Virus record (IMG/VR): IMGVR_UViG_3300042914_003096
Span: 1 to 59,728 of that record
Length of the DNA stretch: 59,728 bases
Reading direction: 5' to 3' (one strand)
Source of the DNA: a virus
Lineage: Duplodnaviria > Caudoviricetes
Shown here piece after piece: positions 1 through 59,728 of this stretch. How positions within the stretch are numbered: the first letter of the stretch is position 1; every line of letters begins with the position of its first letter. The position numbers and the translations under genes were made by a program. The notes under the pieces were generated by a model, which searched no databases, was not told where the DNA came from, and saw nothing but the letters and a program-made list of their open reading frames with translations.

Positions 1-639
1 AGATTATTTAATAACGTCATCTGTTACCCTTGTGATGGATCAGGAGGAACTAAAAGAATATGTAACACCTGCCAAGGTCAGGGTGTTGTTATACAAACGT
101 TTGGAACTGGTATGTTTACACAAAGAGTACAAACGACTTGTCCACATTGTAATGGATCAGGTAGTTTAATACTTAATGTTTGTAAAAGTTGTAATGGACA
201 AGGTGTTACAAAAAAAGAAGATCACTTACAGGCGTCAATCCCACCAAATGTCGATAACGGTGATTTTTTAAGATTACAACAAAAAGGAGATTACCACCCA
301 AAAACAAAAATGTTTGGTGATCTTATTTTAAGGGTTAGTTTGGTATCTGATGGTAAATACCAAAAAATGGGAATGGACTTGATCTATAATAAAAAAATCG
401 ATCCATTAACTTTATTGATTGAAGATGAAATGTTAATTGAACATCCTGACGGTAAACTGTCAATTAAAGTACCTGAAATTTTAAACACAGAAAAACCATT
501 AAGGATTACAAATAAAGGTTATAAAACACCAGTAGGTAACGGTAATTTTTACATAAAAGTAATAGTCGAAAAAGAATCAAATATTGATCCTGAAATAAAA
601 CAAAAACTAAAGGATTTGTTAAAAAAGACCGTAGATTGA
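1..639 (+). CDS. dnaJ: DnaJ chaperone, 3' part (zinc finger plus C-terminal substrate-binding domain), truncated at window start
   Basis: Frame 1 is open from base 1; CYPCDGSG, CNTCQGQG, CPHCNGSG and CKSCNGQG repeats; C-terminal IPPNVDNG...GDL...LRITNKG...GNFYI motifs. Confidence 0.9.
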   Translation, partial: RLFNNVICYPCDGSGGTKRICNTCQGQGVVIQTFGTGMFTQRVQTTCPHCNGSGSLILNVCKSCNGQGVTKKEDHLQASIPPNVDNGDFLRLQQKGDYHPKTKMFGDLILRVSLVSDGKYQKMGMDLIYNKKIDPLTLLIEDEMLIEHPDGKLSIKVPEILNTEKPLRITNKGYKTPVGNGNFYIKVIVEKESNIDPEIKQKLKDLLKKTVD

Positions 640-777
640 TTTAACTAATTCAACGGTACCATAAATTGACGTTAATAAAATATAAATACCCAATATTAAA
701 AGTGATGTTTGTGTTTTATTTAAACCTTTTTTACAGGTAGTACATCCGTTAACTTGTGTTGCCTTTTTCTTTTCCAT
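619..777 (-). CDS. 52-aa small membrane protein with CxxC (not in ORF track)
   Basis: MEKKKATQVNGCTTCKKGLNKTQTSLLILGIYILLTSIYGTVELVKSIYGLF; TTATTTATA on the minus strand just upstream. Confidence 0.6.
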   Translation of the reverse strand: MEKKKATQVNGCTTCKKGLNKTQTSLLILGIYILLTSIYGTVELVKSIYGLF

Positions 778-871
778 AGTTATATTTTAATTATAAATAA
801 TTTGAAAATAAATATTAAAATATTTTTATTTTATTGACGCACTTTTATAAACTTATTAATATTTATAATAT

Positions 872-1036
872 ATGGGAAAAATAGGAAGACCTAAAAAAGA
901 TGAAAAAGATAAAAAAGTCAAATATGGTATTAGTATTGATAGGTATCTTTTTGATAAAATGAAAAACGAGGAACTTAGTATATCCAAGTTTGTTCAGAAT
1001 TTAGTTAAGGAGTATTATGATAAGAAAAAAATTTAA
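872..1036 (+). CDS. 54-aa AT-hook / ribbon-helix-helix-like DNA-binding protein (not in ORF track)
   Basis: MGKIGRPKKDEKDKKVKYGISIDRYLFDKMKNEELSISKFVQNLVKEYYDKKKI: GRPKK, alternating beta strand, then two helices; ATATTTAT upstream. Confidence 0.7.
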   Translation: MGKIGRPKKDEKDKKVKYGISIDRYLFDKMKNEELSISKFVQNLVKEYYDKKKI

Positions 1037-1700
1037 CGAAGATTATTTTGAAAAAATAGATACTGAAGATAAGGCTTATTTTTTAGGGTTAATATATGCC
1101 GACGGATGTATTATAAATGATTTGAATAATCATAGATATAAATTATGTATTAAATTACATAATAAAGACAAACACATACTTGAGGAATTTATTAAATTTG
1201 TAAACGGAGAAATGAAACTATGGTTTCACGGACAAAGGGAAATGTGTGAAGTAAATTTATCGGGTAAAAAAATAATTAATGATTTAGAAAATAAAGGGGT
1301 TTACCCTAAAAAAACCTTTACAATAAAATATCCGGATATTGATGAAAAATTAGAAAGACATTTTTTAAGGGGTTATTTTGATGGTGACGGGTGTGTTAGA
1401 GTTAATACAGATAAAAGAGATGGAAATAAAAGAGGTGATTTGAGAATTGTTGGTGGATCTATGGATATGTTAAATAAAATAAATGAACGAATGAATAAAT
1501 TATTTAACACAAGTATTAATAAATTATATGGACCTAAAGATAAAGATTATGGGTTTATTGGATGGGCGGGAATGGCCGACATTGAAAAAATTTATAACGG
1601 GTTCTACAATGAAACTGATTTGTTTTTAACAAGAAAAAAAATTATATTTGATAGTGTAATTAATGAAATAAAAAATAAAACAAAATATAGAAAAAAATAA
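1017..1700 (+). CDS. LAGLIDADG-family homing endonuclease (free-standing)
   Basis: Two motifs, YFLGLIYADG and FLRGYFDGDG. Confidence 0.9.
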   Translation: MIRKKFNEDYFEKIDTEDKAYFLGLIYADGCIINDLNNHRYKLCIKLHNKDKHILEEFIKFVNGEMKLWFHGQREMCEVNLSGKKIINDLENKGVYPKKTFTIKYPDIDEKLERHFLRGYFDGDGCVRVNTDKRDGNKRGDLRIVGGSMDMLNKINERMNKLFNTSINKLYGPKDKDYGFIGWAGMADIEKIYNGFYNETDLFLTRKKIIFDSVINEIKNKTKYRKK

Positions 1701-1701
1701 T

Positions 1702-2544
1702 ATGTGTTTAAGTTATATTGGGGGTAAAAGTAGGATTGGAAAGTGGATTGTACCTTTCTATGATAAAAATATGGAAACGTATGTTGAAACATTCGGTGGT
1801 ATGTATTGGTGTTTTTTTAATATGGATTTAAAAGAGTACCCTAACTTAAAAAGAGTTGTTTATAATGACTTTAATCCGTTGAATTATAATTTATTTCAAT
1901 GTGTTCAAAACCCATCCGAACTATTAAAGGCAATAAATTCAATTGATTGTCAACGATTTGGTGTGTCAGTTACTCCACAACACCTAAAAGAACAATTTAT
2001 AAGCTTTCAGGCTGAATTATTTAATCAAGATTTCAGTGTAAAGGCTTACGATTATGAAGTGGCGGCAAAATACGTTTATATTCTAACACAAGTATTTAGT
2101 GGGTCTAAACCCGAAACATCAAATTTCATCGATCTAAAAGGTAAATACAAGTCCAAATATCTTACATTTCGAGATAAGTTATCTAAACCAGATTGGATTG
2201 AACATTTTTTAAAAATCACTGATGTTGAAAATATGGATTTTGAAGATGTGATTAAAAAATATGATTCTGAATCAACATACATTTATTTAGATCCACCATA
2301 TTGGAAAACAGAAAACTATTATTCTAATCACGATTTTGATAGAGAAGATCACGAAAGATTGGCAAATGCATTAAAAAATATAAGTGGTAAATTTTCGTTA
2401 TCTTATTATGATTTTCCGTTACTTTCTGAATGGTTTCCTAAAGATCAGTATAGATGGGAAATGAAACAATTTGCAAAAGCGGCGGCAGCAAAGAAAGGTG
2501 AAAAACAAAATATGGGTGAAGAATTATTAATAATGAACTACTAA
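1702..2544 (+). CDS. dam: Dam-like (D12 class) DNA adenine methyltransferase
   Basis: SYIGGKS, YVETFGG, VYNDFN and YLDPPY motifs. Confidence 0.9.
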   Translation: MCLSYIGGKSRIGKWIVPFYDKNMETYVETFGGMYWCFFNMDLKEYPNLKRVVYNDFNPLNYNLFQCVQNPSELLKAINSIDCQRFGVSVTPQHLKEQFISFQAELFNQDFSVKAYDYEVAAKYVYILTQVFSGSKPETSNFIDLKGKYKSKYLTFRDKLSKPDWIEHFLKITDVENMDFEDVIKKYDSESTYIYLDPPYWKTENYYSNHDFDREDHERLANALKNISGKFSLSYYDFPLLSEWFPKDQYRWEMKQFAKAAAAKKGEKQNMGEELLIMNY

Positions 2545-2592
2545 TAAGTTTTTTTTTAATTTTGTAATATTTATATAATAAAATATACTGTA

Positions 2593-3954
2593 ATGGCAAT
2601 TAGATTTACTAGCATTTTAAGAGACCTAATAGTTGAAGCTTCAAGATTTCAAGTATTAGCGGACAAATATTTAAAACCTAAAAAAGGTGAAAGAAAAGGG
2701 TTAATGACCCTTGAAACATTGTTTGCGATCATCGCGGCAGACCCCACAACAAGGGTTCCTGATGGTATTGATGTTGATAATGTTACACCTGAAGATATGG
2801 AAAAAGTAAAAATTGGAAAATACACCCAATGGTTACTTAAAAACTTTGTATTACCAACAACTTTAGACGTTACACCTGATTCACCAAGGTATAAGGAAGC
2901 TTACAAACAATATCAAGAGTTGTTTATGGAAGACCTTTTTAAGGTTACAAACGACCTTATGAAATACGAAAGGTTTAAAAATAGATTACCACAAGAGGCT
3001 AGAGATATTAATAAACTAACACCTGAAACATTATACGATCAAGTTAAAGATTTTAGTTTAGAAAAAACAAAAGCGTCTAAAGAAGAAAAACAAGAAGCTT
3101 CTAGAACATACGCACACCCTGGTGGTGAAGTTGTCTTTAGAGGTTCTGATTGGACTGTTGTTAAAATTTCAGATACTGGTCAATTAGGTAAAGACGCTGC
3201 TTGTTTCTACGGTGGTTACTATTTAGAACCACAAAAAGGTGAAACTAGATGGTGTACATCGGCACCTGGGCTTCAGTGGTTTGATAGATACATTTCAAAA
3301 GGACCATTATATGTTGTAATACCGAATTCACCAAGATCTTTTAACAGTGGATTAGATACTGGTGAAAAATCAGGACTTCCGGCTCTTAGATATCAATTCC
3401 ATTTCCCTGACCAACAGTTTATGGATCCTTCCGATAGACAAATTGATCTTGTTGACTTTTTATCAAAACAAGAACCAGGACTTAAAGAATATTTTAAACC
3501 TGAATTTATGAAAGGTTTAGGTGGAGGTCAAACAGGAACAAAAATATCGGTTAACTATCCAAATGATAGTGCATCTAAATACATCGCACTTTATGGATTT
3601 GAAGAATTCTTTAATGGTTTACCTGAAAATATCCAAAGGCTTGAATTTGTTAAAAAAGGTGACTCCGATTTCACACTTGATATTCCTGAATCAATTGGTA
3701 ACTTCACAAATCTAACAGCATTACATCTTGTTGGATGTGTTGGTAAATTACCTGAAAGTATTTGTAAATTACAAAAGTTACAGTTTTTGTCGATTCCTGA
3801 AAATAGAAATATGCAAAAACTTCCTGACTGTATTGCTGATCTACCAAGGCTTTCTGTTATCAACTTAAAAGGAAGTAATCTAAATGGTACAATTCCTGAA
3901 TCTATTTACAAAAGAGCAGAAACTGATGACGGATTCCATATTTTTGATAAGTAA
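2593..3954 (+). CDS. Phage protein with C-terminal leucine-rich repeats
   Basis: IPESIGNFTNLTALHL, LPESICKLQKLQFLSI, LPDCIADLPRLSVINL; central TRWCTS motif; ATATTTAT at 2567. Confidence 0.75.
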   Translation: MAIRFTSILRDLIVEASRFQVLADKYLKPKKGERKGLMTLETLFAIIAADPTTRVPDGIDVDNVTPEDMEKVKIGKYTQWLLKNFVLPTTLDVTPDSPRYKEAYKQYQELFMEDLFKVTNDLMKYERFKNRLPQEARDINKLTPETLYDQVKDFSLEKTKASKEEKQEASRTYAHPGGEVVFRGSDWTVVKISDTGQLGKDAACFYGGYYLEPQKGETRWCTSAPGLQWFDRYISKGPLYVVIPNSPRSFNSGLDTGEKSGLPALRYQFHFPDQQFMDPSDRQIDLVDFLSKQEPGLKEYFKPEFMKGLGGGQTGTKISVNYPNDSASKYIALYGFEEFFNGLPENIQRLEFVKKGDSDFTLDIPESIGNFTNLTALHLVGCVGKLPESICKLQKLQFLSIPENRNMQKLPDCIADLPRLSVINLKGSNLNGTIPESIYKRAETDDGFHIFDK

Positions 3955-4008
3955 TTTTTTTTAATTCAAAAATTATTATTATTTTTGTAAAAACTAAAAT
4001 GTATTATT

Positions 4009-4290
4009 ATGAAGAACTTGGATATTGATATTTATATGACAAATTTTACAGGATTCTTCAGAAAAAATCCAGATCAGTTAAAACAATTAATTGGTAATTC
4101 CGATCCTGAAGTATTTTATGATGGTGTTAGAAAAATTGTTGAAGAAAATTCAAAATTTGAAGACAGACAACTTGAACCAACAAGACAACAATTATTGGAT
4201 CTTATCGTAAAACTAACAATCGGGGAATCAAAACAAAACACCGAAATACCACATATGGTACACCATATGGGTTTAATTTGTCTTAATTAG
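4009..4290 (+). CDS. Hypothetical protein
   Basis: 93-aa ORF, plausible start context. Confidence 0.6.
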   Translation: MKNLDIDIYMTNFTGFFRKNPDQLKQLIGNSDPEVFYDGVRKIVEENSKFEDRQLEPTRQQLLDLIVKLTIGESKQNTEIPHMVHHMGLICLN

Positions 4291-4311
4291 TAACTATTTT
4301 ATACCTTTTTT

Positions 4312-6045
4312 ATGGAGGAAAAAAATGTCATTTTTAAATTGCAAAAGAATTACTATGCCGTAGTAAAAAATAAAAACTATAATGAATTCTTTCCAAAAGG
4401 ACATCAGAAAATTGATAAAGAAATTGTAAATCCAAAATCTTTACCGAAAAAGTCATATAGTCGAAAATACGGTCAGTTTGAGTCCGACAATCACTTTTCA
4501 ACCGAAGAAGAATTTATTAAATATTATGGTGATTTATTTTGTCAAGTATCGCACGCAAGACAAACCTTTGTTATTGAGGAAAAAGAAAATAATATTTCAA
4601 TAAAGTATTATACATATCACAGATTTAGAAATGCTGGTGCAAGATACTTTGTTGTTAGAAAAACCGTCAAGTATTTAACATTCAATTTTAAAACAAAAAG
4701 ATTTTATTATGGTGAAATTGATAAAAAAAATAAAAAAGTTTTAAGAAATAAAAGTAATTTTTATTTAACGGACGCTTCAGGACTTAGTTTTGTTTACAAT
4801 TTAAAAACATTAATAAAAGAACAAAATCAAAATGATTATGATTATAGTTGGATATCCGATAATGACGATACTTTTTATGTAAAGTCAAATGAAATTATAA
4901 ATCAATTTTTTGATAAAATTTGTAAAAAAACAAATATTACACTAGATAAAACATTAAGTTTTGAAAAAAAGGTGTTTTTGATAACACTAAAAATGAGAAA
5001 CATCAAATATCCTGATTCATTTTTTAATTTTATTGGATTAAGATTTAAAACTAAGGATCTAAAAAAATATAAGATGAATCTTGTAAACTACGTTATGGAT
5101 AATTTTGGTATAAAAGGTGATAATGTTAGGAAAATACTTAATATTTGTGCGAATATTAATTTCAGTGATTTAATTTTAATTTATAAAATATTGGGAGTTG
5201 ATCACTTTAATAAAATCAATAACGTTTCAATATTTTCTACATCTAACTATAATAATGGGTATTTTTGGAATTACTATTATGATGAAATACCTAAAATGGT
5301 AGAAGAAAAAAGAACTGTTTTGACTAATGCTGAAAAAATGAATATTGTTCATATTTTAAATTCATTTAAATATAATGAGCAACTAACTAGTATTTTTGAT
5401 CATTTGGACTTTAAACGTAAACTAATGAATTATGGTGAAACCGTAAAAATAAAGGCAAAAACATACGATCAGTTTGTTAATGAACACGACGAATGGTCTA
5501 CAATTGTTAAATCTTATCAGAATGGTATTGTTGAAAGATATTACGGTGAAAATGCTAAAAATGTTGAAAAAGTAATTGAACATAATGGTGTATTATATCA
5601 TCCTGTTCTTTTTACAACAACAACTGATTATGATAACGAATCAACCGTTCAACAAAACTGTGTTAGAACTTATTCAGAAAAAGCTCACTGTCTTATCATA
5701 TCTTTAAGAAAAAATAGTGTTGAATCAAAAGAAAGGTTAACTATAGAATATGCGATAAGTAAAGGTGGACTTAATAGAGTTCAAACAAAGGCAAGATTCA
5801 ATCAGATGCCTGTTGAAGAATGGAATGATGTGATACGAAAGTTAGATGATAATGTAAAAGAATGTTGGGATAAAGTTGAAATTAATTTACCTGAAATTAA
5901 AAAAACATTTCGTAATGGTAAAATAATCACAGCAAGAGCAACATACCCTAATGACAATAAAACATTTTTTTTAGTACCGGTATGGGATAACCCTGCAGTT
6001 GAACAATTTAGAACTTTTAACTATTTATTTGATGACCTACCTTAG
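4312..6045 (+). CDS. PcfJ-like domain protein
   Basis: C-terminal HDEW...ESTVQQNCVRTY...IISLR...RLTIEY...QTKARFN pattern typical of PcfJ-like proteins. Confidence 0.65.
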   Translation: MEEKNVIFKLQKNYYAVVKNKNYNEFFPKGHQKIDKEIVNPKSLPKKSYSRKYGQFESDNHFSTEEEFIKYYGDLFCQVSHARQTFVIEEKENNISIKYYTYHRFRNAGARYFVVRKTVKYLTFNFKTKRFYYGEIDKKNKKVLRNKSNFYLTDASGLSFVYNLKTLIKEQNQNDYDYSWISDNDDTFYVKSNEIINQFFDKICKKTNITLDKTLSFEKKVFLITLKMRNIKYPDSFFNFIGLRFKTKDLKKYKMNLVNYVMDNFGIKGDNVRKILNICANINFSDLILIYKILGVDHFNKINNVSIFSTSNYNNGYFWNYYYDEIPKMVEEKRTVLTNAEKMNIVHILNSFKYNEQLTSIFDHLDFKRKLMNYGETVKIKAKTYDQFVNEHDEWSTIVKSYQNGIVERYYGENAKNVEKVIEHNGVLYHPVLFTTTTDYDNESTVQQNCVRTYSEKAHCLIISLRKNSVESKERLTIEYAISKGGLNRVQTKARFNQMPVEEWNDVIRKLDDNVKECWDKVEINLPEIKKTFRNGKIITARATYPNDNKTFFLVPVWDNPAVEQFRTFNYLFDDLP

Positions 6046-6403
6046 AACTTTGGAAGAAAAAAAAACATATACGATACCAAAAAACATCATTGATTTTTTT
6101 GAAAAAAAATACAATGAGTATCCTTGTATTACCCAAACACCAAATGTAGTTTATGGGGCCATCGAACAATTAAATAAAAAAAATAAAATACTTTGGTATA
6201 ACAATTTATTTAATGGTTCTGAAACAATCATTAAAGAAGCTATAATTGATTTTAGTACAAATTTTAAAACAATGGTTTTTGTGTCAAATGTTGAAAATGA
6301 AAGAGTTTATCGACTTTTTATATTATCCACTACAGAAAATAAATTTAATGTTGATATTTTAATTAAAGGATTAAATAAATTTTACACAATAGATTTAGTA
6401 TGA
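6032..6403 (+). CDS. Hypothetical protein
   Basis: ATG at 6032 overlaps the upstream gene end; coupled to the next gene. Confidence 0.55.
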   Translation: MTYLRTLEEKKTYTIPKNIIDFFEKKYNEYPCITQTPNVVYGAIEQLNKKNKILWYNNLFNGSETIIKEAIIDFSTNFKTMVFVSNVENERVYRLFILSTTENKFNVDILIKGLNKFYTIDLV

Positions 6404-6687
6404 AGGTCGTGGTTTTGTATTCAATGAAGGGTTGCCCTTTTTGTGAAATGATCAAAGAAGAATTTGATAAAGAAAATATTTTATTTTTAGAAAGAGATAT
6501 TGAAGAATATGAAGAAGAATATGATGAATTTGTAAATGCAACAGATAATGAGTATGTTCCATCTATGATTCTTTTAGATCTTGACAAAAATGATGAAGCG
6601 ACCAATGTTAAATTGATCGCTCCCGAAAGAGATTTTGAAGATATATACGAAGGAGTTAAGATTGTTAAAAAATATCTATCAGAGTAA
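6400..6687 (+). CDS. Glutaredoxin
   Basis: YSMKGCPFC active site and cis-Pro YVPS motif. Confidence 0.85.
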   Translation: MKVVVLYSMKGCPFCEMIKEEFDKENILFLERDIEEYEEEYDEFVNATDNEYVPSMILLDLDKNDEATNVKLIAPERDFEDIYEGVKIVKKYLSE

Positions 6688-7554
6688 AACTATTTCACTT
6701 ACAAGATCCATTTTATACCAAGGCATTTCACAATCATCTTTATAGATTTCTTCATATACTTTACAGTTTGATAAATCTAAAGAATCTTTTAATTTTTTAA
6801 GTTCAAAAGGAAAAATATCTAAAACCAATGATTCTAACCAAGATTGTTTAACTTTAAATTTACCACCATCAATAACGAATTTTACATTTTCATTATCTAT
6901 TTCATCAAAGTCACCGACATTATAAATTGAACATTTAATTTTGTCATAAAGATCAATTCTTTTTAAATGATTTGTAATGTATTTCATTAAAGCTAAATAA
7001 TATTTTTCATTAGTGTTTGATAAACCATAAAATCTGTCAGAAAAATATGTTTCGTTTGAAAAATTGGTTTTAGTGATTGTATATTCAGGAAACTTTTCTT
7101 TTAACTTGGACGAAACGTCTGAAATTTTATCTTCACTACAATCATAAAAAACTAATTTGTGTTCCTTTTTTACTTTTAAATTAAATGGTTGGTTATTTTT
7201 TGCCGAATCATTGACAAAATCCTGAAGATCATCTTTATACGTATTTACCTCATCTTCATATTCAATTGTCATATAATTTGTTGTAAATTCTTTATTATAT
7301 TCGATCATATCAAATACTCTTATAGTGTTTGATAATTCTTCATTATATTGAACACAGAATTCACGTAAGATGTCACTTAGATTTAATACTACATTAGACG
7401 ATGTTCTACCCTTTACAACAAAAAAATTCCTGACATTAATTACCGAAATTTCGGTATTAGCATCAGGAAATGAATCATTTATTTTTTCAACAATTAAACC
7501 AGCGAAAATATTACAGATATTCTTACCGTCCAAAAAGTTATACACTTCAATCAT
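6679..7554 (-). CDS. Hypothetical protein; N-terminus resembles a degenerate SAM synthetase (MetK) N-domain
   Basis: DGKNICNIFAGLIVEKI...PDANTEISV...FFVVKGRTSSNVVLNLSDILRE parallels MetK HPDKICDQISDAILD...P.ARVACE...VLVAGEITT...DI..IVRE; catalytic HPD is absent. Confidence 0.45.
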   Translation of the reverse strand: MIEVYNFLDGKNICNIFAGLIVEKINDSFPDANTEISVINVRNFFVVKGRTSSNVVLNLSDILREFCVQYNEELSNTIRVFDMIEYNKEFTTNYMTIEYEDEVNTYKDDLQDFVNDSAKNNQPFNLKVKKEHKLVFYDCSEDKISDVSSKLKEKFPEYTITKTNFSNETYFSDRFYGLSNTNEKYYLALMKYITNHLKRIDLYDKIKCSIYNVGDFDEIDNENVKFVIDGGKFKVKQSWLESLVLDIFPFELKKLKDSLDLSNCKVYEEIYKDDCEMPWYKMDLVSEIVLL

Positions 7555-7619
7555 AATTTTTTAATTAACATTTTATTTTAAATAATGTTATATAAAAAAA
7601 ATTAATGATTAAATACTAA

Positions 7620-7754
7620 TTACTTCTTGTTGTAATATTTTTCAACAATCTTTTGAACTGCTTGTTTTACAGTTTCGTTATTTTGTTGTTGTTGTGTTTG
7701 AACGGGTTGTTGAGCTTGATTTCCGTTGTTTTTATTTTTACATCCGCAAGACAT
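7620..7754 (-). CDS. 44-aa protein starting MSCGCK (not in ORF track)
   Basis: MSCGCKNKNNGNQAQQPVQTQQQQNNETVKQAVQKIVEKYYNKK; ATATTTAT on the minus strand upstream. Confidence 0.6.
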   Translation of the reverse strand: MSCGCKNKNNGNQAQQPVQTQQQQNNETVKQAVQKIVEKYYNKK

Positions 7755-7839
7755 AATACAAATTTTTAAAAGTTTATATAACAATAAATATTTAATAAAA
7801 TAAAATTGTCAAATGTAAACCAGAAAGTATTTATAAAAT

Positions 7840-9012
7840 ATGTCAATAAATACCATTATTAAAAGAATTATAAAAGAAGAAACCGAAGAATGGGTTGAAT
7901 TAGATCCAGAGGAATATCTTGATTTATTAAAATATGTTAATGGTGATGGGTCCTTAATAAAAAGATTACCTGATTATAAAAACAAAAAAATAAAAATAGT
8001 TGGGGATCTTACTATCGACGATACAGAAGTGTCAAACATAGACTCAATTGATTATGTTCAAGGAGATTTAGATATATCTTATACTAATATTGAATTTTTT
8101 GATAAATCTAAAGTGAGAGGTAGTTTCAGAAATTGGGGATCTGAAATGGAAAAAATAGAAAAAAGAAAAGCATTACAAATAAAATACGATAAACTTGAAA
8201 AATTAAGAAACTCTGACGCTTGGAACACTAGTAATGGTGATATGATATCATATGAAACCGAAGCACTTTTTCAACATTTAAAAAATTCTGGTGTTGTAGA
8301 CGAGGGTGAAGATAAATATTTTATTTATCCTGACTATGAAAGTGGATTTGCCCAACATTTTATTTGGTTTGGTAGTGATTTATTTGAGTCAGAATGGGTA
8401 GTAATAAGAGAAGATAAGATCTATGAGGCGGCATATAATAGTTTAAAAGATACTATAGATGAAGTTGGATACGAGTCCTTTAGTGCTTGGGTGTGGGAGG
8501 ATTATTTAGATAGGAATGAGATAAAAAGGTGGTTATATGATTCATATTCTGAAATGGTTTGGGACGACCCTGAAAGTTGGGGAATTGAAAAACAATTATC
8601 TAATGAACAACAAAAAATGATAGAGACTTTTGAATCAAAAATAGAAAAGTTAAATTATCGACTTAAAAATGAAGAACTTACCGATGATGAAGAAAGTGAA
8701 ATAGAAGATCAAATAAGTTCAATAGAAGATATCATTAAAGACATAAAAGAAGACCCTAAAGGTGAATATGATGACGACGAAATAGATGAAGCAATTGAAA
8801 GATTAACCGATGAGGAGGCTGACGATTTTCCAGCATATTTAGAAAATCATGGGTTTCATAGTTCTTATATTTTGAATTTTGTTGATATTGATGGTGTTAT
8901 AGATTATGTTATTAGATCTGATGGTTATGGAAGTATTTTAAATCGTTATGATGGTTCGGAAGATCAAGAAAATGTTGAAGGAACTTGGTTTTATGTTATG
9001 AGAGAAAATTAA
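7840..9012 (+). CDS. Acidic protein with IIKRIIKEE leader (putative virion/internal protein)
   Basis: 390-aa ORF, leader motif, GTATTTATA upstream. Confidence 0.6.
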   Translation: MSINTIIKRIIKEETEEWVELDPEEYLDLLKYVNGDGSLIKRLPDYKNKKIKIVGDLTIDDTEVSNIDSIDYVQGDLDISYTNIEFFDKSKVRGSFRNWGSEMEKIEKRKALQIKYDKLEKLRNSDAWNTSNGDMISYETEALFQHLKNSGVVDEGEDKYFIYPDYESGFAQHFIWFGSDLFESEWVVIREDKIYEAAYNSLKDTIDEVGYESFSAWVWEDYLDRNEIKRWLYDSYSEMVWDDPESWGIEKQLSNEQQKMIETFESKIEKLNYRLKNEELTDDEESEIEDQISSIEDIIKDIKEDPKGEYDDDEIDEAIERLTDEEADDFPAYLENHGFHSSYILNFVDIDGVIDYVIRSDGYGSILNRYDGSEDQENVEGTWFYVMREN

Positions 9013-9047
9013 TTTACTCTAACAGTAATTTTACCTATATTTTATTA

Positions 9048-9794
9048 ATGAAAACAGACTGGTTATTTCAAGAACCAATTGATTTGGAGCACAAACAATA
9101 TGTTCTTTTAGATTATTTACAAAAACTTGATAAAAATCTTAATAATTTTAAATTATACCCACAATTTCAAGAAATTTCACTTCATCTTGCAAGTATAAAT
9201 TTGCTATTAGAAAAAGGACAGACATTAAATTTAAATAGAATTTTAAAAGATCCTGACGATGAAATATTAATTTCAGACCTAGTGCCCGTCGACTGTCCAA
9301 AACTTACAATGGAAGAAATAACTGAAATTTATAATATATGTAAATATTCACTCACAAGATTGACTGATTACTTCAACCACGCAAAGGCAATTTGGGATAT
9401 TGTAAATGATACGGTATCAATTAATCCAATTCTTAACAAAAAAAATATAGATATAAGACAAGGACTTTTTTTCTTGGAATATAACGATAAAACAACTCTT
9501 TATGAATTCAATATAAAACCAATAAAAAAGGATGGTAATGAAACAAAGTGTCATATAAAAAGAATATGTGATTGTAGTAAAAATGACTTTGAAGAAAAAA
9601 TAAAGGAAGTTAAAAACCCTTTAATAAAAAACCTACAAAGTAAAGATGTTTATTCTAATCTTATAATGTTTACTGTAAACCATAATAATAGTTACCCTTT
9701 AAAAGAAACACTTCTTCCTATTGTTAAAAGAAAAATAATGAATTATATGATCCAATCTAAAGTTTTAAAAAAAACCAATTTGACAAAAGGATAG
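9048..9794 (+). CDS. Hypothetical protein
   Basis: Long ORF; ATG at 9048 (MKTDWLFQEPIDLEHKQY). Confidence 0.6.
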   Translation: MKTDWLFQEPIDLEHKQYVLLDYLQKLDKNLNNFKLYPQFQEISLHLASINLLLEKGQTLNLNRILKDPDDEILISDLVPVDCPKLTMEEITEIYNICKYSLTRLTDYFNHAKAIWDIVNDTVSINPILNKKNIDIRQGLFFLEYNDKTTLYEFNIKPIKKDGNETKCHIKRICDCSKNDFEEKIKEVKNPLIKNLQSKDVYSNLIMFTVNHNNSYPLKETLLPIVKRKIMNYMIQSKVLKKTNLTKG

Positions 9795-9821
9795 AAATTT
9801 GTTATTTTTAAAATAAAAATT

Positions 9822-10022
9822 ATGGCAACAAAAGAAAGAACATTAAACGAGTTAAGACAAGAAAAAGAATTTGGTTATAAACAACCCGCAAGTCACATTA
9901 ATTACAAAAAATTGGATGTGGACCCACAATACATTATTGATTTAATGAAGGAATACCCTAACGATGCTGATCTTGGAAAAAATGTAAGATCATATTTAAT
10001 TAATCTTGGAATTTATGAGTAA
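9822..10022 (+). CDS. Hypothetical protein
   Basis: 66-aa ORF with YPNDADLG motif. Confidence 0.55.
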   Translation: MATKERTLNELRQEKEFGYKQPASHINYKKLDVDPQYIIDLMKEYPNDADLGKNVRSYLINLGIYE

Positions 10023-10236
10023 AGAACAAGTAAATCACCCTAGTCATTATGGAGGGGCATTAAATGTTTATGAAGCAATTAAAGTGATAGATGCTTGGGG
10101 TCTTGGATTTTCATTAGGAAACACTGTAAAGTACATTTCAAGAGCAGGAAAAAAAGATTCTGATAAAGAAATTCAAGATTTAGAGAAAGCACTATGGTAC
10201 CTCCAACATCATATTGAACAACTAAAAAATAAATAA
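10015..10236 (+). CDS. DUF3310-family protein (T7 gp1.7-like nucleotide kinase domain)
   Basis: VNHPSHY...FSLGNTVKYISRAGKK...DLEKALWYL. Confidence 0.85.
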   Translation: MSKEQVNHPSHYGGALNVYEAIKVIDAWGLGFSLGNTVKYISRAGKKDSDKEIQDLEKALWYLQHHIEQLKNK

Positions 10237-10237
10237 A

Positions 10238-10450
10238 ATGGAACTAACAGAAAAACAAAAAAATCATATTTTTAGTAAATATGAAGAATTGAAAAATGAT
10301 GAACAAACACTTGGAGAACTTCACGAAGTGATTGTTGATTATTGCCTTGATGAATATATTGTTGATTTATCTGATGATGAAGATGGTGATTTATACGAAG
10401 AATTTTCAAATGAAGTTTGGGATTTATTGGAAGAAAAATTTGGAGAATAA
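10238..10450 (+). CDS. Hypothetical acidic protein
   Basis: ORF in operon context. Confidence 0.55.
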   Translation: MELTEKQKNHIFSKYEELKNDEQTLGELHEVIVDYCLDEYIVDLSDDEDGDLYEEFSNEVWDLLEEKFGE

Positions 10451-10465
10451 TTTAAACAGGAAAAA

Positions 10466-10990
10466 ATGAAATACGCTATTACAATAGGTGGTAGAGGTGC
10501 TGAGGTTATTACGCACAAAATCACAGAAGAACAACATGGTATTTTCAGTGAAGGGAATGTAGATGAAGATCAAATGGATCATGAGGAAATAAATGATATT
10601 TTGGGTCTTGAATATTTGTTTGATGATACAGAACCAAGATTTATGGGTGCTTATCATAATGCATTATACATACAAGTTAAAGATGAGAATGATGAAGTTA
10701 TTTTTACTCAAGAAACTGTAGATTATGATAAAATAATAAGTGATGAAGTTTATTGTGATGGTAATCATTATCTTTTTATTGAAGATTATAGTAAAGGTGA
10801 TTTTTGGGTGTACAACATTGAACTTGAAGAAGAATTTGATAAAGATAAATTGGTTTTAGAATTAACCGATATTGGATGTAGAATTGATTTAGTGACGGGA
10901 ATTTCTTATGATGGTAATAAATTTGAAGACGTAAGAGACTATGGTGACACATCAAGCAAAGGATTTTACTTTAATTTAAGCGATAATTAA
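10466..10990 (+). CDS. Hypothetical acidic protein
   Basis: 174-aa ORF. Confidence 0.6.
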   Translation: MKYAITIGGRGAEVITHKITEEQHGIFSEGNVDEDQMDHEEINDILGLEYLFDDTEPRFMGAYHNALYIQVKDENDEVIFTQETVDYDKIISDEVYCDGNHYLFIEDYSKGDFWVYNIELEEEFDKDKLVLELTDIGCRIDLVTGISYDGNKFEDVRDYGDTSSKGFYFNLSDN

Positions 10991-10991
10991 T

Positions 10992-11852
10992 ATGATAGAA
11001 ACAGGAAAAATAATAAATGGTGATTGTATTGAAGTGATGAAAACGTTGCCTGAATCATCAGTTGATTTGGTGGTTACCAGTCCTCCATACGGTGTTGGAA
11101 TTGATTATGATACGCACGATGATGATGTGGTGTTTGATGAATATTTAGTTTTTGCCAAAAATTGGTTAACTGAAACATACCGGGTTTTAAAAGACGATGG
11201 TAGAATTGCACTTAACATTCCATACGAAATCAACAGACAAAAAAAAGGTGGTAGAATCTTCTTTGTTTCTGAAATGTGGCAGATTATGAAAGAAATCGGG
11301 TTTGGATTCTTTGGTATTGTGGATCTAGAAGAAGATTCACCACACAGAAGTAGAACAACCGCTTGGGGATCTTGGATGAGTCCATCAAGTCCTTACATCT
11401 ATAACCCAAAAGAATGTGTGATTTTAGCATATAAAAAACACCACATTAAAAAGGTTAAAGGAGAACCACAATGGATAGGAGTACCAACAGAAATTCAAAA
11501 TGAAGATGGAACAACAAGAACTAAAATGGTTTATGATGAAATGGATAAAAAGGACTTTATGGAGCTTGTGTTTGGTCAATGGAAATACTTTGCAGATACA
11601 AAATCACTAACCAAAGCAACCTTTTCTATGGATATCCCAACAAGAGCAATTAAAATCCTATCATATAAAAACGACGTAGTGTTGGATCCTTTTGCTGGAT
11701 CAGGAACAAGTATGGTTGCTGCTGAAATATTAGACAGAAGATGGTTAGGTATTGAACTATCACCAAATTATACACAAATAGCAACAGATCGGGTCCAAGC
11801 CTTTGTGGAACAGAAAAGACAACAGACATTAGAATTTGTAAATCCCCAATAA
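10992..11852 (+). CDS. Beta-class N4-cytosine/N6-adenine DNA methyltransferase
   Basis: VVTSPPY catalytic motif precedes the VLDPFAGSGT SAM-binding motif. Confidence 0.9.
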   Translation: MIETGKIINGDCIEVMKTLPESSVDLVVTSPPYGVGIDYDTHDDDVVFDEYLVFAKNWLTETYRVLKDDGRIALNIPYEINRQKKGGRIFFVSEMWQIMKEIGFGFFGIVDLEEDSPHRSRTTAWGSWMSPSSPYIYNPKECVILAYKKHHIKKVKGEPQWIGVPTEIQNEDGTTRTKMVYDEMDKKDFMELVFGQWKYFADTKSLTKATFSMDIPTRAIKILSYKNDVVLDPFAGSGTSMVAAEILDRRWLGIELSPNYTQIATDRVQAFVEQKRQQTLEFVNPQ

Positions 11853-11870
11853 AAGTTGGGGTTTTTTATT
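11841..11870 (+). terminator. Intrinsic terminator
   Basis: CCCCAA-taaaag-TTGGGG followed by a T run. Confidence 0.7.
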
Positions 11871-11890
11871 TTATATCATATTTATCATTA

Positions 11891-12331
11891 ATGAGGTATC
11901 TAATTAAAAAAATACTAAAAGAAGAATCATTAAAACAATCATTAAAAGATCAAGTTAAAGAATTTGGATGGGAAAAAACTTCAGAATTGGTTGGTGATCC
12001 AGAAGTTTTAGCAAACCTTGGGTTTAATAACGACCCGATGGAGTTTTTAAATTTGTTTAATGATTTAGATGTTGTTCGTAGTAAAGATCATCCATCTATT
12101 TTTATTTTGTTAAGATATGAAGAAGGTAAAAATATGTTTATATACGACACAAGAGAAGATTATAACATTGTATATCCTAGTTATTTTGATATTTGGCTAT
12201 TTTTAAAGCACGGATTTAATTTAGAGGTATTTGATAGGGAAGATATCGTTAAGGAATGGTTAGGTAACACATATGATATACATCCTAATGTTGTAGATTC
12301 TTTTGATCCTGGTGGTGGCGTCATAATCTAA
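11891..12331 (+). CDS. Hypothetical protein with LIKKILKEE leader
   Basis: Leader motif; ATATTTAT upstream. Confidence 0.6.
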   Translation: MRYLIKKILKEESLKQSLKDQVKEFGWEKTSELVGDPEVLANLGFNNDPMEFLNLFNDLDVVRSKDHPSIFILLRYEEGKNMFIYDTREDYNIVYPSYFDIWLFLKHGFNLEVFDREDIVKEWLGNTYDIHPNVVDSFDPGGGVII

Positions 12332-12352
12332 CCAAACACATATTTATAATAT

Positions 12353-13213
12353 ATGAAAATTATCCTTACTGAAAATCAATTACAATATTTAAAATCAAAT
12401 CTTTTATTAGAAGATGAAGACGTGAATGAGCACGGGTTCACAAAAGAAGAAATGAAACAAATTGAAGAATTTGTAAGAAATTCAGTTGAAGAACAATATC
12501 AGTGGTTAAAAAAAAGAGTTGAGGAATCAGAAGAAGAAGTTCGTTGGATGAAAGATAAAGAAACCCTGAGAAAATTACCAAAAGAAAATCAGGAACTTAT
12601 TATAAAAAAATATATTGAACCAAAACTAAAACAATACGAACAGGACAAAAAAGATCTTGAAACTTTTGATTTTGAAGAAAGAGTTAAAAAAGGTATTGAG
12701 TGGGATCTTGGTGGTGGAGCATACACGATGTCTTATAAAATAAGATATGATAAGTGGGTTAAAGAGGCTTTAAATAGAAAATTAACAAAAGATGATATAA
12801 TTGATCTTTTTGTTACCTCTCTTGAGGGTGGGTCTAACTATTGGTATTATATTGAATTACCTGAAGACATAAAATCATATGGTCAATACAAATCTGAAGC
12901 TGTTGGTAATTACATCTTACAGGGAGGAACAATTCAGTTTTATGATGTTGAAGAATATAGAGAAATAAAAAGAAACCTTGTTGATGGTGAATACACAATT
13001 AAAGGTGATGTTATAGATCAAAATCAATATAACGAAGATGTTGAAAATGCAAAACTTGGTTATGTTGATATGGACAAAATTTTAGAAGCTATTACAATAA
13101 TAAAAAGAGATTACCCAGAAGTATGGTCAAATATACTATTGGAAAACGCAGATGCGGGAGACGCTGATGTATTTTTACAACTATGTGTTATGGGTGATGT
13201 AGTTTATGGATAA
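12353..13213 (+). CDS. Hypothetical protein with MKIILTENQL leader
   Basis: Leader motif; ATATTTAT upstream. Confidence 0.6.
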   Translation: MKIILTENQLQYLKSNLLLEDEDVNEHGFTKEEMKQIEEFVRNSVEEQYQWLKKRVEESEEEVRWMKDKETLRKLPKENQELIIKKYIEPKLKQYEQDKKDLETFDFEERVKKGIEWDLGGGAYTMSYKIRYDKWVKEALNRKLTKDDIIDLFVTSLEGGSNYWYYIELPEDIKSYGQYKSEAVGNYILQGGTIQFYDVEEYREIKRNLVDGEYTIKGDVIDQNQYNEDVENAKLGYVDMDKILEAITIIKRDYPEVWSNILLENADAGDADVFLQLCVMGDVVYG

Positions 13214-15056
13214 TATTATGAAAAGATTAATTAAAGAATCAGGAATTAGAGATATAAATAAACTCGCAAAAAGATACCCAAAAGCAAAAATTTATTTCCA
13301 CCAAGATTTGGATGGTGTGACTACGGCCTTAGCAATGAAAAAATATTTAGAAGATTATGGTATTGAAGTTGTTGATTGTGAAATAATTCAGTATGGTGAA
13401 AAAGAATGGGCAATAAAAAAACCTGAAGGTGAGGGTAATATAATGCCAGTCCTTGTTGATTTTGCACACGGAAAACCGATGTTTAAAATCCATACAGACC
13501 ACCACGATTCACAAGTTGGTGTTGAAAAAGATACATCAACCGATTTCAAAGCATCAAGATCAAATGTTGAAACGATTTCCCAAAGAGTATCACCTAAAGA
13601 TATATTTAAAGACGATGATTTATATGTTGTATCAACAATTGATTCTGCAAATTTTGCGGCAAATCAAATTACAACAAAAATGGTAATGAATTTTATTTTT
13701 AAATACGATAAAGATTTAAGTGTTAGAAGAAATAAATTGATGATGGGTCTTGTTGTAAATAAACTACTATTGGCTTATAAAAATGATAAAGTTAATGGTA
13801 GGGACCTACTCGAATACCTTGTAATGAATTGTAAGCCATCGTTAGAAAGTTTATATAACACCATTACAAATATCGCAAAAGAACAAGGGTTTGCTGGTGT
13901 TGATGTAATGAAAAAAAATCAAGAAAAATATATTGAAGATAGAGCACAAGAAGGTGTGATTCAAAAAGAAGGTGGTGTACTTCACCAGTTTGGATTAGGA
14001 TCAATGAGAAAAGGATCATACGACAGATATACACCATTTGATATAAATCCCGATGCTGACTTTTTGGTGACAGGTATTGGTGCTCCTGTTGGTTTAGTTC
14101 AAGCATCTTGTAATCCATATAAAGAAGATAGGGAACTTAAAGGTGTTGATTTAGGGGTTATAAAAAATAAAGTACTTTTAAGTTTCAAACCTGAACTTGA
14201 AAAAGTAATACTTCCATTTAAAATAATTAAAAGGGTGTCTGAAAAAAAGGCAACAAAAGATTCAGTAGGATTCACACAAAAAGATATGAATGCAATTTAT
14301 GGTGATAGACCATCTTATGATCCTAAAACAAATACAATAAATGCTTATGACTTTTTACTTGCAAATTCTGGTGGACATAAGTGTATTACAAATATTTCTG
14401 CGATTGGATTTGTTTATAGTGGTTATGATAAACCATACGTTAAAGATCTACCAGCAGAAGCAATTCCTATTGCATTTTACGAAGGATCAAATACATTCAT
14501 ACAAGATATTAAACAAAAACTTTTAAGGTTTAGAAAACTTTCAGAAAAACAAATTCAAGCGGCAATTAATGGAATGAAAAGAGAAGGTATTGACGTTGAA
14601 GCACTTGCAAACCCAAAACAAGGAAGAGGGACGACAGAACTTACAAAAGACATAAAAGATAAGTTTGTTGAATTACTAAATGACTATATTAAAAATCCTA
14701 AACTTAACGCTGAACCTGTAACTGAATCAGTTCAAAAAAAATCACCGATACAACTATTAAGAAAACACATCAAAAGTAGACCAATAGCAAAAAATGATTG
14801 GTCATATGTTATGGAACAATTTAATTGTATTGAAGATAATAGAGGTCAGTGGAATCATCCGGGAAAATGCACACTTATCAATAGTAGTAACATTACAATG
14901 AAAAATGTTAATTACCCTTTATTAGGTATCGACGAAACAGGTCATTATAAAATAATGTTACCTGAAGAAGATTATAAATTTCCAGGAAAACAGGTTTTTG
15001 AAATCCCAATTAAAGGAAAATATGAAAAAATTGTGTTACAAATACTAAAAAATTAA
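13206..15056 (+). CDS. DHH-family phosphoesterase with an extra C-terminal domain
   Basis: HQDLDG, VLVDF, HTDHH and SGGH motifs; C-terminal SSNITMKNVNYPLLGID...FPG module. Confidence 0.75.
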   Translation: MDNIMKRLIKESGIRDINKLAKRYPKAKIYFHQDLDGVTTALAMKKYLEDYGIEVVDCEIIQYGEKEWAIKKPEGEGNIMPVLVDFAHGKPMFKIHTDHHDSQVGVEKDTSTDFKASRSNVETISQRVSPKDIFKDDDLYVVSTIDSANFAANQITTKMVMNFIFKYDKDLSVRRNKLMMGLVVNKLLLAYKNDKVNGRDLLEYLVMNCKPSLESLYNTITNIAKEQGFAGVDVMKKNQEKYIEDRAQEGVIQKEGGVLHQFGLGSMRKGSYDRYTPFDINPDADFLVTGIGAPVGLVQASCNPYKEDRELKGVDLGVIKNKVLLSFKPELEKVILPFKIIKRVSEKKATKDSVGFTQKDMNAIYGDRPSYDPKTNTINAYDFLLANSGGHKCITNISAIGFVYSGYDKPYVKDLPAEAIPIAFYEGSNTFIQDIKQKLLRFRKLSEKQIQAAINGMKREGIDVEALANPKQGRGTTELTKDIKDKFVELLNDYIKNPKLNAEPVTESVQKKSPIQLLRKHIKSRPIAKNDWSYVMEQFNCIEDNRGQWNHPGKCTLINSSNITMKNVNYPLLGIDETGHYKIMLPEEDYKFPGKQVFEIPIKGKYEKIVLQILKN

Positions 15057-15125
15057 ACTTTTGGTTAATTAACGCATATTTATATTTACCCCTGACAAAT
15101 TTTTCAGTTTTTTTATTGATATTAC

Positions 15126-15156
15126 TTGACAAATCAATTTGAATGTAATAACTTTG
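15126..15156 (+). promoter_or_regulatory. Bacteroidota-type housekeeping promoter
   Basis: TTG at 15126 and TAACTTTG at 15149-15156 match the -33 TTG / -7 TAnnTTTG consensus. Confidence 0.7.
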
Positions 15157-15221
15157 TAAAACATTAAGGAAACGACCTTGATAAGTTGAATTGACATAGT
15201 ATTAACCTTTAAAAACTTTGT

Positions 15222-15365
15222 ATGACTGAAGTTGTAAACGAAGTGGTAGAAATTTACTACTACTACAATGACAAGGGGCAAAAGTGCTACACACCGAACG
15301 CACAATTTGCTGAAATACAGGCAAGTAAGTATGAAACTTACTCAGTGTATGTAGAAAAATATTAA
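15222..15365 (+). CDS. 47-aa hypothetical protein (not in ORF track)
   Basis: MTEVVNEVVEIYYYYNDKGQKCYTPNAQFAEIQASKYETYSVYVEKY, downstream of a promoter. Confidence 0.5.
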   Translation: MTEVVNEVVEIYYYYNDKGQKCYTPNAQFAEIQASKYETYSVYVEKY

Positions 15366-15384
15366 AAAAAAGTTGACAAAGTAC

Positions 15385-15415
15385 TTGTCTAAATGAAAAA
15401 AAAGACATAACTTTG
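15385..15415 (+). promoter_or_regulatory. Bacteroidota-type promoter upstream of the large ncRNA
   Basis: TTG at 15385, TAACTTTG at 15408-15415; TAACTTTGTAAAACATT is duplicated from the previous promoter. Confidence 0.7.
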
Positions 15416-15489
15416 TAAAACATTTGAAACCTAAAGGTGATGAAAGACACTCGGAGTCAAATGTAAAAAAGAAAAACGTTCTTTGTTTT

Positions 15490-16410
15490 ATAGGCCGACC
15501 GAAAGGTTGACACACATAAAAAAAGTGAATTAACACCTCCCTTTCTTTAAGTGTTTAAATTATTAGGTCAATGGGCCGTGTATGGTCCATCCACTTCGGT
15601 GGCTTCTAACCTTCGGGTTAGTTGAAAATAAACTACGAAAGTAGGATAAAGTGAATCAGAAGTGTAACTGATTTGCGTCTTGGGAAACCGAGGTCGAGTA
15701 CACAAGCGGGATACCGTTTAATCTTTAGTACCGAGGGCGACGCTGTAGGGAAAGTGGTTAGATGATTGGGCGATGTGGGTCGTCTGATTGAGGTGGGAAC
15801 ACCAATAGGAATAACCCGTAGGAATTTTGCAAAAAATGTGGTTATCCAATCATATTATTGCGAGTTCCAATATTAAAGGAGACTTAAAACCGAAAGGTAT
15901 GTTGATGTACAGGTGGTGCTGTTATTAACCTTGACCGTTCCCCACCAAGGGATTGATCACGAAGTAGTCTTAAAATATGGAGATGGGGACATTTCAGAGA
16001 GTAGTTGAGTATCGACTCGTTCAAAAGATGGGTTGGCTCGTGGGCGGACCACTACTTTCACAATCCACGACACATAACTTATGGAAACTATTAATTCCCA
16101 AATTAAAAAGAGCATTAAGGAAAAGTGTCCGTCAGGTTTGAATGAAAGGTGACTACATAGTAATGAGCCGTTCATTGCACACAAAGATCCCAAGTCGATG
16201 TGTAATTATCCGAAAAACCTTTAGTCCCGCAAGGACGAACTGGGGAGGCATCCTCGGAAAGAGTCAAGTAAGGTGAGAGTAGTTCAAACCTCAAGGAGTG
16301 GTTCACCTAAATAACCGTCACTGAGAAATACTTCTCAAAAGGAAGTGGATAAGAGTAGAATAAATAATGACTCTAAAGGTTCTCAATAAAACGTGTAATC
16401 TCAGCGTTCT
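15490..16410 (+). ncRNA. Large structured non-coding RNA, ~900 nt (GOLLD-like candidate); ends approximate
   Basis: No credible ORF, raised GC, many tetraloop hairpins (CCAC-TTCG-GTGG, AACC-TTCG-GGTT, CTAC-GAAA-GTAG, ACC-GAAA-GGT, GTCC-CGCAA-GGAC); own promoter and terminator. Confidence 0.7.
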
Positions 16411-16443
16411 TTTTAGGTTTAATCTTATAAGAAAAAAAAATTG

Positions 16444-16476
16444 ATGGATGACGTGAAATTTGTTATCCATTTTTTT
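16444..16476 (+). terminator. Intrinsic terminator after the large ncRNA
   Basis: ATGGATGAC...GTTATCCAT followed by a T run. Confidence 0.65.
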
Positions 16477-16508
16477 GTGCCTTTAATTTTTTTTTATATC
16501 TTTGATGT

Positions 16509-16919
16509 ATGGGAAACAACAACAAAACAGGTAAGGCAATATTAGATTCGCACATTAAGGTGGTTAAAAAACTAACCAAAAGTATGAATATTAAACCACA
16601 ACAAAATGATGGTTATTATTTGGATTCCGATTTAAATGATGCCGTATTCAGAATCAAATCTGTTAGAAAATATAAACACAGACGTACTATTTGGTCTGAT
16701 AACAAAGAACAATACGTTTATGAAATTGACGTTATTGTTGATGTAAAAACGGATGGTTGGTTTAGATCTAACCTTTACTGCCAACAATACGCAAGAAGAT
16801 ATAATAATTATTACCGATCTTGTATTTTAGGTGCGACAACAAACGAATTAAAGTATTTTGGTATTGATAAAGATTGTGACATCACAATTTCAAAAATTGA
16901 ATACAGGTCTATTGGTTAA
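16509..16919 (+). CDS. Hypothetical protein
   Basis: 136-aa ORF immediately after TATCTTTG. Confidence 0.6.
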   Translation: MGNNNKTGKAILDSHIKVVKKLTKSMNIKPQQNDGYYLDSDLNDAVFRIKSVRKYKHRRTIWSDNKEQYVYEIDVIVDVKTDGWFRSNLYCQQYARRYNNYYRSCILGATTNELKYFGIDKDCDITISKIEYRSIG

Positions 16920-16956
16920 TTAAAAAAAAAGTATTACATTTGTATAAATAAAAGAT

Positions 16957-17223
16957 ATGGCGACACTTAAACACATAACAATCATTCACCCAAAGCATGG
17001 AGAAGTTTTGAACGAAACATTTATGGATGAGATTCAGTTTAAACTTTTTTTAACTTTGATTCATTCATCTATTGAATTGAATCAAAACCTAACAACATTC
17101 AATGGAAAGGACTTTTTGATTCACGTACCTTCAAATATTCTAAAGGAATGTTTGGTTATCGGAGTTGCAAAAGAAGTGTCAATGGCAGATGTTGTTTTAG
17201 CTAAATCTAAGTTGGAGGGGTAG
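16957..17223 (+). CDS. Hypothetical protein
   Basis: ORF after TTGG...TACATTTG promoter. Confidence 0.6.
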   Translation: MATLKHITIIHPKHGEVLNETFMDEIQFKLFLTLIHSSIELNQNLTTFNGKDFLIHVPSNILKECLVIGVAKEVSMADVVLAKSKLEG

Positions 17224-17290
17224 TTTCTTTGTTTCTCTTTAAAACAAAGTGGTGGCAGTTGGTTCACAAGTCCGTGAACGACCCGAAAGA

Positions 17291-17315
17291 AGGTGATGGA
17301 GACATCACCTTTTTT
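17291..17315 (+). terminator. Intrinsic terminator
   Basis: AGGTGATG-gaga-CATCACCT followed by a T run. Confidence 0.8.
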
Positions 17316-17337
17316 ATTTATCGATATATTTATTATT

Positions 17338-17706
17338 ATGGATTTAGATCAAATAATAAAAAAAGTTTTGAATGAAGAATTTATTAAATCTTCATTTTTA
17401 TATGAAGACATATATGGATCTGTCGAAGAAGTTCATTTTTTAAATGAAGCCGAATACCAAGGTAGAAAAGTACAACTTGGTAAAATAATGCAAGGAGACA
17501 TAAAAAAATTCAAAGTTTATGTTAAAAACGATAAAGGTAAAGTTGTTAAGGTAAATTTTGGTTTTGGTGGAAAATCCGCAAAAGGGAAAAGAATGGTTAT
17601 CAAAAAAAATAATCCTGAACGTAGAAAATCTTTTAGAGCAAGACATAACTGTGATAATCCAGGTCCAAGATGGAAACCAAGATATTGGGCTTGTAGAACG
17701 TGGTAA
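17338..17706 (+). CDS. Conserved basic viral protein with IIKKVLNEE leader
   Basis: KVNFG...RRKSFRARHNC...RYWACRTW motif familiar from large DNA viruses; function unknown. Confidence 0.6.
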   Translation: MDLDQIIKKVLNEEFIKSSFLYEDIYGSVEEVHFLNEAEYQGRKVQLGKIMQGDIKKFKVYVKNDKGKVVKVNFGFGGKSAKGKRMVIKKNNPERRKSFRARHNCDNPGPRWKPRYWACRTW

Positions 17707-17734
17707 TTAAAATAAAAGTTAAATTTATTTAAAA

Positions 17735-18181
17735 ATGAAAAAAAGTTATAGTAAAATTAGACACATCCAAGAAGTGAATGAAAGAATTGAAGAAGATTAC
17801 TTACAAGAACAACAAGGTATACTTAATACGGTAAAGGCTGGTGTTGCAGGGGCCGCAAAAAATGTGGCAACAAGAGCGCAAAATTTAGGAAGTGCGATAT
17901 CTTCAAAAGGCCAGAAAAAAATACCAAAAAATCCTAAGTTAGAAGCCGTAGTTAAAAAAGTGAAAGTAAGAGAAGATTATTTGAATAAACAATTAAATTT
18001 TCTTAAACAAGAATTAGAAGAATATAAACAAGAATTGTCAGCGGCGTCTGCAGCAACACCCGATTATAAGGCTGAATTTGATAAAACTGCTGGTGTAATT
18101 AATGGATATCTACAAAGTATCAATAACACCTTAGCTCAAGGTCAGTCATTACAAAATTACTCAGTAACATACACCGCATAA
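17735..18181 (+). CDS. Hypothetical coiled-coil protein
   Basis: 148-aa ORF. Confidence 0.6.
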   Translation: MKKSYSKIRHIQEVNERIEEDYLQEQQGILNTVKAGVAGAAKNVATRAQNLGSAISSKGQKKIPKNPKLEAVVKKVKVREDYLNKQLNFLKQELEEYKQELSAASAATPDYKAEFDKTAGVINGYLQSINNTLAQGQSLQNYSVTYTA

Positions 18182-18192
18182 ATAATTTTATT

Positions 18193-18492
18193 ATGTCAAA
18201 AATTATAATAACAGAAAAACAATTAGAAGAAATGGTTAAAACCATAAATGAATCACAAGCTGAAGGATCATATATGGCAAAACAACAATTATTTACCATT
18301 GCAACTTTGGCATATAAAATGTGGGAAATGATGGACGATGGTGAACAACTTGAAGATTGGATGGAAACAAAAATTGCACAATCTGAGCAATCAGTTCTTT
18401 CTGTTGTTAAATCATATCTTTATGATGAAGTTGATGAAAAAATGAAAGCAAAAAACGGAATTGATATTAATAACTTAATAATAGGTTTGTAA
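18193..18492 (+). CDS. Hypothetical protein with KIIITEKQL leader
   Basis: EGSYMAKQQL...LEDWMETKI motif; terminator follows at ~18516-18543. Confidence 0.6.
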   Translation: MSKIIITEKQLEEMVKTINESQAEGSYMAKQQLFTIATLAYKMWEMMDDGEQLEDWMETKIAQSEQSVLSVVKSYLYDEVDEKMKAKNGIDINNLIIGL

Positions 18493-18849
18493 AATAAAAA
18501 ATATTTTAAAAATTAACCCTCAGTTTTTGACTGGGGGTTTTTTATTTTATATCTTTGTTTTAAATCAAATGATATGTATGTAATAATTAAATTTATAAAA
18601 AATAGAAAAACAGGTAAAAGATTACCGGTGATCCTTTTAAATTCAGATAATGAAGTGTGGGAGTTCAAGACAGAGAAAGAGGCTGAACATATGAAAGAAA
18701 TATTTCAAAATAATTCAGATTCAGGACATTTTTATGAAATTAAAAAAATATAATAATGGAAGATATCTTTGAACAATTACACCAAGAATTTATTGAATCA
18801 GAAGATTACATTCAATACCTAACAGAATTAAATTTATACCAATATAAAG

Positions 18850-19179
18850 ATGAAAAAGAACTATAAATCATTTAAAGACATAGTGTTTAAACCCCACCCA
18901 AACTATGAGGGACAACACGGACTATTATTTTTCCCTAATGGGTATGGTATTTCTGTTGTTAGGTTTAAACTACCAAGCCCCACATCTAAAGACGGTTTTA
19001 GATATGGTTCATATACATCAAATGATAGTGAGTATGAAGTTGCAGTACTTAAAGGTGATGAAAATGATTGGGATCTTTGTTATACTACAGAAATTGGTGA
19101 TGATGTCATCGGACACCAAATAGAAAGTGAAGTTGACTATATTATGTATCAAATACAAGAACTTGAACCGTGTCTTTAG
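18850..19179 (+). CDS. Conserved hypothetical phage protein
   Basis: FPNGYGISVV...YEVAVL...DDVIG motif. Confidence 0.6.
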   Translation: MKKNYKSFKDIVFKPHPNYEGQHGLLFFPNGYGISVVRFKLPSPTSKDGFRYGSYTSNDSEYEVAVLKGDENDWDLCYTTEIGDDVIGHQIESEVDYIMYQIQELEPCL

Positions 19180-19490
19180 AAGTAACATTTGACGAATATA
19201 TTAAAGAAAACCTTCCTGAAATTGCGAAGGAAGAAATTAAGCTACACCATACTAAATTTAGTCAAGGAATTTTATTTTCGATTAAACACAAAACAAAACC
19301 AAAATTTAGTTTTTTTTCAAGTGAAGACCCAAAGGAAAATCAGTTACTTTACTGTGAACCTATTGTGTATAAAGAAATTGAAAAGTATTTTGCATCTGCA
19401 ACCGATGAATTATTAATAAAGTGGGTTGAAAAAGAATACGGATTAAATTTTTCACAAGTATTGGCATCAAACTGGGTTTATTTTTTTTAG
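19170..19490 (+). CDS. Hypothetical protein
   Basis: 106-aa ORF, GTG start. Confidence 0.5.
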   Translation: MSLEVTFDEYIKENLPEIAKEEIKLHHTKFSQGILFSIKHKTKPKFSFFSSEDPKENQLLYCEPIVYKEIEKYFASATDELLIKWVEKEYGLNFSQVLASNWVYFF

Positions 19491-19606
19491 GTATTAAAAT
19501 ATTTATATATAACCTCTCAGGGTATTTGGTACTTTAACCCTTTTGTCTAATACACGGCCGTAAATGCAATAAAAATAAAGTATCTCGGTAGTTAAGTAAC
19601 AGAAGA

Positions 19607-19666
19607 AATCATATGGTGTAATTGGTTAGCACAATGTTGGTATGGGTTTGAATCCCATTATGGTTT
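19607..19666 (+). ncRNA. tRNA-like RNA lacking the anticodon arm
   Basis: Acceptor AATCATA/TATGGTT, D arm TGGTGTAATTGGTTAGCAC, 9-nt linker, T arm ATGGG-TTTGAAT-CCCAT. Confidence 0.55.
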
Positions 19667-19696
19667 CTTTTTTTGTATTTAATCATATTTATTATT

Positions 19697-20641
19697 ATGA
19701 CAATGGATACAAAAAAATTATTCAATATTGCAAAATCATATTCTGAATTTTTAAAAGATAATTACGATGAAAACTTTTTTCGTATGGATCGTATTGCACA
19801 TATACTAAAGTCAGACGATATGGCAAGAGTATATAAACAAATGATCCCAAACAAAATAGATTTAGTTAAGTTTGTTTATATCACATATTTTCTTCTTAGA
19901 GGTTATTATAAGGTAGAAGAAATCATTAAAATGGTTAATAATATATATGTTGTTGAAATTGAATATTATGATGATCAAGCATATATAAACGTTCAATGTG
20001 ATAGTTGTAATGGTAGTGGTGAGGTGGAATGTAATAATTGTGATGGTGATGGTGAAGTTGATTGTAGATCTTGTGATGGTGATGGACAACACGATTGTTA
20101 CTATTGTAATGATGGAAAAGTGGAATGTAAATACTGTGATGGTGAAGGTACTGAAACAGAAGAAGATGATGAAGGTGAAGAAATAGAAGTTGAATGCGTT
20201 CACTGTGAAGGTTCAGGTCAAGAAGATTGTAGAGAATGTAGTGGTATGGGTAATTTTGAATGTGATAGTTGTAATGGAAAAGGAACAGAAACGTGTCAAT
20301 ATTGTAGTGGAAATGGTAATGAATATTGTGATGAATGTGGTGGTAACGGTGAAGTAGAAAGTAGTGAACAATATTATATGGTAACTCTTAAAAGAATTGC
20401 AGTTATTGGAAATAAAGTAAAAGAAATAGAAAATAAAACTATGACTATTGACGAGTATAATGAATATGAATTTGAGGATGGTTATATGGATTATGATTTT
20501 ACTTTAAGATCTAGAGTATATACTAGTGATGATACAGTAGATGATGAAAGATATAGCAATGAAATGGATGAAGATTTTGTTGTAATACATAGTGTATATA
20601 AATTAGAAGGAATGGATCCGTCCGTTATTTCAAATGTGTGA
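19697..20641 (+). CDS. Protein with ten DnaJ-type CxxCxGxG zinc-finger repeats
   Basis: CDSCNGSG through CDECGGNG; no J domain. Confidence 0.75.
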   Translation: MTMDTKKLFNIAKSYSEFLKDNYDENFFRMDRIAHILKSDDMARVYKQMIPNKIDLVKFVYITYFLLRGYYKVEEIIKMVNNIYVVEIEYYDDQAYINVQCDSCNGSGEVECNNCDGDGEVDCRSCDGDGQHDCYYCNDGKVECKYCDGEGTETEEDDEGEEIEVECVHCEGSGQEDCRECSGMGNFECDSCNGKGTETCQYCSGNGNEYCDECGGNGEVESSEQYYMVTLKRIAVIGNKVKEIENKTMTIDEYNEYEFEDGYMDYDFTLRSRVYTSDDTVDDERYSNEMDEDFVVIHSVYKLEGMDPSVISNV

Positions 20642-20661
20642 TATTTATTAAATAAAAAGTT

Positions 20662-20988
20662 ATGAAAAAATTAATTAGACTTACAGAAACAGATTTACAT
20701 AGAATAGTTAAACGTGTAATTAGAGAATTTGAAGATCCTGATTTTTTAAAAGGTGCTGAAGAAAATTGGGAAAAAATTCACGGAAAAGATGAAGAATCAG
20801 AAAATACTGTTGATTTAGAACAAAGATTTGAAGATCTTATTGAAGATGCTTTTGATTTATTTGAACAAGAAGGTATCCCACACGAAGAATATATTATGTA
20901 CTCCGAAGAAGATGTAATTAATGCGGTTAGAGAAATTGATTCAGATCTTGCAGAAGAAATGAGTGAAATTTGGGACCAAATCGGATAA
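20662..20988 (+). CDS. LTESDL-leader family protein
   Basis: MKKLIRLTETDLHRIVKRVIRE. Confidence 0.7.
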   Translation: MKKLIRLTETDLHRIVKRVIREFEDPDFLKGAEENWEKIHGKDEESENTVDLEQRFEDLIEDAFDLFEQEGIPHEEYIMYSEEDVINAVREIDSDLAEEMSEIWDQIG

Positions 20989-21025
20989 CATCTGAATATA
21001 TTTCATAAATTTTTAAAACTTTTAT

Positions 21026-21466
21026 ATGCTTAAAAACGTAATATTAACGTTAATAGGAATATTTTTTTATTTAAATTCATTTTCACAAAATTATTTTCAA
21101 AAATATCAATCAGTTGCCGATAGTTTAGAAACAGTTTATGGTATACCATCTTCTGTTATTTTGGCAATTGCCTATTACGAATCTGGCGGTGGTAAAAGTG
21201 CCGTTGCAAAACATTCAAATAACCATTTTGGAATAAAAGGTAAAAACACAAAAGTAAATTCATCATACAAATACTATGAAAATGTATTACAATCATATGT
21301 TGGATTTTGTGGTGTGATAACCAGAAAAAAGTTCTACTCAAATTTAAAGGGTAATATTGATACTAATTTATGGGTCACATCAATATCAAATACAGGATAT
21401 GCTTCAAATGCAACTGCTTGGTCAAAAAAGATATTGGGTATAATAAAAACACAAAATTTAACATAG
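21026..21466 (+). CDS. GH73 glucosaminidase-type peptidoglycan hydrolase with signal peptide
   Basis: YGIPSSVILAIAYYESG, NNHFGIKG, GYA; hydrophobic N-terminus. Confidence 0.85.
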   Translation: MLKNVILTLIGIFFYLNSFSQNYFQKYQSVADSLETVYGIPSSVILAIAYYESGGGKSAVAKHSNNHFGIKGKNTKVNSSYKYYENVLQSYVGFCGVITRKKFYSNLKGNIDTNLWVTSISNTGYASNATAWSKKILGIIKTQNLT

Positions 21467-21485
21467 TATTGATATATTTATTTAT

Positions 21486-22175
21486 ATGAAATTGCAAGAA
21501 CAGGTATCAAGAATAAAATCAATGATGGGAATATTAACTGAACAGGAGGTTGATAATGAACAAAAGTTAGTTGAACTATTAAAAACAAATAATTTTATTG
21601 ATCCATCACAAACACAATTAGACTCATTTTTTACTGAATCCAAATTTACTAAAACATCCGTTTCTTGGATTTATATAAATGAAAAAACTAAAGTTTATGT
21701 CTATAAAAAAGGTGATGAATATTCGTTTAAACGAAAAAAAATATATTCACCTAAAGAAAATAAAGAATACGGAGGAGTTTTAAAAACATTTAAAACTTTT
21801 CCAATACCACAAGATGTTATTAGTGAATATATTACTAACGTTAAAGTTATTGATACATCTGAAAATTTAAAAACATTAATTAGTAAGTTAGATCAATTAA
21901 AAAAATCTTGGGATAACCCCGAAGATTATATAACATACGAAAATGGTAAATTGATGTATGGTACCAGTACAAAAAAAGAAGTGCCATCACCACTTGCAAC
22001 ATCGATTAAAAATGGGTATAAAGGAACTATAAAATTTGTAGAAGATCAAATTAAAAATCTACCAAAAGAAGATAAAGAAAAACAAGTGCAATCAGAATTT
22101 GGTAATTACAATAATATTTTAGCATATGTAGATGTTGTTAAAAAAGATGCCGAAGAACTAAAACTAACTTCATAA
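21486..22175 (+). CDS. Hypothetical protein with LQEQVSRIKSMMGILTE leader
   Basis: Leader motif; ATATTTAT upstream. Confidence 0.6.
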   Translation: MKLQEQVSRIKSMMGILTEQEVDNEQKLVELLKTNNFIDPSQTQLDSFFTESKFTKTSVSWIYINEKTKVYVYKKGDEYSFKRKKIYSPKENKEYGGVLKTFKTFPIPQDVISEYITNVKVIDTSENLKTLISKLDQLKKSWDNPEDYITYENGKLMYGTSTKKEVPSPLATSIKNGYKGTIKFVEDQIKNLPKEDKEKQVQSEFGNYNNILAYVDVVKKDAEELKLTS

Positions 22176-22600
22176 TGAAAAAGATAATTAAACTAACAGA
22201 ATCAGAACTTATTAATTTAATTAAAAGTGTGATTAAAGAAGAAAAATATTCTGAAGAAGATTTAACTTATGTTCATCCGTATTCTGGTAAAGAATGTAAA
22301 ATAAAAATTGCAAGAAACAAATTAACCGATAGAAAATTTTCTGAATACGGTGCGGTTTTGGTGTGTGATGTTTATGATAATGGAAATGAAATGGTAATTG
22401 CTGAAATTCCAGGTACAGGATCAGATCCACAATATGTTAATGATTTAATATGTGATAATATTGAAAAAGTAATATCTTTTTTAGATCATATATTTGAAGG
22501 TGAAAAAGAATATATTAGTGAAGATGTTGATAGTAGAAGATGGGATGTAATAGAAGATCCTGTTGTTTGTAGATCTGATAAATATTTTAATGAAGAATAA
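22175..22600 (+). CDS. LTESDL-leader family protein
   Basis: MKKIIKLTESELINLIKSVIKEE. Confidence 0.7.
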   Translation: MKKIIKLTESELINLIKSVIKEEKYSEEDLTYVHPYSGKECKIKIARNKLTDRKFSEYGAVLVCDVYDNGNEMVIAEIPGTGSDPQYVNDLICDNIEKVISFLDHIFEGEKEYISEDVDSRRWDVIEDPVVCRSDKYFNEE

Positions 22601-22603
22601 AAA

Positions 22604-22723
22604 ATGATAAAAATAATATTAATAATCTTTACAATTTCAACTTTAGTTTCTTGTAAAACATCAGGTCACGGTTGTGATGCTTATGGACAAGTAAAACAAA
22701 AAGAAATTAAAAAAATAAGTTAA
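22604..22723 (+). CDS. 39-aa lipoprotein, CDAYG type (not in ORF track)
   Basis: MIKIILIIFTISTLVSCKTSGHGCDAYGQVKQKEIKKIS; lipobox LVSC; paralog at 42949. Confidence 0.7.
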   Translation: MIKIILIIFTISTLVSCKTSGHGCDAYGQVKQKEIKKIS

Positions 22724-22736
22724 TAAAAATATTAAT

Positions 22737-23027
22737 ATGAAAAAAGTAATAAGATTAACGGAATCTGATTTAACAAGAATTGTTAAACGAATTATAAAGG
22801 AAAGTGAAGATGATATGGGTCCTTTATCAGAATTTACTAATGAAGAATTGGAAGAAATTAAATATAAGGTAATTAGATATTTACAACCAGGTTTTTTTGA
22901 TGAATGGGAAGCGGAAAATTATTTATTGTATAATGTTTCGGGTGGTAATAAACATCTTTATAATTCATTGGTTGAGTGGTTAGAACAAAATGGTGTAGAA
23001 TCATATCATCTTAAAAAAATAAAATAA
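22737..23027 (+). CDS. LTESDL-leader family protein
   Basis: MKKVIRLTESDLTRIVKRIIKE. Confidence 0.7.
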   Translation: MKKVIRLTESDLTRIVKRIIKESEDDMGPLSEFTNEELEEIKYKVIRYLQPGFFDEWEAENYLLYNVSGGNKHLYNSLVEWLEQNGVESYHLKKIK

Positions 23028-23030
23028 CAC

Positions 23031-23100
23031 TTGTCAAATAAAAAAAAATACTTATATTTGTAGAAGAAAATTGAACTTTTAGTAAAAACGATATATTTAT
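23031..23100 (+). promoter_or_regulatory. Tandem promoters (host-type plus ATATTTAT type) for tRNA array 1
   Basis: TTG at 23031 with TATATTTG at 23053-23060; ATATTTAT at 23093-23100. Confidence 0.7.
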
Positions 23101-23106
23101 AACGAA

Positions 23107-23217
23107 ATGAAAACACAAATGAAACATATGAACTTTAACACCCCGTGTCAGAATTGGGTCAAGTCGTATATTACGCTTAGTAATCTTCGGTGTCTTTCAT
23201 TTAATTGTGTGATGTAA
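23107..23217 (+). CDS. Putative attenuator leader peptide 1 (36 aa)
   Basis: MKTQMKHMNFNTPCQNWVKSYITLSNLRCLSFNCVM; run of G/C-ending codons unusual for this genome; 3' part is complementary to the terminator 5' arm. Confidence 0.7.
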   Translation: MKTQMKHMNFNTPCQNWVKSYITLSNLRCLSFNCVM

Positions 23218-23274
23218 CGTATCATCAAATATATATAACAAATGAAAGACCCGAACCAAAAGTTCGGGTTTTTT
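23186..23274 (+). promoter_or_regulatory. Antiterminator/terminator switch 1
   Basis: TTCGG(T)GTCTTTCATTT (23186-23202) pairs with AAATGAAAGACCCGAA (23240-23255); mutually exclusive terminator ACCCGAAC-caaaa-GTTCGGGT plus T run (23249-23274). Confidence 0.8.
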
Positions 23275-23284
23275 GTTTTACATT

Positions 23285-23356
23285 GGTCTCTTAGTTTAAC
23301 AGGAAAAATACGACTCTTGTAAAGTTGAGTTGTCGGGTCAGTTCCGACAGGGACCT
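23285..23356 (+). tRNA. tRNA-Thr(UGU), atypical T loop
   Basis: Acceptor GGTCTCT/AGGGACC; CGACT-CTTGTAA-AGTTG. Confidence 0.7.
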
Positions 23357-23368
23357 CAAAAAGAAAAA

Positions 23369-23385
23369 GTTCTTTGACATATTGG
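23369..23385 (+). promoter_or_regulatory. boxA-like antitermination element
   Basis: GTTCTTTGACATATTGG, identical copy at 27981; resembles rrn boxA. Confidence 0.55.
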
Positions 23386-23393
23386 CTTCATTA

Positions 23394-23477
23394 GGAGAGA
23401 TAATCACAGCGGCCTGTGATCCCGTCTTGAAAACGGTGAGTACCGAAAGGTATGGGGATCGACACCTCATCTCTCCT
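23394..23477 (+). tRNA. tRNA-Ser(UGA)
   Basis: GGAGAGA/TCTCTCC; CCGT-CTTGAAA-ACGG; long variable arm TACC-GAAA-GGTA. Confidence 0.8.
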
Positions 23478-23485
23478 CTGTAAAT

Positions 23486-23573
23486 TGCGGGGTAGACGAA
23501 TTAGGCAAAGTCACCAGGTTTTGACCCTGGAGGTAAATTACCATTGGAGGTTCGAGTCCTGTCTACCCTACAA
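23486..23573 (+). tRNA. tRNA-Gln(UUG), atypical (extra variable arm, irregular acceptor/T junction)
   Basis: CCAGG-TTTTGAC-CCTGG; GGTTCGAGTCC. Confidence 0.6.
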
Positions 23574-23575
23574 AA

Positions 23576-23649
23576 GTCTCCGTAGCTTAATCGGGAAAGC
23601 ACCATACTTTTAATATGGGGAGAGTCGGATCGTAACCGGCCGGGGGACA
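23576..23649 (+). tRNA. tRNA-Lys(UUU)
   Basis: CCATA-CTTTTAA-TATGG; D arm GCTTAATCGGGAAAGC; T arm GTCGG-ATCGTAA-CCGGC. Confidence 0.75.
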
Positions 23650-23716
23650 AAAAAAATTAGTAAAAAAGAACGCAATATACCAAAAAATGGTTACTTTTGT
23701 TCTGAAAAACTAAAAA

Positions 23717-23787
23717 GCCCCAATGGCGTAATGGGAGCGTGGTAGTATTACAAACTATCGGTGGTGGTTCAAATCCATCTTGGGGTA
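23717..23787 (+). tRNA. tRNA-Val(UAC)
   Basis: GCCCCAA/TTGGGGT; GTAGT-ATTACAA-ACTAT; GGTTCAAATCC. Confidence 0.8.
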
Positions 23788-23797
23788 CAAAAAATAA

Positions 23798-23870
23798 GGG
23801 AGTATCGGCAGGGTCCTGATCGTGTCTGTAAAACATCGTCTTGGTGGTTCGATTCCATCTGCTCCCACCA
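23798..23870 (+). tRNA. tRNA-Tyr(GUA), atypical (odd D arm, short variable loop); encodes CCA
   Basis: GGGAGTA/TGCTCCC-A-CCA; TGT-CTGTAAA-ACA. Confidence 0.65.
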
Positions 23871-23877
23871 AAAAATA

Positions 23878-23950
23878 GCTCACGTAGCTTAATTGGGAAA
23901 GCACTTGACTGATATTCAAGAGATAATCGGATCGTAACCGGTCGTGAGCA
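23878..23950 (+). tRNA. tRNA-Ile(GAU)
   Basis: GCTCACG/CGTGAGC; CTTGA-CTGATAT-TCAAG. Confidence 0.8.
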
Positions 23951-23955
23951 CAAAA

Positions 23956-24041
23956 GGAAGGTAAACCTTGATGGTGATAGGGTCCGCCTGCTAAGCGAGA
24001 TGTACCCGTAAGGGTATTTGGTTCGATTCCAATGTCTTCCT
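23956..24041 (+). tRNA. tRNA-Ser(GCU)
   Basis: GGAAGGT/GTCTTCC; CGC-CTGCTAA-GCG; variable arm TACCC-GTAA-GGGTA. Confidence 0.75.
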
Positions 24042-24045
24042 CAAC

Positions 24046-24114
24046 TCCCGTGTGATCAGGGATCAAAGTTGGCTCATATCCGACTTTAGAGTGGTTCGAT
24101 ACCACTACACGGGA
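24046..24114 (+). tRNA. tRNA with CAU anticodon (Met or Ile2), shortened D arm
   Basis: TCCCGTGT/ACACGGGA; GTTGG-CTCATAT-CCGAC; AGTGG-TTCGATA-CCACT. Confidence 0.6.
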
Positions 24115-24120
24115 CAACAT

Positions 24121-24194
24121 GGTGTATGTAGCTCAGTTGGGAGAGTGTCGGTTTGTGGATCCGAAGGTCGTGGGATCGTGACCCACCATACACA
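24121..24194 (+). tRNA. tRNA-His(GUG)
   Basis: G-1, GTGTATG/CATACAC; TCGG-tTTGTGGAt-CCGA. Confidence 0.8.
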
Positions 24195-24290
24195 CAAAAT
24201 AGTTCACAACGGACAAGGCTTAGGCGTATGAAACAGGACGGTGGGATGCGAGTGGTTGACCAGAACTATTTTTTTGATTATTGTTGTTTT

Positions 24291-24803
24291 ATGAAATTGT
24301 TTATTCCCTTAATTTTACTTTTTTTTGTTAGAGGGCTTTCACAACCATATACAAACACAATTGATGATTTTAAATTGTTCATTCAAAAACAAAAAAATAT
24401 CAAATTAGAAAAGGGACCATATAAGATTCCTGAAGATACTAATCAATACTTTTTTGTTGGAAAAATGATTGATGGGTCCTATTACTTTTTTTATAAACAT
24501 AAAATATCATCGTTTAAGTTAAATGACACTTATGAATATAAAAGTGATGATGAGTTTAATAAAAAACTACAGGAGTTAAAGATCACAGAGCAAAAAGATT
24601 CTGTTATTATTGTAAAAAAAGAAAATGAAAAAGTTTATCGGGATCAGACAATTATAATTTATGATACTGAAAACAAAAAAACAATTAAACAAAAAAGTAT
24701 TAAAGTTCCGTATGCTGAAAGAATTGATAACAAGTGGGTATATTTAAATCCAGCAAGGATCATATGGTTAGATCAAAACGGAAATGAAATAAAAAGAAAA
24801 TAA
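24291..24803 (+). CDS. Secreted hypothetical protein
   Basis: Likely start MKLFIPLILLFFVRGLSQ; the upstream extension in the ORF track overlaps tRNA-His. Confidence 0.6.
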   Translation: MKLFIPLILLFFVRGLSQPYTNTIDDFKLFIQKQKNIKLEKGPYKIPEDTNQYFFVGKMIDGSYYFFYKHKISSFKLNDTYEYKSDDEFNKKLQELKITEQKDSVIIVKKENEKVYRDQTIIIYDTENKKTIKQKSIKVPYAERIDNKWVYLNPARIIWLDQNGNEIKRK

Positions 24804-24840
24804 TATCCGATGTCGGTCCCGAGCTAGGTCGGGCACTACT

Positions 24841-24912
24841 GCAAGACTAGTGTAATGGCTAACACGGATGATTCCAAACCATCAAATTTCTGCTCGACTC
24901 GGAAGTTTTGCG
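24841..24912 (+). tRNA. tRNA-Trp(CCA)
   Basis: GCAAGAC/GTTTTGC-G; GATG-aTTCCAAAc-CATC; atypical T loop CTCGACT. Confidence 0.7.
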
Positions 24913-24958
24913 CAAATTTTAATTTTGCCAATTAAAAAACTTTTTGTATATTTGTGAT

Positions 24959-25459
24959 ATGAAAAAACAATTACCATACGAGTCAACAGGAAATGCAATT
25001 AAAGGTTATACAGAATCCTCAATCGCGAAAGGAGAATCAGGGGATTGTGTTGTAAGAGCATTTGCTTCTTCATTTGATGTTTCATATGATTTTGCACATA
25101 AGTTCGTTGCGGAAGAATTTAAAAGACAACCAAGAAGAGGAACGTATTTCACGGCATCCAAAATGGTTTCACTTTCTGAAGGACTAATTAAAGTTAATGG
25201 TAAAAAGATCTTTCCTGTTGGTACTCCGTCTAAAAGTGTTTTATCTCCTTTTTCTTTGTCTTACAAAGTTAAAGTAAAAGGTGTTGAAAAAGAAAGACAA
25301 ATGACTGTTGGTACTTTTGCAAAGAAAAACCCTAAAGGAACTTTCTTTGTGTTAGTTAAAGGTCACGCTTTCACAATCAAAGATGGTGTTGTGGTAGGAA
25401 ACCCAGAAGACGCAATCAAACTTAAAAGACCTATGAGGGCGGCATTTGAAATTAAATAA
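24959..25459 (+). CDS. Conserved phage protein, possible papain-like Cys/His fold
   Basis: GDCVVRAF...GHAFTIKDG; TATATTTG promoter immediately upstream. Confidence 0.5.
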   Translation: MKKQLPYESTGNAIKGYTESSIAKGESGDCVVRAFASSFDVSYDFAHKFVAEEFKRQPRRGTYFTASKMVSLSEGLIKVNGKKIFPVGTPSKSVLSPFSLSYKVKVKGVEKERQMTVGTFAKKNPKGTFFVLVKGHAFTIKDGVVVGNPEDAIKLKRPMRAAFEIK

Positions 25460-25514
25460 AAAACTATGGTGAACAACTCTCTATGGTTCCACAAACAAAT
25501 AAAAAATAGAAATT

Positions 25515-25970
25515 ATGAACAGGGTTTTTAGAAAGGTTACCGGAGAATCTGTTCCTGATATTGTAAAACACACATTAGACATTGTAAATGACTGCCCCTG
25601 GATTGAAGTACATATTGGAACTGACTCACAAAACCATAGAAGAAGTACCATTTATGTTACGGCAATTGCTTATAGATTTGGGAACCGTGGCGTTCATTAC
25701 ATCTATCACAAACAAAAGGTAAAAAAGATCCGAGATAAATGGACACGTTTATGGAATGAAGCTGATTATTCAATTGAAGTTGCAGAGTGGTTGACCCAAA
25801 AGGTAAATGTAAAGGTGGAAATAGATTTAGATTACAACAGCGACGAAAAACACTTCAGCTCAAAATTGGTCCAACCTGCTGTTGGGTGGGCAACATCTTT
25901 GGGTTATAAAGCAAATGTTAAACCACATAACCAAATTGCAACAAGGGCGGCAGACCACCACTGCCGCTAA
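25515..25970 (+). CDS. RNase H-like YkuK (DUF458) family protein
   Basis: HIGTDSQ, EADYS, IDLDYN and AADH acidic motifs. Confidence 0.8.
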   Translation: MNRVFRKVTGESVPDIVKHTLDIVNDCPWIEVHIGTDSQNHRRSTIYVTAIAYRFGNRGVHYIYHKQKVKKIRDKWTRLWNEADYSIEVAEWLTQKVNVKVEIDLDYNSDEKHFSSKLVQPAVGWATSLGYKANVKPHNQIATRAADHHCR

Positions 25971-25975
25971 TTTAT

Positions 25976-26048
25976 GAGAGGTTGTCCGAGCGGCGTTAGG
26001 TCTATGGTTGCAACCCATAGTACGGGGGTTCGAGTCCCTCACCTCTCT
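25976..26048 (+). tRNA. tRNA-Cys(GCA)
   Basis: GAGAGGT/ACCTCTC-T (U73); TATGG-TTGCAAC-CCATA. Confidence 0.85.
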
Positions 26049-26056
26049 CAACATAT

Positions 26057-26130
26057 GCCCCTATGGTGGAATAGGTATACACGTCAGATTTAGGATCTGA
26101 ATTTTGCAGGTTCGAGTCCTGCTAGGGGTA
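26057..26130 (+). tRNA. tRNA-Leu(UAG) lacking the long variable arm
   Basis: GCCCCTA/TAGGGGT-A; TCAGA-TTTAGGA-TCTGA; 5-nt variable loop. Confidence 0.8.
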
Positions 26131-26241
26131 CTAAACTTTTTTTAATATCGATATATTTATAATAAAAATATTGATATGAAAAAAATTATAAGATTAACAG
26201 AATCAGATTTAACAAGGATTGTTAAACGTGTGATTAAAGAA
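26109..26241 (+). repeat. Direct repeat copy 1 (tRNA-Leu 3' end, promoter and 22 leader codons)
   Basis: 133 nt, near-identical to 26787-26919. Confidence 0.85.
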
Positions 26242-26739
26242 CAATCAACACCAACACCTAAACTTGAGGATTATGAAAAAACATTTTTAATAAAGTTATT
26301 AACTGACATAAAAAATATATTATCGGATATTTTTAAAAGAACCTACGATGAAAATTTAGATGAAGGAGACAGAGTACAAGTATTAACTATGTCAATTTTT
26401 GATGACTACATAAAAAAAGTGAGTGACTTGAATTACAAAATTAGACCGTCACAATTAAAATGGTCTGATTTATATGGTAGACTTAGCTCAAGTGATAGGT
26501 TAACTATATTGGAACCTAATAGGGCTAAAAGAATTTGGACATTTATCGCCCCTTACCTCATTTCAAATTCCGATGTTAGTGACAATAATATTTTTATAGA
26601 TTTATTTAAGGGTGAACTAAAAAATAATCTAAAAGAGTTTCTTAGTCGTCTAAAGTCTTATAATAAATATATTATACAGACAATCAGTTTACCAAAAAAA
26701 CCTTTACAACAAATACCAACAAATGACGAAACCCCCTGA
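26176..26739 (+). CDS. LTESDL-leader family protein
   Basis: MKKIIRLTESDLTRIVKRVIKE. Confidence 0.75.
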   Translation: MKKIIRLTESDLTRIVKRVIKEQSTPTPKLEDYEKTFLIKLLTDIKNILSDIFKRTYDENLDEGDRVQVLTMSIFDDYIKKVSDLNYKIRPSQLKWSDLYGRLSSSDRLTILEPNRAKRIWTFIAPYLISNSDVSDNNIFIDLFKGELKNNLKEFLSRLKSYNKYIIQTISLPKKPLQQIPTNDETP

Positions 26740-26786
26740 ACTAACAATTAAAAAATCACAAAAAAACTTATTAAAGAATCTTTGAT

Positions 26787-26919
26787 GGTTCAAATCCTGC
26801 TAGGGGTACTAAACTTTTTTTAATATCGATATATTTATAATAAAAATATTGATATGAAAAAAGTAATTAGATTAACAGAATCTGATTTAACAAGAATTGT
26901 TAAACGTGTAATTAAAGAA
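26787..26919 (+). repeat. Direct repeat copy 2
   Basis: GGTTCAAATCCTGCTAGGGGTACTAAAC...ATTAAAGAA. Confidence 0.85.
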
Positions 26920-27126
26920 ACTCATCCATTAGAAGGTGGTCCTGGTTATATGACTAAACACCATATTGGTGTTCTTAAACGACTTATATCTGATTTAGAA
27001 AATGAAGATACAAGTAATCTATCGGATGAAAATTTAAGAGGATATTTTAAAACACTTAATCATCTTAAGAATGCACTTAAAGGGGCAAATGTTAAATATA
27101 AAGAAGAAACAGGTGAAGATATATAA
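26854..27126 (+). CDS. LTESDL-leader family protein
   Basis: MKKVIRLTESDLTRIVKRVIKE. Confidence 0.75.
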   Translation: MKKVIRLTESDLTRIVKRVIKETHPLEGGPGYMTKHHIGVLKRLISDLENEDTSNLSDENLRGYFKTLNHLKNALKGANVKYKEETGEDI

Positions 27127-27142
27127 AAGGTTTTAAATAAAA

Positions 27143-27469
27143 ATGAAAAAAGTTATTAGACTTACCGAATCTGATCTTGTAAGAATCGTTAAACGTGTAA
27201 TTAAAGAATCTAAATTCCGATCTCAATTCGGTGATATGGGTTATTGGATTGACGAAAAAGGTAATTGGGTGGAATTTGATAAGGATCTGGAAAAAACCGG
27301 ATATTATGATTTTGAATATGAACCATTCACCGATGTTGAAGATTATGAAGAATTACCTGACGATCTAAAAGAAAAACTATTTCCTGATAGTAAAATTGGT
27401 AGGGAATTTTTTAACAAGTACAAAGAAAAACATGGTAAGTTTCAGTACTCAAGAAAAAAAGATATATAG
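27143..27469 (+). CDS. LTESDL-leader family protein
   Basis: MKKVIRLTESDLVRIVKRVIKE. Confidence 0.75.
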   Translation: MKKVIRLTESDLVRIVKRVIKESKFRSQFGDMGYWIDEKGNWVEFDKDLEKTGYYDFEYEPFTDVEDYEELPDDLKEKLFPDSKIGREFFNKYKEKHGKFQYSRKKDI

Positions 27470-27470
27470 T

Positions 27471-27794
27471 ATGAAAAAAGTAATTAGATTAACAGAAAGA
27501 GATTTAACTCGTATTGTTAAACGAGTGTTTAAAGAAAATGAAGAGGATATGATTCGTATCCCAAGAGAATATAAAGGTATCAGAGCGGAAGTTGGATCAA
27601 AGGCGTCACCTCAAGACATTATTGATATGTATAACGAAGTGGTTGCTTCTGAAGGAGACACACCTTTTTTAGTTGAATATTCAGAATACGGAACTGAAGG
27701 TATGTTTTATAATGAAGAAGGTGATGAAATTCCTGTTGATGCTATTCTTGATGAATTAAACTATGGATTAGTTGGAGAAGAAGAAGATTTTTAA
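27471..27794 (+). CDS. LTESDL-leader family protein
   Basis: Start corrected to ATG 27471: MKKVIRLTERDLTRIVKRVFKE. Confidence 0.75.
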   Translation: MKKVIRLTERDLTRIVKRVFKENEEDMIRIPREYKGIRAEVGSKASPQDIIDMYNEVVASEGDTPFLVEYSEYGTEGMFYNEEGDEIPVDAILDELNYGLVGEEEDF

Positions 27795-27853
27795 AAAAAC
27801 TTGACACTTTTGAAAAGTTGTATATATTTATAACAAAAATAATAAAAACGCAA

Positions 27854-27928
27854 ATGAAAAATTTACATATTATATCTTTAAGAGGGTTGGCGGGTGCTGA
27901 GGATACTTTCTGTATGGAGATGGTATGA
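27854..27928 (+). CDS. Putative attenuator leader peptide 2 (24 aa)
   Basis: MKNLHIISLRGLAGAEDTFCMEMV; last codons complementary to the terminator 5' arm; ATATATTTATAAC upstream as for leader 1. Confidence 0.7.
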   Translation: MKNLHIISLRGLAGAEDTFCMEMV

Positions 27929-27980
27929 TAATTTAACATATAAATTTTTCAAACCCATCTCCAAAAGAGGTGGGTTTTTT
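27915..27980 (+). promoter_or_regulatory. Antiterminator/terminator switch 2
   Basis: TGGAGATGG (27915-27923) pairs with CCATCTCCA (27955-27963); alternative terminator AAACCCATCTC-caaaa-GAGGTGGGTTT plus T run. Confidence 0.75.
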
Positions 27981-27997
27981 GTTCTTTGACATATTGG
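27981..27997 (+). promoter_or_regulatory. boxA-like antitermination element
   Basis: GTTCTTTGACATATTGG, identical to 23369; variant GTTCATTGACATATT at ~29092. Confidence 0.55.
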
Positions 27998-28028
27998 TAA
28001 ATTAAAAATTAATTAGTAACTTTGTTTT

Positions 28029-28196
28029 ATGAAAGCAAAAGATAAAAATATCGTACATAATTTGATCATCGGATCCCAGAGACAAAAACAAGTTGATCAG
28101 GGATTCTTTGATGGTAGATTTGTTTCAAGAGTTTATGATTCAAATAAGAATTATACTCGAAAAGAAAAACATAAGAAAAATTATTTGGTATATTAA
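28029..28196 (+). CDS. 55-aa ArfA-like ribosome rescue factor candidate (not in ORF track)
   Basis: DGRFVSRVYDSNKNYTRKEKHKK versus E. coli ArfA [24 protein letters not shown]. Confidence 0.5.
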   Translation: MKAKDKNIVHNLIIGSQRQKQVDQGFFDGRFVSRVYDSNKNYTRKEKHKKNYLVY

Positions 28197-28311
28197 AATA
28201 ATTTTATATCTTTGTTATACACATAAACCTAAGTACCCATACCGCTGACGGTGGGCTAAGTAAGATACAATTTCGTACCGCGGGAAGTAGAATGCTTAGG
28301 AGTGTGTTTAT

Positions 28312-28411
28312 AGTCAGGTGGCGGAATTGGTAACAGTTTATGGGCTATTAAGAATGCTGGTAACGGTAGATAGAGAGATTCTTAATGCAGGTTCAAGTCC
28401 TGTCCTGGCTG
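28312..28411 (+). ncRNA. Leu-type tRNA-like RNA with the anticodon arm replaced
   Basis: AGTCAGG/CCTGGCT, TGGCGGAATTGGTA, T arm GCAGG-TTCAAGT-CCTGT; middle is an ATTAAGAAT/ATTCTTAAT stem with no canonical 7-nt anticodon loop. Confidence 0.6.
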
Positions 28412-28670
28412 CACGTTGAGGGTTCATCACCCCATAGTGTGCCCCACACGATGAGAAACGAAGTGATGTTTCGTAGGGGAACGTACTTTGTCGTATAGGG
28501 AGAACGACTAAGAAAGTAAGTTGTACTAAGTACAGTGGAAACACACACCTCAACAGAGATGGACTGAAAGTTCGCTTGACTGGGAAAGACGAAATGAACT
28601 ATTCCTAACCCACCTTTATGGTGGGGACAACCATAACACCTGTAAGCTGGATAAATGAGGGTGTTACTTT

Positions 28671-28784
28671 AGTCAGGTGGCGGAATTGGTAGACGCAAAG
28701 ATGTTGTGAGTTGGTAGGTAATAACTACTTGGATAGTATCCACACTAGAACTCTCAAATACAGGTTCAAATCCTGTCCTGACTA
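28671..28784 (+). ncRNA. Leu-type tRNA-like RNA with the anticodon arm replaced by a branched domain
   Basis: AGTCAGG/CCTGACT-A, D arm GGCGGAATTGGTAGACGC, T arm ACAGG-TTCAAAT-CCTGT; insert GAGTT...AACTC encloses two hairpins. Confidence 0.65.
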
Positions 28785-28813
28785 CAAAAAAAAATAATTT
28801 TATATAAATTAAT

Positions 28814-28990
28814 ATGGGAAAGGAAATATTTGAAGAATTGGAAAATGAAGTTAACCAAGTATTAGGTTACCTTCCAATTGATAGAGATTTGGTAAAGGAT
28901 TTGATTGATAAAGCAAAAGAAAAGATGAATCAAAAATTTGAGGAACTAAAGGATTTTGATACTTGGAAGGAATGGAAAAATAAAAAGTAA
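28814..28990 (+). CDS. 58-aa hypothetical protein (not in ORF track)
   Basis: MGKEIFEELENEVNQVLGY...LKDFDTWKEWKNKK. Confidence 0.55.
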   Translation: MGKEIFEELENEVNQVLGYLPIDRDLVKDLIDKAKEKMNQKFEELKDFDTWKEWKNKK

Positions 28991-29311
28991 AAAAAGATTT
29001 GGTAGATTAAAATATTCTACTTATATTTGTAAGACAAACAACGGGGGTAGGAAGTTTAGAGATGAGTGTCCTACTCCCGTAAAAAGAAGAAGTTCATTGA
29101 CATATTAAATAAAGGGATAAGGTAACCACGAACCCACTGGTAATAGGCCTTTCTTGAGATGGAATGCAAGATAGAATGTAACTCCTGCCTTATCCCCTTT
29201 TTAAAAATATTGTGGTTGTAAGAAAAGGGAAACTCGTTAAGTACATTAACCTGTTAACGCAAAATGGTGAAACGAGAGTGTGTGTTAACTACTGAACTAC
29301 ATTATTAAAAT

Positions 29312-29366
29312 AGTTAGGTGGAGGGTTATAGGTGCTCCCACACAGGTTCAAGTCCTGTCCTAACTA
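29312..29366 (+). ncRNA. Minimal tRNA-like RNA (acceptor stem, one hairpin, T arm)
   Basis: AGTTAGG/CCTAACT-A; GGAG...CTCC; ACAGG-TTCAAGT-CCTGT. Confidence 0.55.
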
Positions 29367-29371
29367 CACAT

Positions 29372-29442
29372 TGCGGTTTAGTGTAATTGGTAGCACACGG
29401 GGCTCATAACCCTGAGGCCAGGTTCGAGTCCTGAATCCGCTA
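29372..29442 (+). tRNA. Initiator tRNA-fMet(CAU)
   Basis: CGGGG-CTCATAA-CCCTG with three G-C pairs; 1:72 mismatch. Confidence 0.75.
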
Positions 29443-29586
29443 CAACACGGATGAATAGGTGGAAGGGCCTTTCCTGAAAGATGGCTAGCTAGGCCCGTGT
29501 TCATCCTGAGCCAACCAAGCTTTACCACGATACGGGTTCATACCTGTGGGTTGGGGGTGACGATCAGGAAAGACTGATAAATTTAT

Positions 29587-29666
29587 GCTGACGTACCGGT
29601 GGATGCTTATATCATCTATGCCCGTAGAGGAAGTTTAAAACGTTGGTTCGATCCCAACCGTCAGTA
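29587..29666 (+). tRNA. D-armless tRNA-like RNA with UAU (Ile) anticodon and long variable region
   Basis: GCTGACG/CGTCAGT-A; 7-nt linker in place of the D arm; GGATG-CTTATAT-CATCT; GTTGG-TTCGATC-CCAAC. Confidence 0.55.
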
Positions 29667-29761
29667 CAAAAAGATCAACTAGTCACTGTATCCAACCAGT
29701 GGGTGTCAGTAAGTATTCTGAGCGACGTTTAAATCCTGATAGCAATGTTGATTTTTATTTT

Positions 29762-29833
29762 GCGGGTATCGTATAATGGTTATTACTCCACACTTCCAAT
29801 GTGGAGATGAGTGTTCGATTCATTCTACCCGCA
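29762..29833 (+). tRNA. tRNA-Gly(UCC)
   Basis: GCGGGTA/TACCCGC; CCACA-CTTCCAA-TGTGG. Confidence 0.85.
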
Positions 29834-29952
29834 CAAAAACGCTTTAAAGGATTGTGTACAGATCCAGAGTGGGGAGCGGGTCCCACATTTAATTTGATTT
29901 TAAAATAAAATATTGGTATATTTTTTTAAACTAAAAAAACAAATATGAAACA

Positions 29953-30165
29953 ATGAAAATTAAATTAGGATTGTGGTGGTTGGTAGGCACCACAATTATT
30001 TACATCTACATTATGAATCTATTTTTCAATTACGTGATTAATAGGGAAGTTGATGAAATCCTACAAATCGGTGCAAGTTTTATAGCTTTAATTTACACTG
30101 CATTTCAAATAAAGCAAATAGTAAAAGAAGTAATAAATTTATTTAAAAAAGAAGAAAAAGAATGA
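29953..30165 (+). CDS. Small two-TM membrane protein
   Basis: Two hydrophobic segments; coupled to the SPFH gene. Confidence 0.6.
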   Translation: MKIKLGLWWLVGTTIIYIYIMNLFFNYVINREVDEILQIGASFIALIYTAFQIKQIVKEVINLFKKEEKE

Positions 30166-31064
30166 TTAGTGTAATTGTAACTGTAGTATTTTTGATCGTA
30201 GCAGGTGTTATGATCTTTAAATCAAGAATTGATGATGATAACGCGGCACTTGCAAAAGGGATTGTCGTTGGTGTTGTTGGTTTGGTAGTTGGTTTGATCC
30301 AACCTTATTCCCTTGAAAGAATTGATGCTGGACATAAAGGTATTGTTGTTAACCTTTCAGGATCTGAAAGAGGTGTATCTTCATACCAATACAAAACAGG
30401 TTGGGTTGTTTATAACACTTGGTTCACACAAGTTTTGGAGTTCCCAACTTATCAACAACATATTGAATATGATGATCAAATGGTAATAACAAAAGGAGGA
30501 TTTTCTGCAACAATTAAACCAAGTTTTAACTATTCATTAAAACCTGAAGCTATTGGTGATATGTTTGAAAATTTAAGATTGGGAGTTAAAGAAATTGAAC
30601 AAGGTTGGCTTAAAAATGCGATCATCGGGGCTGTTAATGACGTATCAAACACTTGGGAAGTGGATAGCATTTTTGGTCACAGACAGGCGTTTGAATCAAG
30701 TATCGTTGTTGAATGTAATAAAAGACTTGAAAAATGGTTTAACGTTTCACAACTTAGAACAAATATCACACCACCTGAAGCGTTACAAGAGGCAATTATT
30801 GCAAAAACCAAATCTATCCAACAAGCCGAAGCATCCGAACAACAAGCACTTGCGGCAATTGCGGATGGTAAAAGAAAGATCGCAGTTGCAAGAGCTGACT
30901 CGGCTGAAACTATCATTAATGCGAAGGCCGCCGCACTTGCAATGAAACTAAAACAACAAGAATTAACACCACTATATGTTGATTATGTTAAGGCTAACGC
31001 TTGGGATGGTAAACTTCCATCAACAATGACAAGTGGATCTGGAACATTTTTGAACATTAAGTAA
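30162..31064 (+). CDS. SPFH/Band 7/prohibitin family membrane protein
   Basis: N-terminal TM segments, RIDAGHKGIVV, Ala/Glu-rich coiled coil, C-terminal WDGKLP. Confidence 0.85.
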   Translation: MISVIVTVVFLIVAGVMIFKSRIDDDNAALAKGIVVGVVGLVVGLIQPYSLERIDAGHKGIVVNLSGSERGVSSYQYKTGWVVYNTWFTQVLEFPTYQQHIEYDDQMVITKGGFSATIKPSFNYSLKPEAIGDMFENLRLGVKEIEQGWLKNAIIGAVNDVSNTWEVDSIFGHRQAFESSIVVECNKRLEKWFNVSQLRTNITPPEALQEAIIAKTKSIQQAEASEQQALAAIADGKRKIAVARADSAETIINAKAAALAMKLKQQELTPLYVDYVKANAWDGKLPSTMTSGSGTFLNIK

Positions 31065-31176
31065 AAAAAGATTTGGTAGTTTGAAATAAACTACCTATCT
31101 TTGTAAGACAAACAAGATGAGTTTCCCAACACTAAATTGGGACAAGTGGTACACAAGTCCACGACTCATCTTAAAT

Positions 31177-31251
31177 GGTCCGTTCGTCTAGCTGGTTTAG
31201 GACACTTCCCTTTCACGGAAGAGATCACGGGTTCAAATCCCGTACGGACTT
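31177..31251 (+). tRNA. tRNA-Glu(UUC)
   Basis: GGTCCGT/ACGGACT; CTTCC-CTTTCAC-GGAAG; GGTTCAAATCC. Confidence 0.9.
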
Positions 31252-31311
31252 CAATTGGACGAACAACATTGCACACAAGTTGTACCTCTACGGTTTTAAA
31301 GTGTGTTTATT

Positions 31312-31382
31312 GGTCCATTGGTGTAATAGTAACATTTGTCCCTGTCACGGACAAGCCCTCGGAGCGTAACCGGGATGGACCG
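31312..31382 (+). tRNA. tRNA-Asp(GUC)
   Basis: GGTCCAT/ATGGACC-G; TGTCC-CTGTCAC-GGACA; atypical T loop AGCGTAA. Confidence 0.8.
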
Positions 31383-31539
31383 CAATAATTAACTATGATG
31401 CAAGTACTTTTAATATTTTTTATTGGTTATCTTTTTCTTATTAGAAAAAGAACTGATCGTAGATATTAATTAATAATAGGTCCAGTTTCAGGTTGGAAAA
31501 GAGGTAGAAAGTTAAAATAAACAAATAAAAATTTTAGTT

Positions 31540-31722
31540 ATGAAAATGTTGATAACAATGAAAACCTTTATTACCAATATTTTCAAACACAAATGTGAAA
31601 ATGAAAGTAGGGTAATTGGAATTTATGGTGGCGAAAAAGTGAATGGAAAAGTCACCGACGTTACAATCAAATACAGATGTAGAGTATGTAACAACGTTTA
31701 TGAAGTGTGCCAAGTGTTATAA
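31540..31722 (+). CDS. Small Cys-rich hypothetical protein
   Basis: HKC...CRVC pattern. Confidence 0.45.
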   Translation: MKMLITMKTFITNIFKHKCENESRVIGIYGGEKVNGKVTDVTIKYRCRVCNNVYEVCQVL

Positions 31723-31734
31723 TCATAAACGGTA

Positions 31735-31804
31735 GGTCATTGAGCGTGTTGGAGAACGCACCCAGGTCATGGGAGAATAACAGGTTCGATTCCTGTAATG
31801 ACTT
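31735..31804 (+). ncRNA. tRNA-like RNA with a shrunken anticodon arm (4-bp stem, 5-nt loop)
   Basis: GGTCATT/AATGACT; D stem GCGT/ACGC; CCCA-GGTCA-TGGG; ACAGG-TTCGATT-CCTGT. Confidence 0.55.
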
Positions 31805-31813
31805 CAAAAATTT

Positions 31814-32084
31814 GCACCCGTAGCTCAGCTGGAATAGAGCAACTGCCTCAAATAGGGGGTGTTATATCAGAAATGGTATAATAGAATTCATCAAATTCGG
31901 GGAAGCCTTTAAAATGGTAATCCCGAGCCAAGCCCGAAAGGGAAGGTGTAGAGACTTGACGGTGAACACCTAAGTTGTAAAAAATAAGGTGATGAGAAAG
32001 TCCAGACCACAAACAGAAATGGCAGTGAAAACTGTAGTGGGAAGTCTAAGCAGTAGGTCCTTGGTTCGAATCCAAGCGGGTGTA
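31814..32084 (+). tRNA. tRNA-Arg(UCU) interrupted by a group I intron (exons 31814-31848 and 32045-32084)
   Basis: Joined exons give ACTGC-CT|TCTAA-GCAGT; acceptor GCACCCG/CGGGTGT. Confidence 0.85.
31849..32044 (+). ncRNA. Compact self-splicing group I intron (IC3-like), 196 nt, no ORF
   Basis: U.G pair in P1 (GCCUC/GGGGU), AAATTCGGGGAA, AATCCCGAGC, GTAGAGACT, AAAGTCC, terminal G. Confidence 0.85.
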
Positions 32085-32265
32085 CAAACAGGTAGGTGGA
32101 TTGTGTTACACACCCCACTGACGAGTGGGACGGTCCTAATAATAAGTTACGAAACGATATATCATTGAGCGATTCGGATCGGGTAACAAATATGGGCTAA
32201 GGGGGTTAGATTCCCCCACCTTGTCGATATTGACAAATATAAATTATTATACTACTATTACTTAA

Positions 32266-32338
32266 AGTCGGGTAGCTCAGTTGGTAGAGCAATCTCAAAA
32301 AAAGAGACGTGTCATTGGTTCAATCCCTTTCCCGACTT
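32266..32338 (+). pseudogene. Phe-like tRNA with an all-A anticodon loop (pseudo-tRNA or decoy)
   Basis: AGTCGGG/CCCGACT; TAGCTCAGTTGGTAGAGC; TCTC-AAAAAAA-GAGA; weak T stem. Confidence 0.5.
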
Positions 32339-32419
32339 TTTTATATTTTTTTTCATTTACCATTTGGCAGATTAAAAATTTTGCCTATCTTTGTAATGTA
32401 ATCATAAAACAAAGACACT

Positions 32420-33148
32420 ATGGACATCACAACAAAAGTTAGAAACTACAACGGTAAAAATTCTTTCATCTTGAAAATGAAAGATGCAGTTCAAAAATAC
32501 GGATCGCTAACCGCAAAACAGGCGGCGGCGACTGAAAAGATCCTTAATGCTGTTGTTGAGGCTAAATCTGTTGAAATGTCTGACGATATGAAAAAAATCG
32601 CAGCGTACGAGGGTAAAAACTCTTTTGTTTTGGAATTGAAGGGTAAACTTGAAAAGTACGGGAGCCTTACAGACAAACAAGTGTCGGCAGCACTTTCCCA
32701 AATCCAAAAAGAAGAAGACAAGGCCGCTACAGTTCATATGAACATCCCGGCTGTTGGTGATACAATCAAGATCGGTCGTAAGATAGGTCAGACACTTAAA
32801 GAAACTTACGGGTTGAAATTTAACCCAATCCTTTTGGATGTTACTAAGGTTCTTGCAATTTCACCTAAAGCTGTTAAATTCGCAGCAAAACTTACAATCA
32901 AAAGAGGATCCGTTTGTACTTGTTGTATGAAAACTTTAACAGACGAATTTTCAATGTTGACAGGACTTGGTAAGATTTGTGCTTCACACGTAGGAGTTCC
33001 TTACATCACTGACAAGTCACAAGCAGAATCGTTCCGTATCGAATATATGAAACGAGTTGATGAAATCGGTGAAATGGAACTATGGGTTCCTAAATCCCAA
33101 ATCAAAACTTGGGAAGGTACGGCAGACATCTTGTTGAAGATGGTATAA
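32420..33148 (+). CDS. Protein with two internal KYGSLTxKQ repeats and a DUF6011-like zinc finger
   Basis: NSF...KYGSLT.KQ twice; CTCCMKTLTD...GLGKICA; host-type promoter upstream. Confidence 0.6.
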   Translation: MDITTKVRNYNGKNSFILKMKDAVQKYGSLTAKQAAATEKILNAVVEAKSVEMSDDMKKIAAYEGKNSFVLELKGKLEKYGSLTDKQVSAALSQIQKEEDKAATVHMNIPAVGDTIKIGRKIGQTLKETYGLKFNPILLDVTKVLAISPKAVKFAAKLTIKRGSVCTCCMKTLTDEFSMLTGLGKICASHVGVPYITDKSQAESFRIEYMKRVDEIGEMELWVPKSQIKTWEGTADILLKMV

Positions 33149-33175
33149 AAAAAAGGGGTGTTAATCACCCTTTTT

Positions 33176-33784
33176 TTATTTTATATCTGTTGATTCAATC
33201 AAGGTATAACTAAACTTGTTACCATGAAGTTTTGAAGCCTTTTTACAAATTGACATGAATACATCAAAATCTTTTACACGTTTGAATACCTGACATCCCT
33301 CACTCCAATTTTCAACCCAAGTTGAATCAGTACCTGCTTTGTGGATATTGATACCAAACATTCCTGTATCCTTTTTTGTTTCTTCAAATACTAGATCTTT
33401 ATTTGCGTCTCTCCATACTGTAACGTTTCCGTTTCTTTGACAAAGTGCTTCGTACTTTCCTTGATGTTTATCAATTGACCATACTCCTCTGTATTGTCCA
33501 GGAACTAATCTTGCGACTCCGTTTTTGTTATGAAACTCCATAACACCTTTTTTACCTGGATCACAAGTTGCCATCCAGCAGTAAAACTGCCAAACACCTT
33601 TTTCATCTTTAAATGAAATTGTTAAATGATCGTCAAAGACATTTGTAACTTTTTTATATGTTGCAGGTGAAGTGTTTCTAACACCGACAATATTTACATC
33701 GTAACCTTTGTTTACGTTATCTTCAAACCAAACATACCCTTTTGATTTAACTGCCGTTTCTACTTGTTCTTTTGTGTAACTCAT
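33176..33784 (-). CDS. L,D-transpeptidase (YkuD)-like cell-wall enzyme
   Basis: GINIHKAG...WSEGCQ matches the His...SxGC catalytic motif; divergent from the lysis cluster. Confidence 0.6.
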   Translation of the reverse strand: MSYTKEQVETAVKSKGYVWFEDNVNKGYDVNIVGVRNTSPATYKKVTNVFDDHLTISFKDEKGVWQFYCWMATCDPGKKGVMEFHNKNGVARLVPGQYRGVWSIDKHQGKYEALCQRNGNVTVWRDANKDLVFEETKKDTGMFGINIHKAGTDSTWVENWSEGCQVFKRVKDFDVFMSICKKASKLHGNKFSYTLIESTDIK

Positions 33785-33860
33785 AACTTATAATTTTATT
33801 TATAAATATGTGTAAATCTTAAAAGTAAATAGTTTTTGATGTGTTGACATATTTATTATT

Positions 33861-35459
33861 ATGACAAATAACCGTAAGATATTATTATACTCATCATTAT
33901 TTTTGATGGTGGTATTCCTTTTAACTAAAATCACTATATTAATAGGAATTATTAACCCCAACACGGCAACTAGGGTTATTGAAATGTCTTGTTTTTTAAT
34001 ATTTTCACCAATATTTTATTTTTTAATAAAATTACAAACTGTTGAGTTAAAAGGTAATTTAATAAAACAAATTAAAGACAGTGAGGAGTTTATTGATGCC
34101 GCAACAATTGTTTCTGTTGCCGATAAGTACGGTAAGATTACCTACGTTAATAAAAAATTTGAAGAAGTATCGGGATGGTCATTGGATGAGGTTAAAGGTA
34201 AGGATCATAGTGTTGTTAATTCTGGATTACAACCTGACGGGTATTGGGGTAAGATGTATGAAACCGTAATGAAAGGTGAAATATGGAATGATGTTGTAAC
34301 CAATAAAGGAAAGTCAGGTGAGTTATATTATGTTGACACATACATCAAAGCAAAATTTGATAAGGAGGGTAAATTAGAAGGATTTTCATCAATTAGACAA
34401 GACATTACTGAGCTTAAGAAAAAAGAAGTTGACATTCGTAATAGAATGAATGCTATAAATAAATCTAACGCAGTTATTGAGTTTGATTTAGAAGGGAACA
34501 TTATTTTTGCTAACGACTTGTTTTTAAATACTATGGGTTATTCTTCTCAAGAAGAAATAGTAGGTAAACATCATAGAATTTTTATAGACGAAGACCACTC
34601 AAAAAGTGAAGATTATTCTCTTTTTTGGAAAAAATTAAATGAGGGTATATTATTTACAGGTGAAATTACTAGGGTTAAAAAAGACGGTTCTTTAGTTTAT
34701 TTACAGGCAACTTATAACCCTATTCTTGGATTGGATGGTAAAATTTACCGTGTTATGAAAATCGCAACAGATGTATCCAATTCGTATGAACAAAGAAAAG
34801 AGATTGAAAAGAAAAACACTTACTTAGAACACGCAGCAAAGATATTAAGACACGACATGCATTCAGGTATTAACACATATATGCCAAGAGGGTTAAGTTC
34901 ATTGGAAAGAAGATTAAGTACCGATGACATTAGTTCATTAAAAATTGAGGCACCTATTAGAATGATTAAAGAAGGGTTGAAACATTCTCAAAAAGTTTAT
35001 AAAGGTGTTTATGAATTTACCAACCTAGTTAAAAAAGATGTTGTGTTAAATAAAACTGAATGTAATTTAAAAAACATTTTAGAAGATTACCTGTCATCAA
35101 CAGCGTATAGTAGTCAAGTTATTATTGATGAGTTACCAACAATAGAAGTAAATGAAGCATTGTTTTGTACCGCAGTGGACAACTTAATTAGAAACGGTTT
35201 AAAGTATAATGATTCAGATACTAAGTTTGTTAAAATATATTCTGATGAAAATAATATTTATATACAAGACAATGGTAGAGGGATTACACAACAAGATTTT
35301 GATTACCTACGTAAACCATACGTAAGAAAAGAAGGACAAACAGAATCAGGTACAGGTTTGGGTTTAAATATTTGCGTTGCAATTTTAGAAGAACATGGGT
35401 TTAACATTACCTGTGAGAAAAATGAAATAGGGACAAAAATGAAAATAAAAATAAAATAA
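33861..35459 (+). CDS. Membrane PAS-PAS sensor histidine kinase
   Basis: Two N-terminal TM segments, two PAS/PAC domains, H box RHDMHS, N box NLIRNGLKY, QDNGRG, GTGLGL. Confidence 0.92.
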   Translation: MTNNRKILLYSSLFLMVVFLLTKITILIGIINPNTATRVIEMSCFLIFSPIFYFLIKLQTVELKGNLIKQIKDSEEFIDAATIVSVADKYGKITYVNKKFEEVSGWSLDEVKGKDHSVVNSGLQPDGYWGKMYETVMKGEIWNDVVTNKGKSGELYYVDTYIKAKFDKEGKLEGFSSIRQDITELKKKEVDIRNRMNAINKSNAVIEFDLEGNIIFANDLFLNTMGYSSQEEIVGKHHRIFIDEDHSKSEDYSLFWKKLNEGILFTGEITRVKKDGSLVYLQATYNPILGLDGKIYRVMKIATDVSNSYEQRKEIEKKNTYLEHAAKILRHDMHSGINTYMPRGLSSLERRLSTDDISSLKIEAPIRMIKEGLKHSQKVYKGVYEFTNLVKKDVVLNKTECNLKNILEDYLSSTAYSSQVIIDELPTIEVNEALFCTAVDNLIRNGLKYNDSDTKFVKIYSDENNIYIQDNGRGITQQDFDYLRKPYVRKEGQTESGTGLGLNICVAILEEHGFNITCEKNEIGTKMKIKIK

Positions 35460-35477
35460 AAAACAAAAAAAGAAAAA

Positions 35478-35915
35478 ATGATTGATTCAATTTTATTAGT
35501 AGATGATGAGGATTTATTCCACTTAGTGTTTGAAGATGCTTGTTCATTACTTGACATAAGTTTGTCTTTAAATGCCTTAAATAGTTCTGACGAAGCAGCA
35601 AAGAAATTTGAAAAATGGTTCAAAAGTGGGGATGATAACGATAAACCTGAATGTGTGTTTGTTGATTTAAACATCATTGGTAGTTCTTTTGATGGTATAG
35701 AACTAATTAGAAAAATTAATTTTGAATACGGTAATCACGTAGTTGTTGGGATCATATCATCATCAAATGAACCTGAAGAACAAGCAAAGGCAGTTCAGGC
35801 CGGAGCTCAATTTTGGATTATTAAATCTGACGACATTGAACCACGTTTAGAAGAATTTAGAAATGATTATGAAGGATATAAAAATAGAACACTACCATTT
35901 AAAGTTTACAAATGA
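35478..35915 (+). CDS. Stand-alone response regulator receiver
   Basis: LLVDDED, phosphoacceptor in VFVDLN, IISSS, WIIKS; no output domain. Confidence 0.9.
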   Translation: MIDSILLVDDEDLFHLVFEDACSLLDISLSLNALNSSDEAAKKFEKWFKSGDDNDKPECVFVDLNIIGSSFDGIELIRKINFEYGNHVVVGIISSSNEPEEQAKAVQAGAQFWIIKSDDIEPRLEEFRNDYEGYKNRTLPFKVYK

Positions 35916-36589
35916 TAAAAATAGATAATAATACTAAAAAGATTTTGATGGAGTTATATCTTAAAAAAGGTATAGGTCTTGAGGGTAATATTACTAAACT
36001 CATTGATACCGAAAATGATGAAGATTTTAAAAACTATTTAAAAGATTGTGAAACAAAAGACGGAGACAAAAGAAAAAAACGTCTTGAGATGACAAAAAAA
36101 ATACAAAAACAAAATGAAGAACTGATAACGTTAAATGAAAAAAACAAAGAAATGATGGAGGATCTTCAGTTCACATTAAAAGAAGCTGAAGAACAAAAAG
36201 TAAAAATTGAAGTTCAGAACGGAGAGTTAATCGCTTGGAGAGAAGAAAACGAAAAAATACAACAAGACCTACAAAGAGAAATGATTAATTCTGAAAGTGC
36301 AAGAATACAAGCGGAGGAGGCAAAAACAAACGCATTAAACGACTTGGATATACTCCAAAAAAGAAACCAAACAGAACTTATTTCAACGATTGTTAGAGTT
36401 GCTCTATACATTATTGTTGGTGTTGGATTTATCACAACAGGGGTTTATGTATTTACTATGATTATGGGTAAAGATACTCAAGTAATAAGCGCAGCTTGGT
36501 CTAACATATTTGGAATACTTTTAACAAACGCGTTTTCAATAGTCGGAACCATTATGGGTATTAAGTATGCAACAGAAAATAAACAATAA
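35912..36589 (+). CDS. Coiled-coil protein with two C-terminal TM helices
   Basis: Long E/K/Q-rich coil then two hydrophobic segments; translationally coupled to the receiver. Confidence 0.7.
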   Translation: MIKIDNNTKKILMELYLKKGIGLEGNITKLIDTENDEDFKNYLKDCETKDGDKRKKRLEMTKKIQKQNEELITLNEKNKEMMEDLQFTLKEAEEQKVKIEVQNGELIAWREENEKIQQDLQREMINSESARIQAEEAKTNALNDLDILQKRNQTELISTIVRVALYIIVGVGFITTGVYVFTMIMGKDTQVISAAWSNIFGILLTNAFSIVGTIMGIKYATENKQ

Positions 36590-36601
36590 AACTTAAAAAT
36601 T

Positions 36602-37429
36602 ATGTTATTAAAAGTAGGATCAAAAGGAACTGATGTTGTTGAACTACAAAAAAAACTCGGACTTACTGCTGATGGTAGTTTTGGTCCAAAAACTGAAGCA
36701 GCTGTTAAAGCTTGGCAAACAAAAAATGGATTAACTCCTGATGGAACAGTTACGTCGGCAAATAAAAGTTGGGACCTAATGTTTGGAACCAATTTAATAA
36801 AAGAAGATGTTGTAATTGCAAAAGTAGAAGGGTTAAACATAGATAAACTTAAAGGTCACATCCCTGATGTTGTTTTAGCACAAATAGCTGAAACTGCGCA
36901 GAAATTTAACATCACAACTAATTTAAGACTAGCACACTTTTTAGCACAATGTGCCCACGAATCAGGAAACTTTAAAGCCGTTTCAGAAAATTTAAATTAT
37001 TCTGCAGACGGACTAAGAAAAATATTCGGTAAATACTTTCCAAGCACACTTGCTGAATCATATGCAAGACAACCTGAAAAAATTGCATCAAGAGTATATG
37101 CAGATAGAATGGGTAACGGAAATGAAACATCAAAAGAAGGTTTTAAATTTAGAGGTAGAGGTTACATCCAATTAACCGGAAAATCAAATTATTCTAATTT
37201 TTCAAAATTTATTGGTGAAGATTGTGTTACAAATCCTGATCTTGTTGCTACTAAATATCCACTAGCATCGGCAGCATTTTTCTTTAACAATAATGGTCTT
37301 TGGGGTGTCTGTGACAAAGGATCTGATGATGTTACGGTAACCGCCGTTACAAAAAGAGTTAACGGAGGAACTAATGGGTTGGCAGACAGGGTAAAACACT
37401 TCAAAGAGTTCTTTAACCTACTTAAGTGA
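36602..37429 (+). CDS. Endolysin: peptidoglycan-binding domain plus GH19 catalytic domain
   Basis: LQKKLGLTADGSFGPKTEAAVKAWQ; FLAQCAHES, ENLNYS, FRGRGYIQLTG, RVNGG. Confidence 0.92.
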   Translation: MLLKVGSKGTDVVELQKKLGLTADGSFGPKTEAAVKAWQTKNGLTPDGTVTSANKSWDLMFGTNLIKEDVVIAKVEGLNIDKLKGHIPDVVLAQIAETAQKFNITTNLRLAHFLAQCAHESGNFKAVSENLNYSADGLRKIFGKYFPSTLAESYARQPEKIASRVYADRMGNGNETSKEGFKFRGRGYIQLTGKSNYSNFSKFIGEDCVTNPDLVATKYPLASAAFFFNNNGLWGVCDKGSDDVTVTAVTKRVNGGTNGLADRVKHFKEFFNLLK

Positions 37430-37464
37430 TATTTATTACAAAATAAACCATAAAAAATAATTTT

Positions 37465-37632
37465 ATGAAATTTACAAGAGAACAAGTTATGGGTGTGGTA
37501 AGACACACATTAACATTCTTAGGTGGTATTGCAATTGCTAAAGGATATGCTTCAGACGCAACTGTAACAGAAATAATCGGTGCAGTAGTAACACTTGTTG
37601 GTGCCGTTTGGTCAGTAATGGCAAAAAAATAA
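37465..37632 (+). CDS. 55-aa two-TM putative holin (not in ORF track)
   Basis: MKFTREQVMGVVRHTLTFLGGIAIAKG...IIGAVVTLVGAVWSVMAKK, directly after the endolysin. Confidence 0.7.
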   Translation: MKFTREQVMGVVRHTLTFLGGIAIAKGYASDATVTEIIGAVVTLVGAVWSVMAKK

Positions 37633-37656
37633 TTTTTTAGTTTAATTAATTTATGT

Positions 37657-37683
37657 AACCCCACTCAAAAGGTGGGGTTTTTT
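37657..37683 (+). terminator. Intrinsic terminator
   Basis: AACCCCAC-tcaaaag-GTGGGGTT followed by a T run. Confidence 0.8.
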
Positions 37684-37709
37684 AATTTAAATGATATTTA
37701 TAAATTAGT

Positions 37710-38318
37710 ATGGAAAATTTGACAGGGATCATAATTGCATTTATAACGGGAGTTATAGGTCCAATACTTGTAATGTATATTAAAAACAAACTTGAAAAAA
37801 AAGAAAAACCCGATATGGTTATGGACACACTTCGTGTAAGTGAGTTAATAAATTCAAAAATTGAACACATAAGAGAAGAATTTGATGCTGATCGTGTTTG
37901 GGTTACACAGTTCCATAACGGAGGAAACTTTTACCCGACAGGAAAATCAATGGCAAAATTTTCAATTATGTATGAGGCGGTAAATTCTGGAGTATCATCA
38001 GTTCAAACAAATTTTCATAACATTCCTGTAAATTTATTTTCTAAATCTATTAATCAATTATATAATAACGATGTGATTGAAATTCCTGATTATAAAGATG
38101 AAACAGTTGCGACTTTTGGTTTAAAGTATATTGCTCAAGATACAGGATGTAAGTCAGGTTATTTATTTGCAATTAAAACAATAGATGAAAAATTTATTGG
38201 AACACTTGGTCTTGATTATACAAAAAGAAAAACTAAGTTAGATATCGAAGCAATAAATCATCTTATGGTACACGCATCATCAATTGGAGGTGTACTTATG
38301 ACACACTTAGAAAAATGA
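37710..38318 (+). CDS. N-terminal TM plus GAF-like domain protein (T4 T-type holin architecture)
   Basis: TM at residues 5-24; EFDADRVWVTQFHNGG...FIGTLGLDY GAF-like pattern; adjacent to lysis genes. Confidence 0.55.
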   Translation: MENLTGIIIAFITGVIGPILVMYIKNKLEKKEKPDMVMDTLRVSELINSKIEHIREEFDADRVWVTQFHNGGNFYPTGKSMAKFSIMYEAVNSGVSSVQTNFHNIPVNLFSKSINQLYNNDVIEIPDYKDETVATFGLKYIAQDTGCKSGYLFAIKTIDEKFIGTLGLDYTKRKTKLDIEAINHLMVHASSIGGVLMTHLEK

Positions 38319-38971
38319 GAAAAAGTTTAATAATTGAAAATATCGTAAAAAAGATTACAAAAAATATACTTTCTGAAGGATCTTTAGATAAACCAATCCT
38401 TGATATATCAAGAGAAGTTATAAGGTTATTTAAAAATGAAGAAAGTGATGAGTTCACATATGTTTTTTACAGAAGTGGAGAAGAAATTCAACTTTTAGTT
38501 GAGGTTGATTTTGAAGTTGTGGAAAATCATAATGAACCTTTTGAGGTTTATGGAGAAGCTGGATATGATGAACTTTATGTACTAATAATATATGATCCAC
38601 AAGTATTTCCTTCCTCAATGAATGATTTGGTTGCTGAAGTTAAAGAAACAATAACTCACGAATTGGAACATATTGTGCAGCAAAATTTTGAAGATGCATA
38701 TATAAGTCCACATGAAAGTGATTACTCCCAAGACAAAAGAGGTGGTGGATTTAATTACTATGTTAAAAAAATTGAAATTCCTGCTTTTGTTAAAGGACTT
38801 ATAAAAAGGGCCCGTACCAAAAAGATAAGTTTGGATATGGCTATGGATGAGTGGTACAAAGAAAACCATAGAAACTTTGAAAATGAAAATGACTGGAAAG
38901 ACGTTAAAAGAATTTGGATTGATTATGCAAATGAAATGAGAAAAAAAGAAAAAGTTAAAAAATTCAAATAA
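38315..38971 (+). CDS. Zincin-like (HExxH) protein with leader motif
   Basis: ITHELEH plus downstream EIPAF. Confidence 0.6.
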   Translation: MRKSLIIENIVKKITKNILSEGSLDKPILDISREVIRLFKNEESDEFTYVFYRSGEEIQLLVEVDFEVVENHNEPFEVYGEAGYDELYVLIIYDPQVFPSSMNDLVAEVKETITHELEHIVQQNFEDAYISPHESDYSQDKRGGGFNYYVKKIEIPAFVKGLIKRARTKKISLDMAMDEWYKENHRNFENENDWKDVKRIWIDYANEMRKKEKVKKFK

Positions 38972-39022
38972 CTAATTGTCTTATTGTTTTAAAACACTTA
39001 TATTTGTCTAAACAATAATTGT

Positions 39023-42000
39023 ATGGATATTATTAGACGTTGGTTAAAAAGACAAATCAAAAGAATCAAAGTTAAATTTTATATTTGGGAAAGGGGTAAA
39101 AGTTGGCTAAAAACCCCATCAGATGTTACTGGGTATGAAAAAATATCTTGCGCTATTGTTAGAAAAATGATCAACCATCCCGATTCAAAATTCACAATTG
39201 CACCACTTTCAGGTAAAAGATACATAATAAACAAAACTTTAGATATTTTTGTTATTATGGAAGATAGTAAACTTGAAATTACAAATCACGTTTATCATTA
39301 TGTAATATCACTTGGTGAAAGGGATATGGAAAAATTAACAAACCACTTCAACACAAAAGTAGAAACACAAAGATTGGAGTATGAAGATCAGATTAAATCG
39401 CAGATCACAAATACCCTTCACAAAATATATGACAAAATCACAGTAAACACTAACCAAAATGGAAAATAGAAAAGAACAAGACCTATTTGATGAAGCTCAA
39501 GAAAAAATTGAAATTATGACAAATAGTAATAATGTTATGATAATTTTAATGGTTCTTGTTATTTGTGAATTCATTTTATGGTTGTCAAATTACATTAATC
39601 TTACAACATATTGTATTATAACAGTTGTTTGTTATTTTTTTTATTTTTATCATAGATTTAAATACAATAAGGCCGATAAAAGGGTTATCGAAATACTAAA
39701 TGAAATAGATCCAAATAAATAAAAAAATGACAGAAAAAGAAATACAACTATTAGGATTCGTAAAAGAAGAAATGGTTGAATATGAAGGGGAAGTGAATCC
39801 TAATTATTACTACGCTTTAGATATTGTTGATGGGCTAACATTTATTACACCAAGTAATGATGACATTAAAAATAATGAATGGTATGTTGAATTTTTCAAT
39901 ACCGATCCACAAATCAGATTTGATAAATTTGAAGAACTACAGGCATTGATAAACTTATTAAATAAAAAAATAGTAACATTATGAGAATATTTTTTAGATT
40001 TTTGCAGATGTTATTTCTAATCCCACTTGGGGCAATATTATCATCTATTGGTGGAGTATATGCTCTTTTTGAGATATTAAAATGTAAATAAAAACAAAAC
40101 CATGAACAAACAAGTAGAGTACGAAAGATTATTAAACGAGCACCGTATAATTTCAAATCAGATTTCAGACATTAAAGCGGAACATTTTGAATTAAACGAA
40201 GAACAAAACAAACAGATTCAAAACCTTCAAAGAAAACAAGTTGTATTAATGAATCAAATGCAAAAACTATTTGGCAATAATTACTAAATTTGTAAAAACT
40301 ATTTAACATTATCATAAAACAATGAAATCAAATCATCAAATTAAAAAGTGGATTGAAAGAGTGATCAATTCTTGTAATACTTGGGATCAAGTCACAAGTG
40401 CGGAAAAACTTGTAGATAATTTCAAAAAACAAATGGTAAAAAATGAATACGATAGGATGTTATATTTACCAATAACTGTTGATTTGGATCATAGAATTTC
40501 TTTAAAAAGAAGAGATCTTGTTGAAGGGTATAATCAGATTTTGAATAACTAAAATGATTGGCAAATTAAAATTAAAAGACGATCAACCTTATGTTATGTA
40601 TAAGGTTGATTTTGATTTGCATCCTGATAGAATAATTGAAGAAAAAATAATTGAACAAATAAAAACCTATGGATTTTTATGGGTTGATTTTGAAGTTGAA
40701 ACAATAGCCGTTGGGGATAGTGAATTTGATGTTTTAGATAAGGATGTTGCTATGATTAAAAAAATATATGATTCTGATTTTGGAAAAATGAGTGAATCTG
40801 TATCGGTTGCGGCTCATAGACACGAAAAAAACATATATCCTGTTGGTGGATTTGCACCGGGTTATTACACAAATAAATGTGTTAGTTGTAAAAACTACTT
40901 TGTTGGTTATAAAAGATCCGTTCAGTGTGAAATATGTGCACACGAAGAATCAATTAACGGTGTGTTAGATCTTAAACAAAAACTTGATAGTTTAACTGAG
41001 TATTATTCAAAACTATTAAAAGTCACTATGGATAAAAACTACAGAGGAAATATCGATGAAGAATTAAAAAAAATAAAAGAAGAAATAAATCAGATAAAAA
41101 ATAAATTAAAAGATGAATAATAGTAACCCATTCAAAGGAATTGATAACGAACTATTTAAAAACCTGTCTAATATGATGGGTAACTTACCAATGAATAATA
41201 GTCCATTTGGTAAATTTGATTTTAAAAAAATTAGAAAATATATTTTATTTGCAGTAATTTCTGTATTTTTGTCGGGTGTTGCTGTTGGATTATTAATTGG
41301 TTTAATGTTTTAAAAATGGAAAAGGTAATAGAATTAAATTTGGGTATTGGGATGAATCAGTTGTTTCCTGAAACAACAAAGATTATCATTGAAGTTGATG
41401 AAGATCAAGAATTGAAAAATGTTGAAGATACTAACGAACAGAATAATTAAAAAATGAAATATTTCTTGTTTTTGACAATTTGTATTATCCTATCTAGTTG
41501 TAGAATAACCTATGTTGAAATTTATAATGTTGAAAAATATCCCGTAAGTTTTCAAGATACGATTTATTATAAACAAGAACATTGGCATTTTAAAGATCGT
41601 GATGATGTGTGGGTATGTGTTGATTTAGATGCGGATACTGCAGTGATAGATTTTCAAGACACTATCTGTGTTCCGATATATCAAGGAACCTACAAAAAGA
41701 AAAACCATAATTTTAATTAATTTATGAAACCATCTTTAATCATTTGTTTTTTTATTGGGATAATATTTTTTTCATATGTTAAAGGATTGTATGAAAAAAA
41801 TGAAGATCTTCAAATTGATAATATGATACTTGAAAGTGAATTATTAGAAAAAGAAGTTCAAATGGATAGTTTAACTAAAATGGTATACAAACTTGAAAAA
41901 AAATTAGAAACACCAAAAGAAATAAAACCAATAAAAAAACCTAAAAAGGTTATTGAAAAACCTGTTTTACCAATAATAGAAGATACGTTGGTTAATGTTA

Positions 42001-42947
42001 TCGATACGTTGAATAATTAAAATTTAAATAAATGAGAATAGGTAGAATTTTTGAAGCATATAAACGTAAAGATGCTTTTTGGTTTAGAATTTTTGGATAT
42101 GGATTTGCATTTGATAACCGTCTTCGGTTTAGTCAAAAATATGGGCATACAAAATATTATAAGTTTTTTGGAAAAATAGTTACACCTTTAAAACCTTATA
42201 GGAAATGGACAAGCAACAAATGAATGAATATTTAGAATCCATCGGTGGATTAGAAAACGGATTTTATAACGATAGACCGTTAATTAAAAATGATAATTTT
42301 TTTGATGTAGACGAAGGTTGGTATGAATTAATTAAAGATCTAATTGATGATCTTATTAAACTTGGTTGGAATAAACAAGTTTGCCAAGTTAAAGAAAAGT
42401 TTGGGGGACTTAGGTTTTATATCAACGAGGGATCTGATGAAATATATAAAAGAATAACCATCGCAGAAAAAGTAAGTTATAAAACTTGTGAAAGGTGCGG
42501 AGAAAAAGGTGAATTAAGAAATGATATCGGTTGGTATTTAACTTTATGTGAAAACCACTATATTGAAAAAAAAGACAAACTATGAAAAAAGAAATCCCAA
42601 TGTACGATCCCTACACCGGAGAATTAAATCCTTATTATGAAGGATTAACAGGACAACCAAATCCAATGAAAGAATCAAATTACGGAGGATTAGAAACGTA
42701 TTACATTACAGAAGAAAAACTAAGTGATGGTAATAGTAGATTTTATCCAACGATGAGTGTATCTTTAGATGGTGATAGATCTTGGAATATAGAACATCTA
42801 TTAAAAAAGTGGCATCCAGAGTATGGTGTTGATTATTGTGATAGTTATGAAATGGCGGAATCAGTAATTAAGAAAAACAAAGAATTTAGATCTGATTTAT
42901 TTTTTGAGGTAGTTGTAGTTGAAACAATAAATCACGAAATACTATAA
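39023..42947 (+). other. Run of about 13 short co-oriented hypothetical genes, several membrane or lipoprotein
   Basis: ORFs at 39023, 39459, 39727, 40102, 40322, 40554, 41113, 41454, 41724, 42032, 42205 and 42582, tightly packed. Confidence 0.6.
42205..42585 (+). CDS. Conserved phage protein with a zinc-binding C-terminus
   Basis: GW...QVKEKFGGLRFY...TCERCG...TLCENH. Confidence 0.65.
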   Translation: MDKQQMNEYLESIGGLENGFYNDRPLIKNDNFFDVDEGWYELIKDLIDDLIKLGWNKQVCQVKEKFGGLRFYINEGSDEIYKRITIAEKVSYKTCERCGEKGELRNDIGWYLTLCENHYIEKKDKL

Positions 42948-42948
42948 A

Positions 42949-43068
42949 ATGAAAAAACTATTATTAATTTTACCTCTACTGTTTTCTTGTAAGACATCTA
43001 AAAAAGCGGATTGCGATGCTTACGGATCAAAAGACAAAATAGAACATACAACACATACTTCTAAATAA
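42949..43068 (+). CDS. 39-aa lipoprotein, CDAYG type (not in ORF track)
   Basis: MKKLLLILPLLFSCKTSKKADCDAYGSKDKIEHTTHTSK. Confidence 0.7.
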   Translation: MKKLLLILPLLFSCKTSKKADCDAYGSKDKIEHTTHTSK

Positions 43069-43145
43069 AATGAAACCTCAACAATAGTTGGGGTTTTTTA
43101 TTGCTTGATGAATTCAAATTAATATCATATATTTTAAATAAAAAA

Positions 43146-43490
43146 ATGAAAACAGAGGAGTTTAACAAAATTGTTGATGAGGTGTATAATCACTACTTGG
43201 AAACACACCAGTATGAACCATTTATTTTACAAGAAGAAATGGATCTATCAAAAGAAGATTTTATTAAAAAAGTAACCAACAATTATGGATTTGGTCAATT
43301 ATTTGGAATATCTTTAAATGAAAGAGAGTTGAATACAGACGAAAGAAATAAATGGTTTCAAATAAATTTGAATGGTAATAACCCATTAATGAAATCTGAT
43401 TGGAAAGATTATGAATTAGACCAACAAAACATCCCAAGCAAACTAGTCACAGTGACATACAACGATAAAACAATAGAAAGTTATGAATAA
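43146..43490 (+). CDS. Hypothetical protein, paralog of the next gene
   Basis: Shared C-terminus NIP.KL.T..YNDKTIESYE. Confidence 0.65.
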   Translation: MKTEEFNKIVDEVYNHYLETHQYEPFILQEEMDLSKEDFIKKVTNNYGFGQLFGISLNERELNTDERNKWFQINLNGNNPLMKSDWKDYELDQQNIPSKLVTVTYNDKTIESYE

Positions 43491-43872
43491 AGAACAACAA
43501 GAATTATTGGATGAATCATATAAGGATTACTTCGTTAAAAAAAGTTCTGAAACTGGTCCTTTTGGGGTTGCTGGTATAATACCAACAAAGGATGAGTTTA
43601 TCAACAATTGTAAAAACAATCCTGAGTTCTCTGAAAGGTGGGGATTGAAAATTGAGGAACGAGAGTTGAGTTGGGAAGACCGTAAAAATTTGTTAACTCC
43701 AGAACAATATGACGGCACTGCATTAAATAAATATGGACATAAAGATTGTGGATTTGGTGACATAAGTCCATTTACAGATAAAGTGATTCATTATTGGATG
43801 AATTTACATAATATTCCAACCAAACTAATAACAATTAAATACAACGATAAAACAATTGAAAGTTATGAGTGA
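43483..43872 (+). CDS. Hypothetical protein, paralog of the previous gene
   Basis: Same motifs as 43146. Confidence 0.65.
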   Translation: MNKEQQELLDESYKDYFVKKSSETGPFGVAGIIPTKDEFINNCKNNPEFSERWGLKIEERELSWEDRKNLLTPEQYDGTALNKYGHKDCGFGDISPFTDKVIHYWMNLHNIPTKLITIKYNDKTIESYE

Positions 43873-44402
43873 TAATAGTAAGATGGGTTATACAATTAAA
43901 CATATAGGTGAAGGTAATTTTGAGGCAACAATAGATGAAACCGGAGAGATCAAGGAATGTGGTCCTAATGTAAAAGGAATGATCAGGTATACATATTTTG
44001 AAGATTATTCATTACCACCGGTTGGGTGGGAAGTAACACAAAAACAATTACTTGAAGATTACCAACCAAAAGTTATGAAAGATATTATGGATGGAAAAAT
44101 TAAACCAGGAAAACACGAATTTTAAATTAAAACAAAGATGAGTAACAATAAAACAAAATGGGAAGATATTAAATTTCCAAGAGTTAAAAATATACAAGCA
44201 AAAACAGTAGCTGATAGCATTGAAGGAATACCAACAGAAGATATGCCAAAACGTATGGCTGAAATGTACGTGTCAGTAACTAAACACGCATTAGAAACAA
44301 TACATAAAAAACTAAATGAAATACGTGGTGTTGAAGGTAAAGAAGATAGAGTTAAATACCTAGAAGAACTTTTAGTTGCGTGGTCATAAAAAGTAGAAAG
44401 TT

Positions 44403-44723
44403 ATGAATAATTTAGATAAACAATACACAGATTTATTACAGGACATTTTAGATAATGGAGTTACAAAACAAGACCGTACTGGGACAGGAACGATTTCAGT
44501 ATTTGGAAGACAAATACGTCATAAAATGAGTGATGGATTTCCACTTCTTACAACAAAGAAGATGCCATTCCGTCTTATAGCAACAGAATTGTTATGGTTC
44601 CTACGTGGTGATACAAACATTAAATTCCTTGTTGATAATAATTGTCATATTTGGGATGGGGACGCTTACCAAGCGTATCTCAAAGAATGTGAAAAATTAA
44701 AAAAAGATGAGGAAAATATGTAA
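44403..44723 (+). CDS. thyA: Thymidylate synthase, N-terminal fragment
   Basis: [28 protein letters not shown]. Confidence 0.9.
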
Positions 44724-44761
44724 TTTTTATATCCATCACCATATTTATATAAAAAGAGAAT

Positions 44762-45484
44762 ATGGAAACAAAATATTATTTGTATATTAAAACAAGTCCG
44801 TTAGGGTTGAGATATCTTGGTAAAACAACAAAAGACCCAATCACCTATTTAGGTAGTGGTAAGATTTGGAAACGACACATTAAAAAACATAATTTTACCA
44901 TTAATGATATTGAAACGGAAATTGTTTTTGAAACAAATAATGTTGATGAGTTAATTAAAAAAGGTATAGAATTAAGTAATTTATATAATATTGTTGAATC
45001 AAAGGAATGGGCTAATTTAAGAGAAGAATCTGGTGATGGTGGAGATACTAGTAAGTTTATTGATTTTTCAAACCCATCTTTCCACAACTCAAATAGAAGT
45101 AAACATTTAAATATTTGGTTAAATGAAGTAACAGAAGAAGAAAGAAAAAAAATTCTAAGAGACAGAATTAGTAAAGTGAATTTTAAAGAAAGAGATAAAA
45201 AAACAAAAGAAAATACAGATTGGGATAGTTGGCGAGAATCTATCAAAAATAGGAAAACCGACTATTCTAAATTCTTAAACAAAGTACACGAAAAGAATAA
45301 AAAACCAGTATTACAGTTTGATATGGATGGTAATTTTATACAAGAATTTGATAGTGCTTCATCTGCCGCTAAATCATTGGGTTACGATAATGGTGGAAAC
45401 ATAACAAATTGTTGTAAAGGTAGGTGTAAATCTACTTTAGGTTATAAATGGAAATATAAAAATATAGAAAATGAAAGCAAATAA
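44762..45484 (+). mobile_element. GIY-YIG (Seg-like) homing endonuclease with C-terminal NUMOD1 HTH, inserted in thyA
   Basis: YLYIK...RYLGKT...YLGSG; KPVLQFDMDGNFIQEFDSASSAAKSLG...GYKWKY; own ATATTTAT motif. Confidence 0.85.
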
Positions 45485-46442
45485 AAAAGATTTACACGAA
45501 AGTGGTAGACCCCTTACACAAGAAGAGTTTATAAACAAAATCAAAACCAATGATGAGTTTGCTGAAAAATTTGGAGAATTGGGAAAAATTTATGGACATC
45601 AATGGAGAAGTTGGGAGCACAATACAGGTGATACTTGGACTGGGATGAAACACAACCAATCAATTAAAACCAAAATAGACCAAATCGCAAACCTAATCAA
45701 CGACCTTAAAACAAATCCAGACTCAAGACGTTTGATGGTTAATGCTTGGAATGTTGGAGAATTGGATTCAATGGTACTCCCACCTTGTCATTATGGATTT
45801 CAAGTTTATACAAGAGAGTTGAGTTTAAGGGAAAGAAATCTTTATTGGTATGGTAAAAATGGTAATACGGTTTTCCCAGAAGATAATATTGATAATGAAA
45901 ATTTAGATAAATTAAATGTTCCTAAACGAGCAATCTCTTTAATGTGGAATCAACGTTCAGTAGATACATTCTTAGGTTTACCATTCAATATTGCATCTTA
46001 TGGATTGTTATTGGAAATAATTGCTAAAGCAGTTAATATGGTTCCAGATGAATTAATTGGTAACTTGGGTGATACACATTTATATTTGAATCACATTGAA
46101 CAAGCAAAGGAACAGATTGGTAGAGAATTGAGTTTGGAAGAAAGAAATGAAATTCATAAGAATCTTGCTGGACATATGAGATATCACATTGATAAACTTG
46201 ATTTGTTAAAAAAAATAGACTATAGTGGTGATTTAATTACACACGAAATTTTAGATGAGTTAGATGTTCCGAAAAGAAAACGACAACCATATCCATTACC
46301 TACATTGAAGATAAATTCAGGAAATGAAAATTGGCATTTGTTAGAAATCGACGAAGTCATTAATAGCTTAGATCCTGATATTACTTTTAAAGTAGAGAAC
46401 TATCAATCACATCCAACAATTAAAGCACCTTTAAGTAATTAA
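45471..46442 (+). CDS. thyA: Thymidylate synthase, C-terminal catalytic fragment
   Basis: LGKIYGHQWR, PDSRR, LPPCH, QRSVDTFLGLPFNIASY, GDTHLYLNH. Confidence 0.92.
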   Translation: MKANKKDLHESGRPLTQEEFINKIKTNDEFAEKFGELGKIYGHQWRSWEHNTGDTWTGMKHNQSIKTKIDQIANLINDLKTNPDSRRLMVNAWNVGELDSMVLPPCHYGFQVYTRELSLRERNLYWYGKNGNTVFPEDNIDNENLDKLNVPKRAISLMWNQRSVDTFLGLPFNIASYGLLLEIIAKAVNMVPDELIGNLGDTHLYLNHIEQAKEQIGRELSLEERNEIHKNLAGHMRYHIDKLDLLKKIDYSGDLITHEILDELDVPKRKRQPYPLPTLKINSGNENWHLLEIDEVINSLDPDITFKVENYQSHPTIKAPLSN

Positions 46443-46456
46443 TAAAAATAAGCCAT

Positions 46457-48287
46457 ATGGAAAATCACATACTACCTATCGACGATGCGGCTCAACACAC
46501 CTTCTACGAACCACCTAAATCAGTTGGCGGATACCGAATAGGAAAAGAACTAACCGGATCAATACAATTCATCCTTACATATAAACCAAACTTCATACAT
46601 AGATTTTTTATGAAAATATGTTTGGGTTGGTATTGGTTTGATCAAAAATAATTATTATAATTAAATTATGAAAAAGATATTATTACCCCTATTTGGACTT
46701 TTAATTATGTCCTCTTGTATTACAAGAAAAAATTTATTGACAAAAAACGAAATAAAAAATTGGAAAGTTGTTAATGATACGCTTATGTATAACAACACAC
46801 CTACTGCGGTTTTCACTCATTATGAAATAGAATTATATAGAGGAAAAGTGGTTAGAGAGTTATGTCTTGAACAATTAAACGATACTGTTACAACAATTGA
46901 CAACATCATTTATTATGTTCATACACTTCATCATAATGATAAAGTTCAAGTAATATCAACGTATAAAAGATAAAAATGAGTATTATGAAAAAACTTATTT
47001 TAACATTAGGGTTGTTGTTTAGTACTTTTTTAACAATAGCGCAGATTGGTGTAATCACACTCAAAAAAAATGAATCAGTACCACTTAATATGTGGTATAC
47101 TATAGATGAAAAAGATAGAGAGGACAATCTATATATCACTTTTGAAAATGAGGATTTAGCGGTATATGCTCTTAAAAATCTATTGGGTCAATTTGATATG
47201 GAAATAGATTTGCCAAATGATAAAGATGTTGATGGTGACCCTTACTGGACGGTAGAACAAGAAAATGGTTATATAAGTGACATTTACTATATCAAAGAAA
47301 AGAACTATCCATTATACACAATAACAATCGTCTCAGCTTGGGGTGGTGAATAAATTAAAAGATATGAAAACAATAACAACAATTTTATTTTTATTAACAA
47401 CCATGTTTGTTAATTCTCAATCATTAAATCATTTAGATTATGTGAGTGCATCAAATCTATATGTGTCTACAAATAAAAAACAAGTTTTAACCAAATATGA
47501 AACAAGTCCTGAACCTATGTTTATATTATTTTATGGGGATGGAGAAGTCTCAAATTTAAAAAATTATGATTACATTGTTTTTAACACAAAAAGTGATTTA
47601 TTGGGTTTTTTAAATATCACTGAAAGGTCAATTTTAAAAAATAAAACAATTACCCATATAATGGAAAAAAATAAAGTTAAAATGGAAGGTGTAACCAGTC
47701 AAACAGCTGAATTAAATGTCAATAAATACTATTTTTATTTAAACGTAGCAAGTATAAACGACATTAAAAAACAATTGAATGACTAGATGGGTTTTATTAA
47801 ATTTTTAATAGTATGGATATCACAAAATTTATCAATTCCGTTTTGGGTGATAGGTCATATCCATTTATCATTAAATATATACAAAGACTTATATGAAATA
47901 TTAACTTCTTTTGGTTTGAACATTATTGTAGCTATAGGTTTTTATTTAGACTGGAGGGAGTATAAAAAAAATACATAATTTATGAAAAATATAATTTTAA
48001 TTTTATTTCTATTTTTGTCTTTTTTGACAATGGGTCAATTAGCACCCCCAAAACAAAGTATTACTTTAAATTTACCAACAAGTTATACACCAACATTACG
48101 GGTTGGTACCGGAATGATAATTGGTGGATTAGTTTTAACTACAGCCGGACTTCTAACACCACCCCTTATGGTTGGTGGATCCACAACACAGAAACAACCG
48201 TTCTATAAACAAGTAAGAATGTTACCAATAATCTCAGGAACTCTTGTCTTTACAATTGGTCTTGGGGTAACAGTAAGTGGGAATTAA
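46457..48287 (+). other. Run of short hypothetical genes, mostly with signal peptides, lipoboxes or TM segments
   Basis: ORFs at 46457, 46668 (MSSC lipobox), 46976, 47343, 47787 and 47982. Confidence 0.55.
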
Positions 48288-48669
48288 TATGAAAAAACCT
48301 GATAATGTCGCAGATAACCCAAATATTTTACCATATGGATCAAATATTGGAGCCCCGGCAATTAAACCTGATAATATTGATGGGTGGAAACTAAAAAATG
48401 TTGATAAAGTTAATAAACAACTTAAAACAAAATACGAAGAATTAAATAAGGAGTTTCAAAAACTTATTGATGAATATAATTGGAATCAACTTGTTTATTC
48501 TTCACAGTTTAACTTTGAACCCGTCATTGGTGAAATATATCACCTTTATTCAAAAAAGAATGGTGATATATTTCTTTCACTTATTTCTCCAAACGAATGG
48601 AAACAAAAATACGTTGCAAGTTTTAGATTAGATTCAAACAACAAGTGGGAAAAATATGATTTAGATTAG
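48277..48669 (+). CDS. DUF2452-like protein
   Basis: LPYGSNIGAP...FNFEPVIGEIYHLY...FLSLISPNEW. Confidence 0.65.
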   Translation: MGINMKKPDNVADNPNILPYGSNIGAPAIKPDNIDGWKLKNVDKVNKQLKTKYEELNKEFQKLIDEYNWNQLVYSSQFNFEPVIGEIYHLYSKKNGDIFLSLISPNEWKQKYVASFRLDSNNKWEKYDLD

Positions 48670-48682
48670 TATTTATATATGT

Positions 48683-49285
48683 ATGGTAAAACATTTATTT
48701 ATTGTATTTTTTTCTTTAATTGGTTTTTTAACATTATCACAATGTAATGGTGTGCAATCATTTACTCTAACACCACCACCAGTAAATAACACATATCTTC
48801 CGGGTCAAACAGTCACAATGTGTTATACGATGGTTGGTTATACACAATCAAATTCAAATTGGATTGAAGGTTTTGATCTAACTCTTGGTCCTGGTTGGTC
48901 AAGTGTTACACCACAAACCGCACCCGCTAATTGTGGGGGAAATTCAACAGGAGGTCAATGGACTTGGATGAATTCCACAACTTCAACAACAACACCTGTA
49001 ACAACTGTTGGTCCTGGTTACTTTTTTGATTTAACTGTAGACGGAAATCCCGGAAATGATTTTGGGGACAACAATGGATCAAATTGCACTTGGACGTTTT
49101 GTGTAACTTTGGTTGTATCAAATGTGTGTTCACCACAAAATTTATTAATACAAGTAACTGCAGGTCCTGATGGACTTTGGGGTAGTTATTCAAGTTCTGC
49201 GTGTGACGTTGTTGCACCATTTACCGTGTTCAATGGAACAATAAATCCGGTACTTCCATCACTTGGTAGTATCAGTCATAATTAA
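48683..49285 (+). CDS. Secreted Thr/Gly/Cys-rich beta protein
   Basis: Signal peptide ending in SQ; C-terminus LGSISHN. Confidence 0.65.
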   Translation: MVKHLFIVFFSLIGFLTLSQCNGVQSFTLTPPPVNNTYLPGQTVTMCYTMVGYTQSNSNWIEGFDLTLGPGWSSVTPQTAPANCGGNSTGGQWTWMNSTTSTTTPVTTVGPGYFFDLTVDGNPGNDFGDNNGSNCTWTFCVTLVVSNVCSPQNLLIQVTAGPDGLWGSYSSSACDVVAPFTVFNGTINPVLPSLGSISHN

Positions 49286-49292
49286 TAAAAAA

Positions 49293-49856
49293 ATGAAAAA
49301 GTTATTAGGTATTTTAATGTTTATGATGACCACATTTGTTTTTGGTCAGTCAACGGTTAATCCCGATACCGTTTGTTATCAAACACCGGGATCAACATAT
49401 TCAGTCCCATCACTTGGTGCTGGATATACATATACTTGGACAGTTTCTTCTCCGGGTGTTTTAGTATCAGGTCAAGGAACAAATGCAATTAATGTGGATT
49501 GGTCTACCGCATCCCCCGGTCTTATAACAAATGGTATTACTGTTTATGCAACAAACGCTTCGGGATGTCAATCAACACCTATAACACTTAATGTATTTAT
49601 ATTGCAAGTTGTTCCGACTATCACGGCTCTTGGACCATTTTGTGCTACTGAACCTTGTGTTACTTTAACGGGAACACCGGCTGGTGGGACATTTTCAGGA
49701 CCAGGTGTTTCAGGAAATCAATTCTGTCCTGCAAACGCTAACATTGGATCAAATACTATAACTTATACCGTAACACAAGGCGGTTGTACTTTTTCAACAA
49801 CAACATCGGTTACTGTTAATTCACAACCTGTTTTATCTCCAATACAACACAATTAA
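49293..49856 (+). CDS. Secreted PKD/Ig-like protein
   Basis: Signal peptide; YTYTWTV, GTPAGGTFSGPGV; C-terminus LSPIQHN. Confidence 0.7.
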   Translation: MKKLLGILMFMMTTFVFGQSTVNPDTVCYQTPGSTYSVPSLGAGYTYTWTVSSPGVLVSGQGTNAINVDWSTASPGLITNGITVYATNASGCQSTPITLNVFILQVVPTITALGPFCATEPCVTLTGTPAGGTFSGPGVSGNQFCPANANIGSNTITYTVTQGGCTFSTTTSVTVNSQPVLSPIQHN

Positions 49857-50419
49857 TGAAATTTTGGTGGGTAATATTGTTTTTAACATCTTTTGCTTTT
49901 TCACAACAAGAAATTGAAATTTGTGGAGAAGAAGGATTAACTTTTACATATTCAGCACCATCCACAGAACCCGGAACAAATGAATGGGAAGTTAACGGTC
50001 AATACTATTATAGTGAAAATTTAGAAATGACTTGGACCGATACGGGAACTTATGTTATTAATGTTATTAGATATAATGATGGTTGTCCATCACTTCCACA
50101 ATCATATACAGTTATAGTTACAAAATGTGAAGATCCCATATATTGGATACCAAATGCGTTTACGCCTGACGGAGATGATTATAATCAATCATTCAAACCA
50201 ATTTTTACTTTGGGTGTTGATCCATATGATTATCATTTAATGATTTTTAATAGATGGGGTGAATTACTATTTGAAAGTTACGATATGACAAAAGGTTGGA
50301 ATGGTAAATATGGAGGAATCCAATGCCAAGATGGTATATATACTTGGAAAGTAGAATTTAAAGTATTAAAAAATGACGAACATATAATGAAAGTTGGTCA
50401 CGTAGTACTCGTCAAATAA
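49856..50419 (+). CDS. Secreted protein with T9SS type B (gliding motility-associated, CHU_C) C-terminal domain
   Basis: IPNAFTPDGD.YN..F...IFNRWGELLFES...GWNG...DGIYTW...GHVVLVK. Confidence 0.85.
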   Translation: MKFWWVILFLTSFAFSQQEIEICGEEGLTFTYSAPSTEPGTNEWEVNGQYYYSENLEMTWTDTGTYVINVIRYNDGCPSLPQSYTVIVTKCEDPIYWIPNAFTPDGDDYNQSFKPIFTLGVDPYDYHLMIFNRWGELLFESYDMTKGWNGKYGGIQCQDGIYTWKVEFKVLKNDEHIMKVGHVVLVK

Positions 50420-50575
50420 CTTCAATTAAAATACCCATTCCAACAAGATCTGTAATTGTCTTATTGGTTGGCGCCTTTACATAGTGAATATCATTTTCAG
50501 TTCTGAAAAAGCACCAACCGTTTAACATAGGTTTTAAATTTTCATAGGATTCTTTATCCTTGAATTTATATACTT

Positions 50576-51175
50576 TTAATCCCACCATCTTTGAATGTTT
50601 TCTTGTAAAATTTTAAAAATAAGTTTATTACATCTTTCGTGATTTTCAATTGATATTTCAAGAGCAATAGTATGTTTGTCTTTTTCGTTTGGGTTTTTTT
50701 GTGTTCTATTAATTTCCCCTGACAAAACTTTTTTATACTGTCTTGGATATTTTTTAAAGTAATCATCAAAATTTTCACTAACAAGTGTTGATTTCATTTC
50801 AAAACACCCTTCACCATCGATTTTATAATCAGTTGGAACAAAATCATAGTCAGTATTGTGATAATCCATATATTCCATACCATAGAATTCATCTTGGTGT
50901 AATTTGATTAATCTTGTAACAAGCTGCATAATTTCAGCATCTCTTTTAGCACTAACGTGATTACCTCTACCACCAATGTAGTTTGCCTGTTTACTTAGTT
51001 TAAACTTTAAAACTTCAAAGATGTAATGATCATCATAGTCACGATCTTTCCAAATCACAGGAAACCATTTCCAAAGGTTTTTAACCCCATTAATAAAATC
51101 TTTGTGGTAGTATCTACCTTCAAATTTCCACCAAAGTGATATCTTTTCAAATATGTTTAATTTTTTATTTTTCAT
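50576..51175 (-). CDS. Conserved hypothetical phage protein
   Basis: WFPVIWKDRDYD...RWWD; TATATTTG promoter on the minus strand. Confidence 0.6.
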   Translation of the reverse strand: MKNKKLNIFEKISLWWKFEGRYYHKDFINGVKNLWKWFPVIWKDRDYDDHYIFEVLKFKLSKQANYIGGRGNHVSAKRDAEIMQLVTRLIKLHQDEFYGMEYMDYHNTDYDFVPTDYKIDGEGCFEMKSTLVSENFDDYFKKYPRQYKKVLSGEINRTQKNPNEKDKHTIALEISIENHERCNKLIFKILQENIQRWWD

Positions 51176-51243
51176 AATGCAAATATACAAAAAAGTTTTA
51201 GATAGTGGTGATTTATTATAAAAAAATTATTATACTTATTTGT

Positions 51244-51480
51244 ATGGCAAAAAAGAAAATACACGTTAATCAACATAACATAAGATCAAATAAAACAAAA
51301 GATACGGATCTACCGGTTATCACAATAAAGGAAGGAAGAAAAAATACCTATTGTAATGAAGTTGAAATCTTAGGTCCTAGTAGAATCATATATTGTGGAA
51401 GTGGGGATCAAAAACCAATACTAAGTTGTGGTGCAAGGGTTGTGATTGAAACAGAAAGTGAAATTAAAATAATAAGTTAA
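51244..51480 (+). CDS. Conserved hypothetical phage protein
   Basis: IHVNQHNIRSN...LSCGARVVIETE. Confidence 0.6.
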   Translation: MAKKKIHVNQHNIRSNKTKDTDLPVITIKEGRKNTYCNEVEILGPSRIIYCGSGDQKPILSCGARVVIETESEIKIIS

Positions 51481-51481
51481 T

Positions 51482-51802
51482 ATGGAACAAAAAGACATTT
51501 TAAAGTATGGTGAAATACAATACCTAAAAGGTAGATTGGATGAACTAAATAAAGCGATTAAAACAATTACAGATCTTTCAAGATCAAGAAAAATAGATCA
51601 AAGGATTGAAAAGTATTTTCAAAAATTAAAAAAGGTTGATGAAGTTGCTTATCATTTATATATGGTTGAATTAAAATCAAGAACCCATGCAAAAGAAAGA
51701 TCCAAAAGGGAAATTAAAGATCTACTTGAAGAAGTATTGAAATTTGAAAATTTGGATCAAGAACTAATTGAAAAAATAAAAAAACAAATAGACACATATT
51801 AA
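51482..51802 (+). CDS. Hypothetical protein
   Basis: 106-aa ORF in operon. Confidence 0.55.
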   Translation: MEQKDILKYGEIQYLKGRLDELNKAIKTITDLSRSRKIDQRIEKYFQKLKKVDEVAYHLYMVELKSRTHAKERSKREIKDLLEEVLKFENLDQELIEKIKKQIDTY

Positions 51803-52215
51803 TGGAATTAATAACAACACACCCTATTAAAAAATCAGATCTAGGATTTCACGGAAACCTTTTTGGTGGTAAACTTTTGGCTTGGCTTGACGCGGCAGCA
51901 GTGGCATATGCAATGCAATTATGTGATACACCAAGAATGGTCACAGTAAGTATTGATAAATGTATATTTGAAAAACCAACCAAAGAAGGTCAAGTATTAA
52001 AGATTTTTGGTTATCCATCTGCTTTAGGTAATACGTCTGTTACATTATATATGGAAGCAAGATCACATAATGTTAGAACAGGAAAACAAAACGTGGTTTT
52101 AAAAACACATACAAAGTTTGTGTATGTTGATGAAGATGGAAACCCAATACCATTAAAAGATAAATCAGTAAAAAGAATAAATGATTTATTAGAAAAGTTA
52201 AAAGTTGATGAATAA
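51802..52215 (+). CDS. Acyl-CoA thioesterase (hotdog fold, YciA-like)
   Basis: HGNLFGGKLLAWLD, VTVSID, GNTS, FVYVDEDGNP. Confidence 0.85.
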   Translation: MELITTHPIKKSDLGFHGNLFGGKLLAWLDAAAVAYAMQLCDTPRMVTVSIDKCIFEKPTKEGQVLKIFGYPSALGNTSVTLYMEARSHNVRTGKQNVVLKTHTKFVYVDEDGNPIPLKDKSVKRINDLLEKLKVDE

Positions 52216-52232
52216 TTTACTATATTTGTATT

Positions 52233-52940
52233 ATGAAACAGAGAATAACTTTTATTAGTGATACACACACCAAACACAATAAGTTGACAGAATTTCTACC
52301 TGGTGGAGATATTCTTATTCACGCAGGTGATCTTACAAGTAGAGGTTATGAAACTGAAATTGAAAATTTTATGTGGTGGTATAATAAAATCAATAACTAC
52401 AAACATAAAGTTTTTATTGCAGGAAATCACGACTTTGGATTTCAAGATGATAATGAAAAGATTCGTGAAAATATTAAAAGTTATGAAACCATAACTTACT
52501 TGCAAGACGAACTACTTGTTCTTGGTGAAGGTGAAGTTGAATACATCGATATGATTAAAATATGGGGTAGTCCTTGGCAGCCCGAATTTCATAATTGGGC
52601 ATTTAATCTTCCTCGTGGTGAAGCTTTAAAAGAAAAATGGGATTTGATTCCTATTAACACTGATATTCTTATTACACACGGACCGGCATTTGGTAAGTTA
52701 GATTATGTGCCTTTTAGTAATTTGAATGTTGGTTGTGAAGAATTACTAAAAAGAATTCAAGAAATTAAACCTAAAATTCACTGCTCAGGTCATATTCACG
52801 AGGGTAGAGGTTATGTATTTGATGGAGACACTCATTATATAAACGCATCTGTTTTGAATGGTAGATATGAATATAGAAACAAACCAATAACTGTCGATTG
52901 GGACAGTGTAACTAACGAACTTGAGTTTATTGAAGAATAG
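52233..52940 (+). CDS. Calcineurin-like metallophosphoesterase
   Basis: SDTH, HAGD, AGNHD, THGP, GHIHE. Confidence 0.9.
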   Translation: MKQRITFISDTHTKHNKLTEFLPGGDILIHAGDLTSRGYETEIENFMWWYNKINNYKHKVFIAGNHDFGFQDDNEKIRENIKSYETITYLQDELLVLGEGEVEYIDMIKIWGSPWQPEFHNWAFNLPRGEALKEKWDLIPINTDILITHGPAFGKLDYVPFSNLNVGCEELLKRIQEIKPKIHCSGHIHEGRGYVFDGDTHYINASVLNGRYEYRNKPITVDWDSVTNELEFIEE

Positions 52941-52946
52941 GTCTGG

Positions 52947-54536
52947 TTAGGTATAAACCGGACCTATTTCTAATATTTCAGCACCAAATCCTTTATTTTT
53001 TAAAGTAACTTCTTCTTCATTAGGATAAAGAATATTGTTTTTTATTGATTCATAATAATCAACAAGTTGTTTTTGTACTTTTACTTTAATTAAAAATGCA
53101 TATTCACCATAACTACTATCTCTCATAGAACCGTAATGGTTATCTATTAAATTTTCTTTATTCATTGAGTAGTGACTCCCTGGGTATTGAGTATCGATTG
53201 ATTCATCACTATCAGCAAAAACAATTCTATATAAAATAACAGTACTTGGTAGATTGTCATAATAATTAGTAAGGTTATTTAATTCATACATTGCATCATC
53301 ATTTGCTAACCCCATTTCATATAAATAACCAAGTAAGTTATCTATATCATCTTCAGTTAATCTAACAAATGATTCTACAATTCTTTTTGATTCATCAAGT
53401 GTTTCAGGTTTAACTTCTTTTGGTGGAAGTGGTGGATCAAGTAAAAATTTTTCATTAACCCATTTTCTTAATTCATTTTCTACAAAATATTCAGGAACTA
53501 TTTCATTATCAGGTTTTTGACTTGCAACATCTGATATGTGCCTTGCAAATTTTACTTTTTCCTTATCGTCTAACATTACTAAAAGACCATCTGAAATAAA
53601 AAATATCTTAGATAAAGGGTCATTAACTCCAAGTTCACCTTCAACAAGGTTAAAGATTTTCATTATTGATTTACCCCACCAAGTTTTATAATTGTTTGTT
53701 TCTTCAAGTGCCGGTCTAAAAACTTTATTAAACGCTCTTATTAGTGATCCTGTAAAACCAGCAATTGCAATTTGTGGGAAAAACCAAGGAAGAAGCCTTA
53801 AAAGTGCTTTATAACCACCTTCACCTATATGTAAAACTAATCTTCTTGTTTTTGCCGATTCAACAAGTTCCCTTAACTGACCAAATGTGATTTTACCTTG
53901 AGCTTCACAAAACTTTTTGGAATCACAAACATTTTTGATTACCCTGTCTGATGGTTCAATTTCTTCTTTTAGATTATCTTTTTTATTTGTGAATTTATCT
54001 TTTAAATTACCAATTAAATTTTTAACTGAAAAAACAATACCAGCTAAAACAACACCACTTAATAATACATTTATATTGTCTGTTGTTATTTGTCTATCAG
54101 TAATGATTTTTGTTATAATTTTCATTATTGGGTTTAAAAGAAATGCAAACCCTAAAACATCACCAAGTGAGTATGTAACACCTAAAATACTTTTAATTGT
54201 TGATTTTATTATTTCAATTACACTTTTTACAAATTCAACAACACCATCAAGAGCTGATGTTAGATTTTTTTCTTTAACATATGAAATTAATTTTTCTTTG
54301 TTTGTGTCATTAATAAGAATTGCAAAAGATGTTATAATTAAAAGTGATATTTCATTTTCATTAAAAGAAAATCCTGATCCTGTGAGTAATCTTTCTACAG
54401 GACCCATAAAGGCTGCCATTCCTGTACCAAACGTAAATAAAATACCTGTATTAATTTTAAGATCCTTTAATGTGTCTTTAATAATACTTTCACTTAAAAG
54501 TTCTTTATATTGTTCTTCTGTTAAAATTATTTTCAT
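52947..54536 (-). CDS. Multi-domain protein with MKIILTEEQ leader and hydrophobic segments
   Basis: 529-aa ORF; internal LKEE, LDES and LTED sites between apparent domains. Confidence 0.6.
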   Translation of the reverse strand: MKIILTEEQYKELLSESIIKDTLKDLKINTGILFTFGTGMAAFMGPVERLLTGSGFSFNENEISLLIITSFAILINDTNKEKLISYVKEKNLTSALDGVVEFVKSVIEIIKSTIKSILGVTYSLGDVLGFAFLLNPIMKIITKIITDRQITTDNINVLLSGVVLAGIVFSVKNLIGNLKDKFTNKKDNLKEEIEPSDRVIKNVCDSKKFCEAQGKITFGQLRELVESAKTRRLVLHIGEGGYKALLRLLPWFFPQIAIAGFTGSLIRAFNKVFRPALEETNNYKTWWGKSIMKIFNLVEGELGVNDPLSKIFFISDGLLVMLDDKEKVKFARHISDVASQKPDNEIVPEYFVENELRKWVNEKFLLDPPLPPKEVKPETLDESKRIVESFVRLTEDDIDNLLGYLYEMGLANDDAMYELNNLTNYYDNLPSTVILYRIVFADSDESIDTQYPGSHYSMNKENLIDNHYGSMRDSSYGEYAFLIKVKVQKQLVDYYESIKNNILYPNEEEVTLKNKGFGAEILEIGPVYT

Positions 54537-54554
54537 ATTTTATAAATACTTTTG

Positions 54555-54938
54555 TTACTCATAATAGATATGGGCACCTCTAACATCTTTTATATTAACA
54601 TCAGGAAAAATACTTTTGAAATAATCAAAAAGTGCGTATCTGAAATGTCTTGTAAATACATTCCAAGGTATTAGATTTTCAATACCTTCTGACCAACCAT
54701 AATCAAAATATAAAGTTTTGCTTTTTTTATAATAATCAATTACAACTTTTTTATCTGAGTCAAATAACATAATTGTATTTTCTGATTCACCTGAACCGAT
54801 AAGATCAAGTTTGATTGCCGTTGTGATCATATCTTTATACTTTGGATATTCATATGAATATTCAGCATCAATCCAACTCCTACTAAACTCATTTTCTAAA
54901 ATAACTTCTTTTAATATTTTTCTGATCAGGTTTTTCAT
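54555..54938 (-). CDS. Hypothetical protein with LIRKILKE leader
   Basis: Leader motif; TATTTATA upstream on the minus strand. Confidence 0.6.
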   Translation of the reverse strand: MKNLIRKILKEVILENEFSRSWIDAEYSYEYPKYKDMITTAIKLDLIGSGESENTIMLFDSDKKVVIDYYKKSKTLYFDYGWSEGIENLIPWNVFTRHFRYALFDYFKSIFPDVNIKDVRGAHIYYE

Positions 54939-54990
54939 ATAATATTATAAATAGTTTGATATAATAAAAGAATATTGATATAATTAAAAT

Positions 54991-55770
54991 ATGAAAATTG
55001 ATAAAAAAATAAAAAATCTGATTTTTGGTATGTTTGATAAGATGATTGAAGGTGCTGATAAATACATTTCTGAATCATCAACTTGGTTAATATTCACAGA
55101 AGAGAGAAGATGGGTTTTAGAATTTACAAAAGAAAAAATTCTTTGGTTTAATTATAACACCTTCCAAAGTGAATTAAATTTACTTAGTATAGATTGTGTT
55201 GAGTCAAAAGACATTATTAAAAAATGGTTTGAATCAAGATTTTTGGGTATTGAGGTTGAGAATACCATTCAAAATGGTGTGAAAAATAGTCAGTCGTATG
55301 GTGGTGAATCTTTGAAATTGGTTGAAGATACCATTCAAAATGGGGTGAAACACACCTACAAAAAGAAAATTACGCGATTAAATGAAGTTGAAGATACCAT
55401 TCAAAATGGGGTGAAGGATGCGCAGTCGGTTGATGCTTCATATTTTATAAATGTTGAAAACACCATTAAAAATGGGGTGAAACACACCCTGAGTCATTTT
55501 GGGTCATTTCCACCCCCAAGTAAAAATAATATTCAAAACGTTATACAAAATGGTGTTAAAAATACATTTTCGGGTGCTGGAGACAATTATTATGAAGTAG
55601 ATAACACCATTCAAAATGGGGTAAAAGAAAGTTATCCGCATTATTTTGAGGGTGATATAAATGTTAAAGACACAATTAAAAATGGGGTTAAAGTTATGAT
55701 GTCAGGTAGTGAATGGTATCATCAAGATGAAGTTAATACTTTAATAGAAAAGGGTGTTAAAATCTATTAA
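54991..55770 (+). CDS. Protein with eight VEDTIQNGVK repeats separated by variable linkers
   Basis: Repeats visible in both protein and DNA. Confidence 0.75.
   Translation: MKIDKKIKNLIFGMFDKMIEGADKYISESSTWLIFTEERRWVLEFTKEKILWFNYNTFQSELNLLSIDCVESKDIIKKWFESRFLGIEVENTIQNGVKNSQSYGGESLKLVEDTIQNGVKHTYKKKITRLNEVEDTIQNGVKDAQSVDASYFINVENTIKNGVKHTLSHFGSFPPPSKNNIQNVIQNGVKNTFSGAGDNYYEVDNTIQNGVKESYPHYFEGDINVKDTIKNGVKVMMSGSEWYHQDEVNTLIEKGVKIY
55255..55761 (+). repeat. Spaced 30-nt repeats with mostly 66-nt period
   Basis: Copies at 55255, 55321, 55387, 55453, 55531, 55597, 55663 and 55732; consensus GTTGAAGATACCATTCAAAATGGGGTGAAA. Confidence 0.85.
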
Positions 55771-56821
55771 ACCAAGTATTATTTTCAAATAAAGCCCAAC
55801 TATAATTAGATAATGTTGATTGATAAAAAGACATTTCTTCTTCAGAATTAGTCGAGTCAAAGTGTAATAAAAACATATGATGAGAGTCAACTTGTGTTTG
55901 ATACTTTGTGTTAATAACATTTACACTACTATCTTTTAAAGTATCACCATAAGAAATTATTTTATCAAAGTATAAATCTTGTAAAAGTATTTGTTGCCAA
56001 GGTTCTAATGAAAATCCAACAAATCTAATTTTATTATTTGGTATGTTATGTATTGGCCAAAGACCTGTTGTGATTTTTTTTATTGATTCAAAATAAGGAA
56101 ATAACCCATCATTATCTTTTCGATTATTGTTATAATATTCTAAAAATTGACCAATGGCCCTTCCATGTGACTCCATTAAAACATTAGATAATTCTAATCT
56201 ATGACCAAATGGTTTACGGTTACCGTCTTCATTTAAAAACTCCCTATACTCAATAAATATTCTTGGAATAATTAGTAATCTGGTTTTTAAACACAACTCA
56301 TTTACTATAAACATATCATTACTGACAGTAAAAAAATTATCTTCTATTATCCCCGTAAAGTCAATTTCAATACTTCTTCTCCAACATCTTCCTAAAAAAC
56401 AAATCATACCTTCGCGATGTTTGTGAACATTATAGGACCTAAACACACCATGCTGTGAAACAAATTTGGATCCTGTCAAAATAACACCCACATCAGGAAA
56501 TCTATTAAACATTTTTTCACAAAGTTCTAAATAACCAGGGTAAACTAAATCATCAGAGTCTATGTGAAAAACAAATTCACCTTCTGCAAATTCAGATGGG
56601 TTTCTCATAAATTGCATCTTATGGGTTTGATTAATATATCTAACTCTATCATCTTTTTGTGAAAGTAAAATAAGATAATCTTTTACTTCAGTATTTTCAG
56701 AGAAGTCATCGGTAACAACCCATTCCCAATCAACATTTTGATTTAAAATTGTCCCGTAGAGTGAATCCACATTAGATATTTCATCGTTAAAAAATGATGT
56801 ACAGATTGAGAATTTTTTCAT
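55757..56821 (-). CDS. Glycosyltransferase family 2
   Basis: SICTSFFN, VVTDDFS, DxD motif in HIDSDD. Confidence 0.8.
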   Translation of the reverse strand: MKKFSICTSFFNDEISNVDSLYGTILNQNVDWEWVVTDDFSENTEVKDYLILLSQKDDRVRYINQTHKMQFMRNPSEFAEGEFVFHIDSDDLVYPGYLELCEKMFNRFPDVGVILTGSKFVSQHGVFRSYNVHKHREGMICFLGRCWRRSIEIDFTGIIEDNFFTVSNDMFIVNELCLKTRLLIIPRIFIEYREFLNEDGNRKPFGHRLELSNVLMESHGRAIGQFLEYYNNNRKDNDGLFPYFESIKKITTGLWPIHNIPNNKIRFVGFSLEPWQQILLQDLYFDKIISYGDTLKDSSVNVINTKYQTQVDSHHMFLLHFDSTNSEEEMSFYQSTLSNYSWALFENNTWFNRF

Positions 56822-56929
56822 AAACTAATTATAATTAATTTGGTTATGTCTAACTTAATAAAACTTGTCATAATAAATATTTTTTGATATATTTGTATCC
56901 AACACTAATTGTATCAGTAATAAAAATAT

Positions 56930-57346
56930 ATGAATAGTTTAAAAAATACAGTAATAGACGAAAAGATTTTGTATATTGTTAGGGGAATCCCTGGTAGCGG
57001 CAAATCAACATTTGCAAAACAACTTACATCAAACGTGTTTGAAGCTGATCATTATTTTATTGATAATGAAGGTAATTACAATTTTGACCCATCTAAAATT
57101 AAAGACGCACATAAAGATTGTCAAGATAATGTAAGATATGCAATGGAGTCAAGTATTACAAAAATTGCAGTATCAAACACATCAACACAAGAATGGGAAC
57201 TACAACCATACTTTGAATTAGCTGAAAAATATGGATATACTGTGTTCAGTGTTGTTGTTGAAAATAGACACGAAGGTGTAAACCAACACGGAGTTCCTGA
57301 AGATAAATTAGAATTAATGCGTAACCGTTTTGAAATAAAATTATGA
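56930..57346 (+). CDS. P-loop kinase (AAA_33 / polynucleotide kinase-like)
   Basis: RGIPGSGKST, EADHYF, VSNT, HGVP. Confidence 0.8.
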   Translation: MNSLKNTVIDEKILYIVRGIPGSGKSTFAKQLTSNVFEADHYFIDNEGNYNFDPSKIKDAHKDCQDNVRYAMESSITKIAVSNTSTQEWELQPYFELAEKYGYTVFSVVVENRHEGVNQHGVPEDKLELMRNRFEIKL

Positions 57347-57996
57347 GTTTTAAAAAATTATTAACGTCAGGAAAAGTATGGATTACATCCGATACACACT
57401 TTGGACATAAAAATATTGTGCGAGGTGTTACAAACTGGCGTACGCAAGAAGGTGAAGTACCGGTTAGTTCAACAAGGGATTTTCAAACAATTGAACAAAT
57501 GAATAATCGACTTGTTGATGGTATAAATAATGTTGTTGGTCAGGATGATACACTTATTATGCTTGGTGATGTTTCATTTGGTGGGTTTGATAATATTGGA
57601 ATTTTTCTTGAAAGACTGGTTTGTCATAATATTCATTTGATACTTGGAAATCACGATCACCACATTGAAAATAATCGTGACTATGTGCAAGGAAGGTTTT
57701 TAAGTGTCCAACACTATCTTGAAGTAAACATTGAAGGTAAAGATTTTGTTTTATGTCATTATCCACTCCAAAGTTGGCACGGACTTAACAAAGGTGTTAT
57801 TCATCTTCACGGACACGTACATCTATCTGAAAACAATAAATTTGGTAATGGAAAAAGAATGGATGTTGGTGTTGATGGTAACGGAATGGACCCTTACAGT
57901 ATTTTCGATATCATTAAAATTATGGATAAAAGACCGATTGGATCTGATATGACAAATGATCATCACTTGGATGATTTGATTGGTGTTGTGGGTTAA
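57343..57996 (+). CDS. Calcineurin-like metallophosphoesterase
   Basis: SDTHFGH, LGD, GNHD, CHYP, HGHVH, DVGVD. Confidence 0.88.
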   Translation: MSFKKLLTSGKVWITSDTHFGHKNIVRGVTNWRTQEGEVPVSSTRDFQTIEQMNNRLVDGINNVVGQDDTLIMLGDVSFGGFDNIGIFLERLVCHNIHLILGNHDHHIENNRDYVQGRFLSVQHYLEVNIEGKDFVLCHYPLQSWHGLNKGVIHLHGHVHLSENNKFGNGKRMDVGVDGNGMDPYSIFDIIKIMDKRPIGSDMTNDHHLDDLIGVVG

Positions 57997-58022
57997 ACCA
58001 TAACACCAATATATTTATAGGT

Positions 58023-59279
58023 ATGACAAAAATTATTTTAACAGAATCTCAATTTAATAACCTTACCAGATCTTTAGTTAGTGAAGCGGTGGGTGTTCCT
58101 GAATATATATTAGAATCAGGGGAAAAACTTTATCAATCGGTTTCAAAAGTTTTAAAAAACATAAATGATAAAGAGACTAACTATGAATTTGATATTGATG
58201 ATGTTGAATTACCTATTTCTGATATAATTGTTGACAACATTTATTTATCAATCGTTGTTGAAGAAATTGATGGTTATAATGGTCCTGTACTTATTGGTGC
58301 TATGGGATCTGGAGAAAGACATCATTTTGATGAAGGATTAATGATGCAGGTAAATGAAAAAACAAAAACACTTATTTTAAGTATTACTTATTTGGCTTCA
58401 CCAGAATGGGAACCTGAAGATCTTTATGATGTATTCACAAAAGATAAAATACAAACAACTTCAGTATTATCTCACGAATTGATGCATAAATTTTCACACT
58501 TTAAAAAACCATATGAATTAATGGGTGGAACATCAGATTATGGAGCTTATAGTTCAGGTAGTATGCAATTTGGAATTTCAGTAATTAATGATTTCATGAA
58601 ATATAGCTATTATATACAAATAGCTGAAAATCTTGTAAGACCAACCGAATTGGCATCAAGAATGGTTCAAAAAGGAATAACAAAAGATCAATTCTATGAT
58701 TTTTTCAATAGTGATGAAATTATTGTTGAGTTGAAAAATATAAAAAATTTCACTTATGAATATTTAATAGAATCATTAAATGATCAAATGGATCAAATAG
58801 ATGACCTTTTAATGCATCTTGATATAGACATAACCGTTATGTCTGACGATGAAAAAATAAAAGAAACATTAAGATTGGTTTATGTTAATTTAGCTAGTAC
58901 GAAAGTAGAGATATTTGATAGAATGTTCTACACCACACAAGAAAAAATATTTAGAGAACTTGGACCACTGGCGGGGCTTTTTGGTAGAGGTATAGAACCA
59001 TCAGAAGAGAAGGAAAATGTTAGAAACAATTACATAAACTACGTTATTAAATATCAAAATAGAGAAATAGACTTTTTTAAAGATGAATGTGATAGGTTCA
59101 ATTATGTATCAACAAAGCTTATAAAAAGGTTATCCAAAATCTATTCACTATTAAGTGAGTCAAAAATACGAGAAGAAGAAAACTGTATCATTAATTGGGA
59201 TTTGTACCACGAAATGATGGAAAAAAAGTATGGTAGAAGAAAAATAGATACTGAACTTAAGTACCGATTTAAAAAATAA
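58023..59279 (+). CDS. Zincin-like (HExxH) protein with MTKIILTESQF leader
   Basis: LSHELMH; leader motif; ATATTTAT upstream. Confidence 0.6.
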   Translation: MTKIILTESQFNNLTRSLVSEAVGVPEYILESGEKLYQSVSKVLKNINDKETNYEFDIDDVELPISDIIVDNIYLSIVVEEIDGYNGPVLIGAMGSGERHHFDEGLMMQVNEKTKTLILSITYLASPEWEPEDLYDVFTKDKIQTTSVLSHELMHKFSHFKKPYELMGGTSDYGAYSSGSMQFGISVINDFMKYSYYIQIAENLVRPTELASRMVQKGITKDQFYDFFNSDEIIVELKNIKNFTYEYLIESLNDQMDQIDDLLMHLDIDITVMSDDEKIKETLRLVYVNLASTKVEIFDRMFYTTQEKIFRELGPLAGLFGRGIEPSEEKENVRNNYINYVIKYQNREIDFFKDECDRFNYVSTKLIKRLSKIYSLLSESKIREEENCIINWDLYHEMMEKKYGRRKIDTELKYRFKK

Positions 59280-59324
59280 TTTGTGGAAGTAGTTAGTTAA
59301 CCGTTTATACAACAAAAAAATTAA

Positions 59325-59350
59325 ATCCCTTCTTTATGGAGGGATTTTTT
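59325..59350 (+). terminator. Intrinsic terminator
   Basis: AATCCCTTC-tttat-GGAGGGATT followed by a T run. Confidence 0.75.
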
Positions 59351-59383
59351 GTTTTATTAAAGAAAGTTTTTTATATTTGTTCT

Positions 59384-59701
59384 ATGAATTTTGAAATGAC
59401 GATAGAGGACTTTAGACAAGACAAACACAAAAGTTTTACAAAACTTGTGATCAAAGGTGTTAATTCTACTATAGATGGTGAATATACAATCAAAGAAATG
59501 GCAAACTTTGGTAATGGTTTTTGGTTTTATACTAATGAAGCTCACACTTTAATCGGTTATGCACCTATGACAAAAGGTCAATCTGTTGACGGTTGGGATG
59601 TTACATTCTTTAGAAATAGAACTGAGTTGAGAGTAACATACAAGTCAAACAAAAACTATATGGAAAAAAGAATCCAGGTTGATAAATTTTATTTTATCTA
59701 A
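59384..59701 (+). CDS. Hypothetical protein
   Basis: ATG at 59384 just after TATATTTG. Confidence 0.55.
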   Translation: MNFEMTIEDFRQDKHKSFTKLVIKGVNSTIDGEYTIKEMANFGNGFWFYTNEAHTLIGYAPMTKGQSVDGWDVTFFRNRTELRVTYKSNKNYMEKRIQVDKFYFI

Positions 59702-59728
59702 CGTCCGATGATAAACAATCGTTTTAAT

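Follow-up and report, generated by a model that had tools for sequence, protein, structure and literature searches.

Two arrays of tRNA genes in a fragment of a jumbo-phage genome (hereafter the window, the whole stretch of 59,728 nt that was analysed) each begin with a short ORF and an intrinsic terminator, and the question arose of how transcription of these arrays is controlled. Each array is probably headed by a ribosome-mediated transcription attenuator that senses the supply of the array's own tRNAs. The core of this idea, an array-heading attenuator whose leader holds codons of the downstream tRNAs, had been put forward in the initial annotation and is supported by permutation, frame, swap and independent-record tests.

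Organisation of the tRNA arrays and their leaders

Array 1 (23285-26131, plus strand, as are all features given below) comprises 13 tRNAs with three ORFs interspersed: Thr-UGU, Ser-UGA, Gln, Lys, Val, Tyr, Ile-GAU, Ser-GCU, CAU, His, Trp, Cys and Leu-UAG. Ten were called by default ARAGORN, Ser-UGA, Ser-GCU and CAU by relaxed ARAGORN and Rfam tRNA-clan matches; these are exactly the 13 tRNAs listed initially. Array 2 (28312-32339) contains tRNAs and tRNA-like RNAs, interspersed with ORFs that include an SPFH protein. Default calls gave Met-CAU, Gly-UCC, Glu-UUC, Asp-GUC and a tRNA with the anticodon AAA, and Arg-UCU was found to be split by a group I intron (31814-32085). These entries of the initial list stood; the listed "Ile-UAU" and "Leu-like" tRNAs turned out to be odd tRNA-like sequences. 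The UAU-anticodon tRNA-like RNA has the anticodon arm GATG-CTTATAT-CATC at ~29600, and Rfam tRNA matches of 100 nt and 114 nt lie at 28312 and 28671. The tRNA search found no Pro, Asn or Ala tRNA in the window, in agreement with the initial annotation.

Both arrays had been described as sharing a layout of promoter with 13-mer, short ORF, CAAAA-loop terminator and 17-mer, and every element was found in its place. Leader 1 is preceded by a host-type (Bacteroidota) promoter, P1 (23031-23060; TTG at 23031-23033, 19-nt spacer, TATATTTG at 23053-23060), which is kept in the aligned relatives L120, L123, L152 and L155; the consensus TTG..TAnnTTTG is what we take to be the Bacteroidota promoter. A second promoter-like element (23071-23103; TTG at 23071-23073, 18-nt spacer, TATATTTA at 23092-23099) contains the 13-mer ATATATTTATAAC, as does the leader 2 promoter (27801-27834; TTG at 27801-27803, 19-nt spacer, TATATTTA at 27823-27830). 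The exact copies of the 13-mer at 23091-23103 and 27822-27834 confirm its presence at the head of both arrays, but it is not array-specific, since this promoter element also serves protein genes: one-mismatch copies at 26151 and 26829 precede ordinary protein genes starting at 26176 and 26854 (4 matches in the window vs 0.74 expected from shuffles). Host-type promoters are also found inside both arrays; therefore, an attenuator cannot be their sole control. The 17-mer GTTCTTTGACATATTGG occurs at 23369-23385, 9 nt upstream of tRNA-Ser(UGA), and at 27981-27997, immediately 3' of terminator 2, giving 2 exact matches in the window vs 0.04 expected.

Leader ORF 1 (23107-23217; 36 codons and TAA; MKTQMKHMNFNTPCQNWVKSYITLSNLRCLSFNCVM) has no Gly, Ala, Glu or Asp codons, and its translation thus bears out what had been noticed before. 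Leader ORF 2 (27854-27931; MKNLHIISLRGLAGAEDTFCMEMV) has 24 codons and the tandem stops TGA TAA. The leader ORFs are conserved across relatives. The frame of leader ORF 1 is kept in 15 homologues with all in-ORF indels being multiples of three, the only exception being a 4-nt alignment gap at the stop, and leader ORF 2 occupies the same alignment columns in 11 homologues with indels of 3, 3 or 6 nt. In contrast to these multiples of three within the ORF, indels 3' of the leader stop are 1, 2, 4, 5, 6 or 7 nt long. The peptides are not conserved across families; their composition follows the array.

Codon content of the leaders and tRNA content of the arrays

Leader 1 has codons for 13/13 of the tRNA classes of array 1. 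Nine of its codons (Asn x5, Phe x2, Pro, Arg-CGG) are without a matching tRNA in the window, and 10/23 codons of leader 2 are without a tRNA in array 2, the odd tRNA-like RNAs being included in this count. Relatives carry Pro, Asn, Phe, Arg-ACG and Ala tRNAs that match these orphan codons, indicating that the phage of the window lost these tRNAs or keeps them in its unsequenced part. In one clade of relatives (clade C), leader 2 lacks Gly, Ala and Asp codons and the array lacks those tRNAs; likewise, an AGA codon occurs where Arg-UCU belongs to array 2 and is missing where it does not.

The comparison was extended to 62 modules from 49 viral loci, 26 of them non-redundant. These loci contain 55 terminators located at most 400 nt upstream of a tRNA, and 52/55 have an ORF of 15-60 codons, without a tRNA, just upstream. 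In the 26 pairs, the own leader contains a codon for 286/310 array tRNA classes (0.923 vs 0.740 after permutation), and the own array contains the tRNA class for 551/807 leader codons (0.683 vs 0.515 after permutation); neither value was reached in 20,000 permutations (0/20,000), which upholds the claim that leader codons mirror the anticodons of their own array. The match persists after clustering at 35% (21 pairs), with default tRNA calls only (recall 0.937 vs 0.744) and when both leader families of the window are left out (17 pairs; recall 0.906 vs 0.786, p 5e-5). Compared with random long-ORF windows of the same loci, summed recall was 277 vs 199.7 +/- 6.4 and the number of matched codons 530 vs 408.7 +/- 13.1. 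Reading the leaders in the ORF frame gave a recall of 0.923, whereas shifting the frame lowered it to 0.674 and 0.645 and the antisense strand gave 0.700. The two leaders had also been described as splitting the genetic code. In phages with two modules (8 loci), the own leader covered an array better than the other leader in 16/16 comparisons. The precision of leader 2 was no better for its own than for the other array in 4/8 phages, in part because array 2 is poorly called and cut by the 1.5-kb gap rule used to delimit arrays. Counted from the ORF end, matched codons concentrate at codons -16 to -8 (0.79-1.00), with lower values in the first six and the last seven codons (0.43-0.79). Sampled tRNAs mostly have one (119/310 class occurrences) or two codons (101/310), which in classical attenuation theory gives weak sensitivity per tRNA.

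The same design was found in the cultured Maribacter phage Panino, one cyanophage, one megaphage and at one Mucilaginibacter chromosomal locus, and five further modules in independently fetched, annotated records show the codon/tRNA match. The Panino leader MKTQRLHQELEQP... precedes tRNAs Pro, Glu, Gln, His, Leu, Leu and Arg, and MRAATGIAIIGRTK... precedes Ala, Lys, Ile and Gly; one of the Panino leaders carries a hypothetical-protein annotation. In cyanophage Lbo-JY46, the leader MKITRQHTQFWFPTGT... precedes Pro, Thr, Phe, Gln and His, and in megaphage LR756502 an N/L/T/V-rich leader precedes Asn, Leu, Val, Ile and Thr.

The window alone gives small numbers, and a G-poor random 36-codon sequence would lack GGN, GCN and GAN codons at ~2% by a rough estimate, so that a match by chance or compositional bias, for example from a G-poor leader without the GNN codons for Gly, Ala, Glu and Asp, had to be considered. 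The controls by permutation, random windows, frame and swap, covering 26 independent-looking pairs, and the five further modules gave it no support, and it is extremely unlikely. The match is one of triplet against anticodon, and the involvement of a ribosome is unproven by sequence; the leader RNA could instead sense tRNAs without translation, with codon-like triplets pairing with anticodons as in a T-box. This is very unlikely since the triplets lie in one ATG-to-stop frame kept by 3n indels, the other two frames lose the signal and an RNA of 70-140 nt would need to bind up to 18-22 different tRNAs. Furthermore, a search of 22500-33000 with Rfam models at E <= 1 returned neither a T-box nor any other riboswitch.

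Terminators, alternative pairing and the proposed switch

Terminator 1 (~23242-23279) is formed by the stem ATGAAAGACCCGAAC / GTTCGGGTTTTTTGT with a CAAAA loop and a U-tract (hairpin -17.6 kcal/mol), terminator 2 (~27951-27980) by AAACCCATCTC CAAAA GAGGTGGGTTT and a U-tract; the CAAAA loop, noted initially in both, proved not to be special. The stop precedes the stem by 24 and 22 nt in the two leaders, respectively, and by 19-36 nt in 52/52 modules, though -8 to 100 nt had been allowed. tRNA-Thr starts a few nt past the U-tract of terminator 1 and in many modules the first tRNA begins 8-19 nt past the terminator, leaving no space for a promoter, so that this tRNA would need read-through.

The 5' arm of the terminator had been suggested to pair alternatively with the end of the ORF. 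For leader 1 this was clearly the case: the strand CTTCGGTGTCTTTCATT (23185-23201, ORF codons 27-32) is complementary to the arm ATGAAAGACCCGAAC with -18.3 kcal/mol (z -6.2, 0/200 dinucleotide shuffles). For leader 2, the pairing of GGAGATGGT (27916-27924, the last three ORF codons) with AAACCCATCTC amounts to -10.3 kcal/mol and is alone not significant (z -1.3, p 0.115). In the leader-2 family alignment, 86.4% of cells are paired in the antiterminator and covariation is 0.218 vs 0.145 (6/500 shuffles reach the score), so that the proposed covariation check came out in favour of the antiterminator but not of the anti-antiterminator helix of this family (54/500, not significant). Over 28 modules, the antiterminator reached p <= 0.05 against shuffles in 14 (~1.4 expected; mean z -2.25), its partner lying mostly at -30 to +1 nt relative to the stop; it was not significant in the other 14, including leader-1 relatives of the L087/L079 type (z +0.73, -0.14). 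According to footprint modelling, sequestration of the terminator 5' arm has a probability of ~0.80 while the ribosome is 12 or more codons short of the stop, which drops to 0.38-0.53 when it is on the last 9 codons. A ribosome on the stop codon leaves the antiterminator strand of leader 1 unmasked (0.7) and, therefore, a trp-like three-helix scheme would be needed for this leader; the strand is also complementary to the ORF start region AAAUGAAAACAC, and the MFE structure pairs those two.

The comparative evidence largely supports interpretation as an attenuator that may work as follows. The host-type promoter would start a short transcript encoding a leader peptide of 24-36 codons, whose middle would hold one to a few codons per tRNA species encoded downstream, followed 19-36 nt past the stop by the intrinsic terminator. 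If these codons are read fast, the ribosome would reach the ORF end and occlude or unwind the antiterminator strand in the last codons, the terminator would form and the array would be off. Shortage of any one of the sampled tRNAs would stall the ribosome upstream, the antiterminator would form and RNA polymerase would read through. It would then meet a copy of a host rrn boxA-like element, past the terminator in array 2 or past the first tRNA in array 1, which may recruit NusB/NusE-type factors for processive transcription of the long untranslated array. Candidate triggers are tRNA depletion by the phage itself, codon-usage mismatch or host anticodon nucleases, the last of which would link the switch to host defence. 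If true, this is a supply-on-demand feedback loop for phage tRNAs.

The sign of the switch is not fixed by sequence alone. A short ORF ending near a terminator would equally suit translation-coupled read-through, in which a ribosome close behind the polymerase suppresses termination and the array is on only in healthy translation and off during tRNA shortage, and in the equilibrium model the leader-1 antiterminator is indeed free with the ribosome on the stop codon. A terminating ribosome, however, covers roughly 12-15 nt past the stop and therefore cannot directly melt a terminator that starts 19-36 nt downstream. Moreover, the alternative partner of the terminator arm is located within the last codons, where a ribosome masks the antiterminator and not the terminator, and fewer tRNAs during tRNA shortage have no obvious use, so that the opposite sign is quite unlikely. 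Alternatively, the hairpins could act in RNA processing or stability, or be leaky terminators that belong to small independent genes; the arrays would then be transcribed constitutively, by read-through and from internal promoters, and the leaders would be small proteins or simply phage genes adapted to phage tRNAs. The host-type promoters inside both arrays would fit, as would the hypothetical-protein annotation in Panino and the limited number of clusters headed by a module: of 64 distinct tRNA clusters in the loci, only 24 have a module at the 5' edge, and another 8 contain one internally. General codon adaptation, however, accounts neither for the own-array preference within one phage (16/16) nor for the clustering of matched codons at -16 to -8; in addition, the peptide sequences are unconserved between families and their composition tracks the array, and antiterminator complementarity is enriched. 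We consider this explanation unlikely and favour the attenuator that is switched on by tRNA shortage.

Relation to known systems and the boxA-like element

In trpL, hisL, leuL, pheL, thrL, ilvL and pheM, the position of the stalled ribosome decides between antiterminator and intrinsic terminator. The phage modules share with these amino-acid-operon attenuators the short leader ORF, the intrinsic terminator, the alternative antiterminator and codons cognate to what the operon supplies, but would control tRNAs themselves and not enzymes, and do so in a virus. Leaders of amino-acid operons have a run of one to three codon kinds, whereas in the phage leaders up to ~20 tRNA classes are each represented by one to a few codons, and this set tracks the array content. 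T-box riboswitches also sense tRNA status and choose between terminator and antiterminator; there, the RNA directly binds a single uncharged tRNA and controls synthetase or amino-acid genes, whereas the signal in the phage modules is an ORF. Rfam leader models gave only sub-threshold scores (Phe_leader 30.5 vs 55 bits, Thr_leader 27.4 vs 55, Trp_leader 25.5 vs 41). Leader-peptide attenuators of amino-acid operons and of pheST (pheM) are treated in PMC1183508 and PMC3082878. Phage tRNA arrays are discussed in passages of PMC10264068 as a means to offset the loss of host tRNAs or the action of anticodon nucleases, which would explain how certain tRNAs could become limiting during infection; a regulatory leader for such arrays is not described in those passages, and no description of such a system was found in the literature searched.

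The 17-mer GTTCTTTGACATATTGG had been noted near both leaders, and its exact copies are indeed there, but it is an rrn-type boxA-like site and not a component of the sensor: it is identical to an element of the 16S-23S spacer of Bacteroidota rrn operons, located between the spacer tRNAs and the 23S rRNA. This element is named boxA because of its position and its likeness to the E. coli consensus, and the 17-mer is accordingly read as a putative site of Nus-type antitermination. Behind terminator 2 it is kept in 8/8 aligned sequences (the window and 7 homologues), and in phages it sits upstream of structured, untranslated RNAs. Unlike rrn boxA and lambda nut boxA, for which NusB-NusE processive antitermination is described in passages of PMC4807359, the 17-mer heads viral tRNA arrays and lies behind a putatively regulated terminator.

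Leader and terminator modules upstream of phage tRNA arrays

All sequence elements of the initial annotation (leaders, terminators, motifs and arrays) were found in place. Array 1 (23285-26131) and array 2 (28312-32339) are each headed by a short ORF on the same strand, one of 36 codons (leader 1, 23107-23217) and one of 24 codons with tandem stops (leader 2, 27854-27928). Between leader ORF and tRNAs lies a strong hairpin with a CAAAA loop (-17.6 kcal/mol for leader 1, -14.9 kcal/mol for leader 2), followed by a U-tract. Array 1 comprises the 13 tRNAs named before. For array 2 the earlier assignment held for Met, Gly, Glu, Asp and Arg-UCU; the array also contains a tRNA with an AAA anticodon and several odd tRNA-like RNAs. 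Internal promoters, noted as a caveat, are present in both arrays. The anticodon loop of tRNA-Arg(UCU) (31814-32085, + strand, ARAGORN in intron mode) is split by a group I intron of ~196 nt (31839-32026, + strand, Rfam RF00028, 80 bits). The oversized or odd RNAs sit in 28205-29670 and 31735-32225, namely at 28312-28411, 28671-28784 (114 nt), 29312-29366 (just a 3' half), 29587-29667 (with an unusually placed UAU anticodon arm), 31735-31805 and 32087-32225; similar RNAs were seen in two of the viral loci collected for comparison (L162 and L165). A boxA-like motif copy with three mismatches is found at ~29091 in array 2.

Of the sampled words, no more than 0.17 were found in the best RNA runs, and there in contigs only. 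A contig of 116 nt from run X1 spans 23238-23353 and one of 286 nt from a relative (run X10; 19 differences, 5 gaps) spans 23128-23386, both across the terminator into tRNA-Thr. Contigs of this kind do not reveal where transcripts end, and even in an RNA library they may stem from DNA.

A systematic set of such modules was compiled from the window and L005-L199, all viral. tRNAs were called by ARAGORN, relaxed calls being accepted only beside default calls; terminators were defined as a hairpin plus U-tract at most 400 nt upstream of a tRNA, and the leader of each terminator as the longest ATG ORF ending 100 nt before to 8 nt after the stem start. An ORF of 15-60 codons and no tRNA just upstream were found in 52 of 55 terminators; the three that were dropped are L071:5071 and L087:6326, each with a tRNA in the preceding 60 nt, and L116:1990, at which a gene of 588 codons ends. 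The distance from stop to stem was 19-36 nt in all 52 automatic modules. Eleven modules that escaped the finder were included manually, namely window leader 2, leaders 1 and 2 of L120 and L123, and leader 2 of L121, L122, L163, L165, L167 and L168. L155:6646, where an ORF of 18 codons precedes a small hairpin within an array, was removed before counting. With an array taken as the same-strand tRNAs up to the next module, a gap of more than 1.5 kb or the locus end, the final set amounted to 62 pairs from 49 loci with 43 distinct peptides. A module is located at the 5' edge of only 24 of the 64 distinct tRNA clusters in these loci and inside 8 more, and in many other phages' tRNA clusters, including large ones found via the repeated 17-mer described below, the finder detected none.

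Independently fetched records revealed the same arrangement. The cultured Maribacter phage Panino (PP540027.1) has two modules before tRNA clusters, at locus positions 5454-5600 and 6490-6611, with the leaders at ~25316-25396 and ~26337-26411 of the record. CDS0063 of this phage, annotated as a hypothetical protein of 31 aa (its TTG start is doubtful), includes a promoter and the ORF MKTQRLHQELEQPTNIGRDFYGVDGY; a terminator comes next, and tRNAs for Pro, Glu, Gln, His, Leu, Leu and Arg begin 9 nt after it. An unannotated ORF, MRAATGIAIIGRTKDKPLGRISVL, and a terminator precede Ala, Lys, Ile and Gly. In Leptolyngbya phage Lbo-JY46 (modules at locus positions 5391-5522 and 6120-6247), MKITRQHTQFWFPTGTGLGML is found before Pro, Thr, Phe, Gln and His and an L-rich leader before two Leu tRNAs, and in the uncultured 642-kb phage LR756502 (locus positions 9122-9284) an N/L/T/V-rich leader precedes Asn, Leu, Val, Ile and Thr. 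All array classes are covered by leader codons in 5 of 5 modules, and the joint p (recall and matched codons, see below) was 0.12 for the array of two Leu tRNAs and at most 0.006 for each of the other four modules. Since modules occur in a cyanophage and in a 642-kb phage, the design is not confined to Bacteroidota phages; no module was seen in the Ruegeria phage locus. Among 30 tRNA loci from two Bacteroidota chromosomes, one, in Mucilaginibacter sp. (G002:C1, ~5159326-5159455), carries a 19-codon leader, MKTTICIQCPSPILIYQRR, with three ATA, two Cys and two Pro codons, and a terminator 9 nt before tRNAs Pro-UGG, Ile-UAU and Cys-GCA. The design is absent from the other 29, so that host tRNA operons in general seem to lack it, as far as this small sample goes.

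Match between leader codons and array tRNAs

By blastn, homologues of leader 1 were found in 4 loci and of leader 2 in 7; further family members were taken from the 17-mer loci. The ORFs are open throughout the alignment of 15 leader-1 and 11 leader-2 sequences. Within the ORFs all indels are of 3 or 6 nt, except for a 4-nt alignment gap at a shifted stop, and 3' of the stop they are of 1, 2, 4, 5, 6 or 7 nt, a pattern that indicates selection on the reading frame. The middle of leader 2 is poorly conserved as a peptide sequence and well conserved in composition (RGLAGAED, RGLAEAED, LGADLEAGD, IGGDLAEA, LGGTEADTRFRT, IGGTDRTEATT, LLERLERF).

Leader composition changes together with array content. 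Array 1 of the related locus L152 (Thr, Gln, Ser-UGA, Pro, Lys, Val, Tyr, Asn, Ile, Ser-GCU, Met, His, Arg-ACG, Trp, Phe, Cys, Leu-UAG) corresponds exactly to the 16 amino acids of leader 1, which lacks G, A, E and D. The window has no genes for tRNAs Pro, Asn, Phe-GAA and Arg-ACG, yet retains the codons. Missing Pro, Asn and Ala tRNAs had been noted as a caveat; they are indeed absent from the window, and the caveat is answered by relatives, in which Pro, Asn, Phe and Arg-ACG tRNAs are present in array 1 (L152) and Ala-UGC in array 2 (L152, L079, L093, L071). In clade C (L163-L168), the leader-2 homologue MKNTNIISLLERLERFSLMEMV is devoid of G, A and D codons and the array behind it consists of Leu-UAA, Glu, Arg-UCU and Met; the leader-1 homologue there, MKTTMTYKQGTVKTVDGKVDSLFYGHGLSYWSC, has acquired G and D codons and precedes an array with Gly, Asp, Val, Thr, Lys and Ser. 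Leader 2 includes an AGA codon in loci whose array 2 encodes Arg-UCU (window, L120, L079, L071, L163) and lacks it in L152 and L155, where Arg-UCU is encoded upstream of leader 1.

The match was quantified with 26 pairs, clustered at 50% peptide identity and with at least four tRNA classes each. Recall, the share of array tRNA classes with a codon in the leader, was 286/310 (0.923) compared to 0.740 in permuted pairs, and precision, the share of leader codons with a class in the array, was 551/807 (0.683) compared to 0.515. Neither value was reached in 20,000 permutations, and thus the permutation test proposed with the initial annotation came out in favour of the leaders' own arrays. The match was unchanged at 80% and 35% clustering, persisted with default tRNA calls only and was still seen without the two leader families of the window (17 pairs, recall 0.906 vs 0.786, p 5e-5). 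Compared to random windows from long ORFs of the same loci, a control made without two loci that have no long ORFs, summed recall was 277 vs 199.7 +/- 6.4 (maximum 222 of 2000) and matched codons were 530 vs 408.7 +/- 13.1. Recall and precision dropped to 0.674 and 0.498 in the +1 frame, 0.645 and 0.480 in the +2 frame and 0.700 and 0.519 in antisense. In eight loci with two modules, a leader covered its own array better in 16 of 16 swaps, the phages being partly related and two of the arrays having a single called class. Precision was better for the own array in 8/8 loci with leader 1 and in only 4/8 with leader 2, because array 2 is short as called.

Tandem runs of regulatory codons, typical of classical attenuators, are not the pattern across the 310 class occurrences: codons for an array class are dispersed and occur once in 119, twice in 101 and three times or more in 66 cases, so that most tRNAs are sampled by just one or two codons. 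The leader at L079:1565 is a perfect one-to-one cover of 18 classes. Codon runs do occur in some other phages, as in the N/L/T-rich leader of LR756502. In the 14 pairs whose arrays are complete, matched codons cluster at positions -16 to -8 from the ORF end (0.79-1.00) and rarer in the first six and last seven codons, which fits sensing codons just upstream of the antiterminator strand.

Possible antiterminator pairing and repeated motifs

For 28 modules, the best duplex between terminator 5' arm and leader was compared with 200 dinucleotide shuffles. It was significant (p <= 0.05) in 14 of 28 modules, with ~1.4 expected and a mean z of -2.25, and the partner strand mostly lies -30 to +1 nt from the stop, which places it within the final 3-10 codons. 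One of the strongest cases is window leader 1 (z -6.2), where the duplex of -18.3 kcal/mol matches the terminator (-17.6); the same strand can also pair with the start of the ORF, and together the two pairings give a trp-like 1:2 / 2:3 / 3:4 scheme. The antiterminator pairing of window leader 2 is weak alone (p 0.115). In the leader-2 family this helix is 86.4% paired compared to 42-72% when slid, and two pairs are changed on both sides, e.g. GAAGAGGG with CCCTCTTC in L079. Covariation of the antiterminator, another check proposed earlier, was modest for the leader-2 helix, the score being reached by 6/500 shuffles and about equal to that of the terminator itself; for the anti-antiterminator helix (1:2, codons 5-9 with the antiterminator strand, 84.3% paired in the leader-2 family) it was not above shuffles (54/500).

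In a footprint model, the RNA was folded as it would be ahead of synthesis of the terminator 3' arm, with a 28-nt mask around the A site. The mean probability that the terminator arm is already sequestered was 0.80 for a ribosome 12 codons or more before the stop; it was 0.38-0.53 for a ribosome on one of the last 9 codons, compared to 0.71 for ribosome-free RNA. Clean switching was predicted for the leaders of L094, L105, L027, L080, L112 and L165; window leader 1 does not switch cleanly in the model with the ribosome at the stop codon.

Two motifs had been flagged near both leaders. The 13-mer is exact at 23091 and 27822, with one-mismatch copies at 26151 and 26829 (4 matches vs 0.74 expected). 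As a signal specific to attenuators it was rejected, because the near copies precede protein genes, and copies in the relatives L125, L153 and L165 likewise stand before ordinary genes. Judged by its sequence, with TATATTTA inside it, 18-19 nt after TTG, the 13-mer is a variant of the host-type -7/-33 promoter. Promoters of the form TTG..TAnnTTTG, which we take to be the promoter consensus of Bacteroidota, are present in intergenic regions of the window.

The 17-mer is exact at 23369 and 27981 (2 matches vs 0.04 expected). Exact copies occur in over 115 viral contigs, which differ widely in kind, and a tRNA or other structured RNA nearly always starts 8-15 nt downstream. An SPFH protein encoded within array 2 led to 110 related viral contigs, of which 80 were kept; 14 of the 80 have tRNAs, and the 13-nt core of the 17-mer was found in 11 of the 80, all 11 with tRNAs, and in none of the 66 tRNA-less loci. 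The exact 17-mer also occurs in at least 120 bacterial genome loci, nearly all Bacteroidota among the matches listed, with many on rRNA-sized contigs of ~5.5 kb. It contains TTGACA; a reading as a sigma-70 type promoter was rejected, since tRNAs follow after 8-15 nt and a suitably spaced -10 box is missing. Nor is it the leader boxA before 16S rRNA, since a 16S 5' end within 1200 nt downstream was found for 0 of 122 sites among the matches listed. Instead, in 3 of 3 loci checked with Rfam, the 17-mer is downstream of the spacer tRNAs, 81-198 nt before 23S rRNA. Its core resembles boxA of E. coli, and because of this likeness and the spacer position the 17-mer is read as a probable Nus-factor loading site that Bacteroidota phages place before RNA gene arrays. 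The spacer boxA of rrn operons is located between spacer tRNAs and 23S according to PMC4807359, and from the E. coli work described there we infer that NusB/NusE may bind the 17-mer and confer resistance to termination. The finding suggests that Bacteroidota phages borrow the rRNA antitermination machinery of the host for arrays of RNA genes. What follows the 17-mer in many gut-type phage contigs (among L005-L119) is not a tRNA but another conserved structured RNA; one of these, ...TAAAATGGTGTTTTGGAAGCCGACACGTGC..., is present in more than 15 contigs.

A possible tRNA-sensing attenuator and the window phage

Discussion of phage tRNAs is usually limited to which ones a phage carries. The computation demonstrates the parts of the module, conservation of the frame, the match of codons and tRNAs and an enrichment of potential antiterminator pairing, and at this comparative level it supports the earlier reading of the arrays as headed by codon-sampling attenuators: judged from sequence, the modules are probably tRNA-sensing, ribosome-mediated attenuators. 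Ribosomes would translate the leaders, and their stalling would cause read-through into the array, while the boxA-like 17-mer would recruit Nus factors. More tentatively, as possible rather than probable, the modules may be widespread, so far undescribed "pan-tRNA" attenuators, whose leader peptides probe the tRNA pool via many codons and whose arrays are expressed on demand, in Bacteroidota phages, a cyanophage and a megaphage and, as a small version, on a bacterial chromosome. They would then be an inducible answer to tRNA depletion, presumably caused among others by host anticodon nucleases, coupled to a hijacked rrn-type Nus antitermination.

The logic is that of leader-peptide attenuation; we found no description of tRNA genes as the regulated genes, of a many-input leader with a codon set that follows the array, of a virus as the setting or of coupling to an rrn-type boxA. 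A T-box riboswitch is not supported, with no match at E <= 1 in 22500-33000. The amino-acid leader families of Rfam gave only matches below the gathering threshold (Phe 30.5 vs 55, Thr 27.4 vs 55, Trp 25.5 vs 41 bits), which were driven by the terminator, and were rejected. A literature search with most subscription journals outside its coverage gave no paper in which phage tRNA genes are linked to leader peptides or attenuators; the Panino paper (PMC11590407) does not mention a terminator or leader, and PMC10264068 does not mention a promoter, terminator, leader or attenuation. If true, attenuation of tRNA genes themselves, with up to ~20 codon classes sampled, would be without known precedent, as would a leader-peptide attenuator with a many-input sensor. 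The module would directly link translation stress in the infected cell to viral tRNA supply, explain many unannotated or "hypothetical" mini-ORFs before tRNA arrays, make the tRNAs that a phage expects to run short readable from sequence and offer natural parts for tRNA-level biosensors. A cultured system exists in Maribacter halichondriae with phage Panino.

The window, a whole IMG/VR virus record of 59,728 bases, is ~21% complete according to CheckV and therefore a fragment of a very large phage; the annotated phage collection contained no close relative, matches being tRNA-sized only. The 3' end of tRNA-Leu(UAG) and a promoter are duplicated at 26100-26180 and 26780-26860, and each copy heads a member of a paralogous family of small genes starting with MKK(V/I)IRLTESDLTRIVKRVIKE (22175, 22737, 26176, 26854, 27143 and 27473); the two members tested, 22737 and 26176, had no Pfam match. 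A GOLLD RNA (15997-16407, + strand, Rfam RF02032, 333 bits) is also present in L120, L152, L153 and L155, where it adjoins a phage tmRNA, and a freshwater-1 RNA was seen in L153 and L162. Just 3' of tRNA-His, the stem AATAGTTC/GAACTATT, with a T-run behind it, encloses a 59-nt stretch (24205-24263, + strand) without Rfam match at E <= 1; this stretch is 90-93% identical to an unannotated spot in ~55 Streptomyces phages (e.g. Mildred21) and thus common to phages of unrelated hosts.

Follow-up and report, generated by a model that had tools for sequence, protein, structure and literature searches.

The described systems closest to the locus analyzed here are the attenuators of bacterial amino-acid operons (trpL, hisL, thrL, ilvL, leuL and pheL), in which a short ORF separates the promoter from the first gene, three helices (1:2, 2:3 and 3:4) exclude one another, transcription meets an intrinsic terminator ahead of the first gene, and segment 2 is placed for masking by a terminating ribosome. 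The locus, designated att1, is predicted to share each of these features and to have a multivalent leader, as thrL and ilvL do. It differs from the amino-acid operon attenuators in its carrier, which is a phage, and in its target, which would be a tRNA array rather than a set of biosynthetic enzymes. In place of a run of one codon, its leader has 12-16 different amino acids, each once or twice, that match the downstream tRNA genes, and its region 1 includes the start codon. A search of Rfam at gathering scores had no match at the att1 site; below threshold, Thr_leader scored 27.4 bits (threshold 55) and Trp_leader 25.5 bits (threshold 41) over the stretch 23182-23278. These two sub-threshold matches were set aside together with one to MicC, all of them running to the terminator (23275-23285).

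Two other kinds of regulator invite comparison. In T-box riboswitches, as might be the case here, the status of tRNA chooses between a terminator and an antiterminator; unlike att1, T-boxes have no ORF, bind an uncharged tRNA directly through a specifier codon and the T-box sequence, sense one tRNA each, and control genes for aminoacyl-tRNA synthetases or amino-acid metabolism. The T-box model had no match at E values up to 10 in 22900-23600. As far as the consulted portions of the accounts of the ermCL, ermBL, bmrB and msrD leaders go, a ribosome stalled on a short ORF likewise rearranges the downstream RNA in these systems, sometimes relieving an intrinsic terminator, but stalling there is governed by a drug together with the sequence of the nascent peptide, whereas the att1 peptide is poorly conserved and the proposed signal is the decoding of codons. 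We know of no tRNA genes under leader-peptide attenuation, and little has, to our knowledge, been established about the timing and tuning of tRNA arrays by phages. Control of a phage tRNA array by a leader peptide was not described in the consulted portions of the literature searched, which took in few subscription journals.

The window, by which we mean the whole stretch of DNA analyzed (59,728 nucleotides), is an entire contig of 59.7 kb with ~30% G+C and with nearly all of its ORFs on a single strand. At least 17 tRNA genes lie between 23285 and 32339, and the window also encodes a GOLLD RNA and a group I intron. Its relatives are IMG/VR viral contigs of up to ~300 kb, and near-identical DNA is present in lake-water metagenomes. 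The intergenic regions of the window carry numerous TTG...TAnnTTTG motifs. According to the part of PMC6847099 on which we draw, this is the -33/-7 promoter consensus of the Bacteroidota, with a G at -5, and the Bacteroidota are without Shine-Dalgarno sequences. We take the element to belong to a large phage and, from the matching motifs alone, provisionally assign it a freshwater Bacteroidota host.

The att1 module in the window

The features of the module are collected in Table 1. For the promoter P1, placing the G at -5 predicts a transcription start near 23065. The window and one relative (L080) have different genes upstream, and the homology between them starts just before P1. The AT-rich motif that follows may be either a second, phage-type promoter or an element of the 5' UTR; further copies of it lie upstream of the ORFs at 26152 and 26830, upstream of the paralogous module att2 at 27823, and at 17325. 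A search for promoter motifs between the att1 terminator and the tRNA-Thr gene found none. In two metatranscriptome runs, which belong to two studies, 23155-23267 and 23238-23353 are covered by contigs of the RNA libraries, and a contig of a relative extends over 23128-23386. The last two span the terminator into tRNA-Thr, although carry-over of DNA is possible; such contigs are blind to transcript ends, strand and level, and the stretches they leave uncovered are uninformative.

Table 1. Features of att1, the tRNA block behind it and the att2 module, in positions of the window
Feature	Position	Strand	Basis
Promoter P1, Bacteroidota type (TTG ... TATATTTG)	23031..23060	+	motif scan
AT-rich conserved motif (TTGAAC..CGATATATTTATAAC)	23071..23102	+	nearly invariant in 27 homologues
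Region 1, start-codon stretch, can pair with 23189-23202	23105..23116	+	full-length minimum-energy folds
Leader ORF, 36 codons	23107..23217	+	open frame in 27 homologues and a further 21
Stretch of 14 distinct codons, a proposed sensor zone for ribosome stalling 5' of seg2	23140..23181	+	codon analysis
seg2, antiterminator 5' arm, inside codons 27-32	23186..23202	+	duplex and folds
Small hairpin over the stop codon, caps the antiterminator helix	23206..23235 (approximate)	+	folds
seg3, antiterminator 3' arm (A-rich flank plus terminator left arm)	23240..23255	+	duplex and folds
Intrinsic terminator with a G+C-rich stem of 7-8 bp, a 5-nt loop and T6GT4	23249..23279	+	fold and family covariation
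First tRNA block: Thr(UGU), Ser(UGA)-like, Gln, Lys, Val, Tyr, Ile, His	23285..24195	+	tRNA calls
att2 module: promoter, ORF, seg2, terminator	27801..27980	+	5' part homologous to att1

A preliminary description of this DNA had pointed to a 36-codon leader with a run of 14 different codons, many of them ending in G or C in a genome whose codons mostly end in A or T. The ORF is present as described, from the ATG at 23107 to the TAA at 23215-23217, and the run, from ACC to AGT, comprises codons 12-25, 8 of which end in G or C against a background GC3 of 0.196 (computed over 40 long ORFs). Among 10606 background windows of 14 codons, all codons are distinct in 417 and at least 8 end in G or C in 34; none has both properties. 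Each of CCG, GTC, TCG, ACG and CGG accounts for no more than 9% of its synonymous family. Conservation at the nucleotide level is seen for the CCG, CAG, TGG, TCG and ACG codons, and could have RNA structure rather than codon identity as its cause. The stop codon lies 13 nt 3' of seg2.

The same description had seg2 pairing over 16 bp, with one bulge, with the left arm of a terminator just before tRNA-Thr, and both elements were recovered. The helix has 16 Watson-Crick pairs, from T23186-A23255 to G23190-C23251 and, past a bulged T23191, from G23192-C23250 to T23202-A23240. The energy of the duplex between seg2 and seg3 is -20.8 kcal/mol (RNAduplex; z -5.0), which none of 300 shuffles of the upstream stretch equalled. 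A gap-free repeat finder does not have the pair among the 25 longest of its 63 pairs, presumably because the bulge splits the pairing. The terminator stem pairs C23250-C23256 with G23262-G23268 around a 5-nt loop, is followed by TTTTTTGTTTT at 23269-23279, and ends 5-10 nt before tRNA-Thr. A consensus terminator scan reports the hairpin on the minus strand only; on the plus strand the T-run adjoins the hairpin directly.

The predicted folds depend on which segments are available for pairing. When the right arm of the terminator is absent, the minimum-energy fold of 23067-23260, 23105-23260 or 23186-23260 is the 16-bp helix with the stop-codon hairpin (-23.5 to -23.7 kcal/mol). In the full-length fold (-48.4 kcal/mol), 23105-23116 pairs with 23189-23202 and an extended terminator forms; forcing the antiterminator gives -43.4 kcal/mol. 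Without region 1, as it might be under a ribosome, the probability of the terminator is 0.42, and without seg2 as well it is 1.00; a "T-forced" fold was distorted by its own constraint and was left out of the results. In these models the window has the 1:2 / 2:3 / 3:4 layout of leader-peptide attenuators. With the short left arm, the automatic seg2 finder chose codons 16-19 in the window (TTGGGTC, -11.6), and a similar site occurs in one relative (L108); this site could be a second, weaker partner or a chance match.

Conservation in three families of modules

A search pattern built on the start region, from which only ORFs of 34-37 codons were kept, identified, in uncultured phages, 27 distinct homologues of the att1 leader with 69-93% identity and 35-36 codons each; the hits that were dropped had no blastn similarity to the leader, the family described below as att3 excepted. 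A second pattern that ignores the start added 25 loci, of which 21 have intact ORFs of 34-36 codons beginning at the homologous ATG, two are cut by the end of the locus and two are unrelated. In GenBank phage records the matches were all of the size of a tRNA, and the leader had no relative among them. A search by the upstream protein returned 79 loci, which mostly shared only a common N-terminal motif and some of which happened to carry a copy of att1 or att2.

The reading frame is open in all 48 of the complete homologues, and the three indels found inside the ORF are each of 3 nt, as compared with 1-7 nt in the flanks. The entropies at the three codon positions are 17.4, 16.8 and 20.7, and the median dN/dS is 0.81 (36 pairs among nine representatives). 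By these sequence comparisons the frame appears to be constrained and the peptide not, as would be expected of a leader peptide. We considered whether the stretch might instead be an untranslated, structured 5' leader of a tRNA precursor, serving as a processing or stability element or as a binding site, with the open frame as a by-product of nucleotide conservation. Conservation is indeed largely at the nucleotide level, third codon positions included; several small helices are predicted, with covariation in the hairpin over the stop codon; and a 35-codon open frame might occur by chance in one AT-rich sequence in about 5% of cases (a rough, uncomputed estimate). That reading is nevertheless very improbable, given the difference between the indels inside and outside of the ORF and the persistence of the frame in every complete homologue at 69-93% identity. 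It is further disfavoured by the lack of an Rfam match at threshold and by the agreement between leader composition and tRNA sets (see below), which is meaningful only in a reading frame.

Structural conservation was evaluated on the alignment of the same family. In the terminator, three stem pairs are changed on both sides in 10-15 sequences, and 98.6% of the alignment cells are paired. In the hairpin over the stop codon (alignment columns 166-181), double-sided changes occur at three pairs and 96.8% of the cells are paired. For the antiterminator, the family consensus is GGG:CCC, a small internal loop and three further pairs, with 90.4% of 156 cells paired; at one column pair (141:215), 14 sequences have C-G and 8 have U-A. 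None of 500 shuffles reached the percentage of paired cells or the covariation score, two reached the number of changes on both sides, and slid registers gave at most 55% paired. The structure was derived from the same sequences, and the covariation is mainly that of one column pair and probably reflects few evolutionary events. The 1:2 helix has a consensus of AUGAAA:UUUCAU that is 98.7% paired, but it is almost invariant and partly fixed by the search pattern; in most clades it does not overlap the GGG core of seg2.

In the absence of the right arm of the terminator, the CCC of the left arm pairs with the GGG of seg2 in the predicted folds of all 27 homologues, with -8 to -16 kcal/mol outside of the clade of the window. 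When the seg2:left-arm duplex is compared with shuffles, it stands out clearly only in the clade of the window and in L104, L111 and L126 (-13.9, p 0.01-0.03), is marginal in five homologues (p 0.05-0.10), and is no better than shuffles in 17 of the 27 (p 0.31-0.85; RNAduplex). Within the clade of the window (four sequences), seg2 and seg3 vary only at 23186-23187, along with the adjoining 23185, and a metagenome scan that contributed two further copies of this clade found the helix invariant, so that there is no covariation to be had where the helix is strong. Taken together, the comparisons suggest that the 16-bp helix is a clade-specific strengthening of a weaker pairing that is conserved in position. 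At equilibrium the probability of the terminator is at least 0.98 in 25 of the 26 other sequences, the value of 0.00 for the remaining one (L091) being an artefact of a column offset, and this quantity is hence a poor discriminator.

Two paralogous modules have a similar design. The att2 module of the window has a 24-codon ORF (27854-27928, 1-based, ending in TGA), and its seg2 (27908-27916, with GGAGATGG at 27908-27915) is complementary to the left arm (27952-27961) of a terminator at 27951-27977. In the family of 19 att2 sequences the ORF is retained and indels are of 3 nt; the antiterminator of 8 bp is 94.7% paired, with three pairs changed on both sides (for example, G-C in nine sequences and U-A in seven), and none of 500 shuffles reached its percentage of paired cells. 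A candidate helix between the start region of att2 and 27931-27951 (21 nt, 86%) was also noted. The att3 family comprises 12 loci with an ORF of 30-33 codons, which in two of them is read as 41 codons by way of an upstream in-frame ATG. Its seg2 and left arm occur as U-UCGGG with CUCGA-A or as G-UCGGG with CCCGA-C, which is a compensated U-A/G-C difference. The distance from the stop codon to the left arm is 23-34 nt in all three families. When all of the collected loci were scanned openly for a micro-ORF combined with a terminator and a duplex no weaker than -9 kcal/mol, 22 distinct peptides emerged, 18 of them from att1, att2 or att3. The three families share their 5' ends and are thus not fully independent of each other.

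A strong terminator with a covarying stem, which forms at equilibrium in all of the relatives scored, might by itself serve for timing or insulation. In that case, early transcripts of the host polymerase would stop at 23279 and a later phage antitermination factor or modified polymerase would read through, with no role for the ORF or the alternative helix; the two promoter-like classes found in the window would suit such temporal classes. We regard a fixed terminator of this kind as unlikely, since it leaves unexplained the frame-preserving indels, the location of seg2 within the ORF in three families, the covariation of the antiterminator and the match between codons and tRNAs. In addition, the 10 large ORFs that were scanned against Pfam did not suggest an antiterminator protein, which is weak evidence.

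Linkage to tRNA genes and composition of the leaders

The gene directly behind att1 is tRNA-Thr(UGU) in 26 of the 27 homologues and tRNA-Trp in the other one. Among 476 tRNA genes in the collected loci, 37 have a terminator at most 45 nt upstream, and these terminators belong to att1 in 32 cases, to att2 in three, to an att1 cut by the end of its locus in one and to something else in one. In five relatives tRNA-Leu(UAA) starts 26-28 nt after the att2 terminator; L082, L018 and the window have an insertion of protein genes with a separate promoter after att2, and no tRNA gene directly follows att2 in the window. The order in att3 is the terminator, a small protein gene and then tRNA genes.

The composition of the leaders was compared with the tRNA genes behind them, taking as a reference all windows from the phage's own long ORFs; in these statistics the families share ancestry and some of the ARAGORN calls are uncertain. 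The match is very strong in att3, significant in the relatives of att1 and weak for the window's own array. In the 10 genomes that have both att1 and att2, the amino acids of the tRNAs located between the two modules are all present in leader 1 (10/10), and those of the tRNAs after att2 are all present in leader 2 in 8 of the 10. Leader 1 is nearly always without Asp, Glu and Gly (Asp occurs in 4/27 and Gly in 3/27), and the tRNAs for these amino acids lie behind att2. The Leu codons of leader 1 are CTN with few exceptions (a single TTA or TTG in each of two leaders among the 27), with tRNA-Leu(UAG) downstream, and those of leader 2 are TTR, with tRNA-Leu(UAA) downstream. None of 9806 reference windows of 34 codons lacks all of the Asp, Glu, Gly and TTR codons.

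Coverage of the full tRNA set is attained by 96 of 9766 proteome windows for the window's set and by 21 of 9806 for that of the relative L118. In the latter, 33 of the 34 leader residues are in the set, which is equalled by 34 of 9766 windows, and the array reads 30 of the 34 codons, which is equalled by 29 of 9766. By the count of residues in the set, att1 of the window is not enriched (20/35, equalled by 2089 of 9726 windows), and the enrichment in att2 is not significant (equalled by 8-34% of windows). For 13 of the 35 leader codons of the window (those for Asn, Phe, Pro, Arg and Met, and AGT), the cognate tRNA is absent from the window's own block, and in most relatives readability at the codon level has a p of only 0.03-0.12. 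The tRNA sets vary among the relatives while the leader is nearly unchanged, which means that there is no tight co-variation between the two.

The tRNAs downstream of att3 are limited to His, Trp, Asn, Ser, Arg, Ile and Met. The conserved core of the att3 leader consists almost wholly of those residues, with AGA and CGT codons alongside tRNA-Arg(UCU) and tRNA-Arg(ACG or GCG). In L157, 19 of 32 residues are in the five-amino-acid set His/Ile/Asn/Arg/Ser, a count equalled by none of 9846 windows and none of 6498. Across att3 leaders the residues of the set lie mainly upstream of seg2, with 11/18, 15/19, 12/19 and 7/18 there against 4/13, 4/13, 2/12 and 3/11 from seg2 onward.

These observations also bear on the possibility that the unit is an autonomous micro-gene, consisting of a promoter, a 36-codon peptide (or a dual-function small RNA) and a leaky terminator, in which the tRNA genes are transcribed by passive read-through and the seg2:seg3 helix is a fold of the released RNA rather than a switch. 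The unit does have its own promoter motifs and a strong terminator, its 5' motif also precedes ordinary small protein genes (26152 and 26830), its ORF is conserved in 48 homologues, the seg2 duplex is at chance level in most att1 clades, and att2 in the window stands alone with another promoter behind it. We nonetheless consider such a micro-gene improbable, though less so than a fixed terminator. A dN/dS of ~0.8 and nearly flat codon-position entropies indicate little selection on the peptide; the 5 nt between the T-run and tRNA-Thr are too short for a promoter, and this junction is kept in 26 of 27 homologues; the complementarity of seg2 and the left arm is kept by compensatory changes in three diverged families; and a leader composition that tracks the downstream tRNA set would be left without explanation. 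Each of the three alternatives considered above accounts for some of the data; indels that preserve the frame, covariation of the antiterminator in three families and the match in composition are not jointly explained by any of them.

A possible sensor of tRNA supply

The preliminary description had proposed that the geometry of the locus fits antitermination induced by a stalled ribosome, and this proposal has gained support from the mutually exclusive predicted folds, the conserved frame, the covariation of the terminator, the two paralogous families of like design and the match between leader codons and tRNAs. On the strength of such sequence and folding data we think it probable that att1, at the head of a phage tRNA array, controls this array as a leader-peptide (ribosome-dependent) transcription attenuator, and possibly acts as a sensor of tRNA supply that uses many codons. 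Computation found the ORF, three predicted helices that are mutually exclusive in the window, conservation and covariation, the linkage to tRNA genes and the match of the leader to the tRNA set; from these we infer translation of the leader, the ribosome footprints, the direction of regulation and the nature of what is sensed.

Transcription would begin from P1 at ~23065 and the 36-codon leader would be translated. Since seg2 lies in codons 27-32, it would presumably be masked by a ribosome at the stop codon but left exposed by one that stalls no later than about codon 23. A ribosome that proceeds smoothly to the stop codon at 23215 would thus cover seg2 while the polymerase makes 23240-23279, the terminator would form, and transcription would end before tRNA-Thr. 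If no ribosome is loaded, the start region would pair with seg2 and the terminator would form also. A stall within about codons 3-23 would leave seg2 free to pair with 23240-23255, and in the absence of the terminator the polymerase would read through into the tRNA genes. The leader has one or two codons for nearly every downstream tRNA, many of them rare and G-ending, so that the signal for stalling would be a shortage of any of these tRNAs. The outcome would be a negative feedback on the supply of phage tRNAs, with induction when tRNAs are scarce.

A further and more tentative idea, to which we give somewhat less than even credence, is that the leader ORFs of the three families are codon panels, each of which would continuously test the supply of the tRNAs behind its own terminator; in a shortage the ribosome would halt before it reaches seg2 and the terminator would be opened, in a cluster-specific form of self-regulation. 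The att1 panel would consist of Thr, Gln, Lys, Val, Tyr, Ile, His, Trp, Cys, Leu-CUN and others, the att2 panel of Leu-UUR, Met, Gly, Glu and Asp, and the att3 panel of His, Trp, Asn, Ser, Arg, Ile and Met. We infer such panels because they fit the use of rare codons ending in G, compositions that are specific to each cluster and the places that the set residues take within the leaders. The shortage might arise early in infection, before phage tRNAs build up, or from the cleavage of host tRNAs by defence nucleases. In the parts of PMC10264068 and PMC11464382 drawn on here, phage tRNAs are described as counter-measures to tRNA-cleaving defences, which provides a motive for switching on phage tRNAs under tRNA depletion; the subject of these parts is the action of phage tRNAs and not the control of their transcription.

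If the proposed reading of att1 is correct, a classic mechanism would gain a new class of targets and a new sensor logic, based on many codons instead of a run of one codon. The phage would possess a cis-acting read-out of tRNA availability, which would bear on the role of phage tRNAs as an answer to tRNA-cleaving defences and would be testable by simple reporters. The match between leaders and tRNA sets could also aid in the prediction of transcription units in phage tRNA arrays, and could help to spot tRNAs that have been overlooked by gene finders.

Leader families and the tRNA genes behind them

Among the 27 distinct homologues of att1, the leader ORF/antiterminator/terminator unit that directly precedes tRNA-Thr in the window, there is a single case (1 of 27, locus L101 at 1695-1935) in which the terminator is followed by tRNA-Trp and then tRNA-Cys in place of tRNA-Thr. 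Two paralogous families, att2 and att3, share the same layout (see the table below). In relatives, tRNA-Leu(UAA) starts 26-28 nt past att2; in the window, the insertion 3' of it comprises a predicted promoter and an ORF of 55 codons. The residues Asn, Ile, His, Met, Ser, Trp and Arg make up the leader core of att3, and the tRNAs encoded downstream are limited to these same amino acids.

Features of the window and its relatives (coordinates are those of the window)
Feature	Position or locus	Strand	Source or remark
GOLLD RNA, full-length	15997-16407	+	Rfam RF02032, 333 bits
Motif GTTCTTTGACATATTGG	23369-23385, 27979-27995, ~29092-29106		window; most relatives too
tRNA with long variable arm, apparent anticodon UGA (Ser)	23394-23476	+	anticodon read by eye
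att2 leader/antiterminator/terminator module, 24-codon ORF	27801-27980	+	window
Two tRNA-like genes, mutually similar, each with inserted sequence	28310-28420, 28671-28785	+
24-codon ORF running into tRNA-Glu	31106-31180	+	3' of promoter 31073-31103
tRNA-Arg(UCU) split by group I intron	31814-32085	+	Rfam, ARAGORN
tRNA-Phe, anticodon called AAA (unusual)	32265-32339	+
532-residue ORF, PAS domains and histidine-kinase ATPase domain	33861-35459	+
Thymidylate synthase	45471-46442
att3, third leader family	L102, L110, L121, L085, L156-L163

Unusual tRNA genes and other elements of the window

The tRNA with the long variable arm drew no call from ARAGORN and was detected solely through the Rfam tRNA-Sec model, at 40.6 bits, under the model's threshold of 47. 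The group I intron of tRNA-Arg(UCU) scores 80 bits in Rfam (31839-32026) and is 196 nt long according to ARAGORN, which also calls the second of the tRNA-like genes as Ser(AGA) with an intron of 43 nt. More structured-looking RNA lies between the predicted promoters at 28185 and 28999 and tRNA-Met. The tRNA-Phe anticodons of relatives include GAA as well as AAA.

A short way 3' of tRNA-His is a G+C-rich stretch of 59 nt (24205-24263, + strand) that is 91-93% identical to unannotated DNA in many Streptomyces phages; Rfam gives no hit for it with E-values of up to 0.01. The GOLLD RNA, which has a terminator-like hairpin (16443-16471) next after it, precedes the tRNA array by ~7 kb. The PAS/histidine-kinase ORF is unusual on a phage contig.

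A candidate promoter class and small ORFs

Two 63-nt stretches on the + strand (26120-26182 and 26798-26860) are identical to each other, and both contain the motif ACTTTT..CGATATATTTATAA and are followed by ORFs with the N-termini MKKIIRL and MKKVIRL. Further copies of this motif, which may represent a phage promoter class with A, not G, at the last -7 position, are found at 17325, 23092 and 27823. The 24-codon ORF that runs into tRNA-Glu is flanked by the inverted repeat AGATGAGT/ACTCATCT, and its start is resembled by TAAGACAAAC, the start that follows the promoter at 28999.

A recurring motif near tRNA genes

The motif GTTCTTTGACATATTGG lies in the spacer from tRNA-Thr to the next tRNA and recurs between the att2 terminator and either tRNA-Leu or an inserted gene. 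The insert 3' of the motif differs between locus L080 and the window. The motif may mark a junction at which cassettes are exchanged, or else it may be a processing signal.

What the first reader, a model, noticed from the sequence alone, without database searches (positions are those of the whole stretch)
27854..27997. Attenuator 2: different sequence, same logic
Seen: the 24-codon leader (ATA TCT TTA AGA GGG TTG GCG GGT GCT GAG GAT ACT TTC) ends in TGGAGATGG, which is exactly complementary to CCATCTCCA in the terminator. The stems share no sequence with attenuator 1, but the CAAAA loop, overall layout and boxA-like 17-mer recur. Inference: the structure is under selection rather than a recent duplication.
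Basis: partly seen in the sequence, partly recalled or inferred. Interest (0 to 1): 0.8.

Follow-up and report, generated by a model that had tools for sequence, protein, structure and literature searches.

The report
Leader-peptide attenuator before phage tRNA genes
A tiny translated test gene, a switchable transcription stop and a copy of the host's ribosomal-RNA anti-stop signal sit ahead of a block of a lake phage's own tRNA genes, so the phage probably makes those tRNAs when ribosomes read the matching codons slowly.

Summary
It consists of a promoter (27801-27830), a 24-codon ORF (27854-27928), a 9-nt stretch inside the ORF's last codons (27915-27923) exactly complementary to the 5' arm of a strong terminator hairpin (27952-27976 plus T6), and a 17-mer (27981-27997).

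The attenuator reading holds up against relatives. In 63 such units from uncultured phages, 61 have an ORF of at least 22 codons stopping 20-38 nt before the stem (4.2% of shuffles). The ORF's 3' end pairs with its own terminator arm far better than with other units' arms (-14.4 vs -8.5 kcal/mol) across unrelated stem sequences.

The leaders hold a codon for nearly every tRNA type encoded downstream: 97% for their own array vs 76% for other arrays. The match peaks 15-30 nt before the antiterminator.

The 17-mer is identical to the 16S-23S spacer boxA of Bacteroidota.

Best reading: ribosome-mediated attenuation gates a phage tRNA block and senses decoding by those tRNAs.

Weak points of this copy: several promoter-like sites lie downstream, and its single-copy statistics are modest.

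Six literature searches found no published account. This scan has noted the same class before on other DNA.

The parts
27801..27830 (+). Promoter of the unit: TTGACA 27801-27806, then TATATTTA 27823-27830 (Bacteroidota-type TTG-N19-TAnnTTT[GA]; consensus recalled, not read here)
   Evidence: Best sigma-70-like match in 20-36 kb, 11 of 12. Coordinates. 47 of 61 related units have TTG-N18-21-TAnnTTT[GA] within 90 nt before the leader ATG, against 0.8% of shuffles.
27854..27928 (+). Leader ORF, 24 codons plus TGA: MKNLHIISLRGLAGAEDTFCMEMV
   Evidence: 10 of 11 distinct ORFs of this family have exactly 24 codons. 61 of 63 units have an ATG ORF of at least 22 codons stopping 20-38 nt before the stem, against 4.2% of shuffles.
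27887..27901 (+). Inferred regulatory codons 12-16 (TTG GCG GGT GCT GAG = Leu Ala Gly Ala Glu), lying 15-30 nt before the antiterminator strand
   Evidence: Inferred. In 20 family representatives, codons in this window are readable by the unit's own downstream tRNAs in 76% of cases, against 42% for other units' tRNAs.
27915..27923 (+). Antiterminator strand TGGAGATGG, inside codons 21-24
   Evidence: Exact complement of 27955-27963. In the MFE of the nascent RNA cut before the 3' arm it forms the 9-bp helix. 90.5% of cells are paired in 14 relatives, with 2 double-sided changes.
27952..27980 (+). Intrinsic terminator: arms 27952-27961 and 27967-27976, loop CAAAA 27962-27966, T run 27975-27980
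   Evidence: hairpin alone -14.7 kcal/mol. 98.6% of cells are paired in 14 relatives, with 2 double-sided changes.
27981..27997 (+). boxA 17-mer GTTCTTTGACATATTGG
   Evidence: The identical 17-mer lies between the spacer tRNAs and the 23S 5' end in 17 of 20 Bacteroidota rRNA operon loci tested. It is found in at least 117 viral loci, often next to tRNA genes.
27994..28024 (+). Promoter-like site overlapping the end of boxA (TTGG-N19-TAACTTTG), just before the 55-codon ORF
   Evidence: It is one of 6 such sites in 27981-32420, where shuffles give 0.14.
28029..28196 (+). 55-codon ORF of unknown function, the first gene after boxA
   Evidence: No Pfam family and only a weak PHROG match, E 0.003.
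29372..32339 (+). Downstream tRNA block: Met 29372-29443, Gly(tcc) 29762-29834, Glu(ttc) 31177-31252, Asp(gtc) 31312-31383, Arg(tct) with a group I intron 31814-32085, Phe(aaa) 32265-32339. Odd tRNA-like genes lie at 28312-28411, 28671-28784, 29312-29366 and about 29586-29672.
23092..23385 (+). Sister unit ('attenuator 1'): -7 box 23092-23099, 36-codon ORF 23107-23217, antiterminator strand 23185-23197, terminator 23248-23270 plus T run, tRNA-Thr 23285-23357, boxA 23369-23385

Best explanation
The element is a ribosome-mediated (leader-peptide) transcription attenuator at the head of a block of phage tRNA genes, followed by a host-type rrn boxA.

Proposed mechanism:
1. Transcription starts a few bases after 27830, and ribosomes translate the 24-codon ORF.
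2. If a ribosome runs quickly to the stop codon, it covers 27915-27923. The terminator (27952-27976 plus U run) then folds, and the roughly 145-nt RNA ends near 27980.
3. If the ribosome is held up further upstream, above all at codons about 12-16, or is absent, 27915-27923 pairs with 27955-27963. The terminator cannot form, and polymerase reads on.
4. Polymerase next transcribes boxA. By analogy with rRNA operons, boxA loads the Nus factors and lets polymerase run through the long untranslated tRNA region.

The leader contains at least one codon for each tRNA type found downstream. The switch would therefore raise tRNA output when decoding by those tRNA types is slow and lower it when they are plentiful.

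What is shown here: the sequence anatomy, the conservation, the covariation, the leader-to-tRNA match and the identity of boxA. What is inferred: translation of the ORF, termination, the ribosome geometry, Nus loading and the signal that is sensed.
For: 1. Anatomy at the stated coordinates. The MFE of the nascent RNA cut before the 3' arm contains the 9-bp antiterminator. The full RNA prefers the terminator: -36.2 kcal/mol against -28.9 with the antiterminator forced.

2. Relatives. An anchored scan gave 80 loci, 61 with distinct upstream sequence, making 63 units with the window's two. Of the 63, 61 have an ATG ORF of at least 22 codons stopping 20-38 nt before the stem, median 25, with 43 of 61 at 22-27 nt. 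Shuffles give 4.2%.

3. Duplex energy of the 92 nt upstream against the unit's own 5' arm averages -14.4 kcal/mol, against -8.5 for other units' arms. In 43 of 58 distinct units no dissimilar arm does as well. The pairing strand ends 0-20 nt before the end of the stop codon in most units.

4. Within this family (14 sequences) the antiterminator is 90.5% paired with 2 double-sided changes (7 of 500 shuffles as high). The terminator is 98.6% paired with 2 double-sided changes (2 of 500). Columns 119 and 123 co-vary with both partners.

5. Frame and length are kept but the peptide is not: 98 synonymous against 361 nonsynonymous differing codons in family A.

6. Leader against tRNAs, in 22 leader families: 97.2% of array isotypes are present in the unit's own leader, against 76.4% in other leaders. 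Residue-level match is 60.8 vs 44.2% and codon-level match 50.7 vs 36.3%. Each gives p <= 5e-5 in 20000 permutations.

7. The match peaks at 76% (own) vs 42% (other arrays) for codons 15-30 nt before the antiterminator. There is no excess inside or after it.

8. Same-contig swaps. The WIN1 leader holds 10 of 10 of its own isotypes but 3 of 6 of WIN2's. WIN2 holds 6 of 6 of its own and 7 of 10 of WIN1's. In L139 the figures are 9/9 and 6/6 own against 3/6 and 4/9 swapped.

9. Within family B, a tRNA-Ala is present in 3 of 4 arrays whose leader has Ala and in 0 of 12 whose leader lacks it.

10. boxA is the same 17-mer as in the 16S-23S spacer of 17 of 20 Bacteroidota loci tested. None of 122 bacterial boxA loci has a hairpin plus T run before it.

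11. Rfam's only hints at this place are sub-threshold matches to leader-peptide attenuator models: Phe_leader, 30.5 bits, over the whole model length.
Against: No experiment bears on this: translation, 3' ends and read-through are not shown.

For this copy alone the statistics are modest.
- Its upstream region pairs nearly as well with 12% of other units' arms.
- A random 23-residue piece of this phage's own proteins holds all six downstream isotypes 5.2% of the time.
- At residue level the leader matches its own detected tRNAs no better (9 of 23) than those of the other array (10 of 23).
- tRNA-Ala and a clean tRNA-Leu(taa), expected from codons 12-15, were not detected in this window, though relatives have them.

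The downstream region holds 6 promoter-like sites of its own, one directly after boxA. The attenuator may therefore add to the expression of these tRNAs rather than solely gate it.

Other limits:
- The choice between codon boxes of one amino acid follows the isoacceptor only weakly (summed Fisher p = 0.043, small counts).
- Leader families may be distantly related, so the permutation tests overstate independence.
- Arrays were cut at 3 kb, and ARAGORN misses odd tRNAs.
- The relatives were collected through an exact boxA plus a G-rich arm and T run, so they are a selected sample.
Confidence: 0.7

Rival explanations
1. The element is the same attenuator, but it reports general translation capacity (ribosome supply, initiation, coupling to polymerase) rather than the supply of particular tRNAs. 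The varied leader composition would then be incidental.
For: No 1:2 helix is supported (own -8.62 vs other -8.45 kcal/mol, p = 0.34). An untranslated leader should therefore read through by default, which makes any loss of translation an inducing signal. About 40% of leader residues have no tRNA detected downstream. Codon-box specificity is weak.
Against: 97.2% of array isotypes are in the unit's own leader against 76.4% in others. The match is concentrated just before the antiterminator. Two leaders in one contig each fit their own block. Ala in the leader tracks tRNA-Ala in the array within one family.
Confidence: 0.15
2. One reading: the element senses amino-acid starvation (uncharged tRNA for Gly, Ala, Glu, Asp and others), as in biosynthetic operons. 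It would tune phage gene expression to host nutrition rather than to tRNA supply.
For: Sequence cannot tell a shortage of a tRNA from a shortage of its charging, because both stall the ribosome at the same codons. The anatomy is that of classical attenuators.
Against: What follows the switch is boxA and tRNA genes, with no biosynthetic or transport genes. Making more tRNA does not relieve amino-acid starvation. The leaders track the tRNA content of their own arrays.
Confidence: 0.08
3. There is no switch. The unit is a small stand-alone gene or small RNA with its own promoter and terminator, or a chance reading frame within a folded RNA, and the 9-nt complementarity is accidental.
For: For this copy alone the complementarity has about a 0.6% chance in shuffles, and the own-versus-other arm test is not significant (0.12). 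The unit folds stably, z = -3.44.
Against: 61 of 63 units keep an ORF with fixed spacing to the stem, against 4.2% by chance. The ORF-internal strand co-varies with at least a dozen unrelated stems. The peptide evolves freely while frame and length are kept, which is not how a functional small protein behaves. The leader-to-tRNA match has no place in this reading.
Confidence: 0.05

Closest known systems
Leader-peptide attenuators of enterobacterial amino-acid operons (trp, his, leu, thr, pheA; the multivalent ilvGMEDA and thr leaders are nearest). Rfam: Trp_leader RF00513, Thr_leader RF00506, Phe_leader RF01859.
   Same: A short translated ORF, an intrinsic terminator, and an alternative helix that shares one strand with the terminator. 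Ribosome position decides which helix forms. The informative codons lie just upstream of the switch strand. Multivalent leaders also sample several amino acids (recalled knowledge).
   Different: The element regulates tRNA genes, not biosynthetic enzymes, and sits in a phage. The leader samples up to about 16 amino-acid types once or twice each rather than in runs of one codon. No 1:2 (anti-antiterminator) helix is supported across families. A boxA follows the terminator. Scores against the Rfam models are below threshold: 30.5, 27.4 and 25.5 bits against cut-offs of 55, 55 and 41.
rRNA-operon antitermination signal boxA (NusB/NusE site of the rrn leader and 16S-23S spacer)
   Same: The 17-mer is letter-for-letter the sequence found between the spacer tRNAs and the 23S rRNA in 17 of 20 Bacteroidota loci tested. 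It stands ahead of long untranslated, structured RNA genes.
   Different: Here it is in a phage, placed directly after an attenuator terminator and repeated inside tRNA arrays. Binding of Nus factors is not tested.
T-box riboswitches of Firmicutes
   Same: A transcription attenuation switch that reads the state of a specific tRNA and controls genes of the translation apparatus (recalled knowledge).
   Different: A T-box binds the tRNA directly by RNA-RNA contacts, has no ORF, and controls aminoacyl-tRNA synthetase, biosynthesis and transport genes. No T-box match was found.
Phage lambda nut sites (boxA plus boxB with N protein)
   Same: A phage uses a boxA element to make polymerase resistant to termination (recalled knowledge).
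   Different: No N-like protein or boxB partner was identified. The hairpin before this boxA carries a U run and behaves as a terminator that competes with an ORF-internal strand.

Membership tests
Ribosome-mediated (leader-peptide) transcription attenuator | Short ORF at the 5' end of the transcript, close behind a promoter | tested here: met
   ORF 27854-27928, starting 24 nt after the -7 box. 61 of 63 related units have such an ORF, against 4.2% of shuffles. 47 of 61 have a promoter motif. Translation itself is not shown.
Ribosome-mediated (leader-peptide) transcription attenuator | Intrinsic terminator (G+C-rich hairpin plus U run) between the ORF and the regulated genes | tested here: met
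   27952-27976 plus T6, the top-ranked site. 98.6% paired in 14 relatives with 2 double-sided changes.
Ribosome-mediated (leader-peptide) transcription attenuator | Alternative helix that uses one terminator strand and a strand within reach of the translating ribosome | tested here: met
   27915-27923 with 27955-27963, 9 bp. Own vs other arms -14.4 vs -8.5 kcal/mol, with 43 of 58 units unbeaten. Family covariation. For this copy alone the own-vs-other test gives 0.12.
Ribosome-mediated (leader-peptide) transcription attenuator | Regulatory codons cognate to what the operon supplies | tested here: met
   In modified form: the codons correspond to the tRNA isotypes encoded downstream, 97.2% vs 76.4% at p <= 5e-5, peaking 15-30 nt before the switch strand. 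This copy scores 6 of 6 isotypes, with a chance of 5.2%.
Ribosome-mediated (leader-peptide) transcription attenuator | Anti-antiterminator (1:2) helix giving termination without translation (trp type) | tested here: inconclusive
   This copy's MFE pairs 27866-27879 with the switch strand, and a 7-bp helix is 97.9% pairable in the family but shows no double-sided change. Across 22 families own vs other is -8.62 vs -8.45, p = 0.34.
Ribosome-mediated (leader-peptide) transcription attenuator | Termination and read-through shown to depend on translation of the leader | not testable with these tools
   The single RNA run found holds only contigs and a 0.07 share of words, so it cannot show 3' ends.
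Rfam Phe_leader / Thr_leader / Trp_leader | Score at or above the family's gathering threshold | tested here: not met
   30.5 bits against 55 at 27843-27982. For the sister unit, 27.4 against 55 and 25.5 against 41. There is no match at the gathering threshold.
rrn-type boxA antitermination site | Sequence of the host clade's rRNA-operon boxA | tested here: met
   The exact 17-mer occurs in at least 122 bacterial loci, almost all Bacteroidota by record title. In 17 of 20 tested it lies 61-198 nt before the 23S rRNA, after the spacer tRNAs.
rrn-type boxA antitermination site | Lies in the transcript ahead of long untranslated RNA genes | tested here: met
   By position only. It stands directly after the terminator here, and 8-15 nt before or just after tRNA genes in many viral loci.
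rrn-type boxA antitermination site | Binds NusB/NusE and confers termination resistance | not testable with these tools

The most novel reading that the evidence does not exclude
Each block of phage tRNA genes carries its own codon 'menu' sensor. The leader ORF spells out the tRNA types of its block, so that loss of any one of them switches on exactly the replacement set. Such a loss could come from host shut-off, from tRNA-cleaving defence nucleases, or from the phage's own codon demand. A stolen host rrn boxA then carries polymerase through the array. This would be a tRNA-supply homeostat and a possible counter-defence trigger, a form of tRNA gene regulation not described for any cell or virus.
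Probability: 0.35. Interest if true: 0.95.

Novelty: new variant of a known kind. Interest (0 to 1): 0.85.

Why it matters
Why phages carry tRNA genes, and when they use them, is an old open question.

A leader ORF written in the codons of the tRNAs behind it, wired to a terminator, makes that question directly testable. It predicts that tRNA output is induced codon by codon when decoding slows.

The element would also be the first case, as far as my six searches reach, of tRNA genes under ribosome-mediated attenuation. It shows phages borrowing the host's rRNA boxA for their tRNA arrays.

The compact parts (promoter, 24-37 codon sensor, switch, boxA) could serve as sensors of tRNA supply in Bacteroidota.

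Tried and rejected
- Expression data. One freshwater metatranscriptome run (X1) held 0.07 of the sampled words. Laid on 22900-32500 it gave only short contigs from this phage or relatives, with next to no cover at 27715-28035. Contigs cannot show RNA ends, and DNA may be in the library. I draw nothing from it.
- trp-like 1:2 helix. It is conserved in this family but shows no covariation, and it has no support across families.
- Isoacceptor-level codon choice (Leu, Arg, Ser, Ile boxes). The trend is weak: summed Fisher p = 0.043 on small counts, and no single amino acid reaches significance.
- Cultured relatives. One search (window 27000-29000, GenBank phages) found no match. (a family-B unit) matched only through its tRNA part. 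One search (35 nt around boxA) gave only short matches with E >= 0.4, among them Prevotella Lak phages and Cellulophaga phages, which are too weak to use.
- Rfam. At gathering thresholds nothing lies at the finding. At E <= 1 there are only sub-threshold leader models.
- The sigma-70 promoter scan as a whole is no better than chance (70 found, 72.2 expected), so only the single 11-of-12 site was used, together with the Bacteroidota-type motif.
- The 55-codon ORF after boxA has no Pfam family and only a weak PHROG match.
- Notes of this scan near this place: none.
- My hairpin finder mis-called the stem in 2 of 63 units (L151, L174). These were kept in the counts as misses.
- L183 and L191 have a GTG, not ATG, start and count as units without an ORF.

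Full report
WHAT THE WINDOW IS. The window is a complete IMG/VR virus record of 59,728 bases, estimated at about 21% of a genome. Between 19.6 and 32.4 kb it carries a tRNA region with 15 tRNAs by ARAGORN. It also holds a GOLLD RNA at 15997-16407 and a group I intron at 31839-32026. The promoter-like motifs follow the Bacteroidota pattern TTG-N19-TAnnTTTG (consensus recalled, not read here): 22 sites on the + strand against 2.7 in shuffles.

THE OBSERVATION.
- ATG 27854, 24 codons, then TGA 27926-27928.
- TGGAGATGG at 27915-27923 is the exact reverse complement of CCATCTCCA at 27955-27963.
- The hairpin spans 27952-27976 with loop CAAAA, followed by six T. It is the best terminator-like site in 20-36 kb.
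- The 17-mer lies at 27981-27997 and recurs exactly at 23369-23385.
- A strong promoter lies at 27801-27830.
- The sister unit at 23092-23276 has the same layout and loop but a different stem.

A perfect complement of this length arises in 117 of 20000 shuffles. The unit folds better than all 200 shuffles, z = -3.44.

RELATIVES. By eye it often lies a few bases before or after tRNA genes, or directly after a hairpin with a T run. A second scan, anchored on GGGTTTTT, a gap of 0-30 and the 17-mer, returned 80 loci with 82 matches, 61 of them with distinct upstream sequence. With the window's two copies this gives 63 units.

Of the 63 units, 61 have an ATG ORF of at least 22 codons that stops 20-38 nt before the terminator stem. 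The median gap is 25 nt, and 43 of 61 fall at 22-27 nt. The same criterion is met by 4.2% of shuffled upstream regions (527 of 12600). The two exceptions start with GTG.

The peptides fall into about 22 families at 50% identity. A promoter motif precedes the ATG in 47 of 61 units, against 0.8% of shuffles.

THE SWITCH. For each unit I computed the best duplex between the 92 nt upstream and the 5' arm of its own terminator, and between the same upstream region and the arms of other units.
- The mean is -14.4 kcal/mol for own arms and -8.5 for others.
- In 43 of 58 distinct units no dissimilar arm did as well, and in 49 of 58 at most 6% did.
- The misses are L123, L124, L136, L141, L143, L172, this copy (12%), and two units with a mis-called stem.
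- The pairing strand ends 0-20 nt before the end of the stop codon in most units, so it lies inside the last codons.

The stems differ widely between families (CCCGGC, CCCATCT, CCCTGAACT, CCCGACTTAA, CCTCCTCA and others), so this is covariation, not shared ancestry of one sequence.

Within this copy's own family (14 sequences, alignment A1):
- The antiterminator is 90.5% paired with two double-sided changes (7 of 500 shuffles as high; slid controls 39-60%).
- The terminator is 98.6% paired with two double-sided changes (2 of 500).
- The two changed columns of the shared strand change together with both partners.

For this copy, the RNA cut before the 3' arm folds with the 9-bp antiterminator. 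The complete RNA prefers the terminator: -36.2 kcal/mol against -28.9.

A trp-like 1:2 helix appears in this copy's MFE and is conserved in its family, but it has no covariation. Across families it is no better than chance: -8.62 against -8.45, p = 0.34. I therefore describe a two-helix switch in which an untranslated leader would read through.

THE ORF. Frame and length are kept: 10 of 11 distinct family-A ORFs have 24 codons and 13 of 13 family-B ORFs have 37. The peptide is not kept: 98 synonymous against 361 nonsynonymous differing codons in family A, and 212 against 431 in family B. That is the behaviour of a regulatory reading frame, not of a functional small protein.

LEADER AND tRNAs. 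ARAGORN on up to 3 kb downstream shows that the units stand in front of tRNA arrays. Using one representative per leader family (22 families), I compared each leader with its own array and with the arrays of the other families:

| Measure | Own array | Other arrays |
|---|---|---|
| Array isotypes with a codon in the leader | 97.2% | 76.4% |
| Leader residues with a cognate tRNA downstream | 60.8% | 44.2% |
| Leader codons readable by a downstream anticodon | 50.7% | 36.3% |

Each measure gives p <= 5e-5 in 20000 permutations of the array assignment. Poor cases are included in these figures, for example L121 at 17% with only three tRNAs in reach.

The codon match depends on position (20 representatives). 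It is 76% own against 42% other for codons 15-30 nt before the switch strand. It falls to 38% against 36% inside that strand and 33% against 35% after it. This is where a stalled ribosome would leave the switch strand free (ribosome footprint geometry recalled).

Same-contig controls remove codon-usage effects. The leader at 23107 holds 10 of 10 isotypes of its own block and 3 of 6 of this copy's. This copy's leader holds 6 of 6 of its own and 7 of 10 of the other's. In L139 the figures are 9/9 and 6/6 own against 3/6 and 4/9 swapped.

Within family B, tRNA-Ala occurs in 3 of 4 arrays whose leader has Ala and in 0 of 12 whose leader lacks it. For none of the 11 amino acids tabulated in that family did a tRNA type occur in an array whose leader lacked that residue.

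boxA. The exact 17-mer is in at least 122 bacterial loci, nearly all Bacteroidota by record title. In 17 of 20 tested with Rfam it lies after the spacer tRNAs and 61-198 nt before the 23S rRNA, which is the place of the spacer boxA. The other 3 had no rRNA or tRNA match in the stretch held. None of the 122 bacterial loci has a hairpin plus T run within 60 nt before it. The terminator-boxA junction is therefore a phage arrangement in this sample.

MECHANISM.
1. The promoter fires, and the ORF is translated.
2. A ribosome that reaches the stop codon covers 27915-27923 but not the stem, which begins 23 nt after the stop. The terminator then forms. This would explain the nearly fixed 22-27 nt spacing.
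3. A ribosome held at codons about 12-16, or no ribosome at all, leaves the strand free to pair with 27955-27963, and polymerase reads on.
4. boxA then recruits the host's rrn antitermination factors for the untranslated array. This last step rests on analogy only.

CAVEATS FOR THIS COPY.
- The leader MKNLHIISLRGLAGAEDTFCMEMV covers all detected downstream isotypes: Met, Gly, Glu, Asp, Phe and Arg(tct) with its intron. However, 5.2% of random 23-residue pieces of this phage's proteins do so too, and its residue-level match is no better for its own block than for the other.
- Codons 12-15 call for Leu(taa) and Ala tRNAs. Relatives have these, but they were not cleanly detected here. Odd tRNA-like genes lie at 28312-28411, 28671-28784 and about 29586-29672.
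- Six promoter-like sites lie between 27994 and 32393, where 0.14 are expected. The first overlaps boxA and precedes a 55-codon ORF of unknown function. Read-through may therefore add to, rather than solely drive, expression of this block.
- In five family members boxA is followed directly by tRNA-Leu(taa).

KNOWN THINGS AND PRINT. The logic is that of the classical leader-peptide attenuators. Rfam's Phe, Thr and Trp leader models give the only hints at these two places, all well below threshold.

Six full-text searches (listings and abstract starts only, no paper opened) returned nothing on attenuation of tRNA genes, phage or cellular, or on boxA in phage tRNA arrays. Subscription journals are not covered.

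EARLIER NOTES OF THIS SCAN. After my own analysis I looked the class up. At least seven earlier notes on other genomes describe the same kind of unit, one of them a sequence relative of this copy. One note read a look-alike as a chance frame. These are unchecked AI notes and not independent support. I tested the shared claims on my own data.

Noticed in passing
window 15997-16407 (+): Full-length GOLLD RNA (Rfam RF02032, 333 bits), about 3 kb upstream of the tRNA region.
   Followed up: no
window 31814-32085 (+): tRNA-Arg(tct) interrupted by a 196-nt group I intron. ARAGORN with introns finds it, and Rfam Intron_gpI matches 31839-32026 at 80 bits.
   Followed up: partly
window 23393-23478 and 23955-24040 (+): Two tRNA-like genes missed by ARAGORN. 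They match the tRNA-Sec model below threshold (40.6 and 37 bits against 47). By eye they have a long acceptor stem, a 6-bp D stem and a long extra arm, with anticodon loops reading TGA and GCT, which points to serine tRNAs. The first follows the boxA at 23369 directly.
   Followed up: partly
window 28312-28411, 28671-28784, 29312-29366, about 29586-29672 (+): tRNA-like genes with tRNA-Leu-type acceptor, D and T arms but large insertions or a missing arm. One appears to have a TAT (Ile) anticodon loop, read by eye. The Rfam tRNA scores are 26.5, 42.1 and 25.4 bits. RNA contigs of run X1 show forms that skip about 60 nt at 28697-28758, which remains unexplained.
   Followed up: partly
window 20662, 22175, 22737, 26176, 26854, 27143, 27471 (+): Seven paralogous small genes share a conserved start, MKK(V/I)IRLTE(S)DL.RIVKRVIKE (repeat family D1). 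They are interspersed with the tRNA genes. The two tested had no Pfam or PHROG family.
   Followed up: partly
window 28185-28214, 28999-29029, 31073-31103, 32364-32393 (+): A second promoter class with the extended consensus TTGG(T/C)A.ATT.AAA...TA..TTTG lies inside the tRNA block. It is distinct from the TTGACA...TATATTTATAAC class used by the two leaders and the paralogous genes. The two may be different temporal classes.
   Followed up: no
window 32265-32339 (+): A tRNA called Phe with the unusual anticodon AAA (ARAGORN; Rfam tRNA 38.1 bits).
   Followed up: no
window 30162-31064 (+) and 25515-25970 (+): Protein genes sit inside the tRNA region. One is an SPFH/Band 7 protein (Pfam 63.9 bits; PHROG 'lipoprotein') and the other an RNase H-like protein (PF04308, 88.2 bits).
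   Followed up: no

Follow-up and report, generated by a model that had tools for sequence, protein, structure and literature searches.

Within the window, by which we mean the whole stretch of 59,728 nucleotides of viral DNA that was analysed, a histidine kinase, a receiver, a membrane protein with two transmembrane (TM) segments that we call the hairpin protein, a GH19 endolysin and a Pam3-type holin form one transcription unit, as judged from the sequence signals. Because the relay shares this operon with the endolysin and the holin, the phage probably times the bursting of its host by sensing the state of the host, and we lean towards the reading that a redox-type (FAD-PAS-like) sensor relay acts on a membrane effector of the lysis cassette and thereby times lysis. 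To our knowledge, only for a few model phages is it understood how lysis is timed; the inputs in these are holin accumulation, membrane potential or superinfection. With a phage-encoded sensor relay feeding a membrane protein of the lysis cassette, this decision would gain a layer of information processing.

The source phage is an uncultured giant phage from lake water. All eight ORFs of the original prediction were recovered at the same coordinates (Table 1), together with the one promoter-like motif heading the run of kinase, receiver, hairpin protein and endolysin and the small holin downstream of it, which proved to be of the Pam3 type. Within the kinase-to-holin run the motif precedes only the kinase and the holin gene. 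Among relatives, TATTTAT is found 11–12 nt 5' of the kinase ATG in 20 of 34 distinct upstream sequences and before the holin gene in all 14 distinct ones; it occurs in none of the 62 upstream sequences of the receiver gene and in none of the 64 of the hairpin gene. The motif before the gene starting at 37710 is present in 7 of 14 relatives. No terminator was predicted on the plus strand from 33177 to 37657, the first one following only after the holin gene, and the receiver stop overlaps the start of the hairpin gene (ATGA), which reads as translational coupling. The window around the module is otherwise rich in accessory genes and tRNAs, and in relatives an SPFH membrane protein is kept within a few kb.

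Table 1. Features of the lysis module and its surroundings (positions counted from the first nucleotide of the window).
Feature	Position	Strand	Remarks
Terminator (hairpin)	33149..33177	.	Terminator-like sites on both strands; shared by 32420-33148 (+) and 33176-33784 (-), two genes that converge here
YkuD-fold (L,D-transpeptidase / L,D-peptidase-like) cell-wall enzyme	33176..33784	-	Divergent from the kinase operon
ATATTTAT promoter-like motif	33802..33809	-	Before the YkuD-fold gene
ATATTTAT promoter-like motif	33849..33856	+	12 nt 5' of the kinase ATG
Membrane-anchored PAS-PAS histidine kinase (predicted)	33861..35459	+	Pfam, alignments, hydrophobicity
Single-domain receiver	35478..35915	+	D63 acceptor; conserved 25-residue C-terminal tail
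Hairpin protein (putative effector)	35912..36589	+	Two C-terminal TM segments, 156-174 and 199-217
Endolysin, PG_binding_1 + GH19	36602..37429	+	Pfam, PHROG; without signal or TM segment
ATATTTAT motif	37429..37436	+	Before the holin gene
Small holin, Pam3 gp28 family	37465..37632	+	Phage_holin_10 PF23987
Intrinsic terminator	37657..37689	+	First on the plus strand beyond 33177
ATATTTAT motif	37694..37701	+	Before the gene of the N-terminal-TM protein
N-terminal-TM protein, 170-residue mixed alpha/beta domain	37710..38318	+	'GAF' label unconfirmed
218-aa protein, HExxH motif	38315..38971	+	Start overlaps the preceding stop; module membership uncertain

The kinase starts with two hydrophobic segments (TM residues ~13-31 and 39-57), followed by PAS1 (~75-190), PAS2 (~195-310) and a HATPase_c domain (PF02518, 54.5 bits versus a cut-off of 26.4) whose N box (441-450), G1 (470-475) and G2 (497-502) align to HK853; by its sequence the kinase appears intact, as predicted earlier. 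The Pfam DHp (HisKA-type) models gave no match in the kinase; the stretch around H331, a putative H box judging from its motif, is invariant across 53 homologues. With matches to MmoS (3ewk, 2.3e-24), Aer (8dik, 3.3e-17) and NifL (2gj3, 1.6e-8), PAS1 belongs by sequence to the FAD-binding redox-sensor PAS type, and this resemblance makes it plausible that the kinase senses redox or energy state. The similarity of PAS2 to LOV domains is only weak (about 1e-5 to 1e-4), and on reading its sequence we saw no LOV cysteine motif. Nothing in the analysis speaks in favour of superinfection, which had been proposed as another input. The receiver (Response_reg PF00072, 34.6 bits versus a cut-off of 30.2) carries no output domain in the Pfam scan, as expected, and 67 sequences all keep its catalytic residues D9, D10, D63, S94-96 and K116. 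Its nearest solved chains are the single-domain regulator 3ilh (8.7e-6) and RphyB (4zyl, 9.7e-4). In relatives several kinases may feed one receiver.

The hairpin protein is a membrane protein encoded beside the endolysin. A conserved N-terminal motif (residues 20-31) is followed by a variable, coiled-coil-like middle rich in E/K/Q/L and by the two TM segments, which are separated by a short loop and for which an N-in/C-in topology is predicted; the second segment is polar, contains glycine and is nearly invariant. No Pfam or PHROG family was found for the protein, a comparison with holin and antiholin families gave nothing significant (best Pfam hit Phage_holin_9, E 0.22), and none of 78 scanned representatives of the hairpin family matches a holin family. 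In the literature we found no published description of the module.

A survey of 365 related viral loci gave 195 distinct hairpin peptides: 133 encoded immediately 3' of the receiver gene, 53 of the fused form, 5 in other arrangements and 4 cut. Since all loci come from related uncultured phages, these counts are not independent. The hairpin profile covers 110 cluster representatives at 50% identity, and each of the 10 records searched for hairpin genes holds exactly one. In relatives the receiver is invariably partnered by the hairpin protein, and the two form a fixed pair; mean identity to the window is 0.88 for the receiver and 0.66 for the hairpin protein. Two loci (L255 and L260) hold a hairpin protein, and no receiver match was found in them. 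In other phages a coiled coil joins the hairpin to fused PAS or GAF sensors, as GAF-cc-hairpin (P0127), PAS-PAS-cc-hairpin (P0153) or PAS-cc-hairpin (P0146, P0129 and P0226), and these phages are without the receiver, the kinase and the N-terminal part of the hairpin protein. The first PAS of the fusion shares 46-49% identity with kinase residues 178-319, and none of five fused-form records, three of them at least 91% complete, contains a receiver homologue.

As an alternative, kinase and receiver could mainly interfere with the signalling of the host, through cross-talk with its two-component systems or with motility, the membrane protein being a mere anchor. Single-domain receivers often act on diverse partners, and PMC10714779 describes a phage protein that disturbs two-component systems of the host. 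The fused forms, however, drop kinase and receiver yet retain sensor and hairpin, and the DHp region is highly conserved along with the receiver, as a dedicated pair would be, so that we consider this explanation very improbable.

The endolysin combines a GH19 domain (PF00182, 36.1 bits versus a cut-off of 25.5) with the wall-binding domain PG_binding_1 (PF01471, 42.3 bits), matches the endolysin family phrog_181 (2.6e-70) and is cytoplasmic according to its sequence. The adjoining holin gene was assigned by Phage_holin_10 (PF23987, 62.9 bits versus a cut-off of 27). In one complete genome the Pam3-type holin lies 36 kb from the hairpin gene, and three fused-form genomes, each at least 91% complete, gave no Phage_holin_10 match; a fixed holin partner of the hairpin protein is therefore not established. 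The missing match in the fused-form genomes would also suit a hairpin protein that is itself a sensor-gated holin, with the Pam3-type holin as a second or accessory one and with the phosphorylated receiver or the fused sensors directly licensing the oligomerisation of the hairpin. Its gene occupies the usual holin position directly 5' of the endolysin gene, with a gap of 12 nt in the window and of 14-103 nt in three relatives (G006, G007 and G001), and its pair of TM segments, with the short loop between them and the polar, nearly invariant second one, would fit as well. We nevertheless regard this as unlikely, as a recognised holin preceded by a separate promoter motif is already encoded in the window, small ORFs with one to three TM segments beside fused hairpins (L180, L203, L150 and L152) are candidate holins, and homology to holin families is absent. 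Moreover, most holins are unlike the hairpin proteins with their 225-370 aa and long cytoplasmic part.

Linkage to lysis genes in relatives, on which the original prediction was to stand or fall, holds for most of them and is weaker in divergent lineages. Counting GH19, YkuD-like, M15 or GH108 genes within 2.1 kb of the hairpin gene, we found a peptidoglycan hydrolase at 71 of 111 assessable relay loci and at 44 of 50 fused loci, and none of the four families at the remaining 40 and 6, respectively. Further HMM searches identified M15_3, GH108, SLT, YkuD_2, Amidase_2 and phrog_7 nearby. The hairpin tree requires at least 19 changes of hydrolase family, compared with a mean of 32 and a minimum of 29 after shuffling, and both the relay and the fused form adjoin interchangeable cell-wall hydrolases. 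Each of three records (272-304 kb, at least 91% complete) contains a single full-length GH19 gene, and it starts 14-103 nt after the only hairpin gene. In 14 sampled divergent loci, Pfam located a wall enzyme no more than 3 kb away for only 4; dUTPase, glutaredoxin and DNA polymerase are among the neighbours there, and the fused locus L186 sits among replication genes.

The 10 divergent loci in which the hydrolase link is absent, and its absence at L186, L183 and L207, are what would be expected if relay and hairpin controlled another envelope process, such as superinfection exclusion, membrane-potential upkeep or wall remodelling, and if the adjacency to lysis genes reflected shared timing or an inherited gene order. 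The accessory genes and tRNAs filling the rest of the region and the SPFH protein staying nearby point in the same direction. On the other hand, the adjacency outlasts the hydrolase-family swaps as well as changes of side and strand, it is shared by the relay and the fused architecture and by phages that differ in size (120 kb and about 290 kb), and in the window co-transcription with endolysin and holin is predicted. We therefore think control of another process improbable and retain control of lysis timing as our reading.

Two further products flank the run. For the divergently encoded enzyme the proposed YkuD-like nature was borne out at the level of the fold: with its AF2 model (pLDDT 84), the fold comparison (VIA) gave Z scores of 9.0 for Pgp2, 8.7 for Csd6 and 8.1 for YkuD, and chains of the YkuD fold made up 43 of the 45 matches listed (Z 9.0-5.8, the next match having 2.8). 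H148 and C164, presumably the catalytic pair judging from the YkuD motif, are invariant in 30 sequences. The product matches phrog_3000 and phrog_33083 ('endolysin'); no Pfam model, those of YkuD included, gave a match even at E 10, and sequence comparison with the PDB returned noise matches. The label TM-GAF given earlier to the protein encoded from 37710 was not upheld, since PF01590 and PF13185 show no match up to E 10. A comparison with six phage GAF domains (hhalign) gave a probability of 0.2, and the AF2 model is poor (pLDDT 42). The sole support for the label is a language-model lead, an Atlas feature score of 0.96 linking the protein to a viral cluster whose members carry PF01590 in 44% of cases. 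The positive-inside flank suggests that its domain is cytoplasmic, unlike that of T4 holin T.

In the mechanism that we propose for lysis timing, the kinase would read the redox or energy state of the host in the cytoplasm and phosphorylate D63 of the receiver, which would then dock on the N-terminal region of the hairpin protein. The coiled coil would relay the signal to the N-in/C-in hairpin and alter its membrane association, and the hairpin protein, in an antiholin-like or pro-holin role, would delay or trigger hole formation by the holin, which in turn would set the time at which the endolysin gains access to the wall. We give an even chance to the wider proposal that many uncultured aquatic phages possess an undescribed class of lysis regulators, in which a two-TM hairpin is set by cytoplasmic PAS/GAF sensors, either fused or wired through a phosphorelay, and bursting follows redox or energy state. 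If true, a two-component system would for the first time be seen to drive a lysis clock, and for the first time a defined viral target would be assigned to a viral two-component pathway; the histidine kinases of large phage genomes would gain a defined job, and a modular, signal-gated membrane effector would become available for study. At least 17 studies of lake-water metagenomes contain DNA nearly identical to the window, and as the module is abundant, burst timing in these phages could matter for the turnover of freshwater bacteria.

Among known systems, T4 lysis inhibition, with holin T and the antiholins RI (periplasmic) and RIII (cytoplasmic), is similar in that phage-encoded components set the lysis time through a signal-dependent protein on the hole former (PMC11413866, PMC8385771). 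For a GAF-like domain of holin T, as assumed in the original prediction, we found no backing, the term "GAF" occurring 0 times in PMC11413866. The two systems are unrelated in sequence, the Pfam search of this locus having given none of the T, RI and RIII families. The T4 signal is read in the periplasm via direct protein binding, whereas here cytoplasmic PAS/GAF sensors are predicted, a His-Asp phosphorelay appears to be interposed and an undescribed two-TM hairpin serves as the membrane component. LytSR of Staphylococcus, which controls the holin/antiholin-like lrgAB genes, likewise ties a two-component system to holin-like membrane proteins. It is bacterial, however, and acts on transcription via a DNA-binding regulator, whereas our system is viral and its receiver is without an output domain, the target being most likely a protein. 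CidA and LrgA of Staphylococcus are functional holins according to PMC8805020. With the CheY-type and phytochrome-operon receivers the phage receiver shares the intact acidic pocket, acceptor Asp, Ser/Thr and Lys, but it is phage-encoded and its fixed partner is a membrane hairpin protein and not a motor switch or a kinase. The likeness to MmoS, Aer and NifL lies in the sequence of PAS1, flavin binding being putative here. The holin S21 of phage 21 is a two-TM (class II) holin with an antiholin form. The hairpin protein resembles this type in its predicted N-in/C-in TM pair, its short loop and the position of its gene next to the endolysin gene, but it shows no homology to it and differs by a cytoplasmic N-terminal extension of ~155 residues that may receive the signal.

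All open reading frames named in the original prediction, which had placed a two-component system inside a phage lysis cluster, are present in the window (see the table), and its observation is real except for one label, the GAF domain of the protein encoded at 37710. The kinase has the proposed TM-PAS-PAS layout with two hydrophobic N-terminal segments, two PAS domains and a HATPase_c domain over the Pfam cut-off. Its catalytic residues had been called intact, which holds for the N, G1 and G2 boxes as they align with HK853, but no Pfam model of the DHp domain matches the kinase; the stretch bearing H331, which by its motif we take to be the putative H box, is invariant among 53 homologues. 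The receiver indeed lacks an output domain, is found over the Pfam cut-off and has its catalytic residues D9, D10, D63, S94–96 and K116 invariant among 67 sequences. The endolysin (PG_binding_1 and GH19, without a hydrophobic segment) and the small holin, a 55-residue protein of the Pam3 gp28 family, were also identified as described.

Positions of the features in the window and, where a contig is named, in related loci
Feature	Position	Strand	Details
GOLLD RNA	15997–16407	+	full-length; RF02032, 333 bits (gathering score 150)
Rfam tRNA match	19607–19666		absent from ARAGORN list
146-aa protein	21026–21466	+	phrog_12727 at 1.3e-9, others
Identical 48 nt, first copy	26128–26178		precedes ORF at 26176
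Identical 48 nt, second copy	26806–26856		precedes ORF at 26854
Rfam tRNA match	28671–28784		absent from ARAGORN list; covers 114 nt
SPFH/Band 7 membrane protein	30162–31064	+	PF01145, phrog_200
Group I intron match	31839–32026	+	RF00028, 80 bits
Terminator-like site	33149–33177	+	
YkuD-fold gene	33176–33784	-	divergent from kinase
Histidine kinase	33861–35459		
Receiver	35478–35915		
Hairpin protein	35912–36589		
GH19 endolysin	36602–37429		
Holin	37465–37632		
Terminator-like site	37657–37679	+	
37710 protein	37710–38318	+	N-terminal TM segment
HExxH protein	38315–38971	+	218 aa; start overlaps stop of 37710 gene
Split thymidylate synthase	44403–46442		N-terminal part 44403–44723, remainder 45471–46442
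HNH endonuclease	44762–45484		
Phosphoesterase and kinase-like genes	52233–52940 and 56930–57996		
Sorting-domain protein, L118	498–2705	-	735 aa; PKD and CHU_C
Genes downstream of relay, L101	9596–11812		
Genes downstream of relay, L118	10082–12343		

The motif ATATTTAT is located 12 nt upstream of the kinase ATG, 36 nt upstream of the holin ATG and 16 nt upstream of the 37710 gene, also precedes the YkuD-fold gene on the opposite strand, and for 16 of the 30 copies in the window a start codon in the correct orientation follows within 45 nt. Of 34 distinct sequences upstream of the kinase in relatives, 20 have TATTTAT at 11–12 nt from the ATG; the motif also precedes the holin in all 14 sequences and the endolysin in 3 of 40, and was found neither before the receiver (0/62) nor before the hairpin gene (0/64). 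Together with the start of the hairpin gene overlapping the receiver stop and the only two + strand terminator-like sites near the cluster, this placement supports a single transcription unit of kinase, receiver, hairpin and endolysin, which would run into the holin gene and end after it. Elsewhere in the window identical 48 nt including ATATTTAT precede two further ORFs and represent a duplicated promoter-leader segment.

To describe the conservation of this core we compiled 377 viral loci (L numbers) from four collection scans with the kinase and hairpin proteins and two with fused forms. A single tblastn pass identified a complete hairpin in 365 of them, corresponding to 195 distinct hairpin peptides, and the search for loci with the most divergent hairpin, P0221, gave a single one. 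A receiver gene is located directly upstream of 133 distinct hairpins (relay form), 53 are long fused forms, four are cut by the contig end, and among the remaining five 'other' hairpins three (L316, L318 and L339) have a receiver 1.1–1.8 kb upstream and two (L255 and L260) have no receiver match in their loci. The receiver is the best-conserved part, as its mean identity to the window is 0.88 (kinase 0.75, hairpin protein 0.66), and the relay form is kept in loci of 29–57% GC, where the receiver is still 64–84% identical to that of the window. Conserved in the hairpin protein are an N-terminal motif (residues 20–31), a basic patch (53–60) and above all the second TM segment, while its coiled-coil-like middle varies freely; a PDB search with the first 63 residues found nothing meaningful.

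Using a profile of the last 85 hairpin residues against 1.84 billion cluster representatives we obtained 110 proteins at E ≤ 0.001, 81 of them at E ≤ 1e-10. A domain scan of 78 representatives (P numbers) of at least 100 residues gave no match to a holin family, and five showed sensors ahead of the coiled coil and hairpin, namely GAF (P0127), PAS-PAS (P0153) and PAS (P0146, P0129 and P0226). The fused PAS domains are 46–49% identical to PAS2 of the kinase, the first ~96–115 residues of the window's hairpin protein have no counterpart in the fusions, and none of the five fused-form records, three at least 91% complete and two being complete 120-kb genomes, has a receiver homologue. Each of 10 records searched has exactly one hairpin gene. 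In a FastTree phylogeny of 191 distinct hairpins (the four cut rows excluded) the architecture changes twice, at a resolution that is low because the alignment has only 85 columns. Such fusions are a classic sign of separate proteins in one pathway, here with the hairpin as the putative output, and the receiver together with the N-terminal part of the hairpin protein would occupy the place taken elsewhere by the fused sensor. From the gene pairing, the stop/start overlap and the fusions we infer a contact between receiver and hairpin; a complex prediction for the receiver and hairpin residues 1–80, both as alignments and without controls, gave run scores of 0.01, 0.47 and 0.01 with the verdict 'no answer' and is used neither for nor against this contact. 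The N-terminal parts of four further representatives (P0134, P0151, P0138 and P0212) match SOUL heme-binding, GT2, TsaD or PDH_C fragments; either real fusions or chimeric gene calls could account for these matches, and the four were not counted as fusions.

The proposed connection of kinase and receiver to lysis genes was analyzed by counting homologues of the GH19 and YkuD-fold enzymes of the window, or of the M15 and GH108 enzymes of relatives, within 2.1 kb of hairpins that had such a match or were flanked on each side by at least 2.1 kb of sequence (25 without room were excluded). A match was present for 71 of 111 relay hairpins (51 GH19, 12 YkuD-like, 7 M15 and 1 GH108) and 44 of 50 fused hairpins (30 GH19, 9 YkuD-like and 5 M15), and at the level of clusters of 90% identity for 30 of 41 in the window's own clade and 19 of 22 PAS-PAS fusions, although these counts overstate independence because all these phages are related. 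For the other 40 relay and six fused hairpins none of the four families was found within 2.1 kb. HMM scans of negative-scored loci also identified M15_3, GH108, SLT, YkuD_2 and Amidase_2, and in one complete 120-kb genome scored as negative they revealed a phrog_7 endolysin together with a YkuD-like gene 7 nt upstream. The hydrolase can be located downstream, upstream or divergent to the hairpin, and its family changes at least 19 times on the hairpin tree, compared to a mean of 32 and a minimum of 29 in 200 label shuffles (rows labelled 'none' or without room excluded). In three records of 272–304 kb, at least 91% complete, the sole full-length GH19 gene starts 14–103 nt after the sole hairpin gene. 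The linkage did not extend to most of the divergent loci, as Pfam detected a wall enzyme at a distance of up to 3 kb in only four of 14 sampled; L183, L186 and L207 are clean negatives, with L186 located among replication genes. In one complete genome 0.9 kb separate the Pam3-type holin from the endolysin, in another it is 36 kb away, and in three fused-form genomes it was undetected.

As to the signal, PAS1 is nearest in sequence to the FAD-binding PAS domains of MmoS, Aer and NifL; for PAS2 there is only a faint resemblance to LOV domains. Because the loop joining the two membrane segments is short, sensing by the kinase is most likely intracellular. From both points a redox or energy input, as originally suggested, seems a reasonable assumption, but nothing points to superinfection, the other signal proposed. 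In many relatives a second or third kinase gene is located between the first kinase and the sole receiver, and in some a GAF domain replaces the membrane anchor of the kinase.

The divergent gene had been described as YkuD-like, which its model (pLDDT 84) supports: in a structure search with VIA 43 of the 45 listed rows were YkuD-fold L,D-peptidases (Z 9.0–5.8), the next row followed at Z 2.8, and H148 and C164 are invariant. The fold was settled by VIA, as Foldseek alone gave no match at E < 0.001, Pfam no sequence family, a PDB sequence search nanobody noise and an Atlas search only viral clusters without names. The GAF label of the 37710 protein could not be confirmed, since there was no GAF match up to E 10, no profile-profile signal in hhalign against phage GAF domains, a single noise match (E 1.9) in a PDB profile search with 16 homologues and an unusable AF2 model from the same 16 close homologues (pLDDT 42). 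Its sole support is a language-model score of 0.96 to a viral cluster with GAF in 44% of the members. The protein has 4804 relatives, and as each of the 120 listed has an identity of at least 81% and neither a name nor a Pfam domain, no deeper alignment was gained. A lysine-rich flank follows its single TM segment and by the positive-inside rule suggests a cytoplasmic domain. A role as T4 T-like holin was dropped, as there is no family match and the flanking charges point to the opposite topology; the GAF-like domain ascribed to holin T itself found no backing either, the word GAF being absent from PMC11413866. The 37710 gene and the following HExxH gene stay paired in several relatives, and an SPFH/Band 7 homologue is found within about 5–6 kb of the hairpin gene in many.

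The window, an IMG/VR virus record of 59,728 bases, is estimated to be ~21% complete, has a GC content of ~30% and 15 tRNA genes, and encodes DNA methyltransferases, a split thymidylate synthase, phosphoesterases and homing endonucleases around the module; no structural genes were seen in it. Related contigs reach 290–304 kb at an estimated completeness of 99–100%. Near-identical DNA is present in lake-water metagenomes from at least 17 studies (possible source sample excluded), with no RNA runs listed among the sequencing runs containing it, and matches in the GenBank phage collection are restricted to the endolysin part (66–75% identity; Flavobacterium, Cellulophaga and uncultured huge phages). 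A hint of a Bacteroidota host comes from the related contig L118, where a type IX secretion sorting domain is present in a protein encoded beside the module. The window also contains a GOLLD RNA, a group I intron match among the tRNA genes between tRNA-Asp and tRNA-Phe, and two extra Rfam tRNA matches, the longer of which may be an interrupted tRNA. An HNH endonuclease ORF separates the two thymidylate synthase parts, with no Rfam intron at gathering score within that region. A 146-aa protein with weak endolysin-family matches might serve as a second wall-binding or lytic protein, distant from the cassette. Downstream of the relay L101 and L118 encode an AAA_33 kinase-like gene, a metallophosphoesterase, a cREC receiver (PF20274) and a HAD_SAK_2 RNA-repair domain, and similar phosphoesterase and kinase-like genes are present in the window.

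The hairpin protein has no relative in Pfam or PHROGs. Judged from its sequence, a receiving end in the cytoplasm is followed by a dimerising helix, by two TM segments joined through a loop of ~10 residues and by a short C-terminus, a layout resembling sensor-to-output wiring with a membrane hairpin as output. It could be the holin itself, but as the fused hairpins of four examined loci are accompanied by small ORFs with one to three TM segments and a separate holin is encoded in the window, a regulator of hole formation, either antiholin-like or holin-activating, seems more probable to us than a sole holin. Phosphorylation-controlled lysis timing as originally proposed appears to be the best-supported reading of the comparative data, though its reach is narrower than one would conclude from the window's own clade. 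Full-text literature searches found no account connecting a two-component system of a phage with lysis, and none of sensor-fused lysis membrane proteins. In the accessible text of a comparison of 224 jumbo phages (PMC7824862) the sole mention is of a divergent receiver, which is never linked to histidine kinases. The closest functional analogue of the module is T4 lysis inhibition (PMC11413866).
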